A stretch of 64,000 nt of DNA, from contig OZ220729.1 of assembly GCA_965116895.1 (NCBI GenBank), positions 1,882,122 to 1,946,121 on the forward strand. The letters run 5' to 3'. This stretch comes from Gammaproteobacteria bacterium. Its GTDB lineage: Bacteria; Pseudomonadota; Gammaproteobacteria; Steroidobacterales; Foliamicaceae. Below, piece by piece: positions 1-64,000 of this stretch. Below the pieces are notes generated by a model, which was given only the letters and a program-made list of their open reading frames with translations, had not been told where the DNA came from and did no database searches. How positions within the stretch are numbered: the first letter of the stretch is position 1; each line of letters begins with the position of its first letter. Both the position numbers and the translations under genes were made by a program.

Positions 1-834
1 ACCCGCAGCCTGGTGACTGCCCTGCGGCGCCCGGAAGTGCGGGGCCAGTGGGGTGAAATGCAACTGCGGCGGCTGGTTGAGATCGCGGGCATGCAGGAGC
101 ATTGCGATTTCGTCGAACAGCCGCAGGGCCCGGAGGGCAGGACCCGGCCCGACATGATTGTCCGGCTGCCCGACGGCGGCCAGCTGGTGGTGGACGCCAA
201 GACGCCTCTGGACGCTTACCTGAGCGCGGTGGAAGCCGACGACGAGGACGCGCGCGCGGCCCTGCTGGCCCAGCACGCCGTCAACGTGGAGGAACAGGTC
301 AAGCGGCTGGCGTCCAAGGAATACTGGGACCAGTTCGAACGCAGCCCGGACTTCGTGGTGATGTTCGTGCCCGGCGACCATTTCCTGGCGGCCGCCGGCG
401 ACCAGCGGCCGGACCTGCTGGAGAAAGCTCTGCGCGCACGCGTGATCCTGGCCACGCCCACCTCGATGATGGCGCTGCTGCGGGTCACGGCCTACGGCTG
501 GCGGCAACTGGCCCTGGCCGAGAACGCCGAGGAAATCTCACGACTGGCCGCAACGCTTCATGAGCGCGTGGCGGTCTTCAGCGGCCACGTCGGACGGCTG
601 GGCAATCAGCTCAATACCGCAATCGGCACCTATAACAGCGCCGTAAGTTCGTTCAAGAGCCGCTTTCTCCCTGCGCTGGACAGAATGAACAAGGCCGGCG
701 TCGAGAAGACCCGGGAAATCGAGGCGCCGGAAGAAGTGGCCACGGCCGCCACGCCGCTGCTGGCGAACGAAAGCTCGCCGGAAGCGGCCTCCGAATCCGA
801 GTCCCCGAAGGAGCCCGTCACGAAACCCCACTAA
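1..834 (+). CDS. rmuC: DNA recombination protein RmuC, C-terminal part (5' end lies outside the window)
   Basis: Frame 1 is open from base 1; the track ORF 13..834 starts at an internal GTG. RmuC-like core (RGQWGEMQLRRLVE, VVDAKTPLDAY, VVMFVPGD) followed by an acidic/Ser-Pro low-complexity tail. Confidence 0.8.
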   Translation, partial: TRSLVTALRRPEVRGQWGEMQLRRLVEIAGMQEHCDFVEQPQGPEGRTRPDMIVRLPDGGQLVVDAKTPLDAYLSAVEADDEDARAALLAQHAVNVEEQVKRLASKEYWDQFERSPDFVVMFVPGDHFLAAAGDQRPDLLEKALRARVILATPTSMMALLRVTAYGWRQLALAENAEEISRLAATLHERVAVFSGHVGRLGNQLNTAIGTYNSAVSSFKSRFLPALDRMNKAGVEKTREIEAPEEVATAATPLLANESSPEAASESESPKEPVTKPH

Positions 835-1613
835 CCCCGGGAGCGAGGACTCGGCTGGGAGCGAGGACGTCTCGTCCTCGCGGAGGGCGGGACGCCCTCG
901 CCTCCAGCGACCAGGTGCTTGGGGTCGATTTCGCGCCACTGGCCGCGGGGCAGGTCGCGCGGCAGGCGCACGGGGCCGTAGCGGACCCGGATCAGGCGGC
1001 TTACCGCATGCCCCTGCGAGCTCCAGAGACGGCGCACCACGCGGTGGCGGCCTTCGCTGAGCGTCGCGCGGTACCAGCGATTGGCCCCGCTGCCGCGCTG
1101 CTCGACCAGCGCGTCGAACCGCGCGGGACCATCTTCGAGCACGACGCCCTCGGTCAGGCGGCGCAACGCCTGCGCGCCCGGCTGGCCCAGGACCCGCACC
1201 AGGTATTCGCGTTCCACTCCGAAGGAGGGATGCATCAGCCGGTGGGCCAGTCCGCCGTCGGTGGTCAGAATCAACAGTCCGCTGGAGTTCAGGTCGAGGC
1301 GGCCGACCGCTACCCAGCGCCGGCCCTTGAGCCGCGGCAGTGCGGCGAATACGGTCGGATGCCGGGCGCGGCTGTCGCGCGTGACGAGCTCGCCCTCCGG
1401 TTTGTTGTATGCGATGACCCGGTGCGCCCCGAGATTGCCTCGCGGCAGCTGCAATATCCGCCCGTCCAGGCGAAACTTCTCGCTGCCGTCAACCTTGAGT
1501 CCCGGCTCTGCCCGGCGCCCGTTGACGCTGAGCCGCCCTGCCGCGATCCAGGCCTCCACTTCGCGGCGGGAGGCCACGCCGGCCGCCGCCAGGTACTTCT
1601 GGACCCGAATCAA
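831..1613 (-). CDS. rluB: 23S rRNA pseudouridine synthase, RluB-like
   Basis: S4 domain at the N-terminus (VQKYLAAAGVASRREVE..GRLSVNG), catalytic motif VGRLDLNSSGLLILTTDG, Arg/Pro-rich C-tail. Start is TTG at 1613, overlapping the scpB stop (TTGA). Confidence 0.85.
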   Translation of the reverse strand: MIRVQKYLAAAGVASRREVEAWIAAGRLSVNGRRAEPGLKVDGSEKFRLDGRILQLPRGNLGAHRVIAYNKPEGELVTRDSRARHPTVFAALPRLKGRRWVAVGRLDLNSSGLLILTTDGGLAHRLMHPSFGVEREYLVRVLGQPGAQALRRLTEGVVLEDGPARFDALVEQRGSGANRWYRATLSEGRHRVVRRLWSSQGHAVSRLIRVRYGPVRLPRDLPRGQWREIDPKHLVAGGEGVPPSARTRRPRSQPSPRSRG

Positions 1614-2263
1614 TCGGGGACTGGGTTGGCTTCGACGGAATCGGGGCCGGCGTCGAAGAGGCCCGCGCCCTGCTCGCCGGCGCCGTCGGCGGCATCGGGA
1701 GACCCGCTGCCCGGAGGAGCGGCGGCGGGAGCATCGTCCGGGGACGCGAATTCGCCGGCCGAGGGCAGATCGTCAAGGCGCTTGAGTCCGAAATAGTCCA
1801 TGAAATCCTTCGTCGTGCCGTAAAGCGCCGGCCGGCCCGGGGTTTCGCGGTGGCCCACCACCTCGATCCAGTTGCGCTCCATGAGCGTGCGCATGATGTG
1901 GCCGCTCAGGCGCACGCCGCGCAATTCCTCGATTTCCGCCCGGGTGATCGGCTGCCGGTAGGCGATGGCCGCCAGGCTCTCCAGCAGCGCGCGGGAAAAC
2001 CTCGGCGGACGGAACCGTTCCAGCTTCGCCAGCCGCTCCGCGGCCGCGCTGCCCGTCTGCACCCGCCAGCCTCCGGCCACTTCCGTGATTTCGATCTCCC
2101 GGCCGGCATAGTCCCGCTCCAGGTCGCCGAGGGCCTTGAGCACATCGTCTTCGCCTACTTTCTCCAGCGGATCGAACAGGTTCAGAAGCTGCGTCATGCT
2201 GAGGGGCCGTCCCGCCCCCAGCAACGCCGCCTCGACCAGGTTGCGCGTATCCGGTGCGTTCAC
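1610..2263 (-). CDS. scpB: Segregation and condensation protein B
   Basis: ScpB-like N-terminus (LVEAALLGAGRPLSMTQL) and winged-helix segment (YRQPITRAEIEELRGV). GTG start overlaps the scpA stop (GTGA). Confidence 0.85.
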   Translation of the reverse strand: MNAPDTRNLVEAALLGAGRPLSMTQLLNLFDPLEKVGEDDVLKALGDLERDYAGREIEITEVAGGWRVQTGSAAAERLAKLERFRPPRFSRALLESLAAIAYRQPITRAEIEELRGVRLSGHIMRTLMERNWIEVVGHRETPGRPALYGTTKDFMDYFGLKRLDDLPSAGEFASPDDAPAAAPPGSGSPDAADGAGEQGAGLFDAGPDSVEANPVPD

Positions 2264-3090
2264 TTGGCGGCGTCCCTGCCTTGGCCGGGACCGCTGACGT
2301 AGATCGGCGCGAACGGTTCATTCTGGACGGCCTGCAGGCCGTTGTCGCGTACCAGTTCCAGCAGCGCCGAAAAGGTAACGGCCGCTCCCATGCGCCCCTC
2401 CGACGGATCGAACAGTTCAGTGAACTCGGTGAACTCGCTGCCCGAGACTTGCTTGAGAATGTCCGACATGCGCTCACGAATGGAAAGCTGTTCGGTCTGC
2501 ACCGCCCACCCCCCGCTGAAGCGCACCCGCTCGATCACGCGGGCGTAGGCCAGCGCCAGCTCGTTGAGCGTCGCCTGGGGCAGTTCGCGCGGCCGCTGGT
2601 CCTCTAGCGCGTCCACACTGGCCTGAAACGCGTCGCGCTCCTGGCGGGGAAGCTCTTCCAGCCCGGCAGCCAGCTGCTTGAGCCGCTCGTATTCCAGCAG
2701 GCGCTCGAAAAGTTTCGCCCGCGGGTCCTCCTCGTCCTCTTCCTCCAGCGGCAGTTGCGGCACCAGCATGCGGGACTTGATCTCCGCCAGGGTGGCGGCC
2801 ATGACGAGGTACTCGCCGGCCAGTTCCAGCTCCATCTCCTGCATCAGTTCGATGTACTGGGCGTATTGCTCGCAGATGTCGGTGATCGGAACGTCCATGA
2901 CGTCCAGGTCATGGCGGCGGATCAGGTACAGCAGCAGGTCCAGCGGTCCCTCGAAGGACTGGAGGAACACGCGCAGCGCCTCCGGCGGTATGAAAAGGTC
3001 GGCGGGCGCCTCCACGTACGGCTCGCCCGAGACGACCGCCAGGCTTGCCGCGGCGGCGGGCTCCTCAAACAGTTGGTGCTTGTCGGCCAT
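2260..3090 (-). CDS. scpA: Segregation and condensation protein A (kleisin)
   Basis: 276 aa with the ScpA hallmark FEGPLDLLLYLIRRHDLDVMDVPI. ATG at 3090. Confidence 0.85.
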   Translation of the reverse strand: MADKHQLFEEPAAAASLAVVSGEPYVEAPADLFIPPEALRVFLQSFEGPLDLLLYLIRRHDLDVMDVPITDICEQYAQYIELMQEMELELAGEYLVMAATLAEIKSRMLVPQLPLEEEDEEDPRAKLFERLLEYERLKQLAAGLEELPRQERDAFQASVDALEDQRPRELPQATLNELALAYARVIERVRFSGGWAVQTEQLSIRERMSDILKQVSGSEFTEFTELFDPSEGRMGAAVTFSALLELVRDNGLQAVQNEPFAPIYVSGPGQGRDAAK

Positions 3091-3096
3091 TGTCGA

Positions 3097-4149
3097 TCAG
3101 TCGGACTCTACTACTATTTTAGGGAATGCCGTCTTCGCTCCGCGGGCCCTGCCCGCCAGGCGCGCGGCCGCCGCCCTGGAAAGCGACCGGTAGTCGCCCC
3201 CTTCGTCCGGTTCCGACGGCGCCACCAGCCGCCCGTCGTCGGTAGCCGCGCGCACGCCCGCCGACAACGGCAGTTGCGCCAGCAGCGGCAAGTCGAATTC
3301 GCCGGCAAGCCGCGCGCCGCCCTCCTCGCCGAACAGCGCTTCGGCATGGCCGCAATGCGGACAGACATAGGCGCTCATGTTCTCCACCACGCCCAGCACC
3401 GGCACGTTCACCTTGCGGAACATGGCGATGCCCTTGCGCGCGTCGGCCACCGCCAGTTCCTGCGGCGTGGTCACGACCACCGCGCCGGCCAGCGGCACGC
3501 GCTGCGAAAGCGTCAGCTGGATGTCGCCGGTGCCCGGCGGCATGTCCACGATGAGGTAATCCAGGTCCTTCCAGCGCGTCTGGCCAAGCAGCTGCATGAG
3601 CGCCTGCGTCACCATCGGGCCGCGCCACACCACCGGGCTGCGGGTATCGACCAGGAAGCCGATGGAACTGGCCTGCAGGCCGTGCGCCCGCAGGGGCTCG
3701 AAGCTCTTGCCGTCGGCGCTGCGCGGCCGTTCGCCCTCCAGGCCCAGCATCCGCGGCACGCTGGGACCGTAAATGTCCGCATCGAGGATTCCGACGGCGG
3801 CGCCGTCCATCGCCAGCCCCACGGCCAGGTTCGCCGCCACGGTGGACTTGCCCACGCCGCCCTTGGCCGAGGCTACCGCGATGATGTTCCTGACCTGCTC
3901 GAGCCTCTGCACCTGCGGCGGCACCGCGTGCGCGGCGATCTCCGTGCGAACCACCACCTCTTCCGCGGACGTGACTTCACGGACCCGTGCGTTCAACTCT
4001 TCCACGAACCCGTCGCAGGGAAAACCCACGGTCAACTCGACGGCGCGGCCTCCGTTGCTCGCGCGAACGCGGCCCCCGGCCTCGCCCAGCGTCAAGCCGC
4101 CGAACGGAGCCTCCACCCCCAAAACCGCCGTTTCCAGGTCCTTAGACAC
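3097..4149 (-). CDS. apbC: Fe-S cluster carrier ATPase Mrp/ApbC
   Basis: Only the last 350 codons of track ORF 3097..4578 look real. GTG at 4149 is preceded by GGAGAA. Motifs AVASAKGGVGKSTVAANLA, DADIYGPS, CPHCG. The upstream extension is antisense to the neighbouring transporter gene. Confidence 0.85.
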   Translation of the reverse strand: MSKDLETAVLGVEAPFGGLTLGEAGGRVRASNGGRAVELTVGFPCDGFVEELNARVREVTSAEEVVVRTEIAAHAVPPQVQRLEQVRNIIAVASAKGGVGKSTVAANLAVGLAMDGAAVGILDADIYGPSVPRMLGLEGERPRSADGKSFEPLRAHGLQASSIGFLVDTRSPVVWRGPMVTQALMQLLGQTRWKDLDYLIVDMPPGTGDIQLTLSQRVPLAGAVVVTTPQELAVADARKGIAMFRKVNVPVLGVVENMSAYVCPHCGHAEALFGEEGGARLAGEFDLPLLAQLPLSAGVRAATDDGRLVAPSEPDEGGDYRSLSRAAAARLAGRARGAKTAFPKIVVESD

Positions 4150-4234
4150 GTGTTCTCCCGAAGAATTGACCTGATTGTAAGTGCCCAACGGCAGGCAAGC
4201 CGCTAGACTGCCGGTAGATTTGCAGGACAACGCA

Positions 4235-5641
4235 ATGAAAGACAGGCATTCGCCGCCGTGCGATTCCGCTCGCGCCGAAGGCGCTCTCCCACGGAGCCTG
4301 CGCATGAACTTCGGCGCCGGCGCAATGGGCATGGCCGTGATCCTGAACACCATGGGCGGCGTCTTCGCCCCGTTCATGACCAACTTCCTGGGGATAGGCG
4401 CGGGAGCGGCGGCCACGCTGCTGCTGGTCTCGAAGCTGTACGACATGGTGACCGACCCCCTGATGGGCGTCGTCAGCGACCGGACGACCACGCGGTGGGG
4501 CCGCCGGCGCCCGTTTCTGCTGCTGGGCGGCGCCATCAGCGCGATCGGGCTCGTACTGGTCTTCAATCCTCCGGACATTGCCGATCAGGCGTGGCTCATC
4601 GCCTATGTGCTGGGATCCCTGCTGGTCACCTATACCGGCTACACGGTTTTCAATATTCCGTACATGGCCATGCCCGCGGAGATGACCGACAGCTACCACG
4701 AACGCACGACGCTGATGTCGCATCGGGTCGTGTTCCTCAATATCGGCGCGCTGATCGCGGTGTCCGCGTTTGCGATAGTCGAATGGCTGGGAAACGATCG
4801 GGCCGCTCACGGAACCATGGCATGGGCGTTCGCGACGCTCATTTTTCTGGGTTCGGCCTATTGCTTCTTCGGCACGGCGCCAGCGCGACAGACTATCCAG
4901 AAGGAGCATGCCTATTCGCTCGGGACGCAAATCCGGAGCGCCTTGACGAACAGGCCGCTGGTGCTCCTGCTTGGGGCCAAGTTCTGCCAGTTGCTGGGGG
5001 TGTCGCTCTCGAGCGCAACGGGCGTGTACTTCAAGGTCGTGATCCTCGGGCTCAGCTACCAGCTCACGACGTTGTATCTCTATACCAGCAGCGTCGTGAT
5101 CATTGCGTTCATTCCCGTCTGGAACATGGCTTCCCGCAGGTACGGAAAGCGGCTGACCTACATGGCGGCCAGCGCCGGCTACGCGCTGGTGACGCTGACC
5201 TGGCTGCTGGCCACGGCGGACGATCCCCTCTCGTACGTGTTCATCCGGGCGGTACTGCTCGGCATCTGCGCCAGCGGCATTCTGGTCCTGGGCGCGGCGC
5301 TGCTGCCGGACGCCGTCGAGTACGACTACCTCAAGACCGGGATGCGCCGCGAAGGCACGCTGTCCTCGTTCTATTCGACCGTGGAAAAGCTGGCGTTTGC
5401 GGTCGGCCCGGCGCTGGCGCTGTATTTCCTTAGCTGGTTCGGCTACCAGGCGGGAACGGAAGGCATGCGGATCGAACAGCCGCAAAGCGCCATCATCGCG
5501 ATCTATATCGGCGCGGGCCTGACGCCGGCCGCGCTGTACGGGCTGAGCCTCGTGTTTCTGTTCAAGTACGACCTTTCGGAAGACAGGCTCAAGGCGCTGC
5601 GCGGCCGCTCTCCGGACACCGTGCCCGGGCCGAGCGGCTAA
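4235..5641 (+). CDS. MFS transporter, glycoside-pentoside-hexuronide (GPH) cation symporter family, copy 1
   Basis: ATG at 4235, in frame within track ORF 4181..5641. GPH signature SKLYDMVTDPLMGVVSDRTTTRWGRRRPFLLLGG. Multiple hydrophobic spans and the ALLPDAVEYDYLKTGMRREG loop. Confidence 0.8.
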   Translation: MKDRHSPPCDSARAEGALPRSLRMNFGAGAMGMAVILNTMGGVFAPFMTNFLGIGAGAAATLLLVSKLYDMVTDPLMGVVSDRTTTRWGRRRPFLLLGGAISAIGLVLVFNPPDIADQAWLIAYVLGSLLVTYTGYTVFNIPYMAMPAEMTDSYHERTTLMSHRVVFLNIGALIAVSAFAIVEWLGNDRAAHGTMAWAFATLIFLGSAYCFFGTAPARQTIQKEHAYSLGTQIRSALTNRPLVLLLGAKFCQLLGVSLSSATGVYFKVVILGLSYQLTTLYLYTSSVVIIAFIPVWNMASRRYGKRLTYMAASAGYALVTLTWLLATADDPLSYVFIRAVLLGICASGILVLGAALLPDAVEYDYLKTGMRREGTLSSFYSTVEKLAFAVGPALALYFLSWFGYQAGTEGMRIEQPQSAIIAIYIGAGLTPAALYGLSLVFLFKYDLSEDRLKALRGRSPDTVPGPSG

Positions 5642-5668
5642 ACTGCCCTTCGCATTCGAGGGAGTCCC

Positions 5669-7081
5669 ATGGAAAACCGGAAAGACGCAAGCCCGTCGCA
5701 CGCGCCTGAAGCGACGGGAGCGGGAGAGGCAGTCTCAAGAGCACTGCGCATCAACTTCGGCGCCGGAGCGCTGGGCATGGCGATCGTACTGAACACGCTG
5801 GCCGGCATTCTTGCGCCGTTCATGACCAACTTTCTGGGCATCGGCGCCGCAACGGTGGCGGCGCTGCTGCTGGCCTCCAAGCTCTACGACATGGTGACGG
5901 ACCCGCTCATGGGCGTACTCAGCGACCGCACCCGAACCCGCTGGGGCCGCCGCCGCCCCTTCCTTTTTCTCGGCGGCATCGTGACCGCCGCGGGCTTCTT
6001 CCTGATCTTCAATCCGCCGCAGCTGGACCATAGCCCCGCCCTGCTCAACGCCTGGGTGCTGGGCGCGCTGCTGCTGACCTACACCGGCTACACGCTGTTC
6101 AACATTCCCTACCTGGCCATGCCCGCCGAGATGACCACCCACTATCACGAACGCACGGCGCTGATGTCGTGGCGCACCGTGTTCATCAACGTGGGCGCGC
6201 TGCTTGCGTTTTTTTCGTTTGCCCTCGTGGAATGGCTGGGCAACGATCGCCAGGCGCACGGCGCCATGGGGCTGATCTACGCCGCGCTGATTGCAGGTGG
6301 CTCAATCTACTGCTTCTTCGGCCTCGCCTCAGCCCGCCAGACCACCGCCGCGCCGCGCGCGAAAACGCCTTCGATCCGGCGCCAGGTCCGCACCATCGCG
6401 GCGAACCGGCCGCTGATGAGCCTGCTGGGCGCCAAGCTGTGCCAACTCCTGGGGCTTGCGGCGTCCGGCGCGGCAGGCGTTTATTTCAAGGTCGTCATTC
6501 TCAAGATGAGTTACACGCAAACGACCTGGTTCCTGGTGGTGAACGTCGCCGTGATCCTGGCCGCCATCCCTCTGTGGAACCGCGTGTCGCGCAGGCACGG
6601 CAAACGGCTCACGTACATGATCGCAACCGGGTGCTTCGCCCTGACTGCCTCCACCTGGCTGCTGGCCACTGCCGCCGATCCGCTGTCGTACATCTTTGCG
6701 CGGGCCGTCTTCCTCGGCTTTTTCGCCAGCGGCGTGATCATAATGGGCGCCGCGCTTCTGCCCGACGCCGTCGAGTATGACTACATCAAAACGGGAATGC
6801 GGCGCGAAGCCACGATGTCCGCGTTCTACGCCACGGTCGAAAAACTGGCGTTCGCCGCCGGCCCGGCCCTGGCGCTGTTGATGCTGAGCGCATTCGGCTA
6901 CCAGTCCGGCACCGAGGGCATGCAGATCGAACAGCCGGAAAGCGCGATCAACGCCATTTACGTGACCGCGGGGCTGGCCCCGGCGCTGCTTTACGGGATG
7001 AGCCTCATATTCCTGGCCAACTACGACCTGACGGAAGAAAAACTCAAGTCGGCGCGCGCCGCAAGCGCCGCGGCCGGCTGA
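5669..7081 (+). CDS. MFS transporter, GPH symporter family, copy 2 (tandem paralog)
   Basis: ATG at 5669 with GAGGGAG upstream. Collinear with copy 1 along its whole length (SKLYDMVTDPLMGVLSDRTRTRWGRRRPFLFLGG; ALLPDAVEYDYIKTGMRREA). Confidence 0.8.
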   Translation: MENRKDASPSHAPEATGAGEAVSRALRINFGAGALGMAIVLNTLAGILAPFMTNFLGIGAATVAALLLASKLYDMVTDPLMGVLSDRTRTRWGRRRPFLFLGGIVTAAGFFLIFNPPQLDHSPALLNAWVLGALLLTYTGYTLFNIPYLAMPAEMTTHYHERTALMSWRTVFINVGALLAFFSFALVEWLGNDRQAHGAMGLIYAALIAGGSIYCFFGLASARQTTAAPRAKTPSIRRQVRTIAANRPLMSLLGAKLCQLLGLAASGAAGVYFKVVILKMSYTQTTWFLVVNVAVILAAIPLWNRVSRRHGKRLTYMIATGCFALTASTWLLATAADPLSYIFARAVFLGFFASGVIIMGAALLPDAVEYDYIKTGMRREATMSAFYATVEKLAFAAGPALALLMLSAFGYQSGTEGMQIEQPESAINAIYVTAGLAPALLYGMSLIFLANYDLTEEKLKSARAASAAAG

Positions 7082-7115
7082 GCGAAGCGCCTCAGGGACA
7101 TCTGGTAAGATCGAA

Positions 7116-7134
7116 GGCCGACGCTTCGTCGGCC
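7116..7134 (+). terminator. Short GC hairpin after the second GPH gene (possible weak terminator or attenuator)
   Basis: ggccgac-gcttc-gtcggcc: a perfect 7-bp stem 35 nt after the stop at 7081. No clear U-tract follows. Confidence 0.25.
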
Positions 7135-7237
7135 CTGGGATCGCGGGACAAGGGGGCCTGACCATGCGGAAACGCAAGCGAACTCAATCACAAAGGCCGC
7201 TGTTCCCGCGGCCGGACTGTCCCGTCCGGAGATTCTT

Positions 7238-9643
7238 ATGAAATTGCCCGCAGCAAATCTGGCTGCGACGGCCACGTTGCTGGCGCTGTTGCCATTCGGA
7301 GCCATCCAGACCCCGGCACTTGCCCAGGAGGCGGTGCTTGAAGAGATCATCGTCACGGCGCGCAAGCGCGAAGAGAATCTGTTCGACATCCCGGTCGCGA
7401 TCACCGCCATTACAGGAGAGCAGATCGAGAATCTCGGTCTCAACGACCTGCAGGACGTGGCGAAGATCGTGCCCGGCCTGACCTTCGACCGCTCGGTCAC
7501 GCAGAATGATTACGCGCCGGCCCTGCGCGGCCTGCAGGCGGAACAGGGCCGCAACAGCGTTGGCCTGCTGATCGACGACATCGATATTTCATCGCAGAAC
7601 GTGCAGGTGGCCGGCGGCGGCAGCCTGGCGCGCCTGCGGCTGGTGGACGTCGAGCGGATCGAGGTCGTAAAGGGGCCGCAGGCGGCCCTCTACGGCCGCT
7701 CCGCATTCGGCGGCGCGGTGAACTACATCACCAAGCGCCCCAGCCTGGACGAATACGATCTGAAGGCCGGGTTAGACGTGCACAGCGAGTCCGGCCACGA
7801 AATTACCGTCTCCGGCGGGGCGCCTGTGATCGAAGACGCGTTCGGCGTGCGGGTCAACGCCTACTACTTCGACGAGCGGGGCTCGTACAAGAACACGGTT
7901 TCCGACGCCTATGTGGGCGGCGGCGACGGGATGGGCATTTCGGCTGCATTCCTGCTCCAGGCAAACGAGAACTTTTCCGTTTACGGGCGGCTGGAATACT
8001 CCGACGAGAGCTACGCGCCACAGGCCGCGTTCGTGATCAACGGCAATACCGACGTAACTCTGGTCGACGGCGCCGAAATCGTACTCAACAGGCCCACCAC
8101 AAGAATCTTTTCCGGACCGCTTGTGGACGGTCCGATCAGGTTCGACATCAATCACCGCACCGGCGAGGACTACAAGGGCATGGACGTCGAGTATTTCCGC
8201 GCCACGGTCATCGCCGACTGGGACGCCGGCGACTTCGGGCTCAAGTCGCTGACCAGTTGGGTGGACTCGAACGACGACATCTTCCAGGACAACGATTTCG
8301 TCAGCGGGTCGGTGAACGGCATGGTGGTCGGCGCATTCCAGGAAACGGAACGGATCAATGACACGGTGCAGTTCAGCCAGGAGGTCCGGATCTTCTCGCA
8401 GGCGGACAGCCGTTTCCAGTGGCTCCTGGGGGCCTTGTACTGGAAGGAAGACGTGGACCAGTTCGGCAGCAACGACACCGGCCTGGCGCTCGGGCCCATC
8501 CTCGATTCCGACGTCCACGCCTTCTACGACACGCGCGACGGTGAGGGCCGCAACGTCAGCCGCTACACGGACCACCAGTCGGTTTTTGCCTGGTCGGAGT
8601 ATGCGCTTACCGAGCAACTGTTCGTTTCCGCCGAAGTCCGCTACACGGACGAGGAGATACAGCACATACTGGACTTCGATCCGCCGTTCAATTTCTTCTT
8701 CGGCGTGATCTCGCTCGGTGGCGTAGCGCCGCCGATACTGAGTTCGTTTGGCCAGGTCACCGGCATTCACTCCGAGACAATCACCGAGAAGTACACGATC
8801 CCCCGGGTCGCGCTAAGCTACCGGCCCGACGACAATCTGAACCTGTACGGGGCCATCGGAAAGGGCGTCAAGCCTTCCGGCTTCCAGGACGGCGCGGTGT
8901 TCTCGCTCGACAGGCCCTTCGACCGTGAATCGCTGTGGTCGTATGAAGTGGGCGCCAAGGCCCTGCTGATGGGCGGCGCGCTGGCCGTCAACACGGCCGC
9001 CTTTTTCCAGGACTACACGGACCAGCAGGTCTCCTCGCAGATCTTCAATGAAGAGGCGCAGCAGTTGCAGCCGGTGATCGAGAATGCCGGCAAATCGACG
9101 GTCTGGGGGCTTGAGTTCGAGGCGAACTGGCGAGCTTCGGAAGAATTGACCCTGTCCGGCGCCTACACCTACATCAACGGGGAGTTCGACAATTTCCGGG
9201 TGGTTTCCACCAGCGCATCGAGGATCGGCGAGAGCGGCTGCGGCGAATTCCTGGACTTCGCCCGGCCCGCCTGTCTCCTGATCAAGGACGGCAATCGGCC
9301 GGCGGACCTGCCCGAGCATCAGCTGAATCTCAACGGCAACTACACCGCCAGCCTTAACGGCAACTGGGACTGGTTTACCGACTTGAGCGCACGCTACACG
9401 TCCGAGCGCTTCGTTTCTTCCGCCAATGTAGCCACGCAAGACGCTTACTGGCGGGTAGACGGCCAGCTCGGGGTCCGCAGCGAGAGCATGCGCGCCGCGC
9501 TTTACGTGGACAACCTGCTGGATGACGACACCGTCACCGACGGCAATCTATACGTGGACTTCTTCAACGGGTTCGCGCCGTCCGGCTTCGGCTACCGTCC
9601 GATCCCGCGAACAGTGGGTCTGCGGGTGAGCTACAGCATGTAG
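7238..9643 (+). CDS. TonB-dependent receptor (TBDR-1)
   Basis: Signal peptide (LLALLPFGAIQTPALAQE), TonB-box/plug region (LEEIIVTARKREENLFDIPVAITAITGEQI), and a long beta-barrel with alternating aromatic/Gly pattern. Confidence 0.85.
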   Translation: MKLPAANLAATATLLALLPFGAIQTPALAQEAVLEEIIVTARKREENLFDIPVAITAITGEQIENLGLNDLQDVAKIVPGLTFDRSVTQNDYAPALRGLQAEQGRNSVGLLIDDIDISSQNVQVAGGGSLARLRLVDVERIEVVKGPQAALYGRSAFGGAVNYITKRPSLDEYDLKAGLDVHSESGHEITVSGGAPVIEDAFGVRVNAYYFDERGSYKNTVSDAYVGGGDGMGISAAFLLQANENFSVYGRLEYSDESYAPQAAFVINGNTDVTLVDGAEIVLNRPTTRIFSGPLVDGPIRFDINHRTGEDYKGMDVEYFRATVIADWDAGDFGLKSLTSWVDSNDDIFQDNDFVSGSVNGMVVGAFQETERINDTVQFSQEVRIFSQADSRFQWLLGALYWKEDVDQFGSNDTGLALGPILDSDVHAFYDTRDGEGRNVSRYTDHQSVFAWSEYALTEQLFVSAEVRYTDEEIQHILDFDPPFNFFFGVISLGGVAPPILSSFGQVTGIHSETITEKYTIPRVALSYRPDDNLNLYGAIGKGVKPSGFQDGAVFSLDRPFDRESLWSYEVGAKALLMGGALAVNTAAFFQDYTDQQVSSQIFNEEAQQLQPVIENAGKSTVWGLEFEANWRASEELTLSGAYTYINGEFDNFRVVSTSASRIGESGCGEFLDFARPACLLIKDGNRPADLPEHQLNLNGNYTASLNGNWDWFTDLSARYTSERFVSSANVATQDAYWRVDGQLGVRSESMRAALYVDNLLDDDTVTDGNLYVDFFNGFAPSGFGYRPIPRTVGLRVSYSM

Positions 9644-9654
9644 CGATCCTCGAC

Positions 9655-10518
9655 GTGCACCCGAAGGTAACGCAGGAAATCATCGACGCCTACAGGGAAA
9701 TAGGCGTGGCCCACGTGCCGGGCGTCTTCCCGGAGGAATGGGTCGAACGCATGACGCAGGTCATCGATTCGGTCGTCGCCGGGCTGCGCGACGGCTCGGT
9801 CGTTTTCGGCCCCCACGAGACCATGCGCGACGTGGAATTCGAGGACCACGACGGCTACGTGCGGCTGGTCAACGCCTACTGGCGAGTGCCGGAGATGCAG
9901 TCGCTGGTCGAGGACTGCGGCTGCGCCGAGATCGTCGCCGACGTGATCGGTTCGGACGAAATGCGCGCCTGGGTGGACGGCACGTTCCTGAAGGAGGGCA
10001 ACAAGGAGGAAACGGCCACGCCCTGGCACAACGACGAGTGCCTGTTCCCGTTCTCGGGCGAGCACAGCCCGTCGATGTGGGTGGCCCTGACCGACATGGG
10101 CCCGGACAATGCGCCCCTGCTGACCCTGGCCGGTTCCAACAGGGACCCGCACCGCTACGTGAGTTCCTGGGCGCTTGACGGCGTGGAAGCGCCACCCAAT
10201 TTCCATCCCTGGTCGGAACTGCTGGAGCGGGTCGCCGCGCCGGATGCGGACATTCGCGTGTGGGAAGCGCGCTCCGGCGACATGCTGATCATCCACCCGA
10301 AGACGATCCACGCCTCCAAACCGCGCACGGCCGGCCATGCGGGCCGCCGCCTCGGGTTCTCGCTGCGCTGGATCGGCAGCGACATCCGCTACCAGTTCAA
10401 TCCGACGGCCCGAAAGAACCCGTTCGAGGGCAGCGAGCTCTTGACGGAGGGCGAACGCATTCCCGATAAGGTCATGCCCGTGACCTGGCGGCGGGCGCCG
10501 CGCAAGAAAGCCGCCTGA
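9655..10518 (+). CDS. Fe(II)/2-oxoglutarate dioxygenase, phytanoyl-CoA dioxygenase (PhyH) family
   Basis: GTG start 12 nt after the TBDR-1 stop. HxD motif in TPWHNDE and a distal His in IIHPKTIHASKPR. Length and layout are typical of the PhyH family. Confidence 0.65.
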   Translation: MHPKVTQEIIDAYREIGVAHVPGVFPEEWVERMTQVIDSVVAGLRDGSVVFGPHETMRDVEFEDHDGYVRLVNAYWRVPEMQSLVEDCGCAEIVADVIGSDEMRAWVDGTFLKEGNKEETATPWHNDECLFPFSGEHSPSMWVALTDMGPDNAPLLTLAGSNRDPHRYVSSWALDGVEAPPNFHPWSELLERVAAPDADIRVWEARSGDMLIIHPKTIHASKPRTAGHAGRRLGFSLRWIGSDIRYQFNPTARKNPFEGSELLTEGERIPDKVMPVTWRRAPRKKAA

Positions 10519-10544
10519 GTGTATTGCCGGCAGAATCGCCCGGC

Positions 10545-11360
10545 ATGACCATCCGCCGCACGCTCGTTGAGACACCATCGGGCTTCGTCCACGTCCGGTC
10601 CGCCGGCTCCGGTTCTCCTATCCTGCTGCTGCACTGGACTCCCGCATCCAGCCGTCAATACGTCCCGGTGCTCGAGAAACTCGGCAATTCAGGATACGCC
10701 GGCTACGCACCGGACAACATGGGTTATGGCCAGTCCGACCCCCGCCCCGCTCCGTGGCTGGTAAAGGACTATGCCGACAACATCGCCGCGGTAATGGACG
10801 GGCTGGGGCTGGAGTCCGCAGCCGTGGTGGGCGGCCACGTGTCTTCCGAATTCGCGGTCGAACTCTCGCTTCGCCATCCCGCGCGCGTAACGCATCTCGT
10901 TCTCGACGGCTGCCCGGTCTGGGACCGCGCTTTTCGCGACGAGGTGCTCAGCGTGTCCCGGCAACCGGCGCCGGACTGGTCGGAGGACGGCGCCCACATC
11001 GCCTGGGTATGGGAGCGGTCGCTGTGGCTGCAGCGCATGTGGGATTCGAAATTCCAGCTGGACGACGCCGGCGCCGCCCTGCTCCGCAACGCGGTCATCG
11101 ACAGCATGCTGGCGCAGCAGATGGACGACGCCACCGAAGCGCTCAGGGAATACGAGATGGGGGACGCGCTAAAGACGGTCCGCGTTCCGACGCTTGCGCT
11201 CACGGCCGAGACGGATCCGTTGAACAACTGTCACGAGAAGGTGCTGGAGTTGGTTGAGGGCTCGGTGGGCCACACTTTCGAGGGTGGTCATCCGCATCAC
11301 TATCCGGAAAAGGCGGGCGAGTACGTGGGCGTTATCCTGGAGTTTCTTCGTCGGGCGTGA
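10545..11360 (+). CDS. Alpha/beta-hydrolase-fold protein with atypical nucleophile elbow (GGHVS)
   Basis: ATG at 10545; the track start 10524 is a TTG. Fold motifs: LLLHWTP (oxyanion region), APDNMGYGQSD, elbow VVGGHVSSEF, C-terminal GGHPH. Homologous to the product of 50345..51298. Confidence 0.65.
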   Translation: MTIRRTLVETPSGFVHVRSAGSGSPILLLHWTPASSRQYVPVLEKLGNSGYAGYAPDNMGYGQSDPRPAPWLVKDYADNIAAVMDGLGLESAAVVGGHVSSEFAVELSLRHPARVTHLVLDGCPVWDRAFRDEVLSVSRQPAPDWSEDGAHIAWVWERSLWLQRMWDSKFQLDDAGAALLRNAVIDSMLAQQMDDATEALREYEMGDALKTVRVPTLALTAETDPLNNCHEKVLELVEGSVGHTFEGGHPHHYPEKAGEYVGVILEFLRRA

Positions 11361-11613
11361 GGGCGGTGATGGTCAGGGCGTGGATGGGGCCCTGCATCAT
11401 TTCGTCCAGGGCAGCGTAAACAAGGCGGTGGCGGGCGAGCGGGGCTAGGCCGTCGAACTGCTCCGCTACGATGCGGACCGAATAGTGCCCCCCGCCGTCG
11501 CGGGCGCCCACATGCCCCACATGAAGGTGCGAATCGTCCTGCACTTCGACATCGCAGGGCGCCAGCGCCTCAAGAAGCCGGGCGCGGATCAGGGACGGGC
11601 GATCGGCGGTCAA
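11332..11613 (-). CDS. BolA-family protein
   Basis: 93 aa with BolA-like core (VEVQDDSHLHVGHVGA..GGHYSVRIVAEQFDG...RHRLVYAAL). TTG start overlaps the yciB stop. The 3' end overlaps the convergent gene by 29 nt. Confidence 0.7.
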   Translation of the reverse strand: MTADRPSLIRARLLEALAPCDVEVQDDSHLHVGHVGARDGGGHYSVRIVAEQFDGLAPLARHRLVYAALDEMMQGPIHALTITALTPDEETPG

Positions 11614-12167
11614 TCGCCTTCAACCGTCTTCATGGACCGGACAATCCAGATTCCCTGCAGCAGGCCGAACACGAGGGTCAGGCTGGTCAAGCCGAAAAGC
11701 TTGAAATAAACCCAGGTGGCTTCGCTGAAGCTGTAGGCCACCCAGATGTTGAGCGCGCCCATCACGACAAAGAACAGCAGCCATGCCCAATCCAGTGCCG
11801 ACGCCGTGCGGGCAGGCACAGCGGAAAAGCCTTCCGCCTGCGACGCCAGGATCGCATGGATCACGCCCTTGCGCTTCCACAGGCGCGCGCCCACAAGCGC
11901 CACGCTCATTGCCCAGTAGAGGACCGTCGGCTTCCACTTGATGAACACGGGGTCCTTCAGCACCACGGTCAGCGTGCCGAACACCAGCACCAGCCCCGCG
12001 GAGGCCAGCGTGATCGGCTTCGGCTTGTAGCGGCCGCCGAGCAGCCACTGCGCGGCAACCTGCACGATCACGGCGCCCATGAGCACCCACACGGCCGGGA
12101 TCAGCCCCCACAGAAGATAGGCCGCGAGGAACGGCACAAGAAAGAAAAAGTCCAGAAAAACCTGCAC
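11610..12167 (-). CDS. yciB: Intracellular septation protein A (YciB/IspZ)
   Basis: 185 aa, GTG start. YciB-like N-terminus (VQVFLDFFFLVPFLAAY) and KDPVFIKWKPTVLYW segment. Five hydrophobic spans. Confidence 0.8.
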   Translation of the reverse strand: MQVFLDFFFLVPFLAAYLLWGLIPAVWVLMGAVIVQVAAQWLLGGRYKPKPITLASAGLVLVFGTLTVVLKDPVFIKWKPTVLYWAMSVALVGARLWKRKGVIHAILASQAEGFSAVPARTASALDWAWLLFFVVMGALNIWVAYSFSEATWVYFKLFGLTSLTLVFGLLQGIWIVRSMKTVEGD

Positions 12168-12226
12168 GGCGGCGCAAATGATAGCGCGCCCGGCGGGCCG
12201 GGAAACGCGCTGACTATAATTCGCCG

Positions 12227-13699
12227 ATGCTCAATTTCTTCCGACATCCGCGGGGCCTGATCACCCTGTTCTTCACGGAGATGTGGGAGCGCATGAGCTA
12301 TTACGGCATGCGCGCCCTGCTCGTGCTGTTCATGGTCGATCAAGTGCAACGGGGCGGCATGGGCCTGACCGACGAGATCGCCACCGCGATATACGGCGTC
12401 TATACGGCAGCCGTGTATCTGGTCGCCCTTCCCGGTGGCTGGATGGCGGACCGGCTTCTGGGCGGCCAGCGGGCGGTCTGGGCGGGCGGCATCATCATCA
12501 TGTGCGGGCACTTCGTGCTCGCCGTTCCGACCGTCGCCGCCTTCTACATGGGGTTGATCCTGGTGGTGCTGGGCACCGGCCTGCTCAAGCCCAACATCAG
12601 CGCCCTGGTCGGGCAACTCTACTCGCCCACGGACCCGCGGCGTGACGGCGGCTTCACGCTGTATTACCTCGGCATCAACGTCGGCGCGTTCCTCGGACCT
12701 CTGGTTTGCGGTTGGCTGGCCGACTACAACTGGCACTACGGCTTCGCCGCCGCCGGCGTGGGCATGCTGTTTGGCCTGATTCAGTTCTATTACACCCGCG
12801 AGTACCTGGGTGAGGCCGGCGCCCGTCCCGAGTCGGCGGCGTCCGCCGCCTACCGCAGGAAAGTCTGGTTCGGCGTGGCGGGCTTCCTGGCCGCAATCGC
12901 CGCCGTATATGCCGGGGCGCTGGCCGGCGCGATCGAACTGAACGCGCGCGCCATCGCCGAAGCGAGCGCGCTCGTGATCGTGATCGTGGCGGCGATCTAT
13001 TTCCTGTTCCTGCTGTTTCTTGGCGGACTCACGCGCGACGAACGACTTCGCGTGATCGGCATCATCGTCCTGTTCTTCGGCGCCGCCATGTTCTGGGCGG
13101 GCTTCGAGCAATCCGGCTCGTCGCTCAACCTGTTCGCCGAGCGCTACACGATCCGCGAGTTCGGCTCCTTCAGCTTCCCGGCCGAGTGGTTCCAGTCGCT
13201 CAATCCCTTCTTCATCATCGTCCTGGGACCGCTGTTCGCGATGCTGTGGACGGCCCTGGCGCGGCGCAATCTCGATCCTTCCACGCCGCTGAAGTTCGCG
13301 TTCGGCCTCATTCAACTCGGCCTGGGGTTCGTGGTAATGATCGGCGCCGCCACGCTGGTGGCCGAGGGCAACCCGGTGCTGCCCACCTGGCTGTTCTTTA
13401 CCTACCTGCTGCACACCACCGGAGAGCTTTGCCTGAGCCCGGTGGGACTTTCCGCCGTAACCCGGCTGGCGCCGAAGAAATACGTGGGCCAGATGATGGG
13501 CATCTGGTTCCTGGGCGCGTCGCTGGGGAGTCTGATTGCCGGCCTGATCGCGGGTGAGTTCGATCCCGAGGCCCTGGGCGACATGCCCGCGCTGTACTGG
13601 CAGATCGTGCTTACGACCGTGGGCAGCGGGCTGATTCTCGCCGTTTTCCTGAAACCACTGAAGAAGTGCATGACGCCTGCGGAGGAAGAAGACAAGTGA
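12227..13699 (+). CDS. Proton-dependent oligopeptide transporter (POT/PTR2 family, DtpT-like)
   Basis: PTR2 signature FFTEMWERMSYYGMRALLVLFM. About 14 hydrophobic spans. 490 aa. Confidence 0.85.
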   Translation: MLNFFRHPRGLITLFFTEMWERMSYYGMRALLVLFMVDQVQRGGMGLTDEIATAIYGVYTAAVYLVALPGGWMADRLLGGQRAVWAGGIIIMCGHFVLAVPTVAAFYMGLILVVLGTGLLKPNISALVGQLYSPTDPRRDGGFTLYYLGINVGAFLGPLVCGWLADYNWHYGFAAAGVGMLFGLIQFYYTREYLGEAGARPESAASAAYRRKVWFGVAGFLAAIAAVYAGALAGAIELNARAIAEASALVIVIVAAIYFLFLLFLGGLTRDERLRVIGIIVLFFGAAMFWAGFEQSGSSLNLFAERYTIREFGSFSFPAEWFQSLNPFFIIVLGPLFAMLWTALARRNLDPSTPLKFAFGLIQLGLGFVVMIGAATLVAEGNPVLPTWLFFTYLLHTTGELCLSPVGLSAVTRLAPKKYVGQMMGIWFLGASLGSLIAGLIAGEFDPEALGDMPALYWQIVLTTVGSGLILAVFLKPLKKCMTPAEEEDK

Positions 13700-15492
13700 T
13701 TACCCGAACCGTCGTCGCGGCGCTGGCCCTGACCCTGCCCGTCAGCGCATCGACCGAGAATACCCCGCTGCAAAGCGCCGAGAATTACGTCAGGGAAACC
13801 AGCGAGCGATACGAGGAACTTCGCCTGGAAGGCGCCGCGGCCGCCTGGGCCTACCAGACCTACATCACTCCGGACACGGCGCTGCTCGCCGCCAGGGCGC
13901 AGGAACGCGGGCTCAAGTTCCAGAGTTCCGCAGTCGAGGGCGCCAAACGCTATGACGGAATCGAGCTGGCCCCGCTGACGCAGCGCGCCATCAACGCGAT
14001 CAAGTGGGGGACGACGCTGCCGGCGCCGGACGACGACGCCAAGCGTCGCGAACTGTCCGAAATCATGACCCGCATGGAAGGCGCCTACGGCAGCGGAAAG
14101 TACTGCCCCGACGGGCCGGAAAGCTGCCGGGATCTGGAGCAGCTCAGCGTGGTCATGGCACACAGCCGCGACTACTACGAACTGCTGGAAGCATGGCGCG
14201 GATGGCGCACCATCTCTCCCCCGATCCGGGCCGATTACCAACGTTTCGTGGAACTGGGCAACGAGGGCGCGCGCGAACTGGGTTTCAACGACATGGGCGA
14301 GTTGTGGCGTTCCGGCTACGACATGCCGGTGGCCGATTTCGGCGACGAAGTGGAGCGGCTCTGGAGCCAGGTGTCGCCGTTGTACGAGCAATTGCACTGT
14401 TACACCGCCGACAGGCTCCGGCAGGCCTACGGCGAGGAAACCGTGCCCCCGGGCGAGCCCATTCCGGCGCACCTTCTGGGCAACATGTGGTCGCAGACCT
14501 GGGGCGAAATCTACGAACTGGCGGAGCCGTACCCTGGCGTGGCGGAACTGAACGTGACCGAGGCGATGCAGGACCAGGACTACAGCGCCGTCTACATGAC
14601 CGAACTTGCGGAGGATTTCTTCGTTTCGCTGGGCATGCCGACGCTGCCGGAGAGTTTCTGGCAGCGTTCGCTGCTGGTGAAACCGCAGGACCGGGAGGTG
14701 GTCTGCCACGCCAGCGCCTGGAGCATGGACGGCAAGGACGACGTGCGGATCAAGATGTGCATCGAGCCCACCCAGGATCACCTGTTCACGATCTATCACG
14801 AACTGGGGCACATCTACTACTTCCTGGCCTACAAGGATCAGCCGATCGTTTTCCAGTCCGGGGCCCACGACGGGTTCCACGAGGCCGTGGGCGACACGGT
14901 CACGCTATCGATGACCGGCGAGTTCCTGAAGAACCTGGGGCTGGTCGAGGAAGTAAAGGACAGTCCCGAGGCGCTGATCAACTCGCAGATGAAGCTGGCG
15001 CTGGACAAGATCGCCTTTCTGCCCTTCGGCAAGCTGATGGACCAGTGGCGCTGGGGCGTGTTCTCGGGCGAGATCGCGCCGGAGGACTACAACGCCGCCT
15101 GGTGGGACCTGCGCACCCGTTACCAGGGCATAAGGCCACCGGTGGAGCGCAGCGAGGCCGATTTCGACCCGGGCGCCAAGTACCACATACCGGGCAATAC
15201 GCCGTACACCCGCTACTTCCTGGCCTTCGTGCTGCAGTTCCAGTTCCAGAGGGCGCTGTGCGACGCCGCCGGATTCGAGGGACCGCTGCACGAGTGCTCG
15301 ATCTACGGCAACAAGGAGGCCGGCGCGCTGTTGTGGAAGATGCTGCAGTCCGGTTCCAGCCGGCCGTGGCAGGACTCGCTGGAAGCCGTCACCGGCCAGC
15401 GCGAAATGGACGCCTCGGCGATCATCGCCTATTTTCAGCCGCTGATGAACTGGCTTGAGACCCGGAACCAGGGCCTTTCCTGCGGCTGGTAA
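13696..15492 (+). CDS. Secreted M2-family peptidyl-dipeptidase (angiotensin-converting-enzyme-like)
   Basis: GTG at 13696 preceded by GGAGGA and overlapping the POT stop (GTGA). Signal peptide [14 protein letters not shown]. Zinc motif [10 protein letters not shown] plus GFHEAVGD, as in ACE-type M2 peptidases. Confidence 0.8.
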
Positions 15493-15509
15493 TCCGGGAT
15501 AATCGCGGC

Positions 15510-17507
15510 ATGGCGCGCAAGATCCTCGTTACCGCGGCGCTGCCGTACGCCAGCGGTCAGATCCATCTCGGCAACCTGCTTGAGATGGTGCAGACCGACA
15601 TCTGGGTCCGCTACCAGCGCCTTTCGGGGGCCGACTGCTCGTTCGTTTGCGCGACCGACGCGCACGGCACGCCCACAATGCTCAAGGCGCGCGAGGAAGG
15701 CGTCGATCCGGAGGAATACGCCGAGTCCTGCCGCGCTGCGCACGTGCGGGACTTCGAGTCCTTCGGAATCCGCTTCGACAACTACTACACGACGCATTCG
15801 CCGGAAAACCGGGAACTGGTGGAGCGCATCTACGGCCGGCTGGTGGAGCGCGGTTTCATCCGCACCCGCACGATCCAGCAGGCCTACGACGAGGAGGCGG
15901 GCATGTTCCTGCCCGACCGCTACGTGCGGGGCGAGTGTCCGTCCTGCGGGGCGGAAGACCAGTACGGCGACAGTTGCGCGGCCTGCGGAGCCACCTACGC
16001 CCCCTCGGAGCTGGTCAACCCGCGTTCGATCCTGAGCGGCCGGCCGCCGGTCACGCGCGAGTCCGAACACAAGTTCTTCAAACTGGGCGAGTTCGAGTCG
16101 CTGCTGAAGACCTGGATGCAGGCCAGCAACCTGGACCGAGGCGCCCGCAACAAGCTGGCCGAATGGTTCAGGGAAGGCCTCAGGGACTGGGACATCACGC
16201 GTGACGAGCCGTACTTCGGCTTCGAGGTGCCGGGCGAGAAGGGCAAGTACTTCTACGTCTGGCTCGATGCCCCGGTGGGCTACATGGCCAGCTTCCGCAA
16301 CCTGTGCGGCGCCGGCGAGGACGGCGAGAGCCGGTTCGAGCGCTATTTCGGGCCGGACAGCGACGCCGAGCTCTACCACTTCATCGGCAAGGACATCCTC
16401 TACTTTCACGCGCTGTTCTGGCCCGCGGTGCTGCTGGGCGCGCGCATGCGCACGCCCAGCGGCGTTTTCGTGCACGGCTTCCTTACCGTGGACGGGCAAA
16501 AGATGTCCAAGTCGAAGGGCACCTTCATTACCGCGGCCGACTACCTGGCGGCCGGCCTGAACCCCGAGTATCTGCGCTACTACTATGCCGCCAAGCTCGG
16601 TCCGGGCCTCGACGACCTCGACCTGCAGCTGGAGGACTTCGCCGCACGGATCAATTCCGACCTGGTGGGCAAGCTCGTGAACATCGCCAGCCGCTGCGCC
16701 AGCTTCGTGCAGCGCGGGTTCGACAACCGTCTCGGACCGCGCCTGCACGACCCGGCCCTGTACGAGGACTTCGTCGCGCAGAGGGAGCAGATCGGCGAGT
16801 ACTACGAATCCCGTTCCTACGGCAAGGCCATGCGGGCGATCATGGCCCTGGCCGACCGCGCCAACGTGTGGATCAACGAGCGCAAGCCCTGGGAACTGGC
16901 CAAGGATCCGGAAAGGCAGGACGAATTGCATGCGATTGTCACGCAGGGAATCAACCTGTTTCGGGTGCTCATGACGTATATCACCCCGGTTCTTCCGCAA
17001 ATCTCCTCGAAGGCCGAGGCGTTTCTGCGCTCCGATCTGAACTGGAATGACGTGGACGAACCCCTGCTTGACGAATCGATTGCCGAATTCAAGCCGCTGG
17101 CCGGCCGAATATCGCTAAAGACGCTCAAGGCGCTGGTGGAAACCAATCGCGAACAGTCTGCCGCCGAAGTCGAGCATTCCGAGCCCATCGACATCGACGA
17201 GTTCCTGCGAACGGACCTGCGGGTGGCGAAGATCGTCAAGGCCGAGCGCGTTGCGGGCGCCAACCGCCTGCTGCGCCTGACCCTGGACGACGGCGGCAAG
17301 GGCCGCACCGTGTTCGCGGGAATAGCCGGTGCTTACGCGCCGGCCATCCTGGTCGGACGCAAGGTCGTCCTGGTCGCCAATCTCAAGCCGCGCAAGATGC
17401 GTTTCGGCGTGTCGGAAGGCATGGTACTGGCCGCCGGCGAGGGAGAGTCGCGGGTCTTCCTGCTTTCTCCGGACGAAGGCGCGGAACCGGGCATGCGCGT
17501 GCGCTAG
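15510..17507 (+). CDS. metG: Methionyl-tRNA synthetase
   Basis: [12 protein letters not shown] (HIGH-type motif), KMSKSKG, four Cys knuckle (CPSCG..CAACG), and a C-terminal Trbp111/EMAP-like tRNA-binding domain ([12 protein letters not shown]). Confidence 0.95.
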
Positions 17508-17511
17508 TGCC

Positions 17512-17916
17512 GTGCAGCCTTCGGTAGCGCGAATCGACGAAGCACTATGCGTGGGCTGCGCACGCTGCCTTCCGGCCTGTCCGGTGGACGCCATTATCGG
17601 CAGCCGCAACTTCACCCATACCATCATTCACGACGAGTGCGTGGGATGCGGTTTGTGCCTGCCGCCCTGCCCCGTGGACTGCATCGCCATCGAACCGCGC
17701 TTTCCCGGCGCGCCCGCCGATGACGAAGATGAAGGCATGCGGCGCGACAAGCTCCGGCGCCTTGGACAAACGGCACGGCGCCGATTCCGCGCACGCCGTC
17801 AAAGGCTGGCGGAGCTGGGGGAGCGGGCTGAAGCACGCGTGTCCGGCGCTCCCCCCGCCACAGCGCCCACGCCCAGCGACCGCGATATCGAGGCCCTGAT
17901 CCGCAGCCTCTCATGA
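17512..17916 (+). CDS. 2x[4Fe-4S] ferredoxin resembling the C-terminal half of RnfB/RsxB
   Basis: GTG at 17512, just after the metG stop; the track ORF start 17329 would overlap metG by about 180 nt. [16 protein letters not shown] and [16 protein letters not shown]. Basic Arg-rich C-tail. Confidence 0.7.
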
Positions 17917-18050
17917 CCCCCTGACCGCCCTGCGCATTCCCTGACGATCATCCGGCGGAGGTTTCGTCGATGAGCCCGTGCCGTTACCAGTCGTTTACCC
18001 CGCGAGGCGTAGGCTCGGAGACAACTTCATGCTCTTCGAGGTTGTTATCG

Positions 18051-20438
18051 ATGCTACATCGGACACTCACTTGTGCCTGCCTTACCCTTTGCGCACTGGC
18101 CGCCTCAACAGTTAACGCATACGCGGACACAGGTGACCTCCTGGTGACCGTAACCAGCGTGGAAAACCGGCCCCTGACAGGCAGCTCAATCACCATTGAG
18201 TCGCGAGCGGGCGACGAACAGAAGGCTGTCACCGATTCGAGCGGACGCGCCGTAATCCGGAACCTGCAGGTGGGTTTGTACCGCGTTACGACCGAGTTGC
18301 AGGGCTTTGTGCGCGTGGTAGAGCCGAGTGTTCGCGTTGTCAGGGGCAAGATCGTGCCCGTGGAGATGGTGCTGCGCCGCAGCAGGTACGAAGCCATCGA
18401 GGAGATTGTGGTCGTCGCCGAGGCCATTCGTCGCGACGCGTACGGCAGCGTCGCTTCGACCTACGTTGATCGGGAACACTTGAGGACGGCCACCGGCGGC
18501 GGCGGCGACGTCCTGCGCGCGCTCGATGGCCTGCCGGGAATGGTGTCCGGCGGCGAATTTTCGAATTTCACTGTTAGAGGGCGTGGGCCGCGCGACAACC
18601 TGATCCTTGTCGACGACTTCCCATTTGACAAGGTCGTCCACTTCGATGACTCCCTGGGCGAGCAGGACGACATCAGCGGCGGCGGCCGGTACTCGATCTT
18701 CGCACCGAACCTGATCGAGGGCGCCGAGTTCTCGCCCGGCGGTTGGAGCGCTGCCTACGGCGGCCGCAACGGATCGCTGCTCAAGCTCGACGTGGCCAAG
18801 GGCAACCCGAGCCCGTCGGCCAGCCTCAGGCTTGACCTGGCCGGTGCCGAACTTGTCTACGACGGCCCGAGCGGTCTGCACGATGAAACATCTCTGATAG
18901 CGACCGCCAGACGCTTCGACTTCGGTCGTTTCTTCGAGACTATCGGCGAGGAGGACATCGGCAGCCCCGTGATGACCGATCTCATCCTCAAGACCCATAC
19001 CCGGATCAATCCCGCCAACGAGTTCGAGTTCCTGTTGCTGTACACGCCGGAGGACTCGGAACGCACGGTGGCGAACGTGCTCCATTCCGTCGATTTTGAA
19101 GACCGCGAACTCCTGAACACCGAACAGGACAGCGCGCTCGTCGGCGTCACGTGGACCCGGCTGTTCGGGAAGGACGGGACTTGGGAGAACCGCGCCTACT
19201 TCCGCGACAGCGAGAAGACCAGCAGGGAGGGCGAGGCGTTCCCCTTCTCCAAACCGGTCTTGCTACCCGAAGACCAGGTGCCGACGCGGGCGGACATCCT
19301 TACTCTGAAGGAGGCCGAGACGGAGATCGGTTTCCGAAGCGACCTGTCGCTGGGCAACCGTTGGGGCCTGTTCGACGCCGGGATCCGCATGGCGGACCTG
19401 GATCTTGAGTTCGAAACGGTGCTCGACGGCGACTGGATCCGCTACGAGTACGATGCCGGCGATCATCGCCGCGAGCCCATGGACCGCTTCATCGTGCTGA
19501 TGCCCCGGTTCACCAACTCGACGTTCGTCCGGAGCGAGTTCCAGTACGCCGCCTACGCCGAACAGGTTTTCGAAGCTCCCCGCTGGGACTTCCGGGTCGG
19601 CGCCCGTTACGAGCACGACGGGTTTTCCGCCGGAGGTCGTGTCTCGCCCCGGCTGTCGGCGAACTTCCGAATCTCTCCGATCACCCGGCTCTCCGCTACC
19701 GCGGGCACCTTCTACCAGTCGCCGCGTTTTCTCGACCGCGCCCGGGCCCCGGAAAACGCCGGTCTACGGAACGAACGCCTGGATCATGTGAGCCTGGGGC
19801 TGGATCGCGAGTTCGGCCGCTGGAACGTGCTCGTCGAAGCCTACTACCGGCGGCTCGACGACCTTATCACCGAAAGCGACGCGGTCACCGGCGTCGCAAC
19901 GAACAACGGCGAGGGCACCGCGTACGGTGTGGACGTCGTCCTGAACCGGCCGTTCCACAACGGCTGGTCGGCGAATGCCGTCTATTCCTACAACGACGCC
20001 ACACGCAACGACAACGACGGCGACGGTAAATACGCCCCCGACTACAACCACCGCCACATTTTCGGTCTCGGCGCGCGCTGGGAAATCAATGAGCGCTGGC
20101 AGGTCGGGTTCCGGTGGAAGTACGCGACGGGGCGGCCACGTGACGCGTTCTCTCTCCATAGCGACGTGCTGGCATCGCTCGGAGGGCCGCTCCGGTACTC
20201 GCAGGAGTTCATCACCAACAACTCGTTGCGCTGGGACGACTTCCATACGCTCAACCTGCGCGTGGACTACCGGCGTCCAGTGGGGCCAGTGGATCTGGTC
20301 GCTTTCCTGGACATACTGAACATCTACGCCAGCCCCCCATCGGACGTGCTCGAGTTCAACCCGGCCACCGGGTCCGTCGTGCCGGACGACGGGGAGCCCT
20401 TCCCGTTGATCGGCATTCGATTCGAGAAGACATGGTAA
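18051..20438 (+). CDS. TonB-dependent receptor with N-terminal carboxypeptidase-regulatory-like domain (TBDR-2)
   Basis: ATG at 18051 gives signal peptide MLHRTLTCACLTLCALAASTVNAYA. CarboxypepD_reg-like beta-sandwich (LLVTVTSVENRPLTGSSITIE..TDSSGRAVIRNLQVGLYRV), then plug and barrel. Ends ..IRFEKTW. Confidence 0.8.
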   Translation: MLHRTLTCACLTLCALAASTVNAYADTGDLLVTVTSVENRPLTGSSITIESRAGDEQKAVTDSSGRAVIRNLQVGLYRVTTELQGFVRVVEPSVRVVRGKIVPVEMVLRRSRYEAIEEIVVVAEAIRRDAYGSVASTYVDREHLRTATGGGGDVLRALDGLPGMVSGGEFSNFTVRGRGPRDNLILVDDFPFDKVVHFDDSLGEQDDISGGGRYSIFAPNLIEGAEFSPGGWSAAYGGRNGSLLKLDVAKGNPSPSASLRLDLAGAELVYDGPSGLHDETSLIATARRFDFGRFFETIGEEDIGSPVMTDLILKTHTRINPANEFEFLLLYTPEDSERTVANVLHSVDFEDRELLNTEQDSALVGVTWTRLFGKDGTWENRAYFRDSEKTSREGEAFPFSKPVLLPEDQVPTRADILTLKEAETEIGFRSDLSLGNRWGLFDAGIRMADLDLEFETVLDGDWIRYEYDAGDHRREPMDRFIVLMPRFTNSTFVRSEFQYAAYAEQVFEAPRWDFRVGARYEHDGFSAGGRVSPRLSANFRISPITRLSATAGTFYQSPRFLDRARAPENAGLRNERLDHVSLGLDREFGRWNVLVEAYYRRLDDLITESDAVTGVATNNGEGTAYGVDVVLNRPFHNGWSANAVYSYNDATRNDNDGDGKYAPDYNHRHIFGLGARWEINERWQVGFRWKYATGRPRDAFSLHSDVLASLGGPLRYSQEFITNNSLRWDDFHTLNLRVDYRRPVGPVDLVAFLDILNIYASPPSDVLEFNPATGSVVPDDGEPFPLIGIRFEKTW

Positions 20439-20506
20439 CGAAACCGGCTTTCGCCGCTGCGCGTTTTGGACGACAATTCCGCACGTAAGATCCGAATCCC
20501 GCCCAC

Positions 20507-21184
20507 ATGAAGATCCTGACCCTGCTGGTGGAGGACAGCCTGTCGCTGGCCAAAACCGTGGTCGAATACCTGGCGCTCGAGAACATCGACTGCGACTACG
20601 CGGCCAACGGCGCGGCCGGTCTGCAACTGGCGCTGAGGAACCCATACCAGGCCATTCTGCTCGACGTGAACCTGCCGAAGATGAACGGCCTGGAGGTATG
20701 CGAGGCCTTGCGCCGCCGCGGGCTCGACGTGCCGGTCCTGATGCTGACCGCACGCGATACGCTGACCGACAAGCTGGCGGGTTTCGATGCCGGTACCGAC
20801 GACTATCTGGTGAAGCCGTTTCAAATGGCGGAACTCGCAGCCCGGATCAAGGCGCTGGCCAACCGGCGCAGCGCCCAGGCGAAACTGCTCAGGGTCGGCG
20901 ATCTGGAACTGGACCTGTCGACCAGAACCGCAACCCGTGCCGGTCTCAGACTCGGTCTCACGCCGACGGGCTGGACCATTCTTGAGTTCCTGATGCGCAA
21001 CGCGCCCAATGTCGTCAGCCGCACGGCGCTCGAGCAGGCGCTTTGGGACGACGACCAGCCGGAAACGGATGCGCTCAAGGTTCACCTCTATCGCTTGCGC
21101 CAGGAGGTCGACAAACCCTTCCCCGTCGCGATGATTCGAACCCTCGCCAATCACGGTGTCGCAATCCGGGCCCCCGGTGACTGA
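20507..21184 (+). CDS. OmpR-family response regulator
   Basis: Receiver domain (ILLDVNLPKMNGLEV, LMLTARD, KPF) plus a winged-helix output domain (LTPTGWTILEFLMRN...VHLYRLRQEVD). Confidence 0.9.
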   Translation: MKILTLLVEDSLSLAKTVVEYLALENIDCDYAANGAAGLQLALRNPYQAILLDVNLPKMNGLEVCEALRRRGLDVPVLMLTARDTLTDKLAGFDAGTDDYLVKPFQMAELAARIKALANRRSAQAKLLRVGDLELDLSTRTATRAGLRLGLTPTGWTILEFLMRNAPNVVSRTALEQALWDDDQPETDALKVHLYRLRQEVDKPFPVAMIRTLANHGVAIRAPGD

Positions 21185-22514
21185 CAAGGACGCGCAGTCG
21201 CCCAGCTTGCGCCGCTTCCTGTTGCGGTGGATAGTCGTTGGCGGCTTGGCGCTGGTGCTCTGCTACACGGTCCTGCTCGAATTCTATTTGGACCGCGGTA
21301 TCGAACTGCTGGCAAGGAACTCCCTTGAGCAAGTCGCGTCCGAATACGCCGGCCTGTACGCGGTAGACGCCGACGCGCCGTTACCGGCCGAAGCGAAAAT
21401 CGCCGCCTATCGATTGATCGAGGACGTGCCCGAAGCAATCCGCCAACTCTTTCCACCCGCGGAGTACCGACATGGCGAACTCAAGGCAGCCGAACACTTC
21501 GATAAGCGGGGGCGAGCCCTGCCCGCTTTGGGCGGCATCTTGCCGGCATGCGAACAGACGCCCTGCGAAGTGCTCTTTTTCTACAGCCATCGGCTGAACG
21601 AGCACGACTGGCTCTACCTGCTACAGGGTGTGGCCGTCAGCGAGGATCAAGACGCCGCATACGATCTCATCGAGACCCGCGCCATTGTGCTTGGCGCCTT
21701 TTTTGCCGCAGCGTTGACGGTGCTTGCCGTAGTGTTGATCAACCGCGTCGGTCGACCGGTGGAGCAATTGGCGCGCTGGGCCGATACCCTCGATGCGGGG
21801 ACGCTCGGGAGTCCGCCCGGATTCCGGTTTCGAGAACTGAACGCGGTGGCGGCCAAACTTCAGCACGCCTTCCGGCGACTGACGGAGGGCCTCGCGGAGG
21901 AAAAACGTTTCCTGCGGCACGCAAGCCACGAACTACGTACGCCTCTTTCGGTGATTTCAGGCAACCTTGAGATCCTGGAGAAGATCGACGGCCTGCCCCC
22001 GCGCAACGACACGAAAGCCGAGGCTCTCAGCAGGCTGTCGGCCGCAGTAACCGATATGCGGCAACTGTCCGAGACCCTGCTCTGGCTTCATCGGCCTTCG
22101 AAACGCCTTCTCGAACCGCAAACCGTCGATTTGCACGCGCTCGTCGTGAAGCTTGTCGAGGAGAATCGTTATCTGCTCGTTGGCAAGGCGGTTACCGTGG
22201 AAGTGACCGGTGAGGCTGCCTCCCGGGTGATCGCTCCCCGCACTCCCTGTCGAATCGTGATTGCCAACCTCGTCCGCAACGCCTTCCAGTACACTCACGC
22301 CGGCCGGATCGAGCTCCACATCGGCGCCGGAGAGATCACCATTCAGAACTCGAACGCGCCGGACGTCGACAACCAGGTTACGGATACGGCCGAAGACTAC
22401 GGGTTCGGCCTCGGTCTGCAGCTGGTCGAGCGGATTTGCGCGCGACTCGGGTGGGCGTTTGCGTGGACCCCTTCCGCCGCCGGACGGTGCGCTACCGTCC
22501 GGTTCCGGGACTAA
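21156..22514 (+). CDS. Sensor histidine kinase (two TM segments, unassigned periplasmic domain)
   Basis: H-box RHASHELRTPLSVISG and G-box GFGLGLQLV. TM spans at FLLRWIVVGGLALVL and AIVLGAFFAAALTVLAVVL. Start uncertain: GTG 21156, GTG 21177 or TTG 21207, all overlapping or abutting the regulator stop. Confidence 0.85.
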   Translation: MSQSGPPVTDKDAQSPSLRRFLLRWIVVGGLALVLCYTVLLEFYLDRGIELLARNSLEQVASEYAGLYAVDADAPLPAEAKIAAYRLIEDVPEAIRQLFPPAEYRHGELKAAEHFDKRGRALPALGGILPACEQTPCEVLFFYSHRLNEHDWLYLLQGVAVSEDQDAAYDLIETRAIVLGAFFAAALTVLAVVLINRVGRPVEQLARWADTLDAGTLGSPPGFRFRELNAVAAKLQHAFRRLTEGLAEEKRFLRHASHELRTPLSVISGNLEILEKIDGLPPRNDTKAEALSRLSAAVTDMRQLSETLLWLHRPSKRLLEPQTVDLHALVVKLVEENRYLLVGKAVTVEVTGEAASRVIAPRTPCRIVIANLVRNAFQYTHAGRIELHIGAGEITIQNSNAPDVDNQVTDTAEDYGFGLGLQLVERICARLGWAFAWTPSAAGRCATVRFRD

Positions 22515-22527
22515 CCTCGGCGCGAAG

Positions 22528-23787
22528 CTAGGAGGCGGCTTCGAGCTGCTCTTCGGTCGCGTAGCTGCTGATCTGCCAGGCGGAGATCATCGGCATGCTG
22601 CGGAACATCACCAGCACCAGGAAGAACCAGGAGGCCAGCGCGGAAATCGCAATCAGCCACTCCCTGGAATCGGTGAACGGCACATGCGCCGGTTCCAGTA
22701 TCGGCATGACGTTCAGATAGCGGTTGATCCAGAAACCCACCACGATGAACCCGGACAGCACCAGCATGGCCGGCCATGTGCGCTTGACCCAGGCCGCGAG
22801 TCCGCACAGCAGCGGGATGAAGAACATGCCGCTGACCATGATCCAGAAAAACGGCTGGTAGTGCCCGTACATCTGAAGCGAGACCACCCCGTACTCGTAG
22901 TCCAGGTTGCCGAACCAGGACACGAAGAACTGGGCCCAGAACATGTAGAGCCATAACAGGCTGAAGGACGTGATCAGGATGCCCATCTGCTTGAGACGGC
23001 CGGCGTCGAACCACTCCTTCAGGCCCTCGCAGCGCCACAGCACCGCGCTCATCAGGAGGATCGCGGCCGCTCCGGCCAGGTTGATGCCCTGGATGTAGTA
23101 GAGGGGGTAAACGCTGCTGTGGTAGTGCGAGATCAGCGTCATCCCGAAATCCCAGGCGATGAAGGAGTTCGACATGACGTAGAAGAACAGGATGAAGAAG
23201 GACGAGAAATACAGGCGCCGCTGCAGCGTGAACATATCGACCCGCGCGCGCCAGGACGCCAGCCAGCGCCAGCAGGCGCGGCACACGGGATTGCCGCTTT
23301 CGGCCAGTTCGTCGCGGACGTCCGGCAGCAGCCCCCAGAGGAAATACAGCAACGACAGGCCGTAGAAGGCCGCCAGCGCAATGAGGTTGCGCCACAGCAG
23401 CAGGTTCTCGTTCAGCCACGGACTCAAATGCCCGTGGTCGCCCTCTTGCAGCCAGTAGAACAGGGACTCCCGCCCGCAGGAGAAGATCAGGGCGAAGCCG
23501 ATAAAGGCGAACGGCAGGAACGCCAGCGTCATCACTTCGCCAAGGCGGTAGAAGACCCCCGAAAACTCTGCCTTGCACAGGCGCATGACCGCGGTAAAAC
23601 AGATGCCCGCCTGGCTCAGGCCCAGCACGAACATCCACATGACCAGCGCGAACGCCCAGGGAAAATCGCCGTCGGCGCCGGCCATCCAGAGCAGCGCGAA
23701 GGAAACGGCCGCGAGTCCCGCGAGCAGGCCGATCGTGGCCATGAACGCCTTCGCGCCCAGCGCACCCGTGCCGCCGCCGACGCTCAT
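22528..23787 (-). CDS. actF: Alternative complex III subunit ActF (NrfD-like membrane subunit)
   Basis: 419 aa polytopic membrane protein, last gene of the act operon. ATG overlaps the actE stop (ATGA). Confidence 0.7.
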   Translation of the reverse strand: MSVGGGTGALGAKAFMATIGLLAGLAAVSFALLWMAGADGDFPWAFALVMWMFVLGLSQAGICFTAVMRLCKAEFSGVFYRLGEVMTLAFLPFAFIGFALIFSCGRESLFYWLQEGDHGHLSPWLNENLLLWRNLIALAAFYGLSLLYFLWGLLPDVRDELAESGNPVCRACWRWLASWRARVDMFTLQRRLYFSSFFILFFYVMSNSFIAWDFGMTLISHYHSSVYPLYYIQGINLAGAAAILLMSAVLWRCEGLKEWFDAGRLKQMGILITSFSLLWLYMFWAQFFVSWFGNLDYEYGVVSLQMYGHYQPFFWIMVSGMFFIPLLCGLAAWVKRTWPAMLVLSGFIVVGFWINRYLNVMPILEPAHVPFTDSREWLIAISALASWFFLVLVMFRSMPMISAWQISSYATEEQLEAAS

Positions 23788-24359
23788 TCCGCCGCCGTCT
23801 CGCCGCCGGACTCGGCCTCGGCGGCGTCCGCCACTTTCGCGGCTTCCTCAATCAGGCCGGTACGCAGGTACCGCACGATGCGCCAGCGGTCTTCGCTCGA
23901 CATCGCGAAACGGTAGCTGGGCATGATCACGCCGCCGTGCGTGATCGTGTAGTAAAGCTGTCCGTCGGTCTGCTGCTGCACGTAGGGCAAGGTCAGGTCC
24001 ATGGGCTGCGGGTTGTACTTGAGTCCCACGCTGCCGTCGCCGGCGCCCGCCACGCCGTGGCATACGCGGCAGTAAATGTCGTACATTTCCGCCGCGCGGC
24101 CATCGTCCGGATCTTCCGCGGCAAGCGGATTGCTCAGCTGCTCTCCGGCCTTCAGCCGCGCGCGCACCAGCTCCGCGAGATCGGCCGGCCCGTCCAGTTC
24201 GCCGCCGTCGGCAGGGACGGATTCCGCCGGCAATTCGACCGTTGTCTCCTGCGTCTTGACACTCACCTGGTCCTTCATGTCGTCGTTCCACGGCAATGCG
24301 CCGGCCACGCCCGACACGACCAGCGTGGCGGTGAGCAGGGCGATAGCGACGCGGCTCAT
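23784..24359 (-). CDS. actE: Alternative complex III subunit ActE (monohaem cytochrome c)
   Basis: Real start is ATG at 24359 (MSRVAIALLTATLVVSG signal/anchor), not the track start at 24647. Single CRVCHG haem motif. Overlaps the actD stop (ATGA). Confidence 0.75.
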   Translation of the reverse strand: MSRVAIALLTATLVVSGVAGALPWNDDMKDQVSVKTQETTVELPAESVPADGGELDGPADLAELVRARLKAGEQLSNPLAAEDPDDGRAAEMYDIYCRVCHGVAGAGDGSVGLKYNPQPMDLTLPYVQQQTDGQLYYTITHGGVIMPSYRFAMSSEDRWRIVRYLRTGLIEEAAKVADAAEAESGGETAAE

Positions 24360-24850
24360 TCCGACTGCTCCCGCTCGATCGACTCGGCGCCCGCGGCGCG
24401 CAGGATCTCCTCGGCCTCGGGCGCGCCGGGCCCGGCCACCGAAATCACGAAGCGGTCCACGTTGCTGGAGGCCCGGTAAGTGCGGTCCCGCCACGCCGGC
24501 AAGCGGGCCACGACGAAGAAGCCCAGCAGCGTCATCAGCGTGCCCAGCAGGATGGTGCTCTCGTAGGTAATCAGCAGGTACGGAGGCAGCGCGATCACGG
24601 GCCGCCCCGCGGTCGGCAGGATGAAGCGCGTGGCGGTCCACACGCACAGCGTGAATCCGCCGATGGCGCCCAGGATGCCTCCGAGCAGCGTGAACACCCG
24701 CACCATGGACTTGCCCAGCCCCAGCGCTTCGTCGGCCCCGTGCAGCGGGATCGGAGAATACAGATCCACTCCGGCAACGCCCTTCTCGCGCAGGGCACGG
24801 GCGGCGTCCAGCGCGGCGTCTTCGTGCGCGAATGAGGCCAGCAGCGTCAT
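24356..24850 (-). CDS. actD: Alternative complex III subunit ActD (DUF3341-like)
   Basis: 164 aa: soluble N-domain (LASFAHEDAALDAARALREKG) plus two TM helices. The position between the NrfD-like and cytochrome c genes is characteristic. Confidence 0.7.
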   Translation of the reverse strand: MTLLASFAHEDAALDAARALREKGVAGVDLYSPIPLHGADEALGLGKSMVRVFTLLGGILGAIGGFTLCVWTATRFILPTAGRPVIALPPYLLITYESTILLGTLMTLLGFFVVARLPAWRDRTYRASSNVDRFVISVAGPGAPEAEEILRAAGAESIEREQSE

Positions 24851-26205
24851 CAGTGGGCCTCCCTCTTGCGCAAGGGGTTGAGCGTCTCCTTGACCTCGTA
24901 GATGGAAACGGCCGGGAATATCTTCACGAACAGCAGGAACAGCGTCGTGAAGATGGCAAACGAGCCGACCGTGATCGAGATTTCAACCAGGCTCGGGAAG
25001 TAGGTTCCGAACACGTCCGGCAGGAACTTGCGCGGCAGCGAACTGGCGACGATCACGAAGCGCTCGGTCAGCATGCCGATATTGATCAGGATGGAGATCA
25101 CCAGCATCAGGTTCCAGTTGGTCCGGATGCGGCGCGAGAACAGAACCAGCGGAACCACGGCGCAGAACAGGATCATCTCCCAGTACAGCCACCAGAACGG
25201 GCCCTCCCAGATCCTGTAGAGGATTGCCTCGTATTCGAAGCTCGTGCCGCTGTACCAGCCGCTGAAGTTCTCGCAAATGTTGATGTACGTCCAGATGAGC
25301 GAAAGCACCAGCAGCAGCTTGGAGAGGTTGTCGATGTGCAATTGCCCGATGTAGCGGCCGAAACCCATGAATTTCCGCAGCATCCACATTACGGTCACGA
25401 TCCCCGCCGTGCCCGAGTAGATCGCCCCGCACACGAAGTAAGGCGCGAAAATGGTGTGGTGCAGGCCGGGAACCGTGGACATGGCGAAGTCCCACGACAC
25501 GATGGAATGCACCGAAACCGCCAGCGGGATCACGAGCACGGCGAAGAACGTATAGGCCCAGCCCAGCGTGTGCCACTCGTGGGCGGTGCCGCGCCAGCCG
25601 AAGCACATGACCGCGTAGACCTTTCGGCGCAACCCGGTGGAGCGGTCGCGCACCGCGGCGAAGTCCGGCAGCGATCCCATGTAGATGAACACGCTGCTGG
25701 CCGTCAGGTAGGTCAGGATCGCCATCACGTCGAACATCAGCGGCGAGCGGAAGTTCGGCCACAGCTCCATCGGATTGGGGAAGGGGAAGGTCCAGTGAAC
25801 GAACCACACCCGTCCCACGTGCACCATGACGAACATGGCCGCAGTCATCAGCGAGAACAGCGTCATCGCCTCCGCACTTCGGTAGATCGACTTGCGCCAG
25901 TCCGACTGCGTGATATGCAGTACCGCGGAGAGCAGCGTTCCCGAGTGGCTCAGCCCGATCCAGAAAATGAAGTTGGACAGGTAGGTGCCCCACATGGCAT
26001 TGCGGTTCATGCCCGCGGCGCCCACGCCCACGATGATCTGGTAGATCCACGGCGCGACAAAGAACAGCAGCGCCGTGCCGGCGGATATGCCGAGCGTCAC
26101 CCAGTAGCGCCAGGTGGTGGTGGTGAGCGCGTTGATGACGTCGTTGTTGACCTCCGAGTAACTCGGCTGGCCGTGGTCGAACATGAGTTCCCGGGTGGCG
26201 GACAT
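24850..26205 (-). CDS. actC: Alternative complex III subunit ActC (NrfD/PsrC-like quinol-interacting membrane subunit)
   Basis: ATG at 26205, 2 nt after the actB2 stop; the track start 26241 would overlap. About 10 hydrophobic spans, NrfD-like. Confidence 0.8.
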   Translation of the reverse strand: MSATRELMFDHGQPSYSEVNNDVINALTTTTWRYWVTLGISAGTALLFFVAPWIYQIIVGVGAAGMNRNAMWGTYLSNFIFWIGLSHSGTLLSAVLHITQSDWRKSIYRSAEAMTLFSLMTAAMFVMVHVGRVWFVHWTFPFPNPMELWPNFRSPLMFDVMAILTYLTASSVFIYMGSLPDFAAVRDRSTGLRRKVYAVMCFGWRGTAHEWHTLGWAYTFFAVLVIPLAVSVHSIVSWDFAMSTVPGLHHTIFAPYFVCGAIYSGTAGIVTVMWMLRKFMGFGRYIGQLHIDNLSKLLLVLSLIWTYINICENFSGWYSGTSFEYEAILYRIWEGPFWWLYWEMILFCAVVPLVLFSRRIRTNWNLMLVISILINIGMLTERFVIVASSLPRKFLPDVFGTYFPSLVEISITVGSFAIFTTLFLLFVKIFPAVSIYEVKETLNPLRKREAH

Positions 26206-26207
26206 GG

Positions 26208-27056
26208 TCAGGTCACCGCCTCGCTCGCCTGTTCCGGCCACATGACCGGGCTTGCCGCGTGGCTATCGGACTCGTCGCCGTGATGGTCGTCATCGTCGTG
26301 GCCGGCTGCCGGTTCCCGCGCGTTCTTGAGGTAGACGACGCTGGGATGGGTATTCAGCTCTTCCAGCACCTTGTAGGCCCGCGGGTCCTGGAGCTTGCGC
26401 GAAACGGCGCTGTCGGGGTCGTTGCGGTCGCCGAACACGATCGCGTCGGTCGGGCAGGCCTGGGCGCAGGCCGGCTGGGCCTCGCCGTCGGCCACCCGGC
26501 GGTCCTCGTCGCGCGCCAGGTCCTTGGCGCGGTTGATGCGCTGCACGCAGAACGTGCACTTTTCCATCACGCCCTTCTCGCGCACGGTCACGTCCGGGTT
26601 GAGTTGCTGCTCCAGCGGCTCGTCCCAGGTGTAGGTGAACCAGTTGAAGAACCGAACCTCGTAGGGGCAGTAGACGGCGCAGGTCCGCGTTCCGATGCAG
26701 CGGTTGTAGACCTGCGCGTTGAGGCCGTCCTGGTTGTGATAGGTGGCGAACACCGGGCAGGCGATTTCGCAGGGCGCCTCGTCGCAGTGCTGGCACAGCA
26801 TCGGAATGAAGTTCAGCCGCGCGTCGGGATACTCGCCGTCCCAATAGCGCTCGATGCGCAGCCACTTCATCTCGCGGCCCTGCCGCATCCTCTTTTCGCC
26901 CACGATGGGCAGGTTGTTTTCCGCCTGGCAGGCCACCACGCAGGCCTCGCAGCCCGTGCACCGGTCGAGGTCCACGGCCATGGTCCAGTGGTATTCGAAT
27001 TCCGTGTAGTAGCCGGCGGTGCGGTACTCGCGCAATTTGTCCCTTATCGTGCTCAT
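26208..27056 (-). CDS. actB2: Alternative complex III subunit ActB2 (4Fe-4S cluster protein)
   Basis: Cys clusters CTGCEACVVACQ, CQHCDEAPCEIACP, CIGTRTCAVYCP, CTFCVQR, CAQACP. His/Asp-rich C-tail. Confidence 0.85.
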   Translation of the reverse strand: MSTIRDKLREYRTAGYYTEFEYHWTMAVDLDRCTGCEACVVACQAENNLPIVGEKRMRQGREMKWLRIERYWDGEYPDARLNFIPMLCQHCDEAPCEIACPVFATYHNQDGLNAQVYNRCIGTRTCAVYCPYEVRFFNWFTYTWDEPLEQQLNPDVTVREKGVMEKCTFCVQRINRAKDLARDEDRRVADGEAQPACAQACPTDAIVFGDRNDPDSAVSRKLQDPRAYKVLEELNTHPSVVYLKNAREPAAGHDDDDHHGDESDSHAASPVMWPEQASEAVT

Positions 27057-27060
27057 CGTC

Positions 27061-29247
27061 CTAGTGCTCGTCGTCCGGTCCGAGAATCTGCCGGCCCAGC
27101 GTGCGGCTGACGCCGCTGGTCCTTGTCATGCGTACGCGTTCGCCGGTCTTGCGCAGCGCCACGCGGGTGGCGGCCCAGGCCAGCGCCCCCGTGGATCCGT
27201 CGCTTTCCGCCGCGAGCAGCGAGGCCGGGTTCACCCCGCGCCCCTGCGCGTAACGACCATTGGCCTGGTGCCCCTGCCCCAGCGGCATGGCAATCACGTC
27301 GGGACGCACGCCCGGATACCGCAGCGCCGGCGCGGTCACCGTTCCGGCCTGCGAGCTCACTTCCACGACGTCGCCGTCCTTGAGGTCCAGCTCATCCGCG
27401 GTCGCCGGGTTCACTTCCACCCAGCTTCCGTAGGCAACGCTGGTCTGCGGGTCCGGCAGTTCCTGTATCCAGGGCAGCCTGGCGCCCTTGCCCTCGCGCA
27501 ATCCCGGCGTCTGAAAGGGGTGCAGCACGAAGGGATACTCGGATGCGTCGCCCGCAAACCGCGGCTCTGAAGGCGCCGCGGGAGCCGGGGCATCGGACGA
27601 GAACTCATCGGCCATTCCCTCCGCCAGGTCGGCAACCCAGACGCCCTGCTGCTGCACCTGCCGGAAACCGGCGTCGAAATCGTCCTCAATGCCGAGGTTC
27701 TTCCATGCAGTCGCCCACTCGGATCGGGTATAGGCTTCGGCGTCTTCATGGGGCAGCGCCTCGGCAAGAGCGCCGCCGGACCGTTGCGCAAGCTGCAGGA
27801 GGATATCGGTAACCGACAGCGTGTCATACAGGCGCCTTTGCACCGGCTGCTGCAAGGTGACCGACAGCTTCCCGTTTCCGGGAAGTGAAATGTCGTCGTC
27901 CCAGGTCTCGAAAAAAGTGTCCGTAGCCAGGATCCAGTCGGCCGCACTCGCCGTATCGCTGGGAAAGCTGTCCAGCGCCACAACCAGTTCGGCCCGGTCC
28001 AGGGCGCCGCGCAAGCCCAGGGAGTCCGGCAGATCGTGCAGCGGATCCACGCCCGCCACGATGACCAGCGACACTTCGCCGTTGGCCGCCTCGGCCACGA
28101 ATTTCTCTATCTCGCTCAGCGTGGAGAATCGGGGCGCGTGCGCCAGGTTGGGCCTGACGGTGGTCCCGGCGGCGCCCAGAATGCGGTTCAGCGCGGCCAC
28201 GCAGGTCAGCGCTTCGGTCGCGTTCACGCCCGCGCCCGCTGCTCCGCCTCCCAGGACCAGGGGTGTCCTGGCGGCGGCCAGCCGCTCGGCCAGCGCGCGC
28301 AATCGTTCGGCGGGCAGGTCCGCCAGCGCCGCGGCCTCGTCAAGGCTCAGGGCGCCGGACAGGCCTTCCCGGCCTGCCGGTCCCTCGTCCGCACCGCCCC
28401 GGCCATGCAACTCCGCGGCCAGCGCCAGCGCCAGCGCGCCTTCGGTGCCCGGCCGCGCGGGCAGCCACTCGTCCGCATTGGCGCCGGTCAGCGACATGCG
28501 CGGTTCGACCTGCACGAGGTATCCGCGATGGCCGTCGCCGCCCTGGCGAAACTCGCCGTAGGCCTTGGAATAGCCCACCGGCGAGCGCCATGCGCCGAGA
28601 AAGTCGGCGCCGAAGGAAACGACCAGGTCGGCTGATCCGATGTCGTAGTGAGGAAGGCCATTGAAGCCGTACATCGCCTTCGCGGCCGCCAGCTCGGTTG
28701 CCGGCGTGTCCAGCCCCAGACGCAGCACGTTCGCGCCCAGCGCTTCCCGGAACTTGTCCAGCGCCTCCTCGCCGGAACTGAGCAGGCCGCCGGTGAGGAT
28801 CCAGGTGCGGCTACCCATCCCCGCGGACTGCATCGCCCCCAGGCGCGGCGCGATGGCCTCAAGGGCCTCGTCCCAGGAAGATTCCACAAAGCCGCCTTCC
28901 CCGTCGGACCGCATGGGCGCACGCAGCCGGTCGGGGTTGTACAAGGCGTTGAGGCTGGCCTGGCCCAGCGCGCAGGTGCCGCCCCGGCTGACCGGATGAT
29001 TGGGATTGCCCTCGATCTTCTTGGCCCTGCCCTCGCGCACCCGAACCGAAATGCCGCAGCCGGCCGGGCACATGCGGCACAGGGTGTTGTACCAGGTGTC
29101 CATGCCCGGGGAGAAATCCTCGGGTGGAATATGCGTGGAGAGCAGCGTTTCCAGCGGACGCTGGTTCACTTCTCCGAGCAGAAGGCCGGTCCCGACGCCG
29201 ACTCCGCCGCCGGCCAGGTACTTGAATATGTCCCTGCGGTTCAGCAT
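27061..29247 (-). CDS. actB1: Alternative complex III subunit ActB1 (molybdopterin-oxidoreductase-like, Tat signal)
   Basis: Twin-arginine signal MLNRRDIFKYLAGGGVGVG. N-terminal Fe-S motif CRMCPAGCG. 728 aa with an MopB-like fold. Confidence 0.8.
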   Translation of the reverse strand: MLNRRDIFKYLAGGGVGVGTGLLLGEVNQRPLETLLSTHIPPEDFSPGMDTWYNTLCRMCPAGCGISVRVREGRAKKIEGNPNHPVSRGGTCALGQASLNALYNPDRLRAPMRSDGEGGFVESSWDEALEAIAPRLGAMQSAGMGSRTWILTGGLLSSGEEALDKFREALGANVLRLGLDTPATELAAAKAMYGFNGLPHYDIGSADLVVSFGADFLGAWRSPVGYSKAYGEFRQGGDGHRGYLVQVEPRMSLTGANADEWLPARPGTEGALALALAAELHGRGGADEGPAGREGLSGALSLDEAAALADLPAERLRALAERLAAARTPLVLGGGAAGAGVNATEALTCVAALNRILGAAGTTVRPNLAHAPRFSTLSEIEKFVAEAANGEVSLVIVAGVDPLHDLPDSLGLRGALDRAELVVALDSFPSDTASAADWILATDTFFETWDDDISLPGNGKLSVTLQQPVQRRLYDTLSVTDILLQLAQRSGGALAEALPHEDAEAYTRSEWATAWKNLGIEDDFDAGFRQVQQQGVWVADLAEGMADEFSSDAPAPAAPSEPRFAGDASEYPFVLHPFQTPGLREGKGARLPWIQELPDPQTSVAYGSWVEVNPATADELDLKDGDVVEVSSQAGTVTAPALRYPGVRPDVIAMPLGQGHQANGRYAQGRGVNPASLLAAESDGSTGALAWAATRVALRKTGERVRMTRTSGVSRTLGRQILGPDDEH

Positions 29248-29251
29248 GGCG

Positions 29252-29821
29252 TCAGTAGTGGCAGGTGAGGCAGTCGCGGCCGTTGGCCACGTCTTCCTCG
29301 GTGTGGCAATCGATGCACCAGGGCATGCGAAGGTTCTCGTTCAGATCGACGCGCCGCGTAACGCGAGCCATTTCCTCCACGGGTCCGTGGCAGGTCTGGC
29401 ATTCAACCCCGCCGCGGATATGCGGCTTGTGCCGGAAATGGACGAAATCCGGCGTATCGTGGACCTTCACCCAGGGGATGCCTTCTCCGCGCTCCCAGTA
29501 GTCGAAAAGCTTGACCACGTCGGGCTTGTCGCGAACCTCGGTGAGGCCCTTGTGGCAGCCCACGCAGGTCTCTACGCTGGGCACGCCAGCCGTCGCCGAG
29601 CGGCCGGCCCAGGAGTGGCAGTACTCGCAGGGAATCTCGTTTTCGCCGGCGTGAACCTCGTGGCTGAATTCGATCGGCTGGACCGGCGTGTAGTCGTTCA
29701 GCATGGCGCCGTGGGCCCAATGTCCGATGTAAGCACCGACAATCCCCAGCGCGGCAACAATCAAGCCCTTGATTACCGGCCGCGCGGCCTCGAAAACACC
29801 AATGGACACGAACAACTCCAA
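29252..29821 (-). CDS. actA: Alternative complex III subunit ActA (pentahaem cytochrome c)
   Basis: Five CxxCH motifs (CEYCH, CVGCH, CQTCH, CIDCH, CLTCH) after an N-terminal membrane anchor. Start is TTG 29821 or GTG 29809. Confidence 0.8.
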   Translation of the reverse strand: MELFVSIGVFEAARPVIKGLIVAALGIVGAYIGHWAHGAMLNDYTPVQPIEFSHEVHAGENEIPCEYCHSWAGRSATAGVPSVETCVGCHKGLTEVRDKPDVVKLFDYWERGEGIPWVKVHDTPDFVHFRHKPHIRGGVECQTCHGPVEEMARVTRRVDLNENLRMPWCIDCHTEEDVANGRDCLTCHY

Positions 29822-29922
29822 CCCTTGACGGCGCGCGATTATAGACGGTTACAGCCCGTCTGCCCACCTTTCCGACCGCAGCGCATATTCAAGCGCAATG
29901 CCTGCTGGACTAAACTGCGATC

Positions 29923-31455
29923 ATGCTGCAACACCGATTCATCGAAAGGGTCAGGAAACACCCGAACAAGACAGCCATCAGGGACAGGGCCACCCATCGG
30001 GATGTGACCTACTCACGGGCCCTGCTCGGCGCGCTTGTTCTGGCGCGGCGCTTCCGGAAAATGGAGCGAGGCCGCATCGGCATCATGTTGCCCACCTCGT
30101 CCGGTGGAGCCCTGGCTGTCGTGGGTGCGCTGATGGGCGGGTTGACACCCGTAATGATCAACTATTCGACCGGCGCCGCGAAAAACTGCGCGTACGCACA
30201 AGCCCAATGTGATTTCCGAACCATCGTCACGGCCCGCGCATTGGTGGAACGGGTCGGCTGCGAGGAACTGCCGGACATGGTGTTCATGGAGGACATCATG
30301 GCCGGACTGGGTCGCTACGAAAAGCTGCTGGCCTATCTCAAGTCCAGGCTGCCGCCGGGGTGGCTGAAGCGCATTACAGGCACTGGTGGCCTGGACAGTC
30401 CCGCCGTAATACTGTTTACCAGCGGCAGTGAGAAAGACCCCAAGGGTGTCCAGCTTACTCAGCGAAACATCCTGTCCAATATAGATTCCTTCTCCGACAT
30501 GATGGACATCCGCGGGATGGATCACATGCTGGCTGTGCTTCCCTACTTTCATGTGTTTGGCCTGACAATCCATCTCTGGACTCCCCTGTGTCTGGGAATG
30601 ACGGCCATTACCTACCCCAACCCTCTTGATTTCAAGGTCATCGCCAGACTCATCAGGGAAGAAAAACCCCAGCTGCTTGTCGGCACTCCACTGTTCCTGG
30701 AAGGATATGCAAGACAGTCCCGGCCGGGAGATTTCGCCAGTGTGAAACTGACCGTTGCGGGCGCCGACAAATGTCCCGATTCCCTCAGGCAACTCTACCG
30801 TGAGAAGCACAAGCTGGAGATTTTCGAAGGTTACGGCGCCACCGAGACTTCACCCGTTATCTCGGTGAACCCAAGGGACGGAAATCGCCCCGGCAGCATC
30901 GGCGTGCCGATACCGGGCACCCGGGTACGAATCGAGAACATCGACAACGGGGAGGACTGTGCGCCGGGCGAGATCGGCAGGATCATGGTGAAAGGCGAAG
31001 GGGTCATGTCCGGTTACCTGAATGACATGGCGGAGTCCCACCTGCGATTGAAGTCAGGCTGGTATGACACCGGCGATCTCGGGGTTCTCGATGAGGATGG
31101 CTATCTGTGGCACAAGGGTCGTCTCAAGCGATTCGTCAAGATAGGCGGCGAGATGGTCTCCCTGGTGAACGTGGAAGAGGCACTCAAGGAGGTAATCGGG
31201 GAAGACGTGGAGTGTTGCGCCGTGGAATTGCCGGATGCCAGGCGAGGTTCACGAATCATTGCAGTCACCAGCAGGCAGATCGATGAACGGGACGTGGCCA
31301 GGAGACTCACGGAACAGCTGCCCAACCTGGCGCTGCCGAAAAAGTACGTCGTGGTGAAGGAGTTCCCCGCCATGGGAAGCGGCAAGACTGATTTTCGCAC
31401 TCTCACCGACATTGTGCGCCGGCAGGAAGTCAACTCCCGGCGAGGACGCGCCTAG
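29923..31455 (+). CDS. AMP-dependent synthetase/ligase resembling the acyl-ACP synthetase domain of Aas
   Basis: AMP-binding motif ILFTSGSEKDPKGVQLTQRN, GYGATETSP, YDTGDLG. N-terminal region (LPTSSGGALAVVGALMGGLTPVMINYSTGA) recalls Aas-type enzymes. No acyltransferase domain. Confidence 0.75.
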   Translation: MLQHRFIERVRKHPNKTAIRDRATHRDVTYSRALLGALVLARRFRKMERGRIGIMLPTSSGGALAVVGALMGGLTPVMINYSTGAAKNCAYAQAQCDFRTIVTARALVERVGCEELPDMVFMEDIMAGLGRYEKLLAYLKSRLPPGWLKRITGTGGLDSPAVILFTSGSEKDPKGVQLTQRNILSNIDSFSDMMDIRGMDHMLAVLPYFHVFGLTIHLWTPLCLGMTAITYPNPLDFKVIARLIREEKPQLLVGTPLFLEGYARQSRPGDFASVKLTVAGADKCPDSLRQLYREKHKLEIFEGYGATETSPVISVNPRDGNRPGSIGVPIPGTRVRIENIDNGEDCAPGEIGRIMVKGEGVMSGYLNDMAESHLRLKSGWYDTGDLGVLDEDGYLWHKGRLKRFVKIGGEMVSLVNVEEALKEVIGEDVECCAVELPDARRGSRIIAVTSRQIDERDVARRLTEQLPNLALPKKYVVVKEFPAMGSGKTDFRTLTDIVRRQEVNSRRGRA

Positions 31456-32870
31456 AGAACGACCAGCGGGTCGTCCATCGTCGCCAGCGGCTCGAAACCG
31501 TCCTTCGTAACGACAATCAGATCTTCAAGGTGCGCGCCGCCCCAGCCGATCTCCAAAGACGGCATGTCGATGGTCAGCGTCATGTTCTCCCGGAACGTCA
31601 GGTCGTCCGAAACCATGAACGGCAAACCGTCCCGGTACGGCTGGTCGGTATGCTGCAGTCCCACGGAATGCGGCGAGGCGCCGAAGGTGGCTTTGGCCAG
31701 CGCCGCGTTCGCCTTGTTCATGGCCTCGCCCGCATGCGCCCGCAGTTCCGAGTACTTGAGGCCCGGACGAATCACGTCCAGCGCCGCCTCGTAGCCCTTT
31801 CGGATGATGCCCACCCGGTCGAGCACGTCCTTGCGGGGCTCGCCCAGGCACCAGGTGCGGCCGAAGTCGCCGTGGTAGTAGTTGATCTGGCACACCGCGT
31901 CGACCATCATCGGGCGTCCCGGCACGACCTCGCCGTCGGCGAACCCGCCGATCGTGCCCATCGCGATCCAGATCGCCTTCGCGCCGCGCTTGGCCGCTTC
32001 CTCAAGGAAGAGCTGGTCCGTGTCCGCCTTCGTCATCCCCGCTTCGACTTGTCGAAGCATCGCCATGCAGGCGTCCTGATTGGCCCGCGCCGCGGCGCGC
32101 ATGTGCCCGAGTTCCACCTCGGACTTGATCATCCGGATCTTGCGGAAGGTGTTGTCGCCGGGCACGCACCGGATCGTGTCCTGGCCCAGTGTCTCCAGAA
32201 TGTGCGCGATGCTCATGTCGTCCACCGCGACCCGGCCCTTCGCCAGCCCGGCTTCCTCCAGCGCGCGCACCAGCGCCCATTCCGGCGTGGCCGCCTTGCG
32301 GTTCTCGAAGCGGCGCTCCATTTCGACCCAGCCGCGTTCGATGTCCGTCAGGCTTTCTTCGCGAATCGGCCGGCTGAACCCGCCACGCGCTTCCGGTGGC
32401 CGGTTCCAGGTATCGGGGTCGCGGTACTGCTCCCACGCCACCGGCGCGCCGTACGGGATGATCTCGGGGTACTCCCGCTCGGCGTTGGCGATGAACCAGA
32501 GGTCGGTCGAGGCCACGACCAGGAACGAGGGCTTGCCGGGGTCGCGCGGCATGACCGCGAAGCTGGGAATGGCCCTGAGTTTCTGCACCTCGTACGAGAA
32601 GTAGTTGCCCAGGTAGAACACGTTGACCGGGTTGAGCGCGACGATCCCGTCGACGCCCTCCTGTTCCATCACCTCGTAGGCGCGCGGCCTGTTGACCAGG
32701 CTGCGCCCGTCGAAGTCCTCGCCCGGGACCGGTCCGGGAGCGATCAGCCCCCAGTTGGCGTGCGCCTGTTGCGCGCCCAGCATGCCGGCGCCCAGCGCAA
32801 ATGCCGCCCCGCCGGCAATCCCGGCAAAGAAGTCCCGGCGCTCGATGTGATAGGGATCGGGCTTCGTCAT
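31452..32870 (-). CDS. M24-family metallopeptidase/creatinase-like protein with Tat signal
   Basis: Real start is ATG at 32870 (MTKPDPYHIERRDFFAGIAGGAAFALGAGMLGAQQAHA); the upstream 168 codons of the track ORF are not credible. Creatinase_N-like N-domain plus pita-bread C-domain (VDAVCQINYYHGDFGRTW, PHSVGLQH, AHLEDLIVVT). ATGA overlap with the upstream gene. Confidence 0.75.
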   Translation of the reverse strand: MTKPDPYHIERRDFFAGIAGGAAFALGAGMLGAQQAHANWGLIAPGPVPGEDFDGRSLVNRPRAYEVMEQEGVDGIVALNPVNVFYLGNYFSYEVQKLRAIPSFAVMPRDPGKPSFLVVASTDLWFIANAEREYPEIIPYGAPVAWEQYRDPDTWNRPPEARGGFSRPIREESLTDIERGWVEMERRFENRKAATPEWALVRALEEAGLAKGRVAVDDMSIAHILETLGQDTIRCVPGDNTFRKIRMIKSEVELGHMRAAARANQDACMAMLRQVEAGMTKADTDQLFLEEAAKRGAKAIWIAMGTIGGFADGEVVPGRPMMVDAVCQINYYHGDFGRTWCLGEPRKDVLDRVGIIRKGYEAALDVIRPGLKYSELRAHAGEAMNKANAALAKATFGASPHSVGLQHTDQPYRDGLPFMVSDDLTFRENMTLTIDMPSLEIGWGGAHLEDLIVVTKDGFEPLATMDDPLVVL

Positions 32871-34195
32871 AGCGTGCCCTCCTTGAAAATGTCGTGAATT
32901 CCGTCGGCCAGGCGGTCCACCTGGTCCTCGGTGTTGTAGTGGTGGGTCGAGGCGCGCACCGTATTCAGGCCGTAGTCGGTCTCCCGCACCCAGACGCGGT
33001 TGCGCCGCCAGAGCGTATCGACCACCGCAATCCGGTCGAAGCCTTCCAGCGCGAAACCGGTCAGCCCGCAGCACAGTTCCGGGTTCTCCGAGGCGTACAG
33101 CGTCACTCCGGGAATCTCCCTGAGCCTTTCCCGCAGCCTTGCGGCCAGTGCCCGGACGCGTTCCTCGATGCGGCCGCGGCCGATGGCGTTCTGGAACTCT
33201 AGCGCCGCAAGCGTTGCCAGCAGCAACGGGCCGGCGCGCTGGCTCAGGCGGTCGTAGCGCTGCGCGCCGGTCTCCTCGTCGTCCCAGCCCATCGACGCCA
33301 CGGTCGGCCAGACCCTGTCCTGCGACTCGCGCCGCATATAGAGAAAGCCCGTCCCGACCGGCGCGCCCGCCCACTTGTAGGGGCTGGAGGCATAGAAGTC
33401 GACGCCCAGGTCCTGCATGTCCAGGTCGATCATCCCGATCGCGTGCGCGCCATCGACCAGCGTAAGGATGCCGCGGGGACGGGCCAGGCCCGCGAGCTGC
33501 CCCACCGGCAGCATGCAGCCGGTAGGAAACGTGACGTGACTGACGCTGATCACGCGGGTGCGGGGAGTGATGGCGTCCTCGAAGAGGCTCAGTAGTTCCG
33601 CCGGGTCCGAGACCGGAATCGGAAACGGCAGCTCCTTCACGACCACGCCGTGACGTTTCGCCTTGATTTTCCAGGGCTCCAGCCCGCCGGGATGCTCATG
33701 GAAGGTGCACAGCACCTCGTCGCCGGCCTTGAGGTCGAGACCATTGGCGATGAAACTCATTCCCTCGGTCGTATTCCGGGTCAATGCGACCTCGCCGGGG
33801 GCGGCGTTGACGAAGGCGGCCAGTTCCTGCCGCAATTCGTCCTCGGCCTCCACCTGGCGCGCGTTCTCGCGGCCGGGATCGGCGGCCAGCGACCGGTAGC
33901 CGTCCACCACGGCGTAAAACACGGGCTTTGGCATCGGACCAAGCGTGCCGCTGTTCATGTAGGCCAACTCGTCCGAGATCAGGAACTCGCGGCGCACTTT
34001 CGACCAGAAATCCTCTTCCGGCAGCGCCCGGGCCTCCTCCATCGAGGCGATCGACGCCCGGGCGTCGGCCCTGGACGCCCCGCCGGCCACGAACATGCCG
34101 GCCGACCCTGCCGCGACCGCGCCGAGAAACCGGCGGCGCGAAACACCGGCCGCGGTCCCCGGCTCCAGTACCGTTCCACGCAAGGGCTCCGGCAT
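32867..34195 (-). CDS. Class V aminotransferase-fold PLP enzyme (isopenicillin-N-epimerase/cysteine-desulfurase-like) with Tat signal
   Basis: ATG at 34195 preceded by GGGGAGG. Twin-arginine signal GVSRRRFLGAVAAGSAGMFVAGGASRADA. Fold-type I motifs (ALTRNTTEG, VDGAHAIG, ASSPYKW with the candidate PLP lysine). Confidence 0.75.
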   Translation of the reverse strand: MPEPLRGTVLEPGTAAGVSRRRFLGAVAAGSAGMFVAGGASRADARASIASMEEARALPEEDFWSKVRREFLISDELAYMNSGTLGPMPKPVFYAVVDGYRSLAADPGRENARQVEAEDELRQELAAFVNAAPGEVALTRNTTEGMSFIANGLDLKAGDEVLCTFHEHPGGLEPWKIKAKRHGVVVKELPFPIPVSDPAELLSLFEDAITPRTRVISVSHVTFPTGCMLPVGQLAGLARPRGILTLVDGAHAIGMIDLDMQDLGVDFYASSPYKWAGAPVGTGFLYMRRESQDRVWPTVASMGWDDEETGAQRYDRLSQRAGPLLLATLAALEFQNAIGRGRIEERVRALAARLRERLREIPGVTLYASENPELCCGLTGFALEGFDRIAVVDTLWRRNRVWVRETDYGLNTVRASTHHYNTEDQVDRLADGIHDIFKEGTL

Positions 34196-34300
34196 CGGCG
34201 CGCCTCCCCGAAATCGACGAAAGACCATAATAGACTACGCCGCTGATGCGGCCCCCGGAGGGACAGGCTGATACTTCCGCTGAAACCACACGCCCGAAAG

Positions 34301-35827
34301 TTGCGGCTTGCCCGAACCGCGTTTTGTTCGGCGGTCATTCTTGGAATCGCCACGATTTGCGAAGCGCCCCGGGCCTTCGCGGAGGAAACGCCGCTTCGCG
34401 TGGCGGTGACGCTCATGCCGGCCAGCTTCGGCGACCCTTTCCGGACCCTGGGCGTCCCGGGGGATTGGGTCTGGCGCCAGATCTTCGACCCGCTCACCGA
34501 AAGCGACGATGAAGGACGCATTGTTCCGCTGCTGGCCGAAAGCTTCGAGAATCTCGATCCCCACACCTGGCGTTTCGAGCTTCGCGAAGGCGTGCGCTAT
34601 GCCAACGGCCGGCCCTTCAACGCCTTCTCGGCAAAAGAAGTCTTCGACTGGCTGATCAGCGACGAGGGCCAGGCGACGGTCGTAGGCTGGGAGATACGCC
34701 GGGTCAGCAAGGTCGAGGCGCCCGATCCCCGCACGCTGATCTTCACCACCTGGGAACCGGACCCGGTCCTGCCCAACCGGCTGACTTCCGCGATGATGGT
34801 CGAGCCGCAGGCCTGGCGCGAACTGGGCCGGCAGGGTTTTTCGCGAACCCCTGTGGGCACGGGTTCGTACCTGCTCACGGACTGGCAGAACCGCAACGGA
34901 GCGGTGGTGCTCACGGCCAACCCGTACGCCTGGCGGCCGCCCGGAATTTCGCGGGCGGAGATCTATCCGCTGCGCGATCACGCCTCGCGTTTGCAGGCGG
35001 CCCTGTCCGGCCAGCTGGACATCATCATGTCCCTGCGCCCCGAGCAACTCGACATTTTTCACCGCCGCGGCTTTACGGTCCACGCCGATATCCTGCGGCA
35101 GATCCTCGCCTTCGCCTTCGACGTGACCGGGCATCCCGATTCGCCGATCGCGGACGTGCGCGTGCGCCAGGCGCTCAACTACGCCATTGACCGAAGGGCC
35201 ATCTCGGAAGACATCCTTCAGGGCTTTGCGCCGCCGGCCAGCCAGGGATCGGCGCCCAACGTGTTCGGCCACAATCCGCGGATCAAGCCCTATCCCCACG
35301 ATCCGGAGAAGGCCCGAGCGCTGCTCGCCGAGGCAGGCTACCCGCAGGGTTTCTCCACCGAGGTGCAGGTCGTGACCGGCACCTATCCCAACGACCTGGA
35401 AATCTTCGCCAAGCTGCAGCAGGACCTGGCGGCGGTGGGCGTTGACATGGCGTTCCGCAGGGTGCTGTTCTCCGACTGGATCCGCCAGTTCTTCCAGGGC
35501 GCGTGGCGCACCGAACTCTTCACTCTCGCCTGGAACACCGCGCCGCACAACGACGCATTGCGGCCCATGGAGCAGTATTCCTGCCTCAAGACCCGCCCGT
35601 TCTTCTGCGACGAAGGGCTGCGCGGAAAACTCGTGGCTGCCGGCCGGGAAATGGACACACGGCGAAGGGAGGCCCTGCTCCAGGAGCTGGCCCTCGACTA
35701 CCGGCAGCGCGCCGTCAGCCTGCTGCTGCTGGAGTACGGCCACATGTGGGTGGTGGCGCCCGGCTTGAGCGGGTTCCGCGTGCGCACCCGGGCTCCGCAG
35801 CTCTACCGCGTAGAGCGGGTCGAATGA
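34301..35827 (+). CDS. ABC transporter substrate-binding protein, family 5 (peptide/nickel/opine type)
   Basis: TTG start. Signal peptide (AFCSAVILGIATICEAPRAFA). SBP_bac_5-like length and motifs (RFELREGVRYANGRPF, GTGSYLLTDW). Confidence 0.8.
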   Translation: MRLARTAFCSAVILGIATICEAPRAFAEETPLRVAVTLMPASFGDPFRTLGVPGDWVWRQIFDPLTESDDEGRIVPLLAESFENLDPHTWRFELREGVRYANGRPFNAFSAKEVFDWLISDEGQATVVGWEIRRVSKVEAPDPRTLIFTTWEPDPVLPNRLTSAMMVEPQAWRELGRQGFSRTPVGTGSYLLTDWQNRNGAVVLTANPYAWRPPGISRAEIYPLRDHASRLQAALSGQLDIIMSLRPEQLDIFHRRGFTVHADILRQILAFAFDVTGHPDSPIADVRVRQALNYAIDRRAISEDILQGFAPPASQGSAPNVFGHNPRIKPYPHDPEKARALLAEAGYPQGFSTEVQVVTGTYPNDLEIFAKLQQDLAAVGVDMAFRRVLFSDWIRQFFQGAWRTELFTLAWNTAPHNDALRPMEQYSCLKTRPFFCDEGLRGKLVAAGREMDTRRREALLQELALDYRQRAVSLLLLEYGHMWVVAPGLSGFRVRTRAPQLYRVERVE

Positions 35828-36750
35828 TTCTTCCCGGTCTGGCGCAACGCGCCGTACGGCTGCTGATCCTGCTGCTGGGGGTGAACGCGCTGCTTTTCGT
35901 TGCGCTTGGCCTGGCCGGCGATCCGGCGCTGATGCTGGCCGGAGAGGACCCGACGCCGGAACTGCTTGAACGGATACGCGCCGAATACGGCCTCGACCTC
36001 CCGGCCTGGCAACGGTACCTCGTCCAGCTTGGGCGCATGGCACAACTCGACTTCGGCGTCTCGATCTATACCGGGCAACCGGCCCTGGTCATGGCGCTGG
36101 AACAACTGCCGGGCACGCTGCTGATGGCGGTACTCAGCATGGCCCTGACCCTGGTCACGGCCATCCCCGCCGGCGTCTGGATCGGCCAGCGTCCCGAGGC
36201 CGCTTCGCGCCGGTTCGGCGCCGCGCTGACTGCCGTGGCCCAGGGCATCCCCGGTTTCGTCATGGCGCTGGTGCTGATCCAGGTCTTCGTGGTGCGGCTC
36301 GGCTGGCTGCCCTCGCTCGGTTACTCGCAGCCGGCCGCCTGGATACTTCCGAGCATTTCGCTGGGTTTCTTCCTCGCGCCGAAACTGTGCCGCGTGGTCA
36401 GCGCCGGCGTTGCCGAGGCGATGCAGGAGGACTACATACGCACCGCCCGCGCCAACGGCGCGTCGATGCGGTTCATCCTCTGGAGAGAAGCGCTGCCTGC
36501 CGCCCTGCCGGCGGCGGTCGCGCTGGTGGGCACCCAATTCGCGTTCCTGGTTTCCGGCGTCGTGCTGATCGAGACCCTGTTCCTGTGGCCGGGCATCGGT
36601 CTGCTGCTGCTGTACTCGGCCCAGAACCTGGACTTTCCGGTGCTTCAGGCGATCTGCTTTGTCGTGGCGATCCTTGTGTTCCTGGTGAACAGCCTGGCGG
36701 ACGCCCTGTTGCGCCTGATGGACCCGAGGCTGAGGCCGGCAGCGCAATGA
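35824..36750 (+). CDS. ABC transporter permease (DppB/OppB-like)
   Basis: ATG at 35824 overlapping the SBP stop (ATGA). N-terminus MILPGLAQRAVRLLILLLGV and EAA-loop region (DYIRTARANGAS). Confidence 0.85.
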   Translation: MILPGLAQRAVRLLILLLGVNALLFVALGLAGDPALMLAGEDPTPELLERIRAEYGLDLPAWQRYLVQLGRMAQLDFGVSIYTGQPALVMALEQLPGTLLMAVLSMALTLVTAIPAGVWIGQRPEAASRRFGAALTAVAQGIPGFVMALVLIQVFVVRLGWLPSLGYSQPAAWILPSISLGFFLAPKLCRVVSAGVAEAMQEDYIRTARANGASMRFILWREALPAALPAAVALVGTQFAFLVSGVVLIETLFLWPGIGLLLLYSAQNLDFPVLQAICFVVAILVFLVNSLADALLRLMDPRLRPAAQ

Positions 36751-37592
36751 AAACGGAACAGGCTTTGCGCCGGATGCTGGCGCCGCTCAAGGCGTCGCCC
36801 CAACTGGCGCTGGGCGCGGCGGCGCTGCTGGGCTGGGTGCTGCTGCTGGCGCTGGGCGGGCTGCTGCAGACGCACGACCCGCAATTGGGCGACCTGGCGG
36901 AACGCTTTGCACCGGCGGGTGCCGCGGGCCACCTGCTGGGGACCGACAACCTGGGGCGGGACCTCTGGTCGCGGGTACTTTCGGGTCTTCCATGGTCGGT
37001 GGGCGTCGCAACCGTTTCCTGCATCCTGGCGCTGCTGCTGGGCGGCACGCTGGGCATGTGCGCCGCGCAGTTCCCGGGCCACCCTCGCACCGCCATCAAT
37101 CAACTGGTCGACGCCACGCTGTCCTTTCCGGGGCTGGTCGCGGCGATCATCATCGTGGCGATAGCGGGCCGGGGATTCTGGCCGCTCAGCATCACCTTGG
37201 GACTGCTGAGCTGGCCGGTTTTCGCCCGCGTAGTCTACGCCGAGAGCCTGCGCCTGCTGGCCGAAGACTACGTGACGGCGGCCCGGATCATGGCGGTGAG
37301 CACGCCGCGCATTCTGCTGGGCCACCTGCTGCCGGGGCTGCGCCCGGTGCTTGCGGTGGTATTCACGTTTCATTTCGCCGACATGCTGGTGGCGGAAAGC
37401 GCCCTCTCCTTCCTGGGTCTGGGAGCGCCGCTGGGCGTTCCCACCTGGGGCTCGCTGTTGCAGGAATCGCGCGACTTCCTGATCGTCGCGCCCTGGCTGA
37501 TGATCGTGCCCGCCACCGCCATCGCCCTGCTGGTCGTTTCCATCCACCTGCTGGGAGACGGCCTGAGCGCACTGGATCGGGCTCGCAGATGA
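36747..37592 (+). CDS. ABC transporter permease (DppC/OppC-like)
   Basis: ATG at 36747 overlapping the previous stop (ATGA). HLLGTDNLGRDLWSRVL motif, EDYVTAARIMAVS EAA loop. Confidence 0.85.
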   Translation: MKTEQALRRMLAPLKASPQLALGAAALLGWVLLLALGGLLQTHDPQLGDLAERFAPAGAAGHLLGTDNLGRDLWSRVLSGLPWSVGVATVSCILALLLGGTLGMCAAQFPGHPRTAINQLVDATLSFPGLVAAIIIVAIAGRGFWPLSITLGLLSWPVFARVVYAESLRLLAEDYVTAARIMAVSTPRILLGHLLPGLRPVLAVVFTFHFADMLVAESALSFLGLGAPLGVPTWGSLLQESRDFLIVAPWLMIVPATAIALLVVSIHLLGDGLSALDRARR

Positions 37593-39160
37593 ACGCTTCC
37601 GCCTCCCTTCTGCGAATACGCGAGCTGTGCGTGGATTTTCCCCGCGCCGGCAGGGTCCTGCACGGCGTATCGCTGGATGCGGCCGAGGGAGAAGTCGTGG
37701 GCCTGGTCGGTGAGTCGGGCGCCGGCAAGACGCTGGCGGCGCTGGCCATTCTGGGCCTCGTGCCCACGCCGGGACGCATCGCCGGCGGCAAGGTGTTCGT
37801 CAGGGACAGGGAGCTGACCCAACTCGATGAAGAAGCCCTGCGGCCATTGCGCGGCCGGCTCGCCGGATTCGTCTTTCAGGATCCCCTGAAATCACTCAAC
37901 CCGGTCCGCCCGATCGGTTCCGCGCTGGTCGAAAGCGCCATGCGCCATACCGGGCTGACGCGCCAAGAGGCGCGGATGAGAGCGATCGAAGCCCTGCGCT
38001 CGGTCGAACTGCCCAAACCGGAATCGGCCCTGCGCGCCTACCCGCACCAGTTCTCGGGCGGCCAGCGTCAGCGCATCATGATCGCCCTGGCGCTGATAAA
38101 CCAGCCGCCGCTGCTCATCGCCGACGAGCCCACGACGGCGCTGGACGCCGCGGTGCAGTCACGGATCCTTGATCTGCTCAAACGCCGCGCAAAGCGCCAC
38201 ACGCTGCTGATGATCACCCACGACCTGGCGCTGGCCGCCCGTTTCTGCGACCGCCTCTACGTCATGCACGGCGGGCGGGTGGTGGAGCATGGGCCGGCCC
38301 GCGAACTGTTCTCCAGGCCCCGCCACGAATACACCCGCTCGCTGCTGGACGCGATGCCGGGAAAACGGGCGGCCGCTCGCGGGCGCGTCGGCCGCCCGAA
38401 ATCGCGGGAGGCCCTGGTCGCCCTGCGCGGCCTTACGGTCCGCTACCGGGGGGCGCGGCAACCGGCCGTAGAAAACGTCGATTTCTCGATTGGGGCCAAC
38501 GAAACCGTGTGCCTGGTGGGAGAGTCCGGATCGGGCAAGACCACGATTGCGCGCGCGCTGGCGGGCGTAATCAGGGTAGAACCCGAACAACTCCGATTCC
38601 CGGCGCTGAACGACGAATTGCCGGGCGCGACGGTTCGCGCGCGCCATCTGCAGATGGTTTTCCAGGACCCCTATTCCAGTCTCAACCCGCGGTGGCCCGT
38701 GGAACGCATCGTCGCCGAACCGATCCGCACCCACCGCCTGTGCGCCCGTGCGGAGCAAAAGGCCCGAGTGGCCGCTCTCCTGGGCCGCGTCGGCCTGGAT
38801 CCGGAGCAGATGGACCGGCGCCCGGCGGCTTTCTCCGGGGGCCAGCGCCAGCGAATCGCCCTGGCGCGCGCGCTGGCGATGAATCCGCGCCTGCTGCTGG
38901 CCGATGAAGCGCTCTCCGCGCTGGACATTCGCACCCAGGCCCGGATCCTGGCGCTGCTTCGGGACATCCGCGAAGAACGCAGACTGGCGCTGCTGCTCAT
39001 AACGCACGACCTGGCGCTGGCCGCGGAAATCGGCGACCGCGTGATCGTGCTCCGCCGCGGAAGGATCGTCGAACAGGGGCCCGCGTCCAGGGTCATGAAC
39101 GCGCCCCGGCACGAATACACCCGCGAACTGCTCGCCGCCCAGGCGCGCTGGCGCCCGTAG
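37589..39160 (+). CDS. ABC transporter ATP-binding protein, fused double ATPase (DppD/DppF-like)
   Basis: ATG at 37589 (ATGA overlap). Two Walker A motifs (GESGAGKT, GESGSGKTT) and two signature motifs (FSGGQRQRI twice). Confidence 0.9.
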   Translation: MNASASLLRIRELCVDFPRAGRVLHGVSLDAAEGEVVGLVGESGAGKTLAALAILGLVPTPGRIAGGKVFVRDRELTQLDEEALRPLRGRLAGFVFQDPLKSLNPVRPIGSALVESAMRHTGLTRQEARMRAIEALRSVELPKPESALRAYPHQFSGGQRQRIMIALALINQPPLLIADEPTTALDAAVQSRILDLLKRRAKRHTLLMITHDLALAARFCDRLYVMHGGRVVEHGPARELFSRPRHEYTRSLLDAMPGKRAAARGRVGRPKSREALVALRGLTVRYRGARQPAVENVDFSIGANETVCLVGESGSGKTTIARALAGVIRVEPEQLRFPALNDELPGATVRARHLQMVFQDPYSSLNPRWPVERIVAEPIRTHRLCARAEQKARVAALLGRVGLDPEQMDRRPAAFSGGQRQRIALARALAMNPRLLLADEALSALDIRTQARILALLRDIREERRLALLLITHDLALAAEIGDRVIVLRRGRIVEQGPASRVMNAPRHEYTRELLAAQARWRP

Positions 39161-39204
39161 AGTCCTTTCGCTCCCGGGACGGCCGGCATGTACACTCCGC
39201 GCCT

Positions 39205-40698
39205 GTGAAACGTCGAGAACTGCTTAAAGGCGCGGGCGCCGGCCTGACCCTGGCGATCCCGGCCGTGCGGGCCGGCACACTGCTGGAATCGCAGTGGGAT
39301 TTCATCGTCGTGGGCGCGGGCACCGCGGGACTGCCCGCCGCCATCCACGCCTCCAGGCGCGGCGCGAAGGTCCTGATGCTGGAAGCGGCCGACGCGCTGG
39401 GCGGCACGCTGACCATGGCCTCGGGTCAGGTCAGCGCGGCCGGGACACGGCTGCAGGAAGCCAGGGGCATCGCCGATTCGCCGGACCGACACTTCGAGGA
39501 CATCATGGAGATCACCTTTGGCGAGGCGGACCCGAAGATCGTTCGGCGCACCGTGGACCTCGCGCCGGACACGCTGAACTGGCTGCTGGACAAGGGGCTG
39601 GTTCCGCTACCCGGTCACCCGGTGACAGGAGCGGCGCCGGGGCGCGCAGGTTACAGCGTTCCGCGTTATTTCTGGGCCGAGGAGGCCGGCAAGGCGATCC
39701 TCAAGGTGGTGCTCGAGGAGCTTGAGCGCGAAATGCCGCAAGGCAATATCGCGATCCGCCTCGACACCCGGGTGACCGGGCTGCTGACGTCCGATTCGGG
39801 CGCGGTGGAAGGCGTTCGCGCGGAGAGCGGCGACGAGGAATGGACTTTCCGCGGGCGCCACATCCTGCTCACCAGCGGCGGCTACGCCATGAACCCGGAC
39901 ATGTTCGAGCTGCTGACCGGCCATCCGGCCTACGCCGCCGGTTCCTGGCCGCATTCCATGGGCGACGGCCTGGACCTGGCCGTTTCCGTAGGCGGCTGGC
40001 TGCGCGGCCAGCACCTTCATCGAGCCGGCACCGGCTCCATCCTTACCAGGGCGGCATTTCCCGCCAAGGTCTACGCGCGTTTCGCGACGGTCCCTCAGGA
40101 ACGTCTGCCCTGGGAAATCTGGGTCAACGATTCGGGGCAGCGTTTCATTCGCGAGGACGAACCGCTGGTGCGCCCACGGGCTCGCGCCGTGCTCGCACTG
40201 CCGCGCCTTCGCTACGTCATCGTTTTCGACGAGAACATCTTCAACAGCGCACCGCCCGGGTTGCCACAGTTCAGCCGGGAGGAGTTTCTCGCCCACTGCG
40301 AGAACCATCCCATGTTCGCCCGCGCCGACAGCCTGGCCGAGCTGGCGGCGGCAGCGGACGTGGACGCAGCGGGACTGACGCAGACCGTCCGCGACTACAA
40401 CGATGCGGTGGCCGGCGGCGAAGACCCGCTCGGGCGGCGGCATCTGCCCGCGCCCATCGCCGAGCCGCCCTTCTACGCCATCACGCACCTGGGCAGTTCG
40501 GCCACGTCGTCGGCCGGCGTGGTGGTGAACGACGCGCACCAGGTCGTGCGCGGGAACCAGGAGCCGGTGCCGGGGCTCTACGCCGCCGGCGAAGTCCTCG
40601 GGTCCGGCACCACGCTGGGCTCCACGTTCGCGCCCGGAATGATGCTCACTCCGGCACTCTCCATCGGCCGCTGGCTAGGCATGACCCTGCCCATCTGA
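39205..40698 (+). CDS. FAD-dependent oxidoreductase (FAD_binding_2, fumarate-reductase/KstD-like) with Tat signal
   Basis: GTG start. Twin-arginine signal VKRRELLKGAGAGLTLAIPAVRA. Dinucleotide fold DFIVVGAGTAGLPAAIHASRRGAKVLMLEA. C-terminal LYAAGEVLGSG motif. Confidence 0.8.
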   Translation: MKRRELLKGAGAGLTLAIPAVRAGTLLESQWDFIVVGAGTAGLPAAIHASRRGAKVLMLEAADALGGTLTMASGQVSAAGTRLQEARGIADSPDRHFEDIMEITFGEADPKIVRRTVDLAPDTLNWLLDKGLVPLPGHPVTGAAPGRAGYSVPRYFWAEEAGKAILKVVLEELEREMPQGNIAIRLDTRVTGLLTSDSGAVEGVRAESGDEEWTFRGRHILLTSGGYAMNPDMFELLTGHPAYAAGSWPHSMGDGLDLAVSVGGWLRGQHLHRAGTGSILTRAAFPAKVYARFATVPQERLPWEIWVNDSGQRFIREDEPLVRPRARAVLALPRLRYVIVFDENIFNSAPPGLPQFSREEFLAHCENHPMFARADSLAELAAAADVDAAGLTQTVRDYNDAVAGGEDPLGRRHLPAPIAEPPFYAITHLGSSATSSAGVVVNDAHQVVRGNQEPVPGLYAAGEVLGSGTTLGSTFAPGMMLTPALSIGRWLGMTLPI

Positions 40699-40734
40699 CC
40701 CCATGGGGCGGGCTTAAGCGCCCTTCTCCCGGGA

Positions 40735-42924
40735 TCAGAAGATGTAGGTTGCGGTAGCTCCGATCTGCCGCGGGTCCGCCAGCGGATACTGGAAGGCGCG
40801 AACGAATCCCGAGGTGCGGGCGCTGTCGCCGCGCGGCAGGATGTTCTTGAAGTCCACGAAGCGGATCACCGTGGAAGGCGTGCGGTCGTCCGTCAGGTTG
40901 CGCACGAACAGCCCCAGCTGCCATTGCCCCACGTCCAGCCCAAGCTTCACATTGATCAGGTTCTGATCGCCGCTGTGGGCATGGTTGAAGATCTGCGCGT
41001 ACTTGCGGCTGGCGTATGCGTAGTCGGCGCGGATGTAGGCGGTATTGGCGCCCACCGGCCACTCGTAGCGGGCGAAGGCGTTGGCCATGTGCTTCGACGC
41101 GTTGGGCGTCTGGTTGCCGGCCACCGACGGATTGCCGCCGGTAAATACGGCCTGTTCCCGGAACTCGTCAAACTCCACGAATGTGGCGTCGTTCAGCGCG
41201 TAGCCGAAGCCGGCGGTGAACTGCTCATTGAAGATATGCGCCACTTCCAGCTCCAGACCCTTGCCCTCGGTTTCACCGGCATTGGTTACGTACGACACCG
41301 GGCGGCCGTCGCTGAGCAGGCCGGTGGTGGTGAGCTGCTGCTTGGTCCAGTCGATGAAATACACGGCCACGTTCAAGGTCGTGCGGCCATCGTTCAGCGT
41401 GTTCTTGGTGCCCACCTCGACGTTGAAGGATTCTTCCTCCTCCGCAAACCGCAGCGAAGGATCCAGTAACGGGTTGGCGTTGATGAAGCCGGGCTTGTTA
41501 CCCACGGCCACCGTCCCGTAAATCATCCGGCCGTCGGCGTATTTCCAGTCCAGCGTGGCGCGCGGCGACCAGGTCTTGAAGGTGTTCTCGATCAGAGGCA
41601 GCGTGGGGCGCGCGGGCGGATTGTCGTTGCCGATCTTGTCCGATGCATAACGCAGTTCCAGCGTGCCGGTAACGGTATCGGAAAAGTCGCGCGCGACCGA
41701 TCCGAACACGGCCCAGTTGTCGGTGCGGGCCTCGCCCTGATCGACGGTGCGGCCGTTGAGGCGGTCCTCGCGAAAGTCCCGGCGGCTCTGATACAGGTAC
41801 ACCCCGCCCAGCAGCCGGGTGGCGGACACCAGGTCGGTGCTGATCAGCAACTCGGTGGACCACTCGCGGCGGTCGCTCACCGCGATGCGATTGAAGGTTC
41901 CGCCCAGTGCGGTCGAGTTGGACGTGATGTCCACGTCATAACCGTAGGTGGAATCGGCATTGAAATAGCCGGTGTTGGACCGCACGGTGAAGCCGCCCAG
42001 GTCCCATTCAAGCTGCGCCGATGCGCGCCAGGCCGTCTTGTCGAGTCCGATATCGTCGCCGAACAGGTCCAGGTTCTGCTCGGTGCTGTCCAGTTCCGCA
42101 ACCTCGCCGCAGTAGTACTGCCGCGCGATTTCCAGGAAACAGTTGTTGTAGCTGCGGTCCTGCAGGGTTACCGCGGCCGCGCCGTCGTCGTCACTGCCGT
42201 AGCCCAGATTGAATCGGGCCGTGAAGCTGTCCGAGGGCCGCAGCTCCACGGACAGGTTCAGGTTGATCGACTCCTCGTCGCCCACAAGCTGGTTGTCCAG
42301 CGTGTTTCGATAGAAGCCGCCGTAGGTGTAGTAGCGCACGTGGGCCATGTAGAAGGCGGTGTCCTGCGCCAGGGGTCCGCGCGAAAGAAGGCTGATTTCG
42401 CCCTCCTCGTGCTCCGCCACGCGCAGCGAAAACTTGTTTTCGGGCTCGTTGGTGCCCGTCTTGGTGATCAGGTTGATGGCGCCGGCGAAGGTGGCCCGGC
42501 CGAACAGCGCCGCCTGGGGGCCCTTGATCACTTCCACCCGTTCGACGATATCGAACGGAAACGACAGGATCGAATCGTTGTAGAGCACGCCGTCCACGAA
42601 GATGGAAGCGTTGGCGCCGCCGAGGATCTGCGACTGGCCGCGGATGACCGGCCGGCTGCCTCCTCCCTGCACGCCGTAGCGGTTCAGTTTCTCGAACGAG
42701 AAGCCCGGCGTGAACTGGCTGATGTCCATCACGTCGGACAGGCCCCGCTCGCTGATCTCGGCCGCCGTGAAGGCGCTGATCGTGAGCGGCACGTCCTGGA
42801 TCCGCTCTTCCTGCTTGCGCGCGGTAACCACGACTTCCTCGATCTCGCCGGCTTCCTGTTGCGCCAGGGCCGGCGGCGCGGTCAGGGCAAACGCGCAGGC
42901 AAGAATGGTGATTCGAATCCTCAT
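40735..42924 (-). CDS. TonB-dependent receptor (TBDR-3)
   Basis: ATG at 42924 gives MRIRITILACAFALTAPPALAQQE. Plug EIEEVVVTARKQEERIQDVPLTISAF. Ends ..GATATYIF. Confidence 0.85.
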   Translation of the reverse strand: MRIRITILACAFALTAPPALAQQEAGEIEEVVVTARKQEERIQDVPLTISAFTAAEISERGLSDVMDISQFTPGFSFEKLNRYGVQGGGSRPVIRGQSQILGGANASIFVDGVLYNDSILSFPFDIVERVEVIKGPQAALFGRATFAGAINLITKTGTNEPENKFSLRVAEHEEGEISLLSRGPLAQDTAFYMAHVRYYTYGGFYRNTLDNQLVGDEESINLNLSVELRPSDSFTARFNLGYGSDDDGAAAVTLQDRSYNNCFLEIARQYYCGEVAELDSTEQNLDLFGDDIGLDKTAWRASAQLEWDLGGFTVRSNTGYFNADSTYGYDVDITSNSTALGGTFNRIAVSDRREWSTELLISTDLVSATRLLGGVYLYQSRRDFREDRLNGRTVDQGEARTDNWAVFGSVARDFSDTVTGTLELRYASDKIGNDNPPARPTLPLIENTFKTWSPRATLDWKYADGRMIYGTVAVGNKPGFINANPLLDPSLRFAEEEESFNVEVGTKNTLNDGRTTLNVAVYFIDWTKQQLTTTGLLSDGRPVSYVTNAGETEGKGLELEVAHIFNEQFTAGFGYALNDATFVEFDEFREQAVFTGGNPSVAGNQTPNASKHMANAFARYEWPVGANTAYIRADYAYASRKYAQIFNHAHSGDQNLINVKLGLDVGQWQLGLFVRNLTDDRTPSTVIRFVDFKNILPRGDSARTSGFVRAFQYPLADPRQIGATATYIF

Positions 42925-43000
42925 GAGCAATACTCCGGATGCTGGAAAACGACGCAATATACCCAAAAAGGCGCCGGCGAGCCACTATGGCGTCGAGGCG

Positions 43001-43294
43001 CTAGTCGTCGCCTTCCCGCAGCACGAAGTAGATCCGATCGATGAATTCCCTGCGCTCCCGATCGAGCGCGGCGCGCTCGTCCTCGCTGAATTCGTAGGCT
43101 TCCACGGCGGCGGTGCTTATGCCCGCCTTGCCGAGCGCTTCGACGGCCGCCAGGCGCTCCCTGACCGCCCAAAGCTCCTGCGCCAGGCCCATCGTGATGG
43201 ACACCAGTTCATCGACGCCCTGAACGTCGAAGAACCGCGGCTGCTTGCCGCGGGTCAGGTCCCTCAGCCGAGTCTCCGGGGAATCCTTGGACAA
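43001..43294 (-). CDS. Small hypothetical protein (64-97 aa, start uncertain)
   Basis: Coding-like codon usage between the methyltransferase stop (43305) and TBDR-3. Candidate starts are TTG 43294, GTG 43207 and ATG 43195. Sequence ..FFDVQGVDELVSITMGLAQELWAVRERLAAVEALG..EFSEDERAALDRERREFIDRIYFVLREGDD is predicted helical and I recognise no family. Confidence 0.4.
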   Translation of the reverse strand: MSKDSPETRLRDLTRGKQPRFFDVQGVDELVSITMGLAQELWAVRERLAAVEALGKAGISTAAVEAYEFSEDERAALDRERREFIDRIYFVLREGDD

Positions 43295-43304
43295 GGGCCC
43301 CGCC

Positions 43305-44504
43305 CTACTTCCAGGCTCCGAAGCAATACCAGCGGATCGACGGCACCAGGCGCCCGGTGTTCTCGTCCACGGTGATATCGTCCCGCGATACGTAAGCCTG
43401 CAGTTCCTCCTCGCCGTTGCGGGCAAGGCTGGGCACGATGAATTCCACGAAGTTCGACTCGTCGAATCCGCCCGCCGTGCAGCAGTCGATCGGACGCATG
43501 TCGCGGAACGCCTTGTAATAGGGCTCCTGGTTGTAGTAGCTGTCCCAGTCGAAGTAGAAACTCTCGTACGGCACGGTGTGGCAGTTCGGGGGCAGTTCCA
43601 TGTGCAGCATCAGCCCGCCGGGACGCAGCAGCCGGTATGCCTCGCGGAACACCGCCCGCACTTTCTTGGGCGGCAATTCGTGCAGGAACATCGACGACCA
43701 GACGATGTCGAAACCGGGCTCGCCGTCGAAATCGCATTGCGAGGCGTCCATTTGCCGGTAATGAACCCGCGCGCCCAGCACTTCGGCGCGGGCGTGGGCG
43801 TAACGCAGCATTGGCGCCGCGACGTCCACGGCATGGACCTCGGCTTCGGGAAACGTGCGCGCCCAGGGCAAGGTATTCGAGCCGATCGAGCATCCCATGT
43901 CGAGGATGCGGCGCGGGCGAAATTCCGGAAATTTCAGCGAAATGAAGCGCGCGATGCTGCTGCCGATGTCGTCGCGCTCGCTGCCGAACAGCCCCATGCT
44001 GAACACGGCGCCGCCGTTGTCGTACAGCGCGCCCGCGGCCACGTCGTCGTCGCCGTATTCCGTGTGGTAGCAGCCCGGCATCAGGTGCACGTCGTGGTTG
44101 GCCACGTACGGCGGCGTTTCCAGGTCCGGGTCGAGCGTAATCGAACCGCCTTGTCCGCCTCCGTTGGCGTCCACGCCGGCGACCCTGCGGTTCAGGTCTT
44201 CCAGGTTGCGTTCGATGGTGGGGATGACCGATCGCCAGACGAGTTTCTGGCAGTTCACCCGCATGGCCGAATAGAAGCGGTAGGAACTCTCGCCCCGCAT
44301 CGCCCTGTGAACTTCCGCGCCGTCGGCGGGCTCCCGGCCGTTTTTGCGAACGAGTTCCGGTTTCACCTTAGTGTGGTATGCGGAGCGCATTCCGTTCGCC
44401 AGGTCCCCCAGGATGTGGCGGCGTATGTCGGAGACGAAACGCTGGCGCGACAACTCGTCCCGGGTGGGCTTGATCCGCAGGTCGTGGCGTACGTGGTCGG
44501 TCAT
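43305..44504 (-). CDS. Class I SAM-dependent methyltransferase with ~170-aa N-terminal extension
   Basis: SAM motif I ILDMGCSIGSNTL, post-I AVDVAAPML, motif IIVWSSMFLHELP, LLRPGGLML. The N-terminal region is unassigned. Confidence 0.75.
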   Translation of the reverse strand: MTDHVRHDLRIKPTRDELSRQRFVSDIRRHILGDLANGMRSAYHTKVKPELVRKNGREPADGAEVHRAMRGESSYRFYSAMRVNCQKLVWRSVIPTIERNLEDLNRRVAGVDANGGGQGGSITLDPDLETPPYVANHDVHLMPGCYHTEYGDDDVAAGALYDNGGAVFSMGLFGSERDDIGSSIARFISLKFPEFRPRRILDMGCSIGSNTLPWARTFPEAEVHAVDVAAPMLRYAHARAEVLGARVHYRQMDASQCDFDGEPGFDIVWSSMFLHELPPKKVRAVFREAYRLLRPGGLMLHMELPPNCHTVPYESFYFDWDSYYNQEPYYKAFRDMRPIDCCTAGGFDESNFVEFIVPSLARNGEEELQAYVSRDDITVDENTGRLVPSIRWYCFGAWK

Positions 44505-44647
44505 TACGGCAGTCCTCCCTTGCCCGGAATCATACTACGCGGCCGTTTTGTGCGGCCACGTCGTTGAACTTCAGCGATGGCGCGCGGAATTCCGTTTAGA
44601 CTTAGCGCCCCGCCGGTCGGAGAGACCGGGAAACTGAGGGGTACTTG

Positions 44648-45658
44648 GTGAGCGAGGAAATCATTGCGCCGGACGGATCGCCCTTGCGGGCCGCCGTTAT
44701 CGGCTGCCGCGACGTCGAAAAGTCACTGGCCTTCTACCGGGACCGCATCGGCCTGTCGGTGCTTGCCGACGAGGTCCTGGGCGGCCCGGCCTTTCGCAGC
44801 TTCTGGAACCTGAACGGCGGAGCCTCCGCCCGAGCCGTCCTGCTGGGGCAAGGCGACGAGGGGGTCGGGCAGGTCCTTCTGCTCGACTTTCATCTGCCCG
44901 AAGGCAGCGCCAGTCCCGTGGAAATCCGCGATCGCAGCATTGTCCGGGCCTATGGATGCTTCAATCTCAATTTCTATACTGCCGACATTCACCGCGATTT
45001 CGAGGGCTTGAAGAAAGACGGCTACGTCCTCTGGTCCGATCCCGTCCAGCACTTTTTCGGGGACGACGTGGGCGATCCCATAGAAGGCATTTTCGAAGGT
45101 CCCGACCGCGTGCCGATCAACCTGGTGGAACTCGCCACCCGCGACACGGCGACGCGCGTGGGCCAGATGCGCGCCTACGTCGAGCAGCGCGGCTATACCG
45201 ATGCCGGCTTCACGCCCATCGTGACCAGTTCGCATGGCGTGGATTCGAGCGAACGCGCGATGGCCTTTTACGAACAGGTCCTGAACATGAAGCCGCTGAT
45301 CGACGAGGTCCTGGGCACGCCGGAGTCCAACCGCCTGCTGAACCTGCCCGAGGACGCGAAGACCCGCGTCGTGTTCATGCAGGGCAACCACATGTTCGGC
45401 AAGGTGGTGCTGAGCCAGCCGCTGAATTACGAGTGCGAGTCCCTGATCGAGCGGGCCAAACCCCCGAACGTCGGTTACCTGGCACAAACCTTCGCGGTCG
45501 GCGACCTGGAGGAGGCGGCCGGCAGGTGCAGCGCGCTGAAAGCGGAGGTCCTGAGCAAGCCCCAGGAAACTCCATGGCCCGGTTCGGGCAGCGTTTCCGC
45601 GATGCTGGTGCGGAACCCCGGCAGCGGAGCGCTGCAGATATTGATGGAGGATGCGTAA
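44648..45658 (+). CDS. Two-domain VOC (glyoxalase/bleomycin-resistance/extradiol-dioxygenase) family protein 1
   Basis: GTG 44648 lies 6 nt after GAGGGG; TTG 44645 is also possible. Repeated beta-alpha-beta-beta-beta modules (LRAAVIGCRDVEKSLAFYRDRIGL.. and IVTSSHGVDSSERAMAFYEQVLNM..). Confidence 0.65.
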   Translation: MSEEIIAPDGSPLRAAVIGCRDVEKSLAFYRDRIGLSVLADEVLGGPAFRSFWNLNGGASARAVLLGQGDEGVGQVLLLDFHLPEGSASPVEIRDRSIVRAYGCFNLNFYTADIHRDFEGLKKDGYVLWSDPVQHFFGDDVGDPIEGIFEGPDRVPINLVELATRDTATRVGQMRAYVEQRGYTDAGFTPIVTSSHGVDSSERAMAFYEQVLNMKPLIDEVLGTPESNRLLNLPEDAKTRVVFMQGNHMFGKVVLSQPLNYECESLIERAKPPNVGYLAQTFAVGDLEEAAGRCSALKAEVLSKPQETPWPGSGSVSAMLVRNPGSGALQILMEDA

Positions 45659-46614
45659 TGAGCGTTTACGGCATGACTTCGGTGACCGTCGGCGTAAGCG
45701 ACATCGATGAGTCGCTGGGACTCTTTCGCGACGTGATTGGACTGCAGGTGGAGAGCGACGGCGAGGCGCCGCGCGCGCTCCTCGATGCCTGGGGCCTGCC
45801 GCAGCACGTAACGGCGCGGCTGGTCGAACTGTCCTGCCGCGGCTATCCCGCCGGGCATCTGCGCCTGGCGCAGTATTCGCCCGCCGTGACCGAGGCCGTG
45901 CGGCTGGATCATGGAGCTGGCGCGGTCGATGGTTCCACCGACATCGGCCCCAAGGCGATCGATTTCTATGTTCCGACGCCAATGAGCGCCGCCGTCGAAG
46001 CGATCACCGGTGCCGGATACACTTTCCGCTCCGAGCCGATCCGCTACGAATTGGGCGATATCGAAAGCGAGGAGTGCCTGTTTACGGGGCCCGACGGCGT
46101 GCCCGCCCTGCTGATGATCGGCCATAGACACCCGCCGGAGGCGATGCGCGCCCTGCCGGCCGGCGTCCGTTTTTCCGAAATCGCCACGACGTCCGTCATA
46201 TGCGCGGATCCCGAAGCGGCGCGTGCGTTGTATTGCGACGCACTGGGACTGGAATCCGGTACCGACGCCTGGGTGGCGGAAGAAAACCTGGATCTGGCAC
46301 GCCGCCTCACCGGCGTCCCGAGCTGCACGGGCATGTATTTCCTGCTGGTCCGCGCACCGGGCGAGCCCAGCGGCAAGCTCCTGTTCGTGCATTTCGCCGG
46401 CGTCCCGAGCAAGCGGCTCACCGGGAGAATGCGACCCGGAAAGCTGGGCGTGAACCTCTTCAGTTACAGGGCAAGCGACCTGGACGCCACGCTGGCGAAG
46501 GCCTGCGAATCCGGCGGAACTCTCCTGCGCGGGCCAACGCAAGTGGGCGGAACGCGCGTGGCGCTGCTGCTGGGCGCCAACGAGGAATTGCTGGAGCTGA
46601 CCGAAGGGGACTGA
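45658..46614 (+). CDS. Two-domain VOC family protein 2
   Basis: ATG at 45658 overlapping the previous TAA (TAATG). MTSVTVGVSDIDESLGLFRDVIGL.. and a second module IATTSVICADPEAARALYCDALGL... The track ORF 44956..46614 is an out-of-gene extension. Confidence 0.65.
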   Translation: MSVYGMTSVTVGVSDIDESLGLFRDVIGLQVESDGEAPRALLDAWGLPQHVTARLVELSCRGYPAGHLRLAQYSPAVTEAVRLDHGAGAVDGSTDIGPKAIDFYVPTPMSAAVEAITGAGYTFRSEPIRYELGDIESEECLFTGPDGVPALLMIGHRHPPEAMRALPAGVRFSEIATTSVICADPEAARALYCDALGLESGTDAWVAEENLDLARRLTGVPSCTGMYFLLVRAPGEPSGKLLFVHFAGVPSKRLTGRMRPGKLGVNLFSYRASDLDATLAKACESGGTLLRGPTQVGGTRVALLLGANEELLELTEGD

Positions 46615-46615
46615 G

Positions 46616-47464
46616 TTGTCGACGGAAACCCGCCGGGGCGGTCCGGTCGATCTGCGCCGGCTGGAGTCCGAGGCAATACTCATCCTGCGCAAAGCGGTCG
46701 AGGCGTTTCGCCGGCCGGTGCTGCTGTTCTCGGCCGGCAAGGACTCGGCGGTGATGTTGCGCCTCGCCCAGAAGGCATTCGCGCCTTCGCTGCCTCCGTT
46801 TCCTCTGCTGCATGTGGACACGAACTGGAAGTTCCCGGAGGCCTATGAGTACCGGGACCGGACCGCGAACGAAGCGGGCATGAAGCTGATCGTCCACGTC
46901 AACCGGGAAGGACTTGCGCGCGGAATCGGGCCGTTCAGCCACGGCGCGGAGACCCATGTCCGTGTCATGAAGAGCGAGGCTCTGCAAGAGGCCCTGGAGC
47001 GCTACGGTTTTGACGTCATGATCGACGGGGCGCGGGGCGACGAGGAGCGATTCAGAGGCGACTCGCGACGCTCCGACACGCCCTCCGGCGGCGGCGGGGC
47101 GGCGCGCGCGTTCCCGCTGCGCAACTGGACCGAGCTTGATGTGTGGCGCTACGTTCAGGCGGAAGACATCCCGCTGCCGACGCTCTACTTTGCCGCGCCG
47201 CGGCTGGTGGTGCGGCGGGACGGACTGCTGATCGTCAGGGCCGACGAGCGAATGACGCTGGCGAACGACGAGAAGGCCACGATGCGCACGGTGCGGTTCC
47301 GCACGCTGGGGTGCTGGCCGCTGACGGGCGCCGTGGAATCGGATGCGGCGGACGTTGCAGGCGTTCTGCGCGAACTTCGCCGCGCCCGGACTCCCGAGCG
47401 GTCGTGGCGCGCCATCGACCGGCCGGCCGCCGAAGCGGCCGGAAAGCGGGAGCCGCGCCCTTGA
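46616..47464 (+). CDS. CysD-like PP-loop ATP pyrophosphatase (sulfate adenylyltransferase subunit 2 homolog) lacking an internal conserved segment
   Basis: TTG start after GAAGGGGA. PP-loop LLFSAGKDSAVML, PFPLLHVDTNWKF, VRFRTLGCWPLTGAVES. The region between GARGDEE and FPLRNWTE is about 20 residues shorter than canonical CysD (comparison from memory). Confidence 0.7.
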   Translation: MSTETRRGGPVDLRRLESEAILILRKAVEAFRRPVLLFSAGKDSAVMLRLAQKAFAPSLPPFPLLHVDTNWKFPEAYEYRDRTANEAGMKLIVHVNREGLARGIGPFSHGAETHVRVMKSEALQEALERYGFDVMIDGARGDEERFRGDSRRSDTPSGGGGAARAFPLRNWTELDVWRYVQAEDIPLPTLYFAAPRLVVRRDGLLIVRADERMTLANDEKATMRTVRFRTLGCWPLTGAVESDAADVAGVLRELRRARTPERSWRAIDRPAAEAAGKREPRP

Positions 47465-48048
47465 ACGCGCGAGACCCAGGCCCTGCCCCCGCCGGGAGGG
47501 GAAGGCGTCTGCACGAAGCCCGAAAGCCCTGCATTCTCTGGTTGACCGGCTTGCCCGCCGCGGGAAAGACGACCCTCGCCCGGGAAATCGCCCGCAGGCT
47601 TGAAACGCTTAGCGTCCGCGCCTTCGTGCTGGACGGCGACGACCTCCGCCTGGGTCTCAACAGCGACCTCGGGTTCAGCCGCGCGGCCCGCGACGAGAGC
47701 GTTCGCCGAGCCGGCCACGCCGCCAAACTCCTTCTCGACGCCGGAACGATCGCGGTGGCTGCCCTGATCTCGCCCTTCCGCGACCACCGCCAGCGGATCC
47801 GCGAACTGGCCGGCCCCGACCGGTTCGTGGAGATCTTCGTCGACGCGCCGCTTCATGTGTGCGAACGGCGCGATCCGAAGGGGCTTTACGCCAGCGCGCG
47901 GGCCGGCGATATCCAGGACGTCACCGGCATCGATTCACCCTACGAACCGCCTGAAAATCCGGATATCCGGCTGCGGTCTGCGGAAAGCCCACCGGACGAA
48001 CTGGCGGGCCAGGTGATCCGCTACCTTAAGGAAAGGGAATACATATAG
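47461..48048 (+). CDS. cysC: Adenylylsulfate (APS) kinase
   Basis: TTG at 47461 overlapping the previous stop (TTGA). P-loop LWLTGLPAAGKTTLA, LDGDDLRLGLNSDLGFS, ISPFRDHR, VCERRDPKGLY, GIDSPYEPPENPD. Confidence 0.85.
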   Translation: MNARDPGPAPAGRGRRLHEARKPCILWLTGLPAAGKTTLAREIARRLETLSVRAFVLDGDDLRLGLNSDLGFSRAARDESVRRAGHAAKLLLDAGTIAVAALISPFRDHRQRIRELAGPDRFVEIFVDAPLHVCERRDPKGLYASARAGDIQDVTGIDSPYEPPENPDIRLRSAESPPDELAGQVIRYLKEREYI

Positions 48049-48054
48049 AGCGCC

Positions 48055-48164
48055 GCGTCCTGGTTCGCCCCATGCCGCGGCGGAGCGTCGGCGGCAGGAG
48101 CCGCCGCCGAGCCCCAGGGATGGGTTCATGCGTCTCCGACGCGGCATGGGGCGAACCAGGACGC
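48055..48164. terminator. Perfect 25-bp inverted repeat with ~60-nt spacer (contains an inner GC hairpin); putative bidirectional terminator or REP-like element
   Basis: 48055-48079 gcgtcctggttcgccccatgccgcg is the exact reverse complement of 48140-48164. Inner hairpin cggcggc-agga-gccgccg. It sits between convergent cysC and TBDR-4 and touches the TBDR-4 stop codon. Confidence 0.5.
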
Positions 48165-50236
48165 TAGAAGCGTTTGCGTACCCGCAGCATGAAGTGCATT
48201 GCCTGCTCGGTCCTGCGCTCTTCCACCGCGGTAATGGCGCCGCCGGAACGGCCGTCTCCGTATAGGTCGCGGGTTCGCGTGCGGCGCGCAGGCGTAAAGT
48301 TCATGATCTCGAAACGAACGGAGAGGTCCTCACCGAAAGTCCGGTCCCACCAGATATTCATCGGCAGGGGGGCTTCCCGAATGAGCCGCTCCTCCGAAAT
48401 GCGATAGACGCGCTCCTGGAAACCGATGAATCCGTCAAGACCCAGCACTGAATTCCATCGCGGCAATTCCCAGGTGAGGCCGATGAACCCCACAAACGAA
48501 TCGCGGCCCGATCGCCGCCGTGTCTCCCCGGTAAATGGATCTGTGATCCGGGAATCGAAGTGCACGGTGCGCGACCGCCACGTCGCTCCTTTCCAACCCA
48601 ACGGGTCCAGGGGAAAATTCGTCACCAGTATCCACCTGCCGCGGGTCGCGTTGCCGGCGTTGCCCCGCGCGTCGAAACCCAGGCCGACCGGAACGAAATC
48701 CAGCGCGCTGTCCAGCCGGTAACGGGTGTAGGTCAGGATGGCCGAGCCCCTTCCCCAGAACCTGCGTTCGAATTGCAGTTCGTACTCGGCTGATTCTTCC
48801 GGTTCCAGGTCGGCATTACCGGCGGCCAGAATGTCCCACTCCAGGTTCGGCGATGCGGCGAACGAGTAAAAATTGAGTTGCCCCACGACTTTCTCCACGC
48901 GCAGCCGGACATCGGTCACGCTGTTGATCGACCAGGTCGCCGTCAGGCGCGGCTTGAGGTAGTCGAAGTGCTTGACGAGATTGGCGTCGCCGCTTTGCGT
49001 GAGGGTGGATTTCTCGAACGCCAGGCCGGCTTCGAACGACAGGTTGGGCCGGACCCGGTAAATGGCCTTGGCGAACGCCTGATAGCGGTCTTCCGCTACC
49101 GTGACGTTGTCATTCGGCAGCTCGAGTGGGACGTCGCCCACGCTGACCTCGACGAGACTGTCCAGCTCGTTGAATGCGGCCTCGGCCCCGAACTCCAGGC
49201 TCAGGGGATCGGACAGGTCCCACCGGTATATTGCTCGCGCCGCGGTCTCGGTCCAGTCGAAATCGTCGTCCGCGAGGGTCTCCAGGGAACCGACTTGCAG
49301 ATACGAGTCGCTGCCCAGGGACTCCAGCCGGTGGAGCAATTTGGCGTTCAGGCGCCGATTCCCGGCCAGGTTGATCGCGACGTCCGAACCCACCTCGAAT
49401 ACGTCGTTCCCCCGCTCGATGTCCACGAGCTGATCGTACGGCTCGCCGCCCGCAGTCCGGTACTCGCCGAGCCGGTCAAGAAGCAGCGTCGACGTCTTGG
49501 CCGTAAGGTTCAGCCCCAAATCGAAACGGTCCCATGCGTAATTGCCGCTGGCCGTGGCGTGCACACTCCTGGTCCAGTCGTCAATATCGAACCGGCCGGT
49601 CAGCGAGGACTGGGGATCCACGGCCGTAAGGGTGTACGGTCCCTCTCCCGTTCCCCATTCGAATTGTTCGTTCTCGTAGACAAGGCTCGCATCGAAATTG
49701 AAGCGCCCCGAACTCCTTGAGTACTCGGCACGCGCGGTTCCGCCGAAGTCACGGTCATTGTCGGTGTACTTCTTGAATGCCGCTTCGGTGATCAGCGTCG
49801 ATTTGCCGCCCGCCTTGCGAACGACGTTGACGACGACCTGGCGGCCCATCGTGTCGAAGTCCGCGACGTCCGCGCGTATCACTTCCACCTGCTCGATGAC
49901 CGCAAAAGGAATGGCGGTGAGCACCTCCTGCAGGGTGTTGGCCTTTATGGTCGGCCAGCGGCCGTCGATGAGCACGTTTCCGGCGGCGCTCTCAAGGCCG
50001 CGCATGTCGTTGTTTCCGCGCTCGAAGATGAATCCCGGCGTGCGGTTGATCACGTCCATTGCGCTGACCGGTTCGCCGTCCGCGTAGAAAGCCGCCGGGA
50101 AGACCGTGATGCCGGTGTTCTCCGCAGCGGCCGGCCGCTCCTGTGCAAGGCACGCAATGGCGAGCGCCGCCTGCGCGAAGACAATCCCGGCAACCCGCGC
50201 GATGTGACCAATGCCCTGTTTCACGACCACTACCAT
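48164..50236 (-). CDS. TonB-dependent receptor (TBDR-4)
   Basis: Only the last 690 codons of track ORF 48164..51370 are credible. ATG 50236, signal peptide ARVAGIVFAQAALAIACLAQE, plug (MDVINRTPGFIFERGNNDMRGLESAAGNVLIDG), barrel ending ..MLRVRKRF. Confidence 0.75.
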   Translation of the reverse strand: MVVVVKQGIGHIARVAGIVFAQAALAIACLAQERPAAAENTGITVFPAAFYADGEPVSAMDVINRTPGFIFERGNNDMRGLESAAGNVLIDGRWPTIKANTLQEVLTAIPFAVIEQVEVIRADVADFDTMGRQVVVNVVRKAGGKSTLITEAAFKKYTDNDRDFGGTARAEYSRSSGRFNFDASLVYENEQFEWGTGEGPYTLTAVDPQSSLTGRFDIDDWTRSVHATASGNYAWDRFDLGLNLTAKTSTLLLDRLGEYRTAGGEPYDQLVDIERGNDVFEVGSDVAINLAGNRRLNAKLLHRLESLGSDSYLQVGSLETLADDDFDWTETAARAIYRWDLSDPLSLEFGAEAAFNELDSLVEVSVGDVPLELPNDNVTVAEDRYQAFAKAIYRVRPNLSFEAGLAFEKSTLTQSGDANLVKHFDYLKPRLTATWSINSVTDVRLRVEKVVGQLNFYSFAASPNLEWDILAAGNADLEPEESAEYELQFERRFWGRGSAILTYTRYRLDSALDFVPVGLGFDARGNAGNATRGRWILVTNFPLDPLGWKGATWRSRTVHFDSRITDPFTGETRRRSGRDSFVGFIGLTWELPRWNSVLGLDGFIGFQERVYRISEERLIREAPLPMNIWWDRTFGEDLSVRFEIMNFTPARRTRTRDLYGDGRSGGAITAVEERRTEQAMHFMLRVRKRF

Positions 50237-50344
50237 ACTCGCTATATCGCCGGGCGGGAAATCATTTCCAGGACATCCGGCTGCCTGATAAGATTCGCCC
50301 GGTTGCGCCCGGAGGATTCCGAACGACGCGTCAGGGGGAATAGA

Positions 50345-51298
50345 GTGCGGGAAAACAAAATACGAATTCATCGGCGGCGGCTGGTCCAGACAATGCTGGC
50401 CGCACCGCTGGCATACGTCTGGGCGCGGACAGGCGCGGACCAGGCGTTTTCTGCATCCGAATCGGCGCCGTCGGCGGCCGCGCGACGGATCCGCCGGCGC
50501 TACGTGGACGGGCGCTTCGGCCAGGTGCATGTGCATATTGCCGAAGCCCTGGATGAAACCGCACGGCGCACGCCGTTGATGTGCTTTCATCCCACGGCCT
50601 TGTCGGGGGACTTCTATCGCGATTACATGCTGGCGATGAGTCTCGACCGGCGGGTCATGGCGATGGATACGCCGGGCTACGGCCGATCGGATCCGCCGCC
50701 TGAACCGCAGCCGATGAGCGAACTGGCCGGCGCCGCGGCCGACACGCTGGTCGCGCTCGGCTACGGGGCGGATGGCGAAGGCGCCGTGGACGTGATCGGC
50801 TACCACACGGGAACCTTCATCGCTGCGGAACTGGCCATTGTCCGGCCGGATCTGGTGCGCCGCCTGGTGCTGCCCGGCATCCCCTACCGCGTCGGCGAGG
50901 AGCGCGAGGCGCTGTACGAGCAGTACGCCCGGCCCAGTGAGCTCAAGGAAGACGGCTCGAACGCGATGGAAGTGTGGCGCTTCTGGGTGACCGACCGACA
51001 CCCGGATGTTTCGTTGCAACGCGGCGCTTCGCACTTTGTCGATCACCTGCAGTCGGGCCCCTACGCGTGGTGGGCGTATCACAGCGTGTTCAGCTACCCG
51101 GCCGAAGAACGTCTTCCTCTGGTGCGGCAGCCCGTTCTGGTGCCCAACACGCACGGCAATCTCAATGAACCGTCCCGCGAAGCCGCGAAGCTGCTGAATG
51201 ATGTGCGGGTGGTGGAAATGCCTGACCTGAGCCACGGCGCATTCGATGTCGGCGCGGACCGGCTGGCCGACGTTTCCCGCGAATTTCTGGATCAATGA
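50345..51298 (+). CDS. Alpha/beta-hydrolase-fold protein with atypical nucleophile elbow (GYHTG), possibly exported
   Basis: GTG 50345 after GGGGGA (alternative ATG 50393). N-terminal extension IHRRRLVQTMLAAPLAYVWA looks signal-like. Core is homologous to 10545..11360 (MDTPGYGRSDPPPEP; VIGYHTGTFIAAELAIVRPDLVRRLVLPG). Confidence 0.65.
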   Translation: MRENKIRIHRRRLVQTMLAAPLAYVWARTGADQAFSASESAPSAAARRIRRRYVDGRFGQVHVHIAEALDETARRTPLMCFHPTALSGDFYRDYMLAMSLDRRVMAMDTPGYGRSDPPPEPQPMSELAGAAADTLVALGYGADGEGAVDVIGYHTGTFIAAELAIVRPDLVRRLVLPGIPYRVGEEREALYEQYARPSELKEDGSNAMEVWRFWVTDRHPDVSLQRGASHFVDHLQSGPYAWWAYHSVFSYPAEERLPLVRQPVLVPNTHGNLNEPSREAAKLLNDVRVVEMPDLSHGAFDVGADRLADVSREFLDQ

Positions 51299-52116
51299 AC
51301 ATGAATTTTGAGCGAGTCGCAAAACTGGGCGCGGAGGTTTCGGGCGTTGAGCTGACGCCGGACCTTGCACAGGATGTCATCGACGAGATAGAACAAGGAA
51401 TACTGGAACACAGAGTTCTGTTTTTCCGGGACCAGGAACTGAACGGAGAAGAACTCGTCGACTTTTCCCGCCGCTTTGGCGAGAGCTTCGTCCAGCCGGC
51501 GCTGGCGCACAAGTACCAGGAACTGCTGTTTCTGGAGAACGACAAAAGCAAGCCGCCCACGCTCAACACCTTTCACCAGGACATGACCGGCCTGGCGCAA
51601 CCCCCGGCGCTGCACATGCTGCACGCGCTGATCGTGCCCGATGGGGGCGGCGACACCATGTGGGCCTGCAACTACAGCGCCTACGAATCCCTCTCGGACG
51701 AAATGAAGCGGATACTCGGCAGCCTGACGTGCACCCACACCATACTCGGGTACTACGAACCGATCGTAAGGAACTGGGAGAACGCCGAGGAGACGCTGAA
51801 GGAGTTCAGGGAGATATTCCCGCCGGTGTCGCATCCGCTGGTGAGGACCCACCCGCAAACCGGCCGCAAGTCACTGTTCGTCAACCGCTTCTTCACCAAT
51901 TTCATCAACGGTTTCACTCCCCAGGAAAGCGAAAACCTGCTTCAGTTCCTGTACAAGCACATCGAAACGCCCGAATTCTGCGTGCGGCTGCGCTGGCGTC
52001 CCGGCACCCTGGCGATCTGGGACAACCGCTGCACCTCCCACTACGCGCTGGCCGACTACTGGCCGCAGCACCGCAAGATGCAGCGCGCCTCGGTCTCGGG
52101 CGACACGCCCTTCTAG
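51295..52116 (+). CDS. Fe(II)/2-oxoglutarate dioxygenase, TauD/TfdA family
   Basis: ATG overlapping the previous stop (ATGA). HxD in TFHQDMTG, GGGDTMWA, distal His in RCTSHYA. 273 aa. Confidence 0.8.
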   Translation: MNMNFERVAKLGAEVSGVELTPDLAQDVIDEIEQGILEHRVLFFRDQELNGEELVDFSRRFGESFVQPALAHKYQELLFLENDKSKPPTLNTFHQDMTGLAQPPALHMLHALIVPDGGGDTMWACNYSAYESLSDEMKRILGSLTCTHTILGYYEPIVRNWENAEETLKEFREIFPPVSHPLVRTHPQTGRKSLFVNRFFTNFINGFTPQESENLLQFLYKHIETPEFCVRLRWRPGTLAIWDNRCTSHYALADYWPQHRKMQRASVSGDTPF

Positions 52117-53651
52117 CCCAATTCCTCGCGCAGGCCCTTGACGAGGCCGACGCACATGCACAGCAGCACAAGAGTAAAGGGCAGGCCCACCGAAAGCGTC
52201 AGCGCCTGCAGCGAGGCCATGCCGCCGCCCAGCATCAGCGCCATCGCGGCGAGGCCGGCCAGCAGGCACCAGAAGGCGCGTTGCTGAACCGGCGCGTCCA
52301 TCTTCCCGCCGGCCGTAATGGTGTCCACTACCAATGATCCCGAGTCGGCCGAGGTGACAAAGAAGATCGTGATCAGGAGCACGCTGACGGCCGAGACGAT
52401 TCCGGTCATCGGCAAAGGCTCCAGCATCTTGAACAAGGCCAGTTCGGGCACCGATTCCGCCACCCCGGTATAACCGCCGGAGAAGTACTGGTCCAGCGCG
52501 GCGCCGCCGAACGTCGCCATCCACAGGATTCCGATGATCGTCGGGACGATCAGCACCCAGGTGATGAATTCGCGCACGGTGCGCCCAAAACTGATGCGCG
52601 CGATGAACATGCCCACGAACGGCGCCCAGGCGACCCACCAGGCCCAGTAGAAGGTTGACCAGTCGCGCACGAAAGCCACGTCCTCGCGGCCGATCCAGTT
52701 GCTCAGTGCCGGCAGGTAATAGACATAATCGACGCCCGCGTTGGCGATCGTCGCGAGAATCACCAGCGTGGGTCCCGCGACCAGGACGAACAGCCACAAC
52801 AGGGCCGCAAGCACCATGTTGATCCAGCTCAGGCGCTTGACGCCCTTGTCCAGCCCGGCGATGACGGACGCCAACGCGATGCCGATGATGACCATGATCA
52901 GAACGGCCCTGGTGGCGACGGTCGCGGGAATCCCGAACAGGTATTGCAGTCCGCCGGCGATCTGTTCGGCGCCGAAGCCCAGCGACACCGCCAGCCCGAA
53001 CAGGGTCGCCAGCACCGCCACGATGTCCACGGCGTGACCGAAGGGCCCCCAGACCGACTTGCCGATCAGCGGGAAGAAACCGGAGCGCATCGTCAGCGGC
53101 ATGCCGCGATTGAAACAGAAGAATGCCAGCGACAGGCCCGCGACGGCGTATATGGCCCAGGCGTGCAGCCCCCAATGCAGGATCGCCGCGGACATGCCGA
53201 CGGCCCGCGCGGTCGCGGTGTCGGCGGGATCGACGCCGAGCGGCGGCGCCAGGGTGTGGGTCACGGGCTCAAGGACGCCGAAGAACATCAGGCCGATGCC
53301 CACACCCGCCGCGAACAGCATGGCCAGCCACGCGGAATAGCCGTACTGGGGCGCCGCGTCCCGTCCCCCGAGGCGAATCCGTCCCAACGGAGACAGCGCG
53401 AGGCCGAGGCAGAACAGGACGAAGAGGTTCGACGCGGCGAAGTAGAACCAGTCGAACGTCGTGGTCGTCCAGACCCTCAGATCAGCGAACAGCGTCGCCG
53501 CCTGCTGCCGGAACAGCAAGGTTCCGATCACCAGTATGACCACCAGCGCGGCGGAAACGATGAAGACCGGATTGTGGATGTCGAGCCCAAGGAAGCGGAT
53601 ATTCTGCTCGCCGATCTTGTGGCCGATATCGGGCGCCGCCTTGGAGTTCAT
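52113..53651 (-). CDS. BCCT-family (betaine/carnitine/choline) transporter
   Basis: ATG at 53651 (MNSKAAPDIGHKIGEQNIRFLGLDIHNPVF). BCCT-like core including the Trp-rich segment FYWAWWVAWAPFVGMFIARIS. The track extension to 53903 is not credible. Confidence 0.85.
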   Translation of the reverse strand: MNSKAAPDIGHKIGEQNIRFLGLDIHNPVFIVSAALVVILVIGTLLFRQQAATLFADLRVWTTTTFDWFYFAASNLFVLFCLGLALSPLGRIRLGGRDAAPQYGYSAWLAMLFAAGVGIGLMFFGVLEPVTHTLAPPLGVDPADTATARAVGMSAAILHWGLHAWAIYAVAGLSLAFFCFNRGMPLTMRSGFFPLIGKSVWGPFGHAVDIVAVLATLFGLAVSLGFGAEQIAGGLQYLFGIPATVATRAVLIMVIIGIALASVIAGLDKGVKRLSWINMVLAALLWLFVLVAGPTLVILATIANAGVDYVYYLPALSNWIGREDVAFVRDWSTFYWAWWVAWAPFVGMFIARISFGRTVREFITWVLIVPTIIGILWMATFGGAALDQYFSGGYTGVAESVPELALFKMLEPLPMTGIVSAVSVLLITIFFVTSADSGSLVVDTITAGGKMDAPVQQRAFWCLLAGLAAMALMLGGGMASLQALTLSVGLPFTLVLLCMCVGLVKGLREELG

Positions 53652-55618
53652 ATCGCGAAGCGCCGCCGCACGTCTTCGCCAAGCGCATCCCTGAGCGGGT
53701 CGAGCCAGGATTCGTAGTTGCGCCAGTAGTCCAGTCCCGCCTTGAAAATCGGCTGGCGGACCTGCTCCGAACTCGGGGTGCGCACCGCCCTTTCCGTGCG
53801 GTGAAAGCTCAGGCACCCCGGTTCGAAGTCGAGTCCGCAGTGGTCGAGAATCCGGCGCACCTGGGTTTCGAGGTCGCCCACCACTTCCTCGTACTGGACG
53901 CACAGCACCTTGCCGGGAAGCACCGTGTCCCAGTGGTCCATGAGTTCCACGTAATCGCGATAGTACTGTCCGAGGTCCGCCAGGTCGTAGGTGAATTGCT
54001 GGCCTTCGGCGAAGAGCTGCTTGTAGCCGCTGAAGCCGCAGGCCATGGGGTGCCGCCTGGCGTCGATGATCTTCGCATTGGGCAGCATCAGGTGAATCAG
54101 TCCGATGTGGCGGAAGTTGTTCGGCATCTTGTCGACGAAAAACGGAGCGTCCTGGCGGTGAATCCGGGTGTCGTCGATGTACTGCTGCCCGAACTGTCGC
54201 AGTTCCTCATCCGACAGTGTCGCCAGGATCTCGGGATAGTCCGGTTCGGGCCCGCTACGCCCGCGCCGTCGCAACTGCTGCGCCAGCGACAGGACGTTCG
54301 GCAGTTCCAGGGTTCCGTCCACCCGCGAATGGGATGAAAGAATCTGTTCCAGCAGAGTTGATCCGGCGCGCGGCAGCCCGACAACGAAAATCGGATCGCC
54401 GGCGGAATGCCCCGCCTCCGCGCCGCGCGACAACATACCGGCGACGCACACCCGATGCTGGGCGCGCAGTTCCTCCGTCATCTTGTCCGCGTCGTAGCGG
54501 CTCGCAGCCTTCTTCGAGCGGTTGCCCTGCTCGTAGAACCGGAACGAGGTCTCGAAGTCTTCGCGGTCCTCGTAGGCCTTGCCCAGGGCGAAGTTCAGAT
54601 GCACGCGGTCGGCATGGGACAGATCATTCTTCCCGGCCTGCGCATGCATCCGCTCGAGTTCGCGGTCGCTGAACGAATAGACCTTCAGGTTGGACAGCGA
54701 ATACCAGGCTTCGCCGTGGCGTGGCTGGCTCGCGAGCGCCGCCCGGTAGGAGGCGACAGCCTCGTCGTACTGGCCGTGGGTCTTGAGCGCATGGCCCTTC
54801 GAGGTAAGCGTGACCGGGTCGCCCGGAATCTTCTCCAGCACCCTGTCGAAAAGACCCAGCGCCTCCTCGTAGTCGCCGGTCTGCATGCATTCGATCGCGT
54901 AGATCGACTGGAACTGCGGATTGCCGGGCGAGGTCTCAAGCAGCAGCCTGGCCTGCTCGAGGGCCTTTTCGAATTTCTGGCGCTTCCTGAGCGCCTGGAT
55001 GTAGTCCATGTGCACCCGCACGTTCTTCGGATCGAACTGGTGCGCCGACTCGAGCAGGAATTCTGCGTCCGCCAGGACCCCGAAGCGGATGCCGATGTCG
55101 GCCAGCAGCCGCATGGCTTCCACGTGGTGCGGCACTTTCCTGAGAAACTTGCGGCACAGGTCCTCCGCCTTGAGCAGCTTGCCCTGGCTCATGAGGTCGA
55201 GGACGATGACGAGCGGCCGCGGCAACTGCTCAAAGTGGTCAATCTGGGCTTTCGCTTGCGCAGCCTCCCGGAGGCGCCCGCTCCGGGCCAGGATGTTCAG
55301 TTGCCCCCTCCAGCTCGCCACCAGCGCCGGGTTGAACCGGCACGCCTGCGCATACGCCCGCAACGCCTGGGCCGGACGGCCCATGTCGCGGTACGCGTGG
55401 CCCTCCTCCTGGTGTGCCCGGCCGTTCTCGGGCGCGAGGGCTTTCAGCCTGGCGAGCTGCGCCAGCGCCGCATCGAACTCGCCACGGTAGCGGCGGCAGA
55501 CCGCGCTCATGTACAGCGCGTCGGTGTTTTCCGGCTCGTCCCTGAGGATGTCATAGAGGTCGGCCAGCGCTTCGTCAAACTGCTTCCCGACGATCCTGGC
55601 CTGAATGGCATCCAGCAC
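53648..55618 (-). CDS. TPR-repeat protein fused to a PAPS-type sulfotransferase domain
   Basis: GTG start. The N-terminal ~380 aa are TPR-like repeats. The C-terminal domain has a 5'-PSB-like loop VVGLPRAGSTLLEQILSSHS and a Sulfotransfer-type core (FVDKMPNNF, RHPMACGFS). The stop overlaps the BCCT start (ATGA). Confidence 0.8.
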   Translation of the reverse strand: MLDAIQARIVGKQFDEALADLYDILRDEPENTDALYMSAVCRRYRGEFDAALAQLARLKALAPENGRAHQEEGHAYRDMGRPAQALRAYAQACRFNPALVASWRGQLNILARSGRLREAAQAKAQIDHFEQLPRPLVIVLDLMSQGKLLKAEDLCRKFLRKVPHHVEAMRLLADIGIRFGVLADAEFLLESAHQFDPKNVRVHMDYIQALRKRQKFEKALEQARLLLETSPGNPQFQSIYAIECMQTGDYEEALGLFDRVLEKIPGDPVTLTSKGHALKTHGQYDEAVASYRAALASQPRHGEAWYSLSNLKVYSFSDRELERMHAQAGKNDLSHADRVHLNFALGKAYEDREDFETSFRFYEQGNRSKKAASRYDADKMTEELRAQHRVCVAGMLSRGAEAGHSAGDPIFVVGLPRAGSTLLEQILSSHSRVDGTLELPNVLSLAQQLRRRGRSGPEPDYPEILATLSDEELRQFGQQYIDDTRIHRQDAPFFVDKMPNNFRHIGLIHLMLPNAKIIDARRHPMACGFSGYKQLFAEGQQFTYDLADLGQYYRDYVELMDHWDTVLPGKVLCVQYEEVVGDLETQVRRILDHCGLDFEPGCLSFHRTERAVRTPSSEQVRQPIFKAGLDYWRNYESWLDPLRDALGEDVRRRFAI

Positions 55619-55690
55619 GGCTTTGGCGCCGCCCCGGGGGCGGTAATCACCTCGGGAGCCGGGACCTCCGGCATGGCCGGACGCGACAAC

Positions 55691-55712
55691 GGCGTCCTCC
55701 GGGGAGGACGCC
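55691..55712 (-). terminator. GC-rich palindromic hairpin downstream of TBDR-5 (possible terminator or attenuator)
   Basis: ggcgtcctcc-gg-ggaggacgcc: 10-nt arms that are exact reverse complements, 32 nt after the TBDR-5 stop. It is followed on the minus strand by gttgtcg. Confidence 0.4.
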
Positions 55713-55743
55713 GTGTCCGTTCGTGTTGCCGTATCCGGGTCGG

Positions 55744-58371
55744 TCAGAAGTTCACGCTCGCGCGTACGCCGAATGTCCTGGGTTGCGCATACGTGACGTG
55801 CTTGGTGTCGAAGACGAATGAGCGCGACACCTCGGCCCGTTCATCGGTCAGGTTGCTGCCGAAAAGCGTCACCGACCAGTTGTCGCTGGCCACGCCCGCC
55901 GTCAGGCCGAGCATCGTCCAGCTATCGATCCGGTCGCGGTTGATGGTAATGATGTCGCTGTACGAATCCGCGGACCAGGTAATCATGGGCATGACGTGCG
56001 CCGTCCACCCATTGGCCTGCAGGGTCCACTCGTAGCGCGCCCGCAGATTGCCCTGGTTGCCCGGGGCGAACGCAAGCTCGTCCCCCTCGCGCACATCGTT
56101 GGTGGGGGTGATCTTCCGCGTGATCTCGGAGTCCAGCAAGGACAGCGCGCCGGCGATCGTGAGCCCGTCGATGCCGGGGGGCAGCCAGACGAAGTCCGCC
56201 TCCAGACCCCTCACCCTCGCGTCCGCCGCATTGTCCGAGAAGAACAGGTTGACGATGCTGGTATCGAAGATCGTGGTCTGCAGATTGTCGATATCGACGT
56301 TGAACAGCGCCGCGTTAATGCGGAAGGCGTTACCGAAATCGGCTTTCATGCCCACTTCGACATTGACGACTTCGTCGGTTTGCAGCTCAAAGGGAACCAC
56401 GAAACCGCTGCCATCCGCGCTCGGGCGCCCGCCCGGGCGATTCAACAGGCCCGGCCGGAAGCCCTCCGACAGCGTGACGTAGTAGAGGTGCTCCGGCTGC
56501 GGCCGCCACCCGAGCGTCGCCTTGAAGATCGTGCCGTCGGCTACCGCCTTGTCGGGCGCGCCCACGGCGTTGCCGGGCATGAACTGCTGCGAAATGTTGG
56601 TGCCGAAGCGCTGCCCGTCAGTTCTGTTTGCGCCGAAATTCCCGAACGACGAGTTGGCGCTGCCCTCGAGGTCCACCTCGATCTCGTAATTGCGCGCGCC
56701 CAGCGTCAGCGTGAACTGCTCGGTGAGGTCGAAGTCCAGTTCGCCGAAAACGCCGAACTGATCATCCGTGCGCCGGATGTCGTTGCGGAAGATGACCCCG
56801 ATGTCGCCGCCGTGGCGATCCGGACCGAATGGCCCCGGGTAGGTGTAGTAACCGGGGCCGGCGCCGAACGCACTTCCGGCAGGATTACCGGGAGCCGCTC
56901 CAGGATTGGTCAGCGGGTAGTTCGGCGCGAACCCCGGATGCCCGTTCCACGAGATGGCCCAAACGGAACCCGGATAGATGAAGTCGTTGACCTCGATGAG
57001 TTCCAGTTCGCTTGTAAACACACCGCCCTGGAGCCGCCACCGCCTCGACTGGTCCGTGGTGAAGCGGATTTCATGCGTCTGGACGTCGAGCCTGTTGAGG
57101 CTGTCCACGTACATTTGCGGCGGGTGACACCTCGTGCCTGCACGGGGAATGCCCGGAGGACTGTTGAATGACGTATACGTCGCGTAGTAATCGCAGATGT
57201 AGTAAGGCAGGTACTGACCCACGAACAGGTAGTCGGAGTAGTCCACGATCTGGTCCGACTCGCGGTCCGTGAACGCGCCTGCGTAGATGACGTCCAGCCC
57301 CGCCAGCCGTCCCGTGAGCGTCACGGCCGTGTTGTCGAAAGTGTCGAAGATGCCTTCATTCACGAAGCGGTTGACTTCCAGTTCGCCGACATCGGGATCG
57401 GCGAAGAACACACCGTCCGCCTCGGTATCCTGGGTCGTATGCGCAACCAGCAGACTCCAGTCGTCGGTGATGTCCCATTTCGCCGAGATCCGGCCGCCGC
57501 TGTAGGTGACTTCGTTGATGTCTTCGTCGGCTATCGCGCTGTTGTCGACCTCAAAGAACGTGATATTGGAAAGATCCACTCCCGCCTGGAATCCGGCGCG
57601 ATAGGAGGCGACGGGGACTCCGTTCTTGCGAACCGCACCCGCGGGCCGGAACCGTGCACTCTCCTCGGCGGTCCTCGTAGCGGCCACATTGTCGATCCAG
57701 CCGCCCTTGCTGTCGTGGTAGAAGACGCCGCGCAAACCGAAGTTGTCGCTTAAGGGAACGTTCAGCATGACTTCGATGCTCTCACCCCCGTCGCCGCCGC
57801 TGATCGTGTTCGCGCCGAGCTTCGCATTGCCGTAAAACTCGTTCAGGTCCGGCTTGTTCGTGATCAGGCGGACGTTGCCGGCCTGCGAACTGGCCCCGAA
57901 CAACGTGCCCTGGGGACCCGAGAGCACTTCGATGCGCGCCAGGTCCGCGGCGTAAACGTCGAGATTGCGGCCCGGATGCGCCAGCGGCTGTTCATCCAGG
58001 TAAAAGGCGACGTTGGGCGCCAGGCCGGCCACGCCGGCCACAGTCAGGTTCGGCGTCGTGGAAGCCACGCCGCGAATGTAGATGGTGTTCTGGCCCGGTC
58101 CGCTGCCGCCGGCTGTCACGTTCGGCAGCTGCAGCACGTAGTCCGCGAAATTGGTGACCCCGAGTTCGGTGATCTCGCGCGTGTCCAGGGCGGTCACGGC
58201 AAGAGGAACATCCTGCAGCGATTCCTGGACGCGCCTCGCGGTAACCACGATCTCGTCGAGCACCCGCCCGCCGGCAGCCTCCTGCGCCGACGCCGCGACC
58301 GGCGCGCCGACAATCGCAGCGGCTACCGCAGCGGACAATACGCTTTGTTTCGTTGGTACATTAATCGCCAT
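55744..58371 (-). CDS. TonB-dependent receptor (TBDR-5)
   Basis: ATG 58371 after GGGAGA. Signal MAINVPTKQSVLSAAVAAAIVGAPVAASAQE, plug LDEIVVTARRVQESLQDVPLAVTAL, ends ..GVRASVNF. Confidence 0.85.
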   Translation of the reverse strand: MAINVPTKQSVLSAAVAAAIVGAPVAASAQEAAGGRVLDEIVVTARRVQESLQDVPLAVTALDTREITELGVTNFADYVLQLPNVTAGGSGPGQNTIYIRGVASTTPNLTVAGVAGLAPNVAFYLDEQPLAHPGRNLDVYAADLARIEVLSGPQGTLFGASSQAGNVRLITNKPDLNEFYGNAKLGANTISGGDGGESIEVMLNVPLSDNFGLRGVFYHDSKGGWIDNVAATRTAEESARFRPAGAVRKNGVPVASYRAGFQAGVDLSNITFFEVDNSAIADEDINEVTYSGGRISAKWDITDDWSLLVAHTTQDTEADGVFFADPDVGELEVNRFVNEGIFDTFDNTAVTLTGRLAGLDVIYAGAFTDRESDQIVDYSDYLFVGQYLPYYICDYYATYTSFNSPPGIPRAGTRCHPPQMYVDSLNRLDVQTHEIRFTTDQSRRWRLQGGVFTSELELIEVNDFIYPGSVWAISWNGHPGFAPNYPLTNPGAAPGNPAGSAFGAGPGYYTYPGPFGPDRHGGDIGVIFRNDIRRTDDQFGVFGELDFDLTEQFTLTLGARNYEIEVDLEGSANSSFGNFGANRTDGQRFGTNISQQFMPGNAVGAPDKAVADGTIFKATLGWRPQPEHLYYVTLSEGFRPGLLNRPGGRPSADGSGFVVPFELQTDEVVNVEVGMKADFGNAFRINAALFNVDIDNLQTTIFDTSIVNLFFSDNAADARVRGLEADFVWLPPGIDGLTIAGALSLLDSEITRKITPTNDVREGDELAFAPGNQGNLRARYEWTLQANGWTAHVMPMITWSADSYSDIITINRDRIDSWTMLGLTAGVASDNWSVTLFGSNLTDERAEVSRSFVFDTKHVTYAQPRTFGVRASVNF

Positions 58372-58442
58372 AGTCCCCAATCTCCCGGCGGCTCAATGCT
58401 GAGCCAACTCCCATACTGTAACCCATAGATTTTGCCGGCCGA

Positions 58443-59984
58443 TTATCGCCCCATGGCAGCCCGGGACAGAAGGATCGGGAACCCGGACCGCACGCCAGCG
58501 TCGATCTCGTCGCTGACGTGGCGCGGCGCCGGATCGGCGAGGACTTCCCGCTTCTTTTCGGCAGCCCGATTCAGCAGCGCCGGCTTGCCTTTTTCTTCCC
58601 AGACGGTCGGGCTGTCCCGGTCGCTGAAGTCGGGGTATATGTACTCGCTTTGCATCACCTGCAGGGTACTCCCCGAACCCAGGTAATGCCCTTCGCCGCC
58701 GGCGCAGATCTGCTCGATCTCGGCGAAGCTCAGCGTCTCCGGGCTCACTTCGATCCCCCGTGTAACGCGCCCGACGGCGCCAAGAACGTCGTTGTCCAGC
58801 AAGAGGCTCTCCGGGCAGGTCCCCAGCAGGCTGGCGTACATGCCGGCGGATTCATAAACGATGTTCGCCCCGGACAAGGCGGCCGCCAGCACGGTTGCCG
58901 CGCGTTCCGCCCCGGCCTGAAAGTCGGGGAACTTGGCGTCGGTCATGCCGCAGGCGGTGCCGAAGGGAAGGTCGAAGTGGAGGCCGAGCTGGGCGCAGGC
59001 GGCGGACAGCAGACCTTGCTCGGGCGAGCCGCCGCTCATCGCCCCGGTGCGCAGATCCGAAACAAACGGCCAGGCGCCGAGAATCGCCGGCGCGCCGGGT
59101 TTGATCGCGTTGACATAGACCAGCCCACCGAGACACTCCGCCCAGGCTTGGGAAACCGCCCCGGCCAGATAGGCGGGGGTCGTTGCGCCGGCCTGCCCCG
59201 CCGACAGCAGCAGCACCGGCATGCCGCCCTCTACGGCCACGCGCAGGCACTCGAGGGCGTCGGTGGCGAACTTCATCGGCGGCACCACAAAACAGTTGGA
59301 CTGGCTGACGAAGGGACGCGCCCGCCACTCGGCCTCGCCGCCGGCGATCAGATGCAGCATCTCGAGGCTCTGCTCCACGTGCCCGGGCAGCGTCCAACTC
59401 GAACCGACGTGCTTGCTGGTGCCCATCACCGAGCAGTAGAGGGTATTGATGTCCATTTCGTAGTTGTCGCGAATGTCCCGGGGCACGCAGGTGCGCTGGA
59501 ACATGTGAATGTGCTCGCAGGTGTCGACGATACGCGCCATGTCGTACAGATCCTGCGCCAGCGAATCCCGGTAAAGGTTGTTTTCCGTGTCGGCCACCAT
59601 GACCGCGGCGCCGGCGGTGGAGAAGTGCACTCTGGCGCCGCTCAGATCGAGGTCTCTGCGCGGATCCTGCCCATGGAGCACCAGATTCCGCCGGGCCAGT
59701 TCGAGGGTTCGCTCGACCAGGCTTGGGGGCATGCGCAGGCGCCCGTCCTCGCCGAGCACGGCGCCGACCGCCGTGCAGGTCTCGATGCAGTGAGGCGTGG
59801 CGTCGGCGAATCCCACCCTGTCGAGAATCTCGAAGGCATTGTCCGCTATGGCCGTAACGCCGTCGGCGGACAAGGGCCGGTACTGTCCTCCGGCATGCCC
59901 CGGCCGAACCGGCTTGATCGCTTCGGCAAGCGGCGCGGCGCGCTCGGCCCTTCTGGCCCGTCTACCGCCCGATCGTCGAGGCAT
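58443..59984 (-). CDS. MttB-superfamily methyltransferase, non-pyrrolysine type (quaternary-amine:corrinoid methyltransferase-like)
   Basis: 513 aa uninterrupted ORF with no in-frame TAG. MttB-like TIM-barrel segments (FEILDRVGF, HFSTAGAAVMV, PVLLLSAGQAGATTPAYLAG, SGANIVYESAGM). Confidence 0.8.
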   Translation of the reverse strand: MPRRSGGRRARRAERAAPLAEAIKPVRPGHAGGQYRPLSADGVTAIADNAFEILDRVGFADATPHCIETCTAVGAVLGEDGRLRMPPSLVERTLELARRNLVLHGQDPRRDLDLSGARVHFSTAGAAVMVADTENNLYRDSLAQDLYDMARIVDTCEHIHMFQRTCVPRDIRDNYEMDINTLYCSVMGTSKHVGSSWTLPGHVEQSLEMLHLIAGGEAEWRARPFVSQSNCFVVPPMKFATDALECLRVAVEGGMPVLLLSAGQAGATTPAYLAGAVSQAWAECLGGLVYVNAIKPGAPAILGAWPFVSDLRTGAMSGGSPEQGLLSAACAQLGLHFDLPFGTACGMTDAKFPDFQAGAERAATVLAAALSGANIVYESAGMYASLLGTCPESLLLDNDVLGAVGRVTRGIEVSPETLSFAEIEQICAGGEGHYLGSGSTLQVMQSEYIYPDFSDRDSPTVWEEKGKPALLNRAAEKKREVLADPAPRHVSDEIDAGVRSGFPILLSRAAMGR

Positions 59985-60043
59985 GGCTGCTCTCCGTTAC
60001 ATGCGAGTTGAAAGACGCCGAAAGCATAGCTTGTTCCCGGGGG

Positions 60044-60943
60044 TCAGCCCCGACGGCGACGGCGGCCCCGACGGGCCCCGCGAGCCCCGGCCGGCGCACC
60101 GGGTTCGCGGTACTTGCCGATCCAGCGCGCGCAATCGGGATCCTTGCCCATCATGACATCGGCGCCGAGGACCGCCTGCACGACCTCGACGTGCAGCGGA
60201 TTGGTGATCGCCGAAGTCATGCCGGCGCCGATCGCCATGGTAAGGAATGCGCTGTTGATGCCGTTGCGATTCGGCAGGCCGAAACTCACATTGGACGCGC
60301 CGCAGGTGGTATTGACCTTCAGTTCCCCGCGCAACCGCCTGACCAGGTGCATGACCTGTTTGCCGGCGGCGTTGATCGCGCCGATCGGCATGACCAGAGG
60401 ATCGACCACGACATCGCTCGGGGAAATGCCGTGGTCCTGCGCCCGTTCGACGATTTTTCTGGCCACTTCGAAGCGCACGTCCGGATCCTCGGAAATGCCG
60501 GATTCATCGTTGGAGATGGCCACCACCGCGGCGCCGTGCCGGGCTACCAGCGGCAGCACAGTCTCCAGCCTGTCCTCTTCGCCCGTGACCGAGTTGACCA
60601 GCGCCTTGCCCCGATAGACCGCCAGTCCGGATTCCAGCGCGGCGACGATGGACGAATCGATAGACAGCGGCACATCGGTTACCGACTGCACCAGCCTGAT
60701 GGCCTCGGCCAGCATGGCGGGTTCGTCCGCCAGCGGGATTCCGGCGTTCACGTCCAGCATGTGGGCGCCCGCCTCAACCTGGGCGAGGGCGTCCGCGACC
60801 ACGCGATCGTAGTTGCCCGCCTTCATTTCCTCCGCAAGGATTTTCCGCCCGGTGGGGTTGATACGCTCGCCTATGATCACGAAGGGCCGGTCGAAACCGA
60901 TCACGACCTCCCGGCTGGCGGAGGCGACTACCGTGTCCGTCAT
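60044..60943 (-). CDS. Pterin-binding methyltransferase (methyltetrahydrofolate:corrinoid methyltransferase, MetH/AcsE/MtrH-like)
   Basis: FVIIGERINPTGRK, GAHMLDVNAG, PLSIDSS, ALVNSV, CGASNVSFGLP: the pterin-binding (DHPS-like) barrel signature. Confidence 0.8.
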   Translation of the reverse strand: MTDTVVASASREVVIGFDRPFVIIGERINPTGRKILAEEMKAGNYDRVVADALAQVEAGAHMLDVNAGIPLADEPAMLAEAIRLVQSVTDVPLSIDSSIVAALESGLAVYRGKALVNSVTGEEDRLETVLPLVARHGAAVVAISNDESGISEDPDVRFEVARKIVERAQDHGISPSDVVVDPLVMPIGAINAAGKQVMHLVRRLRGELKVNTTCGASNVSFGLPNRNGINSAFLTMAIGAGMTSAITNPLHVEVVQAVLGADVMMGKDPDCARWIGKYREPGAPAGARGARRGRRRRRG

Positions 60944-60958
60944 GCCTCGGCCACCGGC

Positions 60959-61279
60959 TTACGCATCCGGCGTCTCCTCCAGACCGTGATTGCGAATGAG
61001 CGCCAGCAGGCTCTCATCCGAGTATCGCGCTTCGATCCCGGCCGCAAGCCTTTCGGCGACCGCCTGCAGATCGTCCGCCGCGGCATCCGACCCGGGCCTG
61101 ATCGGTTCCCGCGCCCATTCGCTGAGATAGGCATCGGCGCTTTGCTTCTTCGCCCGCATGGCGGCGCGATCGATGGCGTTCTGGAAGCGCCCGCTCAACC
61201 GCGCCCTTGCGCGCAGCCTGCCCTTCCTGACAATCACCTGTGCGGGAATGTCGCGCCACTTCACCAGGACGGCGTTCAT
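60959..61279 (-). CDS. Small conserved protein often found in corrinoid-methyltransferase clusters (tentatively the family annotated 'virulence factor'); function unknown
   Basis: ATG 61279 (MNAVLVKWRDIPAQVIVRKG...) or ATG 61318. The family assignment is from memory of the WRDIPAQV-type N-terminus and is tentative. Confidence 0.45.
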   Translation of the reverse strand: MNAVLVKWRDIPAQVIVRKGRLRARARLSGRFQNAIDRAAMRAKKQSADAYLSEWAREPIRPGSDAAADDLQAVAERLAAGIEARYSDESLLALIRNHGLEETPDA

Positions 61280-61333
61280 GGCGTCAGCCCGCTTCCTCCC
61301 GGCGGACCCGAATCCCATTCGGAGCGACCCGCG

Positions 61334-62059
<726 letters not shown>

Positions 62060-62072
62060 GCCAACTACCTCC

Positions 62073-62107
62073 AACCACCGAACTTCAGCCTCGAAAGTTC
62101 AGTGGTT
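62073..62107. promoter_or_regulatory. Imperfect 13-bp inverted repeat in the divergent corrinoid-operon / DMGDH intergenic region (candidate operator or 5'-UTR hairpin)
   Basis: aaccacCgaactt (62073-62085) and aagttcAgtggtt (62095-62107) match at 12 of 13 positions, with a 9-nt spacer. It starts 14 nt upstream of the corrinoid-protein ATG. Confidence 0.3.
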
Positions 62108-62245
62108 CCAGGACGGGATCCCGGCCGATCCTGCGGCCCACGGCGGCATATTAGCAGTCATGAATCGACATCCGCAATGGAAAAACGCGACTATTGCAAG
62201 TGAGCGCCAACTTCCGTGAGAATCGCTTCAGGCCCGGAGGGCGCC

Positions 62246-64000
62246 ATGCAGAAACAGGCTCGAATTGTCATCGTCGGCGGCGGCATCATGGGCGTCGGCC
62301 TGCTGTATCACCTGGCGGCCGAGGGATGCGCCGACGTCCTGCTGATCGAGAAGGGCGAGTTGACTTCGGGCTCGACCTGGCACGCGGCCGGTCAATGCCC
62401 CAACCTGGTCGGCGACTACAACCTCGCCAAGATCCACGAATACAGCATTTCCCTGTACAGGAAACTGGAGCACCTGACCGGACAGTCGGTCACCTGGCAC
62501 GACTGCGGCAGCGTCCGCTTTGCCCTCACCGAGCAGGACCTGGACTGGTTCCGCTACCTGCGCGGGATCGCCGCGAATGTCGGTTACCACATGGAGATCG
62601 TGGACGTTGCAAAGATCGGCAAGCTGAATCCCTTTGTCTCGACCGAAGGCGTGCTGGCCGGCGCCTGGACCCGCAACGACGGCCATGCCGACCCGTTCGG
62701 GCTGACCCAGGCGATGGCGAAGGGAGCGCGCAGCCTCGGCGCCGGGATCGTGCGGCACAACCGGGTGATCGGGATTGAATCCATGCGCGGCGGAGAGTGG
62801 AAAGTGATGACCGAGCAGGGGCCGGTCATCGCCGAAACCGTTGTCAACGCAGCCGGCTGCTTCGCCCGGCAAGTGGCGGGGATGGTGGGAGCGGATCTTC
62901 CGATCTGCAACATCAAGCACCACTATCTCGTCTCCGGCCCGGTGCCGGAACTGGCCGGCAGAAGTGAAGAACTCCCCGTAACCCGCGACCCCTATGCCTC
63001 CGTCTACCTGCGCCAGGAGCAGGAGTCCGGCCTGATCGGCATCTACGAGTCCGAAGGGCTCAGCGAAGCCTGGCAGCCGGGCGGACTGCCGCCCTGGGAG
63101 TCCGACAGCGAGCTGTTCGAGGACGAACTCGAGCGCCTGATGCCCTGGCTGGAGCGGGCCATGGAGCGCATGCCGATCTTCGAACCGGCTGGCATCAAGC
63201 GGATCGTCAATGGCGCCATCTCCCACAGCCCCGACGGTCTGCCGCTGCTCGGCCCGGTGGCGGGCCTGAGCAATTTCTGGCTGTGCTGCGGCTCGTCGTT
63301 CGGCATTGCCCAGGGCGCCGGCTGCGGCAAGTACCTGGCCCAGTGGATGTTGCATGGCGATTCCGAAATCAACATGACCGGGTTCGATCCGCGGCGATTC
63401 GGAGTGTTTGCCGATGCCGGCTACATGAGCGCCAGGGGGCGCCAGGACTATGCCAGGACCTACGTCACTCCGCCTCCGGGGGAAGAACTGCCGGCGGCCC
63501 GCCGATGCCGGACCAGCCCCCTCTATGACAAGCTCAAGGCCCAGGGTTGTGTCTACACCGACACCTTCGGCTGGGAGCGGCCCAAGTGGTTCTCTCCCGA
63601 CGGCCGCGAGGAGCAATACAGCTTTCGACATAACAACGTGTTCGAGCTGGTGCGCGAAGAGTGCCTGGCCGTGCGCGAGCGGGTCGGCCTCCTGGACCTC
63701 TCCGGGTTCTCCAAGTACGACGTGACGGGTCCCGATGCCAGCACGATGCTGAATCGACTCTGCGCCAACCGTGTGCCGACAGCGGGCCGCATCGCGCTCA
63801 CCCACCTGCTGTCCGAGGGCGGGCGCATCGGCGCCGAAATGACCATCACCCGGCTGGACGACGAGACCTTCTACGTGCTTTCCGCCGCCGGCGCCGAACT
63901 GCGCGATCTCGACCACCTGACACAGGGCCGGCTCCCCACGGAGCAGACGCATGTGGCCAATGTCACCGACCGGCGGGGGGTCCTGGTGCTGGCCGGACCG
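62246..64000 (+). CDS. FAD-dependent dimethylglycine/sarcosine dehydrogenase-like protein with GcvT-type folate-binding domain (3' end outside the window)
   Basis: Not in the ORF track because it has no stop in the window. ATG 62246 is followed by 585 open codons to base 64000. MQKQARIVIVGGGIMGVGLLYHLA (dinucleotide fold), SGSTWHAAGQ (covalent-FAD His context of the DMGDH/SARDH family), and the later GcvT-like region (SPLYDKLKAQGCVYTDTFGWERPKWF, LLDLSGFSKYDV). Confidence 0.85.
   Translation, partial: MQKQARIVIVGGGIMGVGLLYHLAAEGCADVLLIEKGELTSGSTWHAAGQCPNLVGDYNLAKIHEYSISLYRKLEHLTGQSVTWHDCGSVRFALTEQDLDWFRYLRGIAANVGYHMEIVDVAKIGKLNPFVSTEGVLAGAWTRNDGHADPFGLTQAMAKGARSLGAGIVRHNRVIGIESMRGGEWKVMTEQGPVIAETVVNAAGCFARQVAGMVGADLPICNIKHHYLVSGPVPELAGRSEELPVTRDPYASVYLRQEQESGLIGIYESEGLSEAWQPGGLPPWESDSELFEDELERLMPWLERAMERMPIFEPAGIKRIVNGAISHSPDGLPLLGPVAGLSNFWLCCGSSFGIAQGAGCGKYLAQWMLHGDSEINMTGFDPRRFGVFADAGYMSARGRQDYARTYVTPPPGEELPAARRCRTSPLYDKLKAQGCVYTDTFGWERPKWFSPDGREEQYSFRHNNVFELVREECLAVRERVGLLDLSGFSKYDVTGPDASTMLNRLCANRVPTAGRIALTHLLSEGGRIGAEMTITRLDDETFYVLSAAGAELRDLDHLTQGRLPTEQTHVANVTDRRGVLVLAGP

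Follow-up and report, generated by a model that had tools for sequence, protein, structure and literature searches.

CysD-CysN and related sulfate-activating systems

In CysD-CysN, a GTPase resembling translation factors drives a metabolic enzyme. The pair is the textbook example of such an arrangement, and its mechanism has been studied since the early 1990s. In the work of Leyh and co-workers, E. coli CysD reportedly needs CysN, and GTP is said to stimulate APS synthesis more than 100-fold. To our knowledge, the residues of CysD through which the GTPase signal is received have yet to be settled, as has the question of whether CysD chemistry is useful without the GTPase. We know of no CysN-free CysD that has been characterised. 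Dedicated copies of CysD and CysNC also exist: NodP/NodQ and RaxP/RaxQ provide PAPS for specific sulfotransferases.

Here, we describe a CysD-like gene, called short CysD below, that lies in a 64 kb window (the whole stretch of DNA that was analysed) and is followed directly by cysC. With the CysD of CysD-CysN enzymes (E. coli CysDN; P. syringae, structure 1ZUN) the short form shares the PP-loop fold, SxGKDS, HVDT, the loop arginines, and RFRTLGC(W/Y)PLTGA. Compared with canonical CysD, it is without a 34-aa insertion and without the SME-KK-EGYF tail, carries Gly for the second Arg of GARRDEE, has no adjacent CysN in 12/12 loci, and scores below the cut-offs of NF009214 and TIGR02039. Like NodPQ and RaxPQ, the locus places a CysD-type enzyme and an APS kinase near a sulfotransferase and may plausibly serve sulfation, not cysteine synthesis. 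Unlike NodQ and RaxQ, in which the CysN GTPase is fused to the kinase, the kinase here is a stand-alone protein of 195 aa, and no GTPase is encoded at the locus. A preliminary description of this DNA had likened the gene to a second copy of the NodPQ/RaxPQ kind, a proposal that is unsupported; no sign of a canonical copy was seen in the parts of these genomes that we examined.

Two further systems are useful for comparison. As in Sat with APS kinase, and in bifunctional PAPS synthases, the short form is proposed to be a G-protein-free sulfurylase whose equilibrium would be pulled by a coupled APS kinase. Sat (PF01747) has an unrelated catalytic fold without a PP-loop, whereas short CysD is a PP-loop protein, and the Sat motifs GRDHAG and QxRNPxH were found in none of the six frames of the 64 kb window. 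CysH, the other main branch of PF01507, is similar to the short form in that it has no insertion between the Arg-loop and the FPL..W strand, and HMMER aligns short CysD to the APS reductase 4BWV with a gap of only 4 residues across that region. In contrast to this likeness, identity to CysH is only 20–25%, the C-terminal half of the short form is CysD-like, and ECGLH is missing. The motif, searched as ECGLH or EC[GS][LI]H, does not occur in the six frames of the 64 kb window. The CysH models also exclude short CysD from that family (NF002537, 54.5 bits vs a cut-off of 154; TIGR00434, 28.8 vs 165).

Short CysD and its cysC partner

Short CysD has PF01507 (PAPS_reduct) as its only Pfam match, with 150 bits against a cut-off of 22.5, and its best solved relative is 1ZUN_A, the CysD of P. 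syringae (phmmer, E = 5.9e-79). Both results bear out the CysD-like assignment of the preliminary description, and the motifs SAGKDS, LLHVDT, and FRTLGCWPLTGAVES that it had read in the ORF are all present. The AF2 model of the protein has a pLDDT of 84.7 and is confident except for the linker and the termini; its top Foldseek match is 1zun_A. Canonical CysDs are 53–59% identical to the short form among the matches listed. Of the three NCBIfam CysD models, the permissive NF003587 is the only one that short CysD passes (308.6 bits vs 195), whereas its scores on NF009214 (317.5 bits) and TIGR02039 (316.1 bits) are below the cut-offs of 413 and 396.6. A canonical CysD used as a control (P0056) scores 518, 490, and 478 bits on NF009214, TIGR02039, and NF003587, respectively. 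The name given by NCBI to the short-form family is only 'PAPS reductase family protein'.

Table 1. Position of short CysD, its motifs, and neighbouring features in the window
Feature	Position	Strand	Description
Two tandem two-domain VOC/glyoxalase-fold genes	44645..46614	+	Pfam Glyoxalase; tightly packed upstream of cysD
Short CysD gene	46616..47464	+	282 aa; TTG start directly after stop codon of upstream VOC gene
PP-loop SAGKDS	46730..46747	+	Residues 39–44; sole PP-loop motif within predicted gene
Arginine-rich loop GARGDEERFRGDSR	47027..47068	+	Retained; R147 and R151 conserved
Replacement linker RSDTPSGGGGAA	47069..47104	+	12 aa; GGC-rich tract at site of canonical 34-aa insertion (..HRWDPKNQRPELW.LYN..)
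C-terminal CysD signature VRFRTLGCWPLTGAVES	47291..47341	+	Residues 226–242; retained
Degenerate C-terminal tail IDRPAAEAAGKREPRP	47411..47461	+	In place of canonical IDHD..GSME.KK.EGYF
cysC, APS kinase	47461..48048	+	195 aa; TTG start overlaps cysD TGA (47462–47464) as TTGA
Inverted repeat	48055..48164		31 nt, 97% complementary, 48-nt loop; fills gap between cysC and convergent TonB-dependent receptor gene
BCCT transporter	52113..53651	-	TIGR00842, 457 bits vs 407.55; ATG overlaps sulfotransferase stop (ATGA)
TPR-sulfotransferase	53648..55618	-	PF13469 Sulfotransfer_3, 176 bits, and TPR repeats

The conserved catalytic scaffold of CysD is kept in the short form and consists of SAGKDS, HVDT, R147/R151, FPL..WTE.D.W.Y, and RFRTLGCWPLTGA. 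The PP-loop motif is invariant or nearly so in short and canonical CysD; two further matches to the PP-loop pattern are both in non-coding frames. In the arginine-rich loop, R147 is invariant and R151 is at least 90% conserved among 63 sequences, and MAFFT pairs RFRGDSR of the short form with canonical KSRAKER or RSRAKER so that both arginines are kept. The C-terminal signature VRFRTLGCWPLTGAVES contains RFRTLGC(Y/W)PLTGA and is mostly invariant or nearly so in short and canonical CysD, with two more variable positions. Other positions have changed. Residue 141 is Gly in 100% of the short clade and Arg in 100% of canonical CysD (the second Arg of GARRDEE), and Y38F, S111A, and D116R are also fixed in the short clade at positions that are invariant or nearly invariant. 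R141G, Y38F, S111A, and D116R could alter or abolish the sulfurylase chemistry.

The overlap between cysD and cysC, pointed out in the preliminary description, was confirmed at 47461–47464. The cysC product reads a GLPAAGKTT P-loop and an LDGDDLR motif and is recognised as an APS kinase by PF01583 (195.7 bits), TIGR00455 (213.4 bits vs 138.7), and NF003013 (218.1 vs 163). A CysC that looks functional implies that APS is supplied locally. The pairing is constant: an APS kinase gene is directly downstream of short CysD in 12/12 distinct loci, the two genes overlap by 1 or 4 nt in all seven annotated homologous loci, and the CysC homologs split into the same two clades as their CysD partners. Among the matches listed, the closest canonical CysDs are located in cysD-cysNC operons, which would suit an origin of the lone kinase gene from cysNC by deletion of its GTPase part, but the CysC proteins most similar to those of the clade are of two sorts, stand-alone kinases and CysNC fragments (52–57% identity), and do not single out this origin.

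Loss of two conserved CysD segments

In a MAFFT alignment of 120 sequences, the span from GAR to WTE is 36 residues long in short CysD vs 58 residues in every canonical CysD. The net deletion of 22 residues agrees with the earlier estimate that the region between GAR.DEE and FPL.NWTE is about 20 residues shorter. The same gap is seen by HMMER, which divides the match to 1ZUN into two blocks (query 12–151 with 1ZUN 27–166, and query 160–274 with 1ZUN 197–315) and places 30 residues of 1ZUN opposite 8 residues of the query. The alignment defines a segment that is truly absent: the 34-residue block 'VFSFR..HRWDPKNQRPELW.LYN...GES.' is replaced by the 12-residue RSDTPSGGGGAA, and short CysD does not contain the CysD-specific insertion ..SRAKER-VFSFR..H-R-W-D-P-x-x-Q-R-P-E-L-W-x-x-Y-N..GES. 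The replacement described earlier is thereby upheld and refined, in that the arginines of the Arg-loop are kept and a second segment is lost as well. This overlooked segment is the conserved CysD tail IDHD..GSME.KK.EGYF, which the C-terminal alignment shows to be gone; in clade B short forms, only the terminal G/D-Y-F of the canonical tail is left.

The replacement linker is of low complexity and GC-rich. It varies in length and sequence across the short clade, and the whole span is 28–57 aa long in the alignment. The AF2 pLDDT is below 50 at residues 149–159 and again at residues 271–282. The missing CysD segment is encoded in no other reading frame of the locus DNA; a frameshift or an alternative frame as the origin of the gap was ruled out by this reading of the DNA and by recurrence of the short form in independent assemblies.

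The W-D-P-x-x-Q-R-P-E-L-W insertion and the SME-KK-EGYF tail are two of the densest invariant runs in canonical CysD. There are 19 invariant columns within residues 143–183 and 7 within the last 10 residues (M294, E295, K297, K298, G301, Y302, and F303). The regions lost in the short form are also the lowest-confidence parts of the monomer AF2 model of canonical CysD (pLDDT 53–71). Low confidence in the predicted monomer together with high conservation fits a pattern of segments that may become ordered on a partner. The 1zun_A structure has about 204 ordered residues with ATP-gamma-S bound, and the papers citing 1ZUN that we consulted describe no residue-level interface between CysD and CysN.

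Absence of CysN near short CysD

No GHVDxGKS or genuine DxPGH motif was found in the six frames of the 64 kb window, and in tblastn searches of the window two CysNC queries matched only the kinase domain and no GTPase. The claim that no CysN ORF is present on either strand therefore holds within the window. The comparison was extended to 12 distinct short-form loci (the window, L001, L004, L005/L010, L006, L009, L011/L089, L012, L013, L014, L090, and L091), none of which has a GTPase domain within 10 kb on either side (tblastn, E <= 1e-3). By contrast, CysN is adjacent in 71/74 canonical CysD loci of GTDB species representatives, and in the three others the contig ends within 443 bp of the gene. 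Four chromosome-level MAGs carry the short form (OZ250178.1, OZ253475.1, OY762933.1, and OX639965.1; two of them labelled Ca. Foliamicus). Each appears once among the best 80 CysD-like GTDB loci, which is weak evidence for a single copy because the scan pattern required LGCW and the list was full at these 80 loci.

The short-form clade and its selection

The short-form architecture is the hallmark of a monophyletic clade of more than 40 protein clusters at 90% identity, which is divided into two subclades. It comes from independent assemblies, including chromosome-level MAGs, and its hosts are MAGs labelled Ca. Foliamicus and other Gammaproteobacteria MAGs, which are sponge-associated. When 1.84 billion representatives were searched with a profile, loop-less CysD turned up only in P0029, which is the short clade, and in P0280. 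The latter was rejected as a second loop-less lineage, since it is a lone sequence from a 1.7-kb contig and is most closely related to canonical CysDs of 311 aa. The top profile match, P0244, is a tandemly duplicated canonical CysD and an apparent artefact. We found no literature on a CysN-less CysD or on Ca. Foliamicus.

Short CysD is an intact gene under purifying selection, not a gene in decay. The core dN/dS is about 0.15–0.21 (dN/dS of 0.070/0.417 for the window vs L001, 0.073/0.374 for the window vs L009, and 0.038/0.178 for L001 vs L009). A block of 20 codons spanning the linker, residues 145–164, gives about 0.4–0.8, and evolution of the replacement linker is near neutral. The preliminary description had offered a decaying paralog as one reading and relaxed selection as its sign. 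The core values show purifying selection instead, and the decaying paralog is refuted by them together with the monophyletic family of more than 40 clusters, the pLDDT of 84.7, and the co-inherited, coupled cysC.

Proposed GTPase-free sulfate activation

On the comparative evidence, we give an even chance to the reading that the gene is part of a functional CysN-independent CysD-CysC module that makes PAPS. The module would work as follows: The retained PP-loop core would adenylate sulfate to APS. This unfavourable step would be pulled by the translationally coupled APS kinase, which would convert APS to PAPS, and by pyrophosphatase, and GTP hydrolysis on CysN would not be used. PAPS would then pass to sulfotransferases, for example that of the TPR-sulfotransferase/BCCT pair 4 kb downstream. 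The lost 34-aa insertion and SME-KK-EGYF tail would be required in canonical CysD for its coupling to CysN. We tentatively suggest, somewhat short of an even chance, that the clade is a natural GTPase-free CysD and that the insertion and tail it has shed couple canonical CysD to GTP hydrolysis. A CysN-independent enzyme serving a specialised pathway had been proposed earlier. It is favoured by the distribution of adjacent CysN (0/12 vs 71/74) and by the sulfotransferases next to the pair in L006, L012, and L013 and near it in the window, and it is still an activity that we infer. Points that count against the GTPase-free reading are the reported dependence of E. coli CysD on CysN, the failure of two of three NCBIfam CysD cut-offs, the clade-fixed changes at invariant or nearly invariant residues, and the small share of loci (3/12) with a sulfotransferase immediately adjacent.

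A selected lineage that is without adjacent CysN and without two conserved segments points to candidate coupling elements in CysD. If the GTPase-free reading is true, the clade provides a ready-made 'uncoupled' reference enzyme for the CysD-CysN mechanism and a two-gene PAPS synthase of new composition. Since the family carries no annotation beyond 'PAPS reductase family protein', sulfate activation may be overlooked in pathway reconstructions, or CysDN wrongly scored as incomplete, and this annotation gap concerns abundant sponge symbionts.

It is conceivable, if unlikely, that short CysD is instead a neofunctionalised CysD-like enzyme that uses another oxyanion or acceptor, runs the reverse reaction, or acts as a non-catalytic partner of CysC, with APS coming from elsewhere. 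Loss of the most conserved CysD segment agrees with such a change, as do the fixed substitutions at positions that otherwise vary little or not at all (among them R141G, within the arginine-rich motif of the active site), the scores below the CysD equivalog cut-offs with the unspecific NCBI name, and the variable genomic contexts (VOC dioxygenase-like, FMO, SRPBCC fusion). However, in every one of the 12 loci the gene is paired, through translational coupling, with an intact APS kinase, which argues for an APS product; short CysD has also kept the PP-loop, HVDT, both arginines of the loop, and the CysD-specific RFRTLGCWPLTGA, and the CysH catalytic motif ECGLH is missing. We regard as quite improbable an ordinary CysD that relies on a CysN from another place in the genome, such as that of a canonical cysDN(C) operon: the loss of two conserved elements coincides exactly with the loss of adjacent CysN, canonical cysD and cysN nearly always lie side by side, and the four chromosome-level MAGs give the weak indication of a single copy mentioned above. 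This explanation draws on the fact that the short-form loci were read only to flanks of 10 kb (64 kb for the window), on the known paralogous CysD/CysN sets (NodPQ, RaxPQ), and on the cysD-cysNC operons of the closest canonical relatives among the matches listed.

A decaying paralog, a pseudogene, or a sequencing or assembly artefact in the GGC-rich tract is very improbable. The linker is indeed of low complexity and GC-rich, and P0280, an isolated short-loop CysD on its 1.7-kb contig, looks like a one-off defect. The short clade, on the other hand, has the same architecture in more than 40 clusters from independent assemblies, an intact reading frame, a confident fold prediction, and a core dN/dS of about 0.15–0.21, and the missing segment lies in no alternative frame.

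Neighbouring genes and a possible link to sulfation

The genes around the cysD-cysC pair vary between loci and include VOC dioxygenase-like genes, an FMO, and an SRPBCC fusion. In the window, the two VOC genes and cysD-cysC are probably one operon, and the order VOC-VOC-cysD-cysC is also found in L001 and L009 with 89–94% identity. NCBIfam gave no informative matches for naming the VOC, methyltransferase, and small neighbour genes. In three loci, the pair is surrounded by a housekeeping context (mutY-yggX or DoxX-prs), which suggests that it may be the only sulfate-activating system of the cell. Downstream of cysC in the window, the 31-nt inverted repeat is possibly a transcription stop; it has no T-tract, and a consensus scan found no intrinsic terminator.

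If the pair makes PAPS without CysN, as we propose, the TPR-sulfotransferase is a likely consumer. In the window, this gene and the BCCT gene lie 4–6 kb downstream of cysD-cysC. Orthologs of the TPR-sulfotransferase with 79–86% identity are directly beside the pair in L006, L012, and L013, where the BCCT gene also adjoins it; a sulfotransferase is immediately adjacent in only 3/12 short-form loci. The translational coupling of the TPR-sulfotransferase to the BCCT transporter is a hint that a quaternary amine, or a metabolite like it, may be sulfated in the symbiosis.

Anatomy of the short CysD

The CysD-like ORF carries PF01507 (PAPS_reduct) as its sole Pfam domain (150 bits), and its best solved relative is 1ZUN_A, CysD of the P. 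syringae CysD-CysN complex (E = 5.9e-79). The HMMER match to 1ZUN falls into two blocks (query 12-151 to 1ZUN 27-166; query 160-274 to 1ZUN 197-315), therefore 30 residues of 1ZUN stand opposite 8 in the window protein. In a MAFFT alignment with its 120 best relatives in the database, the GAR-to-WTE span measures 36 residues, compared with 58 in every canonical CysD. Both alignments bear out the shortening of about 20 residues given in the preliminary description, whose account of the missing segment needs one refinement. A 34-residue block, 'VFSFR..HRWDPKNQRPELW.LYN...GES.', is gone, and the 12-residue 'RSDTPSGGGGAA', encoded by a GGC-rich tract, stands in for it as a linker; however, 'RFRGDSR' is still present, aligning with canonical 'RSRAKER' with both arginines retained. 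Across 63 sequences, R147 never varies, and conservation of R151 is 90% or higher. The canonical segment was not found in other reading frames of the ORF DNA. A second loss, absent from the preliminary description, is the canonical invariant C-terminal tail 'IDHD..GSME.KK.EGYF', in place of which the window protein has 'IDRPAAEAAGKREPRP'.

Of the columns that are invariant when 34 diverse canonical CysDs are aligned, 19 lie in residues 143-183 and 7 in the last ten residues, which places both deleted elements among the best-conserved regions of canonical CysD. The AF2 model of the canonical monomer is least confident in the insertion and tail regions (pLDDT 53-71), which may suggest that these segments take on their fold in contact with a partner or substrate. 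The short clade, that is, the CysD-like proteins without the insertion, keeps the PP-loop, HVDT, the two loop arginines, FPL..WTE.D.W.Y, and RFRTLGCWPLTGA. Its fixed differences from canonical CysD are Y38F, S111A, D116R, and R141G, the last of which turns GARRDEE into GARGDEE.

The AF2 model of the window protein is confident (pLDDT 84.7, pTM 0.83), with pLDDT below 50 only at residues 1-8, the linker (149-159), and the tail (271-282). The top Foldseek match is 1zun_A, followed by CysH-type reductases. The protein fails two of three curated cut-offs, the CysD equivalog and subfamily ones (317 vs 413 bits and 316 vs 396.6 bits), and passes only the permissive model NF003587.

Features of the window, with coordinates counted within it
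Feature	Position	Strand	Remarks
POT-family peptide transporter	12227-13699		adjoins peptidase M2 gene
Peptidase M2	13666-15492	+	PF01401, 738 bits
Long ORF	22528-23787	-	419 aa
Alternative Complex III-like cluster	24356-29821	-	
Methyltransferase and TonB-dependent receptor genes	further upstream		diverging from VOC-fold genes
Two VOC-fold genes	upstream of cysD	as cysD	tightly packed
CysD-like ORF	46616-47464	+	282 aa; TTG start directly after upstream gene's stop codon
GGC-rich tract	47069-47104		encodes linker
cysC	from TTG 47461	+	APS kinase; start overlaps cysD TGA
Inverted repeat	48055-48164		31 nt, 97% complementary, 48-nt spacer
Receptor, hydrolase, TauD	downstream of cysD-cysC		followed by TPR-sulfotransferase
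BCCT transporter	52113-53651	-	betaine/choline/carnitine-type
ATGA overlap	53648-53651	-	TPR-sulfotransferase TGA stop with BCCT ATG
TPR-sulfotransferase	53648-55618	-	
MttB-family methyltransferase	58443-59984	-	
Long ORF	60008-62203	+	731 aa

Pairing with cysC and absence of a neighbouring CysN

As previously described, cysC lies directly downstream of cysD on a TTGA overlap and no CysN GTPase ORF is present in the window. The cysC product is a normal APS kinase (PF01583, 195.7 bits; TIGR00455, 213 vs a cut-off of 138.7) with intact P-loop and LDGD motifs. A six-frame scan of the 64 kb window revealed neither a translational-GTPase G1 motif nor a genuine G3 motif, and tblastn of the window with two CysNC proteins from canonical loci matched the kinase domain only, with no GTPase part. 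Sat and CysH signature motifs are absent from the window, and a Pfam survey of its predicted genes found no CysN, Sat, or CysH families.

Among the 80 best GTDB loci are six of the short form; in all six the next gene downstream encodes an APS kinase and no GTPase lies within 10 kb, whereas the CysN GTPase adjoins cysD in 71 of the 74 canonical loci; in the other three the sequence ends within 443 bp of cysD. With loci fetched through exact-protein look-ups, the distinct short-form loci number 12. cysC is adjacent to cysD in all 12, none has a GTPase match (tblastn, E <= 1e-3), and the two genes overlap by 1 or 4 nt in the seven with gene calls (7/7). The CysC partners show the two subclades seen among the CysD proteins, which means that the two genes are inherited together.

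Family, selection, and distribution

Some 45 of the top 120 database matches have in common a short variable linker and the signature GARGDEERFR, with a whole span of 28-57 residues in short-linker sequences. On 259 well-aligned columns, which leave out linker and tails, the short-form sequences form one clade apart from the sampled canonical CysDs. In subclade A (76-100% identity to the window protein) nothing of the tail is left, and subclade B (57-68%) retains only its terminal G/D-Y-F. Core dN/dS (Nei-Gojobori) against the window gene is 0.070/0.417 for locus L001 and 0.073/0.374 for L009, values that speak against decay on the question of relaxed selection; between L001 and L009 it is 0.038/0.178. 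The linker (20 codons) gives about 0.4-0.8.

In the scan of one genome per GTDB species, the short form occurs in six species among the 80 best loci, all Gammaproteobacteria MAGs. Two are labelled Candidatus Foliamicus, with their own order Ca. Foliamicales, and one has an SB0673-type isolate name; accession and isolate naming suggest sponges as the source. In NCBI the proteins carry no more specific name than 'phosphoadenosine phosphosulfate reductase family protein'. When 1.84 billion 50%-identity representatives were searched with a profile, the clade had a single representative among the matches (P0029), and 77 of 78 assessable top representatives have canonical spacing. The only other short representative, P0280, is a singleton from a 1.7-kb contig, and its closest relatives are canonical. 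These results make the family rare and confined to one lineage. P0244, a 503-aa 'CysD' from the same library, is a canonical CysD repeated one and a half times in tandem; the duplication alone put it at the head of the search results, and it is probably an assembly artefact.

Genomic context

Short-form pairs occur in a VOC-VOC-cysD-cysC context (window, L001, L009), behind an SDR gene and with an SRPBCC domain fused to the N-terminus of the CysD (L005, the same locus as L010), in a housekeeping context of mutY-yggX, the pair, and DoxX..prs (L004, L089, L091), and in a mobile region (L090). From these varied contexts, the module appears to be a portable PAPS supply, and the cell may rely on it for sulfate activation in general, in which case it would not be a dedicated second copy. 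In L006, L012, and L013, cysD-cysC lies immediately beside the BCCT transporter, TPR-sulfotransferase, and TonB-dependent receptor; in the window this cluster starts 4 kb downstream of the pair. The order sulfotransferase-BCCT-TonB receptor-MttB is conserved between the window and these loci (79-91% identity to the window orthologs), and the cluster hints at sulfation of a quaternary-amine-type substrate. The ATGA overlap implies co-translation of sulfotransferase and transporter.

The cysD-cysC pairs of these three loci (subclade B) share only 57-67% identity with the window pair (subclade A). Conserved neighbours beside divergent pairs point to a module that was displaced or evolved fast, or to old paralogs that were differentially lost. 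P0021 (L005 10001-11299; Ca. Foliamicus sp. OZ250178.1) is called as 432 aa, with an SRPBCC/Polyketide_cyc2 domain (PF10604) fused N-terminally to the short CysD, which may reflect either a genuine fusion or an error of gene calling. The inverted repeat fills the gap between cysC and a convergent TonB-dependent receptor gene; a T-tract is lacking, and a consensus terminator scan found nothing there.

Possible function

In CysDN, GTP hydrolysis solves an energetic problem that product removal solves in Sat-type systems. The reading we favour, to which we give about an even chance, is that the short form is a CysN-independent CysD-type ATP sulfurylase coupled to APS kinase, the two jointly making PAPS. 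The comparisons themselves establish the anatomy, its conservation, the selection, the strict pairing with cysC, and the lack of a neighbouring CysN. Beyond these, the short CysD would itself be catalytic and would work independently of any CysN encoded elsewhere; the lost insertion and tail would be GTPase-coupling elements, and product removal would take the place of GTP hydrolysis, as in Sat-type systems.

R141G and the sub-threshold family scores favour a changed activity, which we nevertheless regard as unlikely, and we consider it improbable that a CysN encoded in trans serves the short CysD. Decay or artefact is very improbable, contradicted by the conserved clade and the core dN/dS; together with the confident AF2 model and the Foldseek rank of 1zun_A, these refute the 'decaying paralog' option proposed earlier. 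In its working the window protein is most like CysD, and we call it a divergent CysD subfamily. However, it lacks three of the defining features tested (insertion, tail, and adjacent CysN) and, with two of three cut-offs also failed, does not belong among the ordinary CysD equivalogs. A CysH identity was rejected. A NodP/RaxP-type copy was rejected too, since in such systems CysN remains joined to the kinase. The searchable literature, in which enzymology coverage is small, yielded no description of a CysD that lacks CysN.

Other genes in the window

The peptidase M2 is full-length and angiotensin-converting-enzyme-like. The Alternative Complex III-like cluster comprises a multihaem cytochrome c, a molybdopterin-oxidoreductase-like subunit, a 4Fe-4S subunit, NrfD-like, and ActD. 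The MttB-family protein scores 311 bits against the 525-bit cut-off of the trimethylamine (pyrrolysine) equivalog and is likely a non-Pyl quaternary-amine methyltransferase; the equivalent neighbourhood in L006 has corrinoid-binding and pterin-binding genes. The two long ORFs have coding-like GC3 and no Pfam match at E <= 1e-6, and the 731-aa one has homologs in L006 and L013 (67-70% identity).

Follow-up and report, generated by a model that had tools for sequence, protein, structure and literature searches.

A conserved histidine at the nucleophile elbow of an alpha/beta-hydrolase-fold protein that is coupled to a TauD-family dioxygenase

The window (the whole 64-kb stretch of DNA that was analyzed) contains two overlapping genes that encode ABH2, which is an alpha/beta-hydrolase-fold protein, and a TauD-like dioxygenase (Table 1). 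An earlier sequence-only reading reported that the two genes overlap at ATGA and that the pair is divergent from a TonB-dependent receptor (TBDR-4), and both statements hold: the stop codon of ABH2 (TGA) is at 51296-51298, the ATG of the TauD-like gene is at 51295-51297, and the receptor is on the minus strand. All of the peptides that it quoted were located in the sequence as well. The TauD-like open reading frame has a second in-frame ATG at 51301, which gives a protein of 271 amino acids, and this start is implied by orthologues of 271 amino acids. TBDR-4 begins with MVVVVKQ, followed by a signal-like stretch. At the other end of the pair, the stop codon of the TauD-like gene shares two nucleotides with the stop codon of a BCCT-family transporter, which scores under the cut-offs of the NCBIfam models for betaine and choline BCCT transporters.

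The intergenic region between the receptor and ABH2 has two blocks that are invariant across 10 aligned orthologous loci, CTGATAAGATTCG (50285-50297) and GGATTCCG (50314-50321). Upstream of ABH2, it also has a Shine-Dalgarno-like GGGGGA, and the GTG start codon is conserved in the same 10 loci. We consider TGATAAGAT in this region to be a putative extended -10 element. A consensus promoter scan found no site in the intergenic region, and a scan for promoters and terminators across 50000-52400 gave nothing usable. For the VOC-fold proteins nearby, comparing profiles to the PDB gave generic glyoxalase-family matches only, without conserved metal ligands.

Table 1. Genes and features in the window.
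Feature	Coordinates	Strand	Details
TonB receptor upstream of ABH1	7238-9643		
PhyH-family dioxygenase upstream of ABH1	9655-10518		
ABH1, second histidine-elbow family member	10524-11360	+	Elbow GGH105VS
SAM methyltransferase, co-travelling gene	43305-44504	-	
Two paralogous two-domain VOC-fold proteins	44645-45658 and 45655-46614	+	22% identity to each other, E 9e-11
TBDR-4, TonB-dependent receptor, divergent from the ABH2-TauD pair	48164-50236	-	Pfam Plug, TonB_dep_Rec_b-barrel, OMP_b-brl_3
Divergent intergenic region	50237-50344	+	108 bp; conserved blocks in alignment of 10 orthologous loci
ABH2, histidine-elbow alpha/beta-hydrolase-fold protein	50345-51298	+	317 aa, GTG start; Pfam Abhydrolase_1
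Putative Tat-type signal peptide of ABH2	50345-50425	+	Residues 1-27; RRR is residues 10-12, nt 50372-50380
Nucleophile elbow G152-Y-H154-T-G156 of ABH2	50798-50812	+	H154 is nt 50804-50806
H297 of ABH2, canonical triad His position	51233-51235	+	Aligns with the catalytic His of Est1
TauD-family Fe(II)/2-oxoglutarate dioxygenase	51295-52116	+	273 aa; Pfam TauD 7e-59
BCCT-family transporter, convergent with the TauD-like gene	52113-53651	-	Pfam BCCT 2e-166

ABH2 is a member of the alpha/beta-hydrolase fold superfamily. It scores 37.4 bits against Pfam Abhydrolase_1 (the cut-off is 25.8), and its AlphaFold model (pLDDT 89.3, pTM 0.83) has strands and helices in the order expected for the fold. 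Foldseek matched this model to generic alpha/beta hydrolases at 15-21% identity (probability 1.0, TM 0.60-0.70). The sequence-only reading had placed a histidine at the nucleophile position, and alignments to solved hydrolases and two confident models agree with this. H154 aligns with the Asp nucleophile of the epoxide hydrolase 6unw and with the Ser of 4pw0, MCP hydrolase, Est1, and AidH, and the model of ABH2 places it between a strand (148-152) and a helix (155-166). In the model of ABH1 (pLDDT 91), H105 is likewise between a strand (99-104) and a helix (106-117).

To our knowledge, the elbow residue of characterized alpha/beta hydrolases is always Ser, Cys, or Asp, with textbook nucleophile-His-acid catalysis, and we know of no characterized precedent for a histidine in this position. 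ABH2 has none of these three residues at the elbow. The canonical acid position is N272 in ABH2 and is N, S, D, or G across the family, and the canonical histidine position, which is H297 in ABH2, is also variable (among 122 homologues, H in 70, R in 15, K in 6, A in 7, and G in 6). Neither the conserved acid nor the conserved histidine of a canonical triad is found across the ABH2 family, and going by these alignments, the family has not maintained the classical His/acid relay. When we searched the PDB by sequence, profile, and fold for a solved structure with an elbow histidine, the alignments shown contained only Ser or Asp enzymes, at 15-21% identity. Literature searches on elbow histidines, GXHXG, and replaced catalytic serines found nothing relevant.

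The best solved relatives of the family profile (64-66 bits) are Est1 (PDB 6eb3, 8v16) and the N-acyl-homoserine lactonase AidH (4g5x). They share with ABH2 the fold with a helical lid, a D-x-x-G-x-G-x-S loop, and a Glu eight residues after the elbow. However, they have an elbow Ser (GvSmGG and GwSlGG) and a working Ser-His-Asp triad, whereas ABH2 has His at the elbow and Asn at the acid position, and the triad His varies in its family. The best single-sequence match in the PDB (6unw) is from the epoxide hydrolases and haloalkane dehalogenases, which resemble ABH2 in their fold and their non-serine elbow; they also have a similar H-x-x oxyanion motif past strand 3. These enzymes differ from ABH2 in that they use an Asp nucleophile and a conserved His-acid pair that hydrolyzes the ester intermediate, and this pair is not conserved in the ABH2 family. 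We ruled out that ABH2 is an epoxide hydrolase or haloalkane dehalogenase, as it has His in place of Asp and F-H-P-T instead of an HGxP-type motif. (ABH1 scores far under the cut-offs of the NCBIfam dehalogenase models, and none of these models appear for ABH2.) We also ruled out that ABH2 is the pimeloyl-ACP methyl ester esterase BioH, as it scores 19.7 bits against the equivalog model TIGR01738 (the cut-off is 206.95) and has no Ser at the elbow.

We found 195 homologues of ABH2. In the 122 homologues that were aligned, the elbow histidine is present in 121, as is G152 and also G156. GxHTG is the dominant form of the elbow, with His in 152 of 185 domains and Ser in one (for the best 150 cluster representatives). 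Over a range of 27-95% identity, the histidine is near-invariant, and conservation extends to the small residues that give the elbow its shape. Judging from these alignments and from the structural models, the elbow histidine is real and is under selection. The family has 1,513 clusters at E ≤ 1e-30 (clustered at 50% identity), and these include tandem arrays and fused two-domain proteins. Of 36 fused proteins, 34 retain the histidine in at least one domain, and the other domain may degenerate. We define the GxHTG subfamily by its G-x-H-[TS]-G elbow, an N-terminal strand with I-R-R-x-Y-V-D-G-x-x-G-Q-x-H, and a lid motif of E-D-G plus Trp. ABH2 has all of these motifs and scores 464 bits against the family profile; it belongs to a large and uncharacterized subfamily of the alpha/beta-hydrolase fold with this signature.

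ABH2 has an N-terminal extension that had been described as signal-like. The extension is real and is conserved in orthologues, and from its motif, it looks like a conserved twin-arginine signal. The pattern is RRRL(L/V)Q, then a hydrophobic stretch, and then VWA/RTGA; in ABH2 this is HRRRLVQ-TMLAAPLAYVWA-RTGA, with LVQTMLAAPLAYVWA as the hydrophobic stretch, and the consensus of 24 orthologues is KxxxxRRRLLQxxLAAPxAxxW. The AlphaFold model has a low-confidence helix (residues 10-27) and a disordered linker (28-45) in this region. Many members of the family have Tat, Sec, or lipoprotein signals, and the distant members have RRRFLG, RRQFV, Tat-lipoprotein signals with LLPAC, or no signal. We rejected a three-histidine metal site (H154/H270/H297) as a feature of the family because H270 and H297 vary even in the members that have signals. 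Such a site might be confined to the close clade, and if present, it would explain export by Tat.

The proposal that ABH2 and ABH1 are homologous is supported by three kinds of comparisons. By BLASTP, they are 31% identical over 165 amino acids (E 1e-11); the HMM for the ABH2 family gives 110 bits for ABH1, versus 66 bits for the highest-scoring canonical hydrolase of solved structure; and aligning the two subfamilies with hhalign gives a probability of 100% (E 1.3e-42), with 266 aligned columns, the lid among them. ABH1 and ABH2 were the only alpha/beta-hydrolase open reading frames that this HMM detected in the window (E ≤ 1e-3). The ABH1 subfamily retains the acid and the histidine (D231 in 77 of 82 and H256 in 81 of 82). 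We considered whether the Glu eight residues past the elbow is a derived trait that the two modules share, and rejected this because the Ser enzymes Est1 and AidH also have it. The modules did not arise by segmental duplication, because their oxygenases belong to different families (PhyH and TauD) and have no significant similarity (BLASTP E 0.43). In two other orders as well (three orders in all), genes for ABH1-type proteins are located no more than 3 kb from an orthologous PhyH gene.

The TauD-like protein is, by its sequence, a member of the TauD/TfdA family of Fe(II)/2-oxoglutarate dioxygenases (PF02668, 200.3 bits, cut-off 27). It is similar over its full length to TauD from E. coli (PDB 1gqw, 1os7; E 2.8e-62). 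Its predicted iron ligands are H94, D96, and H249, and it has arginines R260 and R264; H94, D96, H249, T121, and R260 align with H99, D101, H255, T126, and R266 of TauD. The subfamily keeps the iron ligands, T126, R266, and R270 (in TauD numbering), which are the residues for iron, 2-oxoglutarate, and anion binding. The residues that we take to be the taurine contacts in structures of TauD are replaced (H70Q, Y73L, N95L, S158Y, F159Y, and F104G, in TauD numbering), and across the subfamily of 61 clusters, H70Q, Y73F/L, N95L, F104G, and F159Y are fixed. These contacts are now hydrophobic or aromatic, so this protein is not a taurine dioxygenase proper. It also scores 261.9 bits against the NCBIfam model for taurine dioxygenase (NF007104), under the cut-off of 313, and together these results rule out an ordinary taurine dioxygenase. 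An exact-sequence look-up of the protein with either start found no record. In a plasmid collection, there were only weak matches, to the 3' end of the gene, which gives no indication of a mobile element.

We scanned genomes using an alignment of close homologues. ABH2 and TauD are adjacent in 18 of 18 distinct close loci despite their differing flanks: the receptor may be present or absent, and the gene downstream may be the BCCT transporter or another hydrolase. Most of these loci, though not all, have a TonB receptor upstream of ABH2. The BCCT gene is syntenic in 9 of the 18 loci (it adjoins TauD in six of them and is about 3 kb downstream in L007 and L014), and MttB-family genes are also among the neighbours of the pair. 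The methyltransferase and VOC genes accompany the pair in nearly all of the close loci, and VOC genes directly adjoin ABH2 in L005, L008, and L020. Where the pair decays or disappears, it does so together. One distant locus (50% identity) has the inverted order, with TauD and then ABH, and in five genomes, a second His-elbow paralogue that has no signal adjoins TauD. ABH2 homologues at 62-64% identity have no TauD neighbour. In about 60 more distant loci, neither TauD nor PhyH is beside the hydrolase, and the neighbours are instead tandem or fused copies, a methyltransferase, VOC-fold proteins, or TonB receptors; homologues of the methyltransferase recur beside these distant members of the family. 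Members of the TauD subfamily are also found without such a hydrolase.

ABH2 and a distinct subfamily of TauD form a conserved and tightly coupled two-gene unit in this lineage. Because the close loci are all from one bacterial order, part of the conserved adjacency may be due to inheritance instead of selection. As judged by the names of the bins and by 'Ca. Foliamicus', the nearest relatives are metagenome-assembled genomes of sponge-type Gammaproteobacteria; literature searches on 'Foliamicus' and on the combination of sponge, TauD, and BCCT found nothing relevant. The sequence-only reading had argued from the opposite gene orders of the two modules that the pairing of a dioxygenase with this hydrolase is under selection. 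This stands in part: each pairing is conserved within its own subfamily, but given the distant loci, pairing is not a rule for the family.

That reading also pointed to sulfur metabolism, as the TauD family includes dioxygenases for sulfonates and sulfate esters and there are sulfotransferase and PAPS genes nearby. The anion-binding arginine is indeed kept, but the taurine contacts are lost, the sulfotransferase is syntenic in only some of the close loci, and only this window has the cysD and APS-kinase genes, which look degenerate. Another member of the TauD family, the alkylsulfatase AtsK from Pseudomonas putida S-313 (PDB 1oih), cleaves sulfate esters oxidatively, and it is less similar to the TauD-like protein (E ~4e-43) than TauD is. 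The TauD-like protein keeps R264 and has Gln at what is presumably the position of the sulfate-binding His of AtsK. The ats/sft cluster of AtsK also contains a TonB-dependent receptor (SftP) and a sulfotransferase. Unlike the window, it has no alpha/beta-hydrolase partner, and the sulfotransferase in the window is a different kind of enzyme (TPR plus PAPS-type).

We tentatively propose, as a reading that may well be incomplete or wrong, that a periplasmic elbow-histidine enzyme processes an imported anionic host metabolite and that a cytoplasmic dioxygenase desulfonates the product. The elbow histidine would be the catalytic residue, at the N-terminus of helix C, with the conserved oxyanion-hole positions (T84 and T155) across from it. 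Most likely, it would be a general base that directly activates either water or the substrate, using a one-residue mechanism like that of phospholipase A2; less likely, it would be a covalent nucleophile, with an N-acyl, N-sulfo, or N-phospho-histidine intermediate. Histidine catalysts are known outside of the fold, either with His-activated water (phospholipase A2) or with a covalent His (histidine phosphatases, HKD phosphodiesterases, and arylsulfate sulfotransferase). These are mechanistic models for a histidine that acts without a Ser or Asp nucleophile, but their folds are unrelated to that of ABH2. The lid has conserved tryptophans and conserved arginines (R218, R226, and R278), and because of these arginines, the substrate is probably anionic.

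ABH2 would be exported via Tat and would act in the periplasm on a compound that is imported by the neighbouring TonB-dependent receptor. IroE and PfeE are siderophore esterases of the alpha/beta-hydrolase fold that work in the periplasm, where their substrate arrives through an adjacent TonB-dependent receptor. Unlike ABH2, they have a serine nucleophile that acts on trilactone siderophores, and we saw no siderophore synthesis or iron genes at the ABH2 locus. The small sulfonate or sulfate ester that is released would cross the inner membrane, possibly via the adjacent BCCT carrier, and the TauD-like enzyme would hydroxylate the carbon beside the sulfur group to give sulfite or sulfate and an aldehyde. 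One candidate class of substrates comprises sulfonates and sulfate esters with a quaternary ammonium group, for example N,N,N-trimethyltaurine and choline-O-sulfate, along with conjugates of these compounds. The hydrophobic and aromatic pocket of this TauD subfamily, the BCCT and MttB-family genes nearby, and the relatives among sponge symbionts suggest this class. Sponges are a reported source of trimethyltaurine. However, a small zwitterion of this kind would not itself require a TonB receptor or a periplasmic enzyme, which counts against it. We are doubtful of the more specific claim that the GxHTG proteins are a new catalytic class, with the elbow histidine itself as the nucleophile or base (possibly via an N-sulfo, N-phospho, or N-acyl-histidine intermediate), and that in sponge symbionts, the exported ABH2 and a dedicated partner from the TauD subfamily make up a previously unknown two-compartment desulfuration route for host-made quaternary-ammonium sulfonates or sulfate esters (such as trimethyltaurine or conjugates of choline-O-sulfate).

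ABH2 might instead be a pseudoenzyme that uses the histidine for binding, either as a periplasmic protein that binds or escorts the imported compound or as a structural partner. We think that this is unlikely. All three triad positions deviate from the norm, in ABH2 or across the family; the fold has well-known non-catalytic members (neuroligins and NDRG), and some of the homologues have a weak match to the Ndr family in Pfam; and some of the fused proteins have one degenerate domain. But a dead position is usually variable, whereas the elbow histidine and the glycines of the strained elbow are near-invariant, and members of the family are located in islands of catabolic genes, where they are often tandem paralogues. 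Also, BCCT carriers work without binding proteins. It seems rather improbable that ABH2 is an ordinary hydrolase whose nucleophile has moved to T84, S87, or T155, with the elbow histidine as the base of a Ser/Thr-His dyad. These residues are conserved near H154 (T84 is T, S, or N; S87 is kept in 117 of 122 homologues and T155 in 115 of 122), the canonical histidine is dispensable in the family, and the family HMM gives 88 bits for a relative with Ser in its elbow (GNSTG). However, S87 and the H-x-T positions are conserved in ordinary members of the fold too, where they have structural or oxyanion roles.

The adjacency of the two genes could also be functionally meaningless, if unrelated enzymes share a promoter by descent in one lineage. 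The relatedness of the 18 close loci (all from sponge-type Gammaproteobacteria), the homologues at 62-64% identity without TauD, and the stand-alone members of the TauD subfamily would fit with this. We nevertheless give it little chance, as the pair is intact throughout although its flanks are rearranged, it occurs again, independently and in reverse order, at 50% identity, the second His-elbow paralogue also adjoins TauD, the pair is lost or decays together, and there is a parallel link between ABH1 and PhyH across three orders. Finally, ABH2 and the TauD-like protein might form a complex so that the Tat signal of ABH2 carries the iron-loaded TauD, which has no signal, to the periplasm. Tat moves folded proteins that are loaded with cofactors, the overlapping stop and start codons fit with 1:1 synthesis, and in known hitchhiker pairs, as here, only one partner has a Tat signal. 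But 2-oxoglutarate and Fe(II), which TauD requires, are cytoplasmic co-substrates, the paralogue that adjoins TauD in other genomes has no signal, and the TauD subfamily is found alone elsewhere, so we consider hitchhiker export to be very improbable.

Over 1,500 clusters with an invariant elbow histidine and a relaxed triad would represent either a new catalytic solution in a well-studied fold or a large class of conserved pseudoenzymes. The current names of these proteins are likely wrong: many of the homologues are named 'pimeloyl-ACP methyl ester carboxylesterase' (by JGI) or 'alpha/beta fold hydrolase', and the partner is named 'taurine dioxygenase'. The locus, with its receptor, exported enzyme, dioxygenase, BCCT carrier, and MttB-family methyltransferase, is a probable route for the use of host-derived organosulfur compounds or quaternary amines. 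The family is also present in cultured bacteria (Sphingorhabdus sp. EL138, Novosphingobium piscinae, and Sandaracinobacteroides saxicola), which allows it to be tested.

ABH2, an alpha/beta-hydrolase-fold protein that is encoded just ahead of a TauD-family dioxygenase, has a histidine where enzymes of this fold carry their nucleophile, as the sequence-only reading had claimed. When ABH2 is aligned to solved structures, by single sequence or by profile, H154 (G-Y-H-T-G) matches the Asp nucleophile of an epoxide hydrolase and the Ser nucleophile of 4pw0, an MCP hydrolase, Est1, and AidH. In the AlphaFold model of ABH2 (mean pLDDT 89.3, pTM 0.83; confident from residue 46 onward), H154 occupies the turn that links strand 148-152 to helix 155-166, which is the classical nucleophile elbow. 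We examined this column in 122 sequences (120 homologues and the two proteins from the window): His is present in 121 of them, and the flanking G152 and G156 are each present in 121 as well. The other catalytic positions vary: the canonical triad His (H297 in ABH2) is His in 70 of the 122, with Arg or Lys being frequent, and the canonical acid (N272 in ABH2) is N, S, D, or G across the family. Taken together, the alignments, the model, the conservation of the elbow, and the variability of the rest of the triad argue that the elbow His is a selected feature of ABH2 and not a chance substitution.

When 1.84 billion cluster representatives were searched with a profile, 1,513 clusters matched at E ≤ 1e-30, and the number rose to 9,621 at E ≤ 1e-10. 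The best 150 matches contain 185 domains, with the elbow His in 152 and Ser in one; GYHTG and GFHTG are the dominant motifs. Among the genomic loci that we fetched, His was present in 128 of about 142 informative domain hits. The carriers include uncultured marine Gamma- and Alphaproteobacteria, Woeseiaceae, sphingomonads, and actinomycetes; among cultured bacteria, Sphingorhabdus sp. EL138, Novosphingobium piscinae, and Sandaracinobacteroides saxicola have His-elbow genes. Of the best 150 proteins, 36 are fusions of two or three domains, and 19 of these are His/His; most of the others have one degenerate domain and retain the His in the other. This suggests that the fusions with His in only one domain may act as obligate dimers with one active half. 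Tandem arrays of up to four His-elbow genes, and fused proteins of two or three domains with 540-740 amino acids, are seen in loci L061, L063, L064, and L003 and proteins P0211-P0225.

In the sources that we searched, these proteins are named nothing more specific than "alpha/beta fold hydrolase" or "pimeloyl-ACP methyl ester carboxylesterase"; no NCBIfam model matches the family at or above its own cut-off; and our full-text literature searches turned up no description of the His-elbow motif. None of the solved structures among the matches listed by sequence and profile alignment has an elbow His, and a Foldseek search with ABH2 matched only generic hydrolases of the same fold (15-21% identity). 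ABH2 does hit Abhydrolase_1 from Pfam (37.4 bits, cut-off 25.8). By fold, ABH2 is an alpha/beta hydrolase, yet it lacks the catalytic hallmarks of each characterised subfamily that was tested.

The other His-elbow protein in the window, ABH1 (10524-11360), lies downstream of a PhyH-family dioxygenase, and its proposed homology to ABH2 held up. The two proteins are 31% identical over 165 residues (E = 1e-11). An HMM for the ABH2 family gives ABH1 110 bits, as compared to 66 bits for the best solved canonical hydrolase and 28-88 bits for Ser-bearing relatives, and ABH1 and ABH2 are the only alpha/beta-hydrolase ORFs that it detects within the 64-kb window. Profile-profile comparison of the two subfamilies gives a probability of 100% (E = 1.3e-42, 266 columns), and the shared columns include an N-terminal IRRxYVDxxxGQVHV motif and a lid motif, EDGxH..W. 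ABH1 and ABH2 are therefore specifically related, beyond the similarity of random alpha/beta hydrolases. Among ABH1 homologues, the elbow His is present in 82 of 91, and the nine with Ser are a distant tail. In the model of ABH1 (pLDDT 91), H105 is preceded by strand 99-104 and followed by helix 106-117. The ABH1 subfamily differs from ABH2 in retaining the canonical acid (D231) and His (H256); it also has additional conserved histidines (H250 and H259).

Features around the ABH2-TauD pair (window coordinates)
Feature	Coordinates	Strand	Description
Methyltransferase and VOC genes	43305-46614		399-aa SAM methyltransferase (43305-44504) and two paralogous two-domain VOC-fold proteins
cysD-like ORF and APS-kinase domain	46616-48048		
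TonB-dependent receptor	48164-50236	-	divergent from ABH2-TauD, 108-bp spacer
Spacer block CTGATAAGATTCG	50285-50297		
Spacer block GGATTCCG	50314-50321		
ABH2 ORF	50345-51298	+	317 aa, GTG start, GGGGGA just 5'
TauD-family ORF	51295-52116	+	273 aa
MttB-family region	58443-59984 and 60008-63952		MttB-family (non-pyrrolysine type) methyltransferase near the BCCT gene, with two large ORFs beside it

The arrangement of the pair is as the earlier reading described it: the stop codon of ABH2 (TGA, 51296-51298) overlaps the start codon of the dioxygenase (ATG, 51295-51297) to form ATGA, and the pair is divergent from the TonB-dependent receptor. The dioxygenase has a second in-frame ATG at 51301, which agrees with the 271-amino-acid length of its orthologues. 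A BCCT transporter is convergent with the pair; its stop codon (52113-52115, - strand) and that of the dioxygenase (TAG, 52114-52116, + strand) overlap by two bases, and there is no terminator-like hairpin between these stops (52113-52116). In the spacer between the receptor and ABH2, both blocks in the table are invariant across ten orthologous loci. The first block (CTGATAAGATTCG) resembles an extended -10 element (TGnTAAGAT), or it could be an operator.

The dioxygenase belongs to the TauD/TfdA family (TauD in Pfam, 200 bits), yet it does not qualify as a true taurine dioxygenase. Its alignment with E. coli TauD spans the whole protein (E = 2.8e-62), and it retains the iron ligands (H94, D96, and H249), the 2-oxoglutarate contacts (T121 and R260), and the sulfonate-binding arginine of TauD (R264), but it scores 261.9 bits against NCBIfam's taurine-dioxygenase model, below the cut-off of 313. 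The residues that we take to be TauD's taurine contacts are replaced (H70Q, Y73L, N95L, S158Y, and F159Y), as are others (W98F, F104G, H68F, and G205F). These replacements are fixed in a discrete subfamily (61 clusters, ≥53% identity), whereas the next-closest TauD homologues (≤48% identity) retain H70, Y73, W98, and F104. Given the replaced contacts and the retained arginine, the pocket is predicted to be more hydrophobic and aromatic, while still being built for an anionic sulfur group. It is probably roomier than TauD's, and taurine may fit it less well than an alkyl or quaternary-ammonium sulfonate or sulfate ester would.

The N-terminal extension of ABH2 had been described as signal-like, and inspection of its motifs agrees. 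Residues 1-27 are MRENKIRIH-RRR-LVQTMLAAPLAYVWA; RTGA comes next, and then a linker, variable and disordered, that runs to about residue 45. The N-terminal consensus of 24 orthologues is KxxxxRRRLLQxxLAAPxAxxW, and ten loci share the GTG start and stay in frame across the RRR codons. Distant members of the family have Tat motifs (RRRFLGAS or RRQFVQG), a Tat-lipoprotein motif (RRR...LLPAC), or Sec-type signals; other members, of 266-290 amino acids, lack a signal. From these motifs, we read the extension as a putative twin-arginine signal, which would make ABH2 periplasmic.

What might these proteins do? The substitution of His for the nucleophile is under strong selection, the classical triad is relaxed, and ABH2 is in a conserved operon with a non-taurine TauD. 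We infer that the elbow His is catalytic. Most simply, it would be a general base that activates water or the substrate next to the oxyanion-hole positions, which are retained. If so, it would be clear how the distal His and the acid could become dispensable. A covalent role would be more novel; His nucleophiles typically serve in phosphoryl and sulfuryl transfer. Alternatively, ABH2 might be a binding protein with no catalytic activity, or its active site might be a relocated Ser/Thr-His dyad. The lid arginines R218, R226, and R278 are conserved; these, and the Arg or Lys often found at position 297, make an anionic substrate likely.

The location of ABH2 suggests that it may trim a receptor-imported compound in the periplasm, and the TauD-like enzyme would then desulfonate the product in the cytoplasm. 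TauD might instead be exported with the help of the Tat signal on ABH2 (hitchhiking), or the two genes might be adjacent merely by inheritance. Quaternary-ammonium sulfonates or sulfate esters are a reasonable, if speculative, class of candidate substrates for a trimming and desulfonation pathway, given that BCCT and MttB-family genes lie nearby, that the dioxygenase pocket is predicted to be aromatic, that the relatives appear to be of sponge type, and that N,N,N-trimethyltaurine has been reported from sponges. The closest analogies are hydrolases of this fold that use an Asp nucleophile, the sulfate-ester system of AtsK, which has a TonB receptor, and periplasmic esterases linked to receptors.

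The sequence-only reading also proposed that the pairing of hydrolase and oxygenase is under selection. We scanned one genome per species, which gave 80 loci. The nearest loci are from metagenome-assembled genomes labelled as uncultured Pseudohongiella sp., "Candidatus Foliamicus", or Gammaproteobacteria bins whose names suggest sponge metagenomes. Each of the 18 distinct loci in which ABH2 identity is ≥73% has TauD directly 3' of ABH2; these loci are phylogenetically clustered, so part of this adjacency may reflect inheritance. In a metagenomic locus with 50% identity, TauD is immediately upstream of the hydrolase, so the order is inverted; the cassette around this pair has DUF1838, VOC, reductase, MFS, and CN-hydrolase genes. 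Sphingorhabdus sp. EL138 shares much of it (VOC, reductase, MFS, CN-hydrolase, and DUF1330), but there the genes come without TauD. In the case of ABH1, a Rhodospirillaceae metagenome-assembled genome and Sandaracinobacteroides saxicola both have an orthologous PhyH within 3 kb. However, the genome-scan loci with ≤64% identity have no TauD or PhyH near the hydrolase, and in three other contexts, members of the TauD subfamily lack a neighbouring His-elbow hydrolase, although one of them lies about 4 kb from a canonical alpha/beta hydrolase with an MHDWG elbow. Therefore, each pairing is conserved within its own subfamily but does not extend to the family at large.

The surroundings of the pair vary. 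Some close loci lack the divergent receptor, and two VOC genes adjoin ABH2 instead. Downstream comes either a set of BCCT, TPR-sulfotransferase, receptor, and MttB-family genes or another His-elbow paralogue. This paralogue is signal-less, with a GFHSG elbow and about 30% identity to ABH2; it is convergent right after TauD in L005, L008, L009, L012, and L017 (at about 11.2-12.8 kb) and a few kb from TauD in L019 and L020 (about 16-18 kb). TauD is truncated or split in L009 (10838-11182), L017 (11103-11627), and L091 (7177-7993), and L075 has only a 98-residue remnant of ABH2 (10001-10294) and no TauD, which suggests that the pair was lost together in some lineages, or else assembly errors.

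Distant members often lie near TonB receptors, VOC proteins, KstD-like flavoproteins, Rieske oxygenases, SDRs, transporters, and homologues (up to 53% identity) of the window's SAM methyltransferase; these neighbourhoods look like catabolic islands. That methyltransferase, whose N-terminal 170 residues have no assignment, and the two VOC-fold proteins accompany ABH2-TauD in nearly all close loci. EL138 (L002, 8001-14684) and the metagenomic contig (L091, 131-8936) share a gene set, flanked by His-elbow hydrolases, that looks like an uncharacterised catabolic operon: a small VOC, an ADH_N_2 reductase, another small VOC, MFS, a hydrolase, DUF1330, and CN-hydrolase, with DUF1838 in L091 only. In the window, two large ORFs beside the MttB-family gene (731 and 574 amino acids) have no match in Pfam or NCBIfam. 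The cysD-like and APS-kinase genes between the second VOC gene and the receptor are present in this window alone and absent from all orthologous loci. The cysD-like ORF is below the cut-off of the CysD equivalog, a Gly/Arg-rich insert divides its match in two, and the APS-kinase domain follows with no CysN GTPase between; the whole cysD-like/APS-kinase segment may be a decaying or recently acquired fragment.

Follow-up and report, generated by a model that had tools for sequence, protein, structure and literature searches.

A TonB-dependent receptor, a TPR-sulfotransferase and a BCCT carrier form a conserved gene unit in marine proteobacteria

The adjoining genes for a TPR-sulfotransferase and a BCCT-family carrier in the window, the whole 64-kb stretch of DNA analysed here, are the distal part of a larger conserved unit, in which a TonB-dependent receptor (TBDR) gene is followed by the sulfotransferase and the BCCT gene, often together with a gene for a MarR-like regulator. 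The unit, which spans the cell envelope, is present in many marine bacteria of the Gamma- and Alphaproteobacteria, and a literature search found no study of it. We tentatively prefer the reading that the receptor and the carrier import a scarce quaternary-ammonium alcohol, which would then be O-sulfated in the cytoplasm. Protein tyrosine sulfation, possibly of the receptor itself, is a rival that we rank nearly equal.

The unit emerged from a comparison of the loci of the 80 closest sulfotransferase relatives in other species, which share 50–87% identity and which we refer to as family A. A TBDR homolog lies directly upstream of the sulfotransferase gene on the same strand in 77 of these loci, a BCCT gene is present in 56, in four different arrangements, and a MarR-like regulator gene in 26; the latter is absent from the 64-kb window. 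The constant partner of the sulfotransferase is therefore the receptor rather than the BCCT carrier. At the same time, the pairing with BCCT, whose conservation the earlier note had set as a check, is kept in so many other species that it is not due to chance: the gene pair is real, and its proximity, retained despite rearrangement, argues for functional coupling. Since no other enzyme recurs in most loci, the unit appears self-contained, with a regulator, two transporters and one enzyme.

Table 1. Features of the locus, with positions in the window.
Feature	Position	Strand	Remarks
CysD	46616-47464	+	possible PAPS supply
APS kinase CysC	about 47461-48048	+	TTGA overlap with CysD; possible PAPS supply
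TauD/TfdA-family 2-oxoglutarate dioxygenase	51295..52116	+	convergent with BCCT gene, stops overlap by 4 bases
BCCT-family carrier, 512 aa	52113..53651	-	Pfam BCCT end to end, E 1.3e-166
TPR-sulfotransferase, 656 aa	53648..55618	-	GTG start 55618, TGA stop 53648-53650
GC-rich hairpin GGCGUCCUCC/GGAGGACGCC	55691..55712	-	within the 125-nt receptor-sulfotransferase spacer
TonB-dependent receptor, 875 aa from ATG at 58371	55744..58380	-	signal peptide, TonB box LDEIVVTA
Non-pyrrolysine MttB-superfamily methyltransferase (quaternary amine:corrinoid type)	58443..59984	-	Pfam MTTB 3e-108
Pterin-binding methyl-corrinoid:tetrahydrofolate methyltransferase	60044..60943	-	Pterin_bind 2.9e-31; NF005719 3e-107
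Small PF13769 ('Virulence_fact') protein	60959..61318	-	between corrinoid and pterin genes
Corrinoid (B12-binding) protein, MtgC type	61334..62074	-	first gene of run; B12-binding, B12-binding_2
Dimethylglycine/sarcosine-dehydrogenase-like gene	62204..64000	+	DAO + FAO_M + GCV_T; divergent from run; cut off by window end

As the earlier note had proposed, the sulfotransferase combines a TPR array with a C-terminal catalytic domain. In Pfam, residues ~14–310 match many TPR families and residues 409–600 match Sulfotransfer_3 (E 1.5e-51), and the AlphaFold2 model (pLDDT 84, pTM 0.80) has about 11 helical hairpins in residues 1–400, followed by an alpha/beta domain. Residues 405–656 are predicted to be a TPST-like PAPS-dependent sulfotransferase domain. 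In favor of the long form of 656 aa, tblastn alignments to distant genomes begin at query residue 1–5. The PAPS loop GLPRAGSTLLEQ (residues 414–425) is invariant among orthologs, and the 5'-phosphosulfate-type residues recognized in the earlier note align properly with those of the tyrosylprotein sulfotransferases (TPSTs). Across 77 orthologs, the loop GLPRAGSTL, K497, R521/R522...S530, RTPSSEQVRQPI and E438, which aligns with the catalytic Glu of the TPSTs, are likewise invariant, and the PAPS and catalytic motifs are also common to four other TPR-sulfotransferase groups. The protein thus lacks none of the motifs expected of an active enzyme that uses PAPS; it is predicted to be cytoplasmic, since no signal peptide, transmembrane segment or export signal was found in its sequence. 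The family is large, with 10,429 cluster representatives (50% identity) matching the sulfotransferase domain at E<=1e-30, and a literature search on the module and the TPR-sulfotransferase family found no functional study, in agreement with the earlier description of such proteins as widespread and functionally unassigned.

The translational coupling suggested earlier is confirmed by the coordinates: the BCCT start codon (ATG 53651-53649) overlaps the sulfotransferase stop codon in an ATGA (53648-53651). The same 4-base overlap is found in five other loci, and elsewhere a small gap separates the two genes where BCCT follows the sulfotransferase. The best solved relative of the carrier is 8zw8, 'Trimethylamine transporter' (E 9e-133), followed by BetT-type choline carriers and then BetP; its aromatic (Trp) box AWWVAW is intact and is accompanied by HWGLHAWAIY, and it does not reach the cut-offs of the NCBIfam equivalogs for betaine and choline carriers. 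In the receptor, only the plug resembles solved receptors. At the start of predicted extracellular loop 4, which was assigned solely from strand alternation and loop lengths in a low-confidence AF2 model (pLDDT 54.5), stands a near-invariant acidic Tyr/Cys cluster, DYxDYLFVGQYLPYYICD...C. The spacer between the receptor and sulfotransferase genes has a minimum free energy of -62.7 kcal/mol (z = -2.3); its hairpin is without a U tract and may have a role in setting the expression ratio of the operon.

In the window, the three genes close a run of seven genes on one strand that is headed by genes for corrinoid/MttB-type quaternary-amine demethylation (Table 1). The MttB-superfamily reading frame is uninterrupted, 62 bp separate it from the receptor gene downstream, and the best NCBIfam match of the corrinoid protein is MtgC, below its cut-off. 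Quaternary-amine substrates have been described for the MttB superfamily (PMC8604678, PMC12155760, PMC12478193). MttB, the corrinoid protein and the dimethylglycine-dehydrogenase-like gene are also neighbors in L001–L004, while Sphingorhabdus-type loci have a GMC oxidoreductase, an aldehyde dehydrogenase, an MR/MLE enolase-superfamily enzyme and PurU, and L007, L018 and L024 have Ldh_2, DAO and an aldehyde dehydrogenase. Where present, such recurring neighbors belong to betaine or choline-type catabolism. Two further neighbors highlighted by the earlier note are real but lie outside the conserved unit. The TauD-family gene does converge on the BCCT gene, but it stays adjacent only in the closest relative, L001, with distant copies in L013 and L017, and scores 262 bits against the taurine dioxygenase model (cut-off 313). 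Likewise, the CysD/CysC pair is present 5.6 kb from the sulfotransferase stop, with no CysN seen in the 64-kb window, but L001 does not have it at the syntenic place, and CysC occurs near the module in 4 of the 80 loci, all of them distant, as a stand-alone gene.

According to our preferred reading, the receptor would bind a scarce quaternary-ammonium compound and carry it through the outer membrane with TonB energy, and the BCCT carrier would move it through the inner membrane. The cytoplasmic sulfotransferase would then transfer sulfate from PAPS to a hydroxyl of the compound or of an immediate derivative, in the simplest case converting choline to choline-O-sulfate. The product would be a zwitterionic ester in place of a cation; no longer recognized by the carrier, it could be a trapped store or a compatible solute. 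The TPR arm might serve in docking or oligomerization. Sulfation, the fate of the ester and the role of the TPR arm are the weakest steps of the scheme. In this genome, the imported pool could also supply the adjoining MttB/corrinoid/tetrahydrofolate demethylation system. The intact aromatic box and the trimethylamine- and choline-carrying relatives of the BCCT protein support this substrate class, as do the recurring neighbors with roles in betaine or choline-type catabolism, and we count the APS kinase beside the module in four distant loci, and nearby here, for PAPS supply. A weak ecological hint comes from Pontixanthobacter, where clusters of TBDR, of BCCT and of sulfotransferase genes are each found along with halotolerance (PMC10040529). 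Yet an arm of 11 TPR repeats is uncommon in enzymes that act on small molecules, the invariant neighbor is the receptor and not the BCCT carrier, and the nearest solved relatives are TPSTs, which count against a small-molecule acceptor, though the similarity is weak. Moreover, PAPS is a costly expenditure for catabolism, and TonB-dependent receptors are not the normal route for bulk osmolytes. For comparison, no bacterial choline sulfotransferase defined by its sequence is known to us.

A second group of TPR-sulfotransferases, family B, bears on both this reading and its closest rival. All nine loci examined keep the order TBDR, sulfotransferase and inner-membrane transporter, but the carrier is of the MFS type in eight and an Opp-type ABC transporter in one, and in most a translationally coupled beta-lactamase-like gene follows the sulfotransferase. 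A receptor-sulfotransferase pair that precedes such different carriers and enzymes seems too portable for substrate-specific chemistry. It would instead fit a cytoplasmic protein-tyrosine sulfotransferase acting on the co-encoded receptor: before Sec export, the receptor precursor, still unfolded, would be bound by the TPR arm and sulfated on acidic Tyr sites by the TPST-like domain, and the sulfotyrosines in an extracellular loop of the mature receptor would help to bind organic cations. We consider this doubtful but credible. It is favored by the fixed order and strand of the two genes in the 77 family-A loci and the same order in family B, by the union of a TPST-like domain with an OGT-like TPR arm, by the family-A loop 4 cluster (D-Y-x-D-Y...Y-L-P-Y-Y-x-C-D...C), which is acidic at -1 and has no nearby basic residues, and by the resemblance of the inferred substrates of all three architectures to organic cations or amines. 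Furthermore, pairwise sulfotransferase distances track those of the receptor (r = 0.63) better than those of BCCT (r = 0.49), and in L025 two tandem TPR-sulfotransferases adjoin an autotransporter. The cytoplasmic glycosyltransferases Aah/TibC and HMW1C, which modify outer-membrane proteins encoded alongside them before export, offer a precedent; however, we know of no sulfated outer-membrane protein in bacteria. Family-B receptors do not have the DYxDY motif, so the two families were not found to share an acceptor motif, and a Tyr-rich loop could hold quaternary amines unmodified by cation-pi contacts. Besides the low confidence of the receptor model, in L009 the sulfotransferase-BCCT pair is flanked by housekeeping genes only and no receptor gene is nearby, and a substrate cannot be read from the adjacency of genes alone.

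The acceptor might also be another protein or peptide that the TPR arm brings in, such as the cytoplasmic part of the inner-membrane carrier, a regulator or a peptide encoded elsewhere, so that sulfation controls uptake and leaves the solute unaltered. The arm with its conserved basic patches in repeats 6–9 (R211-K215, H276, K279), the TPST-like domain, and the translational coupling to whatever gene follows, BCCT here and the beta-lactamase-like gene in most family-B loci, point in this direction. We nevertheless deem it unlikely: the MarR-like gene is too sporadic, the varying family of the downstream partner (BCCT, MFS, ABC) means that the neighborhood encodes no constant cytoplasmic target, and no conserved small reading frame (25–89 aa) was found to accompany the module, which speaks against a RaxX-like precursor. 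Very improbable, in our view, is the import of a ready-made sulfate ester, for instance choline-O-sulfate, with the enzyme running in reverse or passing the sulfuryl group on to PAP or a different acceptor, so that sulfur is recovered. Choline-O-sulfate is a recognized marine metabolite, BCCT-type carriers can handle related onium compounds, and no sulfatase gene recurs beside the module among the loci compared, so another desulfation route would be needed. But the thermodynamics are unfavorable for a transfer to PAP from an alkyl sulfate ester, little would be gained in sulfate-rich seawater, and the APS kinase neighbor points to PAPS use, not production. We give equally little credence to a sulfotransferase that is merely co-transcribed with transport genes and modifies an unrelated acceptor, e.g. 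a lipid or polysaccharide. In its favor, the family is very large and diverse; still, a linkage kept across two proteobacterial classes, four gene arrangements and a second paralogous group is hard to explain without functional coupling.

Among known systems, TPST1/2 are the best solved relatives of the catalytic domain, but the match is weak (E about 2e-6, about 30 bits), with similar scores for the CurM/OLS sulfotransferases. The TPR arm most resembles the one in O-GlcNAc transferase (OGT); its nearest structural analogs are OGT and SPINDLY, whose arms select protein substrates.

The sulfotransferase and BCCT genes are the tail of a run of seven same-strand genes, whose members are listed in the table together with the other features of the window considered here. 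The genes of this run are closely spaced; those for MttB and the receptor, for instance, are 62 bp apart, and 125 bp separate the receptor gene from the sulfotransferase gene. ORF and domain searches bear out the gene coordinates of the earlier note, place the loop it quoted at residues 414-425 and recover the neighborhood it described, with a CysD/CysC pair and a convergent TauD gene. The overlap of the sulfotransferase stop with the BCCT start as ATGA, also taken from that note, is present in the window sequence, and a 4-base overlap recurs in five loci around relatives of the sulfotransferase in other genomes.

Features of the window, with positions in nucleotides and the strand on which each is encoded
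Feature	Position	Strand	Remark
MFS_2 carrier	4181-5641	plus	second receptor-centered cluster (4181-11360)
MFS_2 carrier	5642-7081	plus	second receptor-centered cluster
TonB-dependent receptor	7109-9643	plus	second receptor-centered cluster
PhyH-family 2-oxoglutarate dioxygenase	9526-10518	plus	second receptor-centered cluster
Alpha/beta hydrolase	10470-11360	plus	second receptor-centered cluster
POT-family peptide transporter, then M2 peptidase	12185-15492	plus	M2 peptidase angiotensin-converting-enzyme-like, E 1e-221
CysD	46616-47464	plus	short, 282 aa, matched in two stretches
APS kinase CysC	about 47461-48048	plus	overlaps CysD by TTGA
TauD-family gene	51295-52116		convergent with BCCT gene
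BCCT carrier	52113-53651	minus	ATG at 53651; 512 aa; tail of run
TPR-sulfotransferase	53648-55618	minus	GTG at 55618 to TGA at 53648; 656 aa
Inverted repeat	55691-55712	minus	10 bp, GC-rich; in receptor-sulfotransferase spacer
TonB-dependent receptor	55744-58380	minus	directly upstream of sulfotransferase
MttB-superfamily methyltransferase	58443-59984	minus	in seven-gene run
PYLIS_3 match	58847-58946	minus	inside MttB homolog
Pterin-binding methyltransferase	60044-60943	minus	in seven-gene run
PF13769 protein	60959-61318	minus	in seven-gene run
Corrinoid protein	61334-62074	minus	first of seven same-strand genes
Dimethylglycine-dehydrogenase-like gene	62204 onward		divergent from start of run

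Consensus scans of the run were uninformative and yielded no convincing internal promoter or terminator, with no promoter-like sites and fewer terminator-like sites than expected from shuffled sequences. The 125-nt spacer between receptor and sulfotransferase genes (MFE z = -2.3) contains an inverted repeat without a U tract, and this hairpin might, by attenuation or through RNA stability, set the receptor:enzyme ratio. An Rfam scan of 40-64 kb found no riboswitch, its only match being PYLIS_3, the pyrrolysine insertion sequence of mttB, at 39.1 bits (gathering threshold 38). Since the MttB reading frame has no in-frame amber codon (TAG), this match probably reflects coding-sequence similarity rather than a working element. 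Elsewhere in the window, a second receptor-centered cluster contains two MFS_2 carriers, a receptor, a dioxygenase and a hydrolase; as at the sulfotransferase locus, a predicted enzyme whose relatives modify peptides comes after the receptor gene. A peptide transporter and an M2 peptidase are encoded next to each other beyond this cluster.

In the sulfotransferase, Pfam assigns Sulfotransfer_3 to residues 409-600 (E 1.5e-51) and many TPR families across the N-terminal half. An AlphaFold2 model built from 21 orthologs (pLDDT 84, pTM 0.80) has about 11 helical hairpins over residues 1-400, followed by an alpha/beta domain. The protein possesses neither a signal peptide nor a membrane segment and should therefore be cytoplasmic; the cytoplasm is also where the sulfate donor PAPS is found. 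Its 5'-phosphosulfate loop, GLPRAGSTL (residues 414-422), aligns to GVPRSGTTL of the tyrosylprotein sulfotransferase TPST1 and is invariant in 77 orthologs and in five TPR-sulfotransferase groups. Likewise, K497 in DKMPNNF aligns to NKDPF of TPST, and the 3'-phosphate motif R521/R522...S530 in LPNAKIIDARRHPMACGFS to LMVRDGRASVHS of TPST; both, as well as the C-terminal RTPSSEQVRQPI, are invariant or nearly so in the 77 orthologs (50-87% identity), and the PAPS-type motifs are also conserved in four other TPR-sulfotransferase groups. In the MAFFT alignment, the second Glu of the GEET motif in TPST2 is matched by E438, which is invariant, while phmmer puts D434/G435 there, a shift of four residues; D434 is invariant in the orthologs as well. 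For the MAFFT alignment, we used what we take to be the correct TPST2 sequence and residue numbers. The PAPS-binding loop proposed earlier thus stands, as its PAPS residues align with TPST and are invariant in the orthologs, and the protein is, judging by these residues, a bona fide PAPS-type sulfotransferase.

When the domain sequence is searched on its own, human TPST1 and TPST2 come out as its best solved relatives (E about 2e-6, about 30 bits), followed at a similar score by the CurM/OLS sulfotransferases, enzymes acting on acyl carriers. The TPR half is closest, by sequence and fold, to the TPR superhelix of O-GlcNAc transferase (OGT) and SPINDLY. A PDB fold search with the full model returned TPR proteins only and was thus uninformative on the catalytic domain, for which the domain-only sequence search proved more useful. 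NCBIfam holds no model specific to the TPR-sulfotransferase, and we found no sequence-defined bacterial choline sulfotransferase (EC 2.8.2.6) for comparison. The domain family is large, with 10,429 cluster representatives at 50% identity (E<=1e-30), mostly from environmentally abundant Proteobacteria. Some proteins of 1000-2800 aa (P0244, P0254 and others) carry 2-6 copies of the domain, and a TPR-sulfotransferase entry with 86% identity to the window enzyme (P0109) also matches PF02574, the homocysteine S-methyltransferase family, which may point to a fusion or, with a neighbor of betaine-homocysteine type involved, to an artefact of assembly or gene calling.

The carrier matches the Pfam BCCT profile end to end (positions 1-485 of 485, E 1.3e-166) and keeps the aromatic Trp box, in FYWAWWVAWAPFVG (AWWVAW) and HWGLHAWAIY; in BCCT carriers, this box binds head groups of the trimethylammonium or dimethylsulfonium type. 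Its closest solved relatives are, in this order, a trimethylamine transporter (E 9e-133), BetT-type choline carriers, BetP, DddT and CaiT. It remains below the NCBIfam cut-offs for the betaine (479 bits vs 650), BetT (437 vs 695) and CaiT (199 vs 541) models, and passes only the generic BCCT subfamily model. The receptor, in turn, has a plug domain (E 7e-16) and a barrel (E 5e-32) in Pfam, as well as a signal peptide and a TonB box (LDEIVVTA) recognizable in the sequence, and resembles solved receptors only in the plug. Its AlphaFold2 model, with 22 predicted strands, is of low confidence (pLDDT 54.5) and does not include the plug, and therefore only the order of strands and loops was used. 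By the alternation of strands and loop lengths in this low-confidence model, the near-invariant motif of the receptor family, DYxDYLFVGQYLPYYICD...C, sits at the start of predicted extracellular loop 4, whose segment with the tyrosine cluster reads DQIVDYSDYLFVGQYLPYYICDYY. Such an aromatic, acidic loop would suit an organic cation, and its sequence is at the same time similar to a site of tyrosine sulfation.

More than 586 relatives of the sulfotransferase emerged when one genome per species was scanned, and the best 80 of them (50-87% identity) were analyzed. Cultured hosts of an ortholog include Halioglobus, Erythrobacter, Qipengyuania and Aurantiacibacter (L011, L028, L032, L039). The 80 fall into marine Gammaproteobacteria (Woeseiaceae, Pseudohongiella, Halieaceae, Porticoccaceae, SAR92) and marine Alphaproteobacteria (Erythrobacteraceae and other Sphingomonadales, Hyphomonadaceae, Parvularculaceae, Maricaulis), the closest labelled ones being MAGs of 'Gammaproteobacteria bacterium', Pseudohongiella and Woeseiaceae. 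In 77 of these best 80, the gene immediately upstream, in the same orientation, encodes a homolog of the window's receptor; for two of the three exceptions, no upstream DNA is available. The sulfotransferase-BCCT pairing pointed out earlier for the window is likewise conserved in other genomes, since 56 of the best 80 loci have a BCCT homolog, albeit in several positions: it comes immediately downstream in the same orientation in 21 loci, diverges from the receptor gene in 19, lies upstream in the same orientation in 9 (mostly Erythrobacteraceae), converges from the downstream side in 3 and sits at another place in the locus in 4. Unbiased ORF clustering of the same best 80 loci recovered the sulfotransferase in 78, the receptor in 75, the BCCT carrier in 54 and a MarR-like regulator in 26, with an aldehyde dehydrogenase next (11); the MarR-like gene is absent from the window, though. 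Pairwise distances of the sulfotransferase correlate with those of the receptor at r = 0.63 and with those of the carrier at r = 0.49. In a Cellvibrionales MAG (L009:9953-13971), the sulfotransferase and BCCT genes form a pair of their own, flanked by RNase R/RlmB and rpsF (ribosomal protein S6), and no receptor gene is found within 10 kb upstream.

Where the BCCT gene is missing, other carriers and genes of betaine-type catabolism are found instead, as in two sets of loci. In the first (L069-L074, L079), receptor and sulfotransferase are followed by an MFS carrier, an aldehyde dehydrogenase, an MR/MLE enolase-superfamily enzyme, a GMC oxidoreductase and a LysR regulator, with PurU upstream; the second (L007, L018, L024) features Ldh_2, DAO, an aldehyde dehydrogenase, an M19 dipeptidase and two proteins without a Pfam match. 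In their predicted gene content, both resemble (hydroxy)proline-betaine-type pathways. As for dedicated PAPS synthesis, the CysD/CysC pair does lie 5.6 kb from the sulfotransferase gene, but there is no CysN in the window, the pair has no counterpart at the syntenic position in the closest relative (L001), and CysC occurs near the module in only four of the best 80 loci; the pair does not belong to the conserved unit. Among the recurrent neighbor clusters, there is neither a sulfatase, which would be a sign of choline-O-sulfate catabolism, nor an ABC/PCAT exporter, and no ORF of 25-89 aa that could encode a RaxX-like precursor is conserved beside the module beyond four closely related loci.

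The pairing of receptor and sulfotransferase extends beyond the orthologs of the window enzyme (family A). In family-A loci, paralogous TPR-sulfotransferases of about 30% identity also adjoin receptors (L006, L046). In one locus (L025:12689-21016), two tandem paralogs adjoin an autotransporter of 1399 aa with GIY(V/I)DDYMEG within its passenger repeats; we rejected these Tyr/acid repeats as evidence, because they are too little distinctive. A second orthologous group (family B) was sampled through its gene neighborhoods in MAGs of Caulobacter, Steroidobacteraceae, Haliea type and others. In eight of its loci (L082, L084-L090; e.g. L082:1704-11699), we found a MocR/GntR regulator, a CN-hydrolase, a receptor, a TPR-sulfotransferase, a beta-lactamase-like protein and an MFS carrier; a class-III aminotransferase and an aldehyde dehydrogenase often come next. 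This looks like a putative module through which an amine or amide compound would be taken up and degraded. The ninth, on a Sterolibacterium-type contig (L091:3497-13007), has a receptor and a TPR-sulfotransferase followed by a complete Opp/Dpp-type ABC peptide transporter. The second-group sulfotransferase is usually translationally coupled to whichever gene comes next. Since family A and the second group both keep it, the order receptor, TPR-sulfotransferase, carrier holds with BCCT, MFS and ABC carriers, and the receptor-sulfotransferase pair is thus, as far as gene order can tell, a general cassette.

It is well supported by these comparisons that the module is a conserved, predicted uptake unit for a quaternary-ammonium compound, with a putatively active PAPS-dependent sulfotransferase as an integral part. 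As to the acceptor, we tentatively prefer the possibility that the enzyme O-sulfates an imported hydroxyl-bearing onium compound, in the simplest case choline, while holding it to be well short of probable. It is favored by the self-contained unit with its single enzyme, the tight coupling of the sulfotransferase to the BCCT gene, their occurrence as a lone pair in the Cellvibrionales MAG, the neighboring genes of betaine- or choline-type metabolism and the recurrence of an APS kinase beside the module in four distant loci. The receptor offers the main alternative among candidate acceptors: the TPR arm would recruit its precursor, and the TPST-like domain would sulfate its loop tyrosines before export. 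The invariance of the receptor as a partner, the portability of the cassette across unrelated carriers and the architecture of TPR arm and TPST-like domain all argue for such a role; yet the idea is unprecedented, and the receptors of different sulfotransferase groups share no acceptor motif, with DYxDY absent from the region of the family-B receptors that aligns to the family-A tyrosine cluster, so that we regard it as doubtful.

To our knowledge, tyrosine sulfation in bacteria is known only for the RaxX peptide. A broader version of receptor sulfation, which we consider unlikely, would make the TPR-sulfotransferases bacterial enzymes that sulfate protein tyrosines and are specialized for outer-membrane proteins. 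The substrate of each would be the receptor encoded just upstream, whose tyrosines would be modified in the cytoplasm before Sec export, here within the acidic DYxDY...YYxCD cluster of extracellular loop 4. Organic cations, among them quaternary amines, polyamine-like amines and basic peptides, would then bind at the sulfotyrosine site so formed. It is quite improbable that another protein is the target, and very little speaks to us for a reverse use of the enzyme on sulfate esters or, with a similarly slight chance, for the lack of any functional link between the enzyme and the transport genes.

Returning to O-sulfation of an imported solute, the module would then be, as far as we found, the first case in which a bacterial route to sulfated quaternary amines, for instance choline-O-sulfate, is defined at the gene level; TonB-dependent receptors would scavenge onium compounds, which bears on the marine exchange of carbon, nitrogen and sulfur. 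If the acceptor were instead the receptor or another envelope protein, tyrosine sulfation would be established as a general bacterial surface modification, and if the outer-membrane-protein reading were true, the Gram-negative cell surface would turn out to carry a widespread post-translational modification that had so far gone unseen. More than 10,000 cluster representatives (E<=1e-30), mostly from environmentally abundant Proteobacteria, have no assigned function, and as the enzymes form part of TonB-dependent uptake units, placed between outer-membrane receptor and inner-membrane carrier, the question is directly testable. While the components are all of known kinds, their combination and its generality appear undescribed: our literature search found no study of the module or of the TPR-sulfotransferase family, the closest being PMC2938197 and PMC10040529.

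TPST1/TPST2 and RaxST have several motifs in common with the window enzyme: a 5'-phosphosulfate loop of the GxPRSGTT type, the lysine in (D/N)K(M/D)P, the R...S motif for the 3'-phosphate and a C-terminal S-x-x-Q-V-x-x-P; in the MAFFT alignment, a Glu of the enzyme also falls at the position of the TPST catalytic base. It differs from TPST, to which its similarity amounts to about 30 bits, in having a 400-residue TPR arm and no membrane anchor or signal peptide, and in its predicted cytoplasmic rather than Golgi-lumenal location. Unlike raxX-raxSTAB, the module has no co-encoded precursor peptide or peptidase-type ABC exporter. As in NodH/NodPQ and RaxST/RaxPQ, the sulfotransferase lies a few kb from CysD and APS kinase genes, but the acceptors Nod factor and RaxX have no counterpart in the window, and CysN is not seen there. 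Like OGT and SPINDLY, which gave the best matches for residues 14-326, the protein carries a long TPR superhelix on the N-terminal side of a transferase domain that uses a nucleotide cofactor; the resemblance is purely architectural, as the GT41 glycosyltransferases have a different fold and chemistry from the P-loop sulfotransferases and the enzyme parts are not homologous.

The first four genes of the run include those for a pyrrolysine-free methyltransferase of the MttB superfamily, a corrinoid protein and a pterin-binding methyltransferase, and correspond to systems for corrinoid-dependent quaternary-amine demethylation of the MtgB/MtgC/MtgA type. This pathway is known from anaerobes and has recently been described also for aerobic marine bacteria such as Ruegeria pomeroyi (PMC8604678, PMC12155760, PMC12478193). 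For the latter system, the portion available names only a BCCT-type carrier and mentions neither 'TonB' nor 'sulfotransferase' (PMC12478193), whereas here the receptor-sulfotransferase-BCCT unit is attached to demethylation genes, though only in the closest relatives (L001-L004). In Pontixanthobacter, gene clusters for receptor, BCCT carrier and sulfotransferase co-occur with halotolerance (PMC10040529). TonB-type receptors of Alpha- and Gammaproteobacteria have also been found next to enzymes of peptide-modifying type (tryptophan halogenase / SapC / JmjC-like), with sulfotransferases named among the neighbors (Iyer et al. 2010; PMC2938197). The available portions of that paper predict the biosynthesis of siderophore-like metabolites and do not describe a TPR-sulfotransferase/BCCT unit; in contrast, no biosynthetic genes accompany the present module. 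Finally, the TonB-dependent nutrient-uptake loci of Proteobacteria (e.g. Xanthomonas sux/CUT) likewise combine a receptor, a secondary carrier, one enzyme and a small regulator, as does the module in aquatic Alpha- and Gammaproteobacteria, but the enzyme here is a PAPS-dependent sulfotransferase instead of a hydrolase or isomerase, the carrier belongs to the BCCT family, and the receptor-sulfotransferase pair precedes unrelated carriers.
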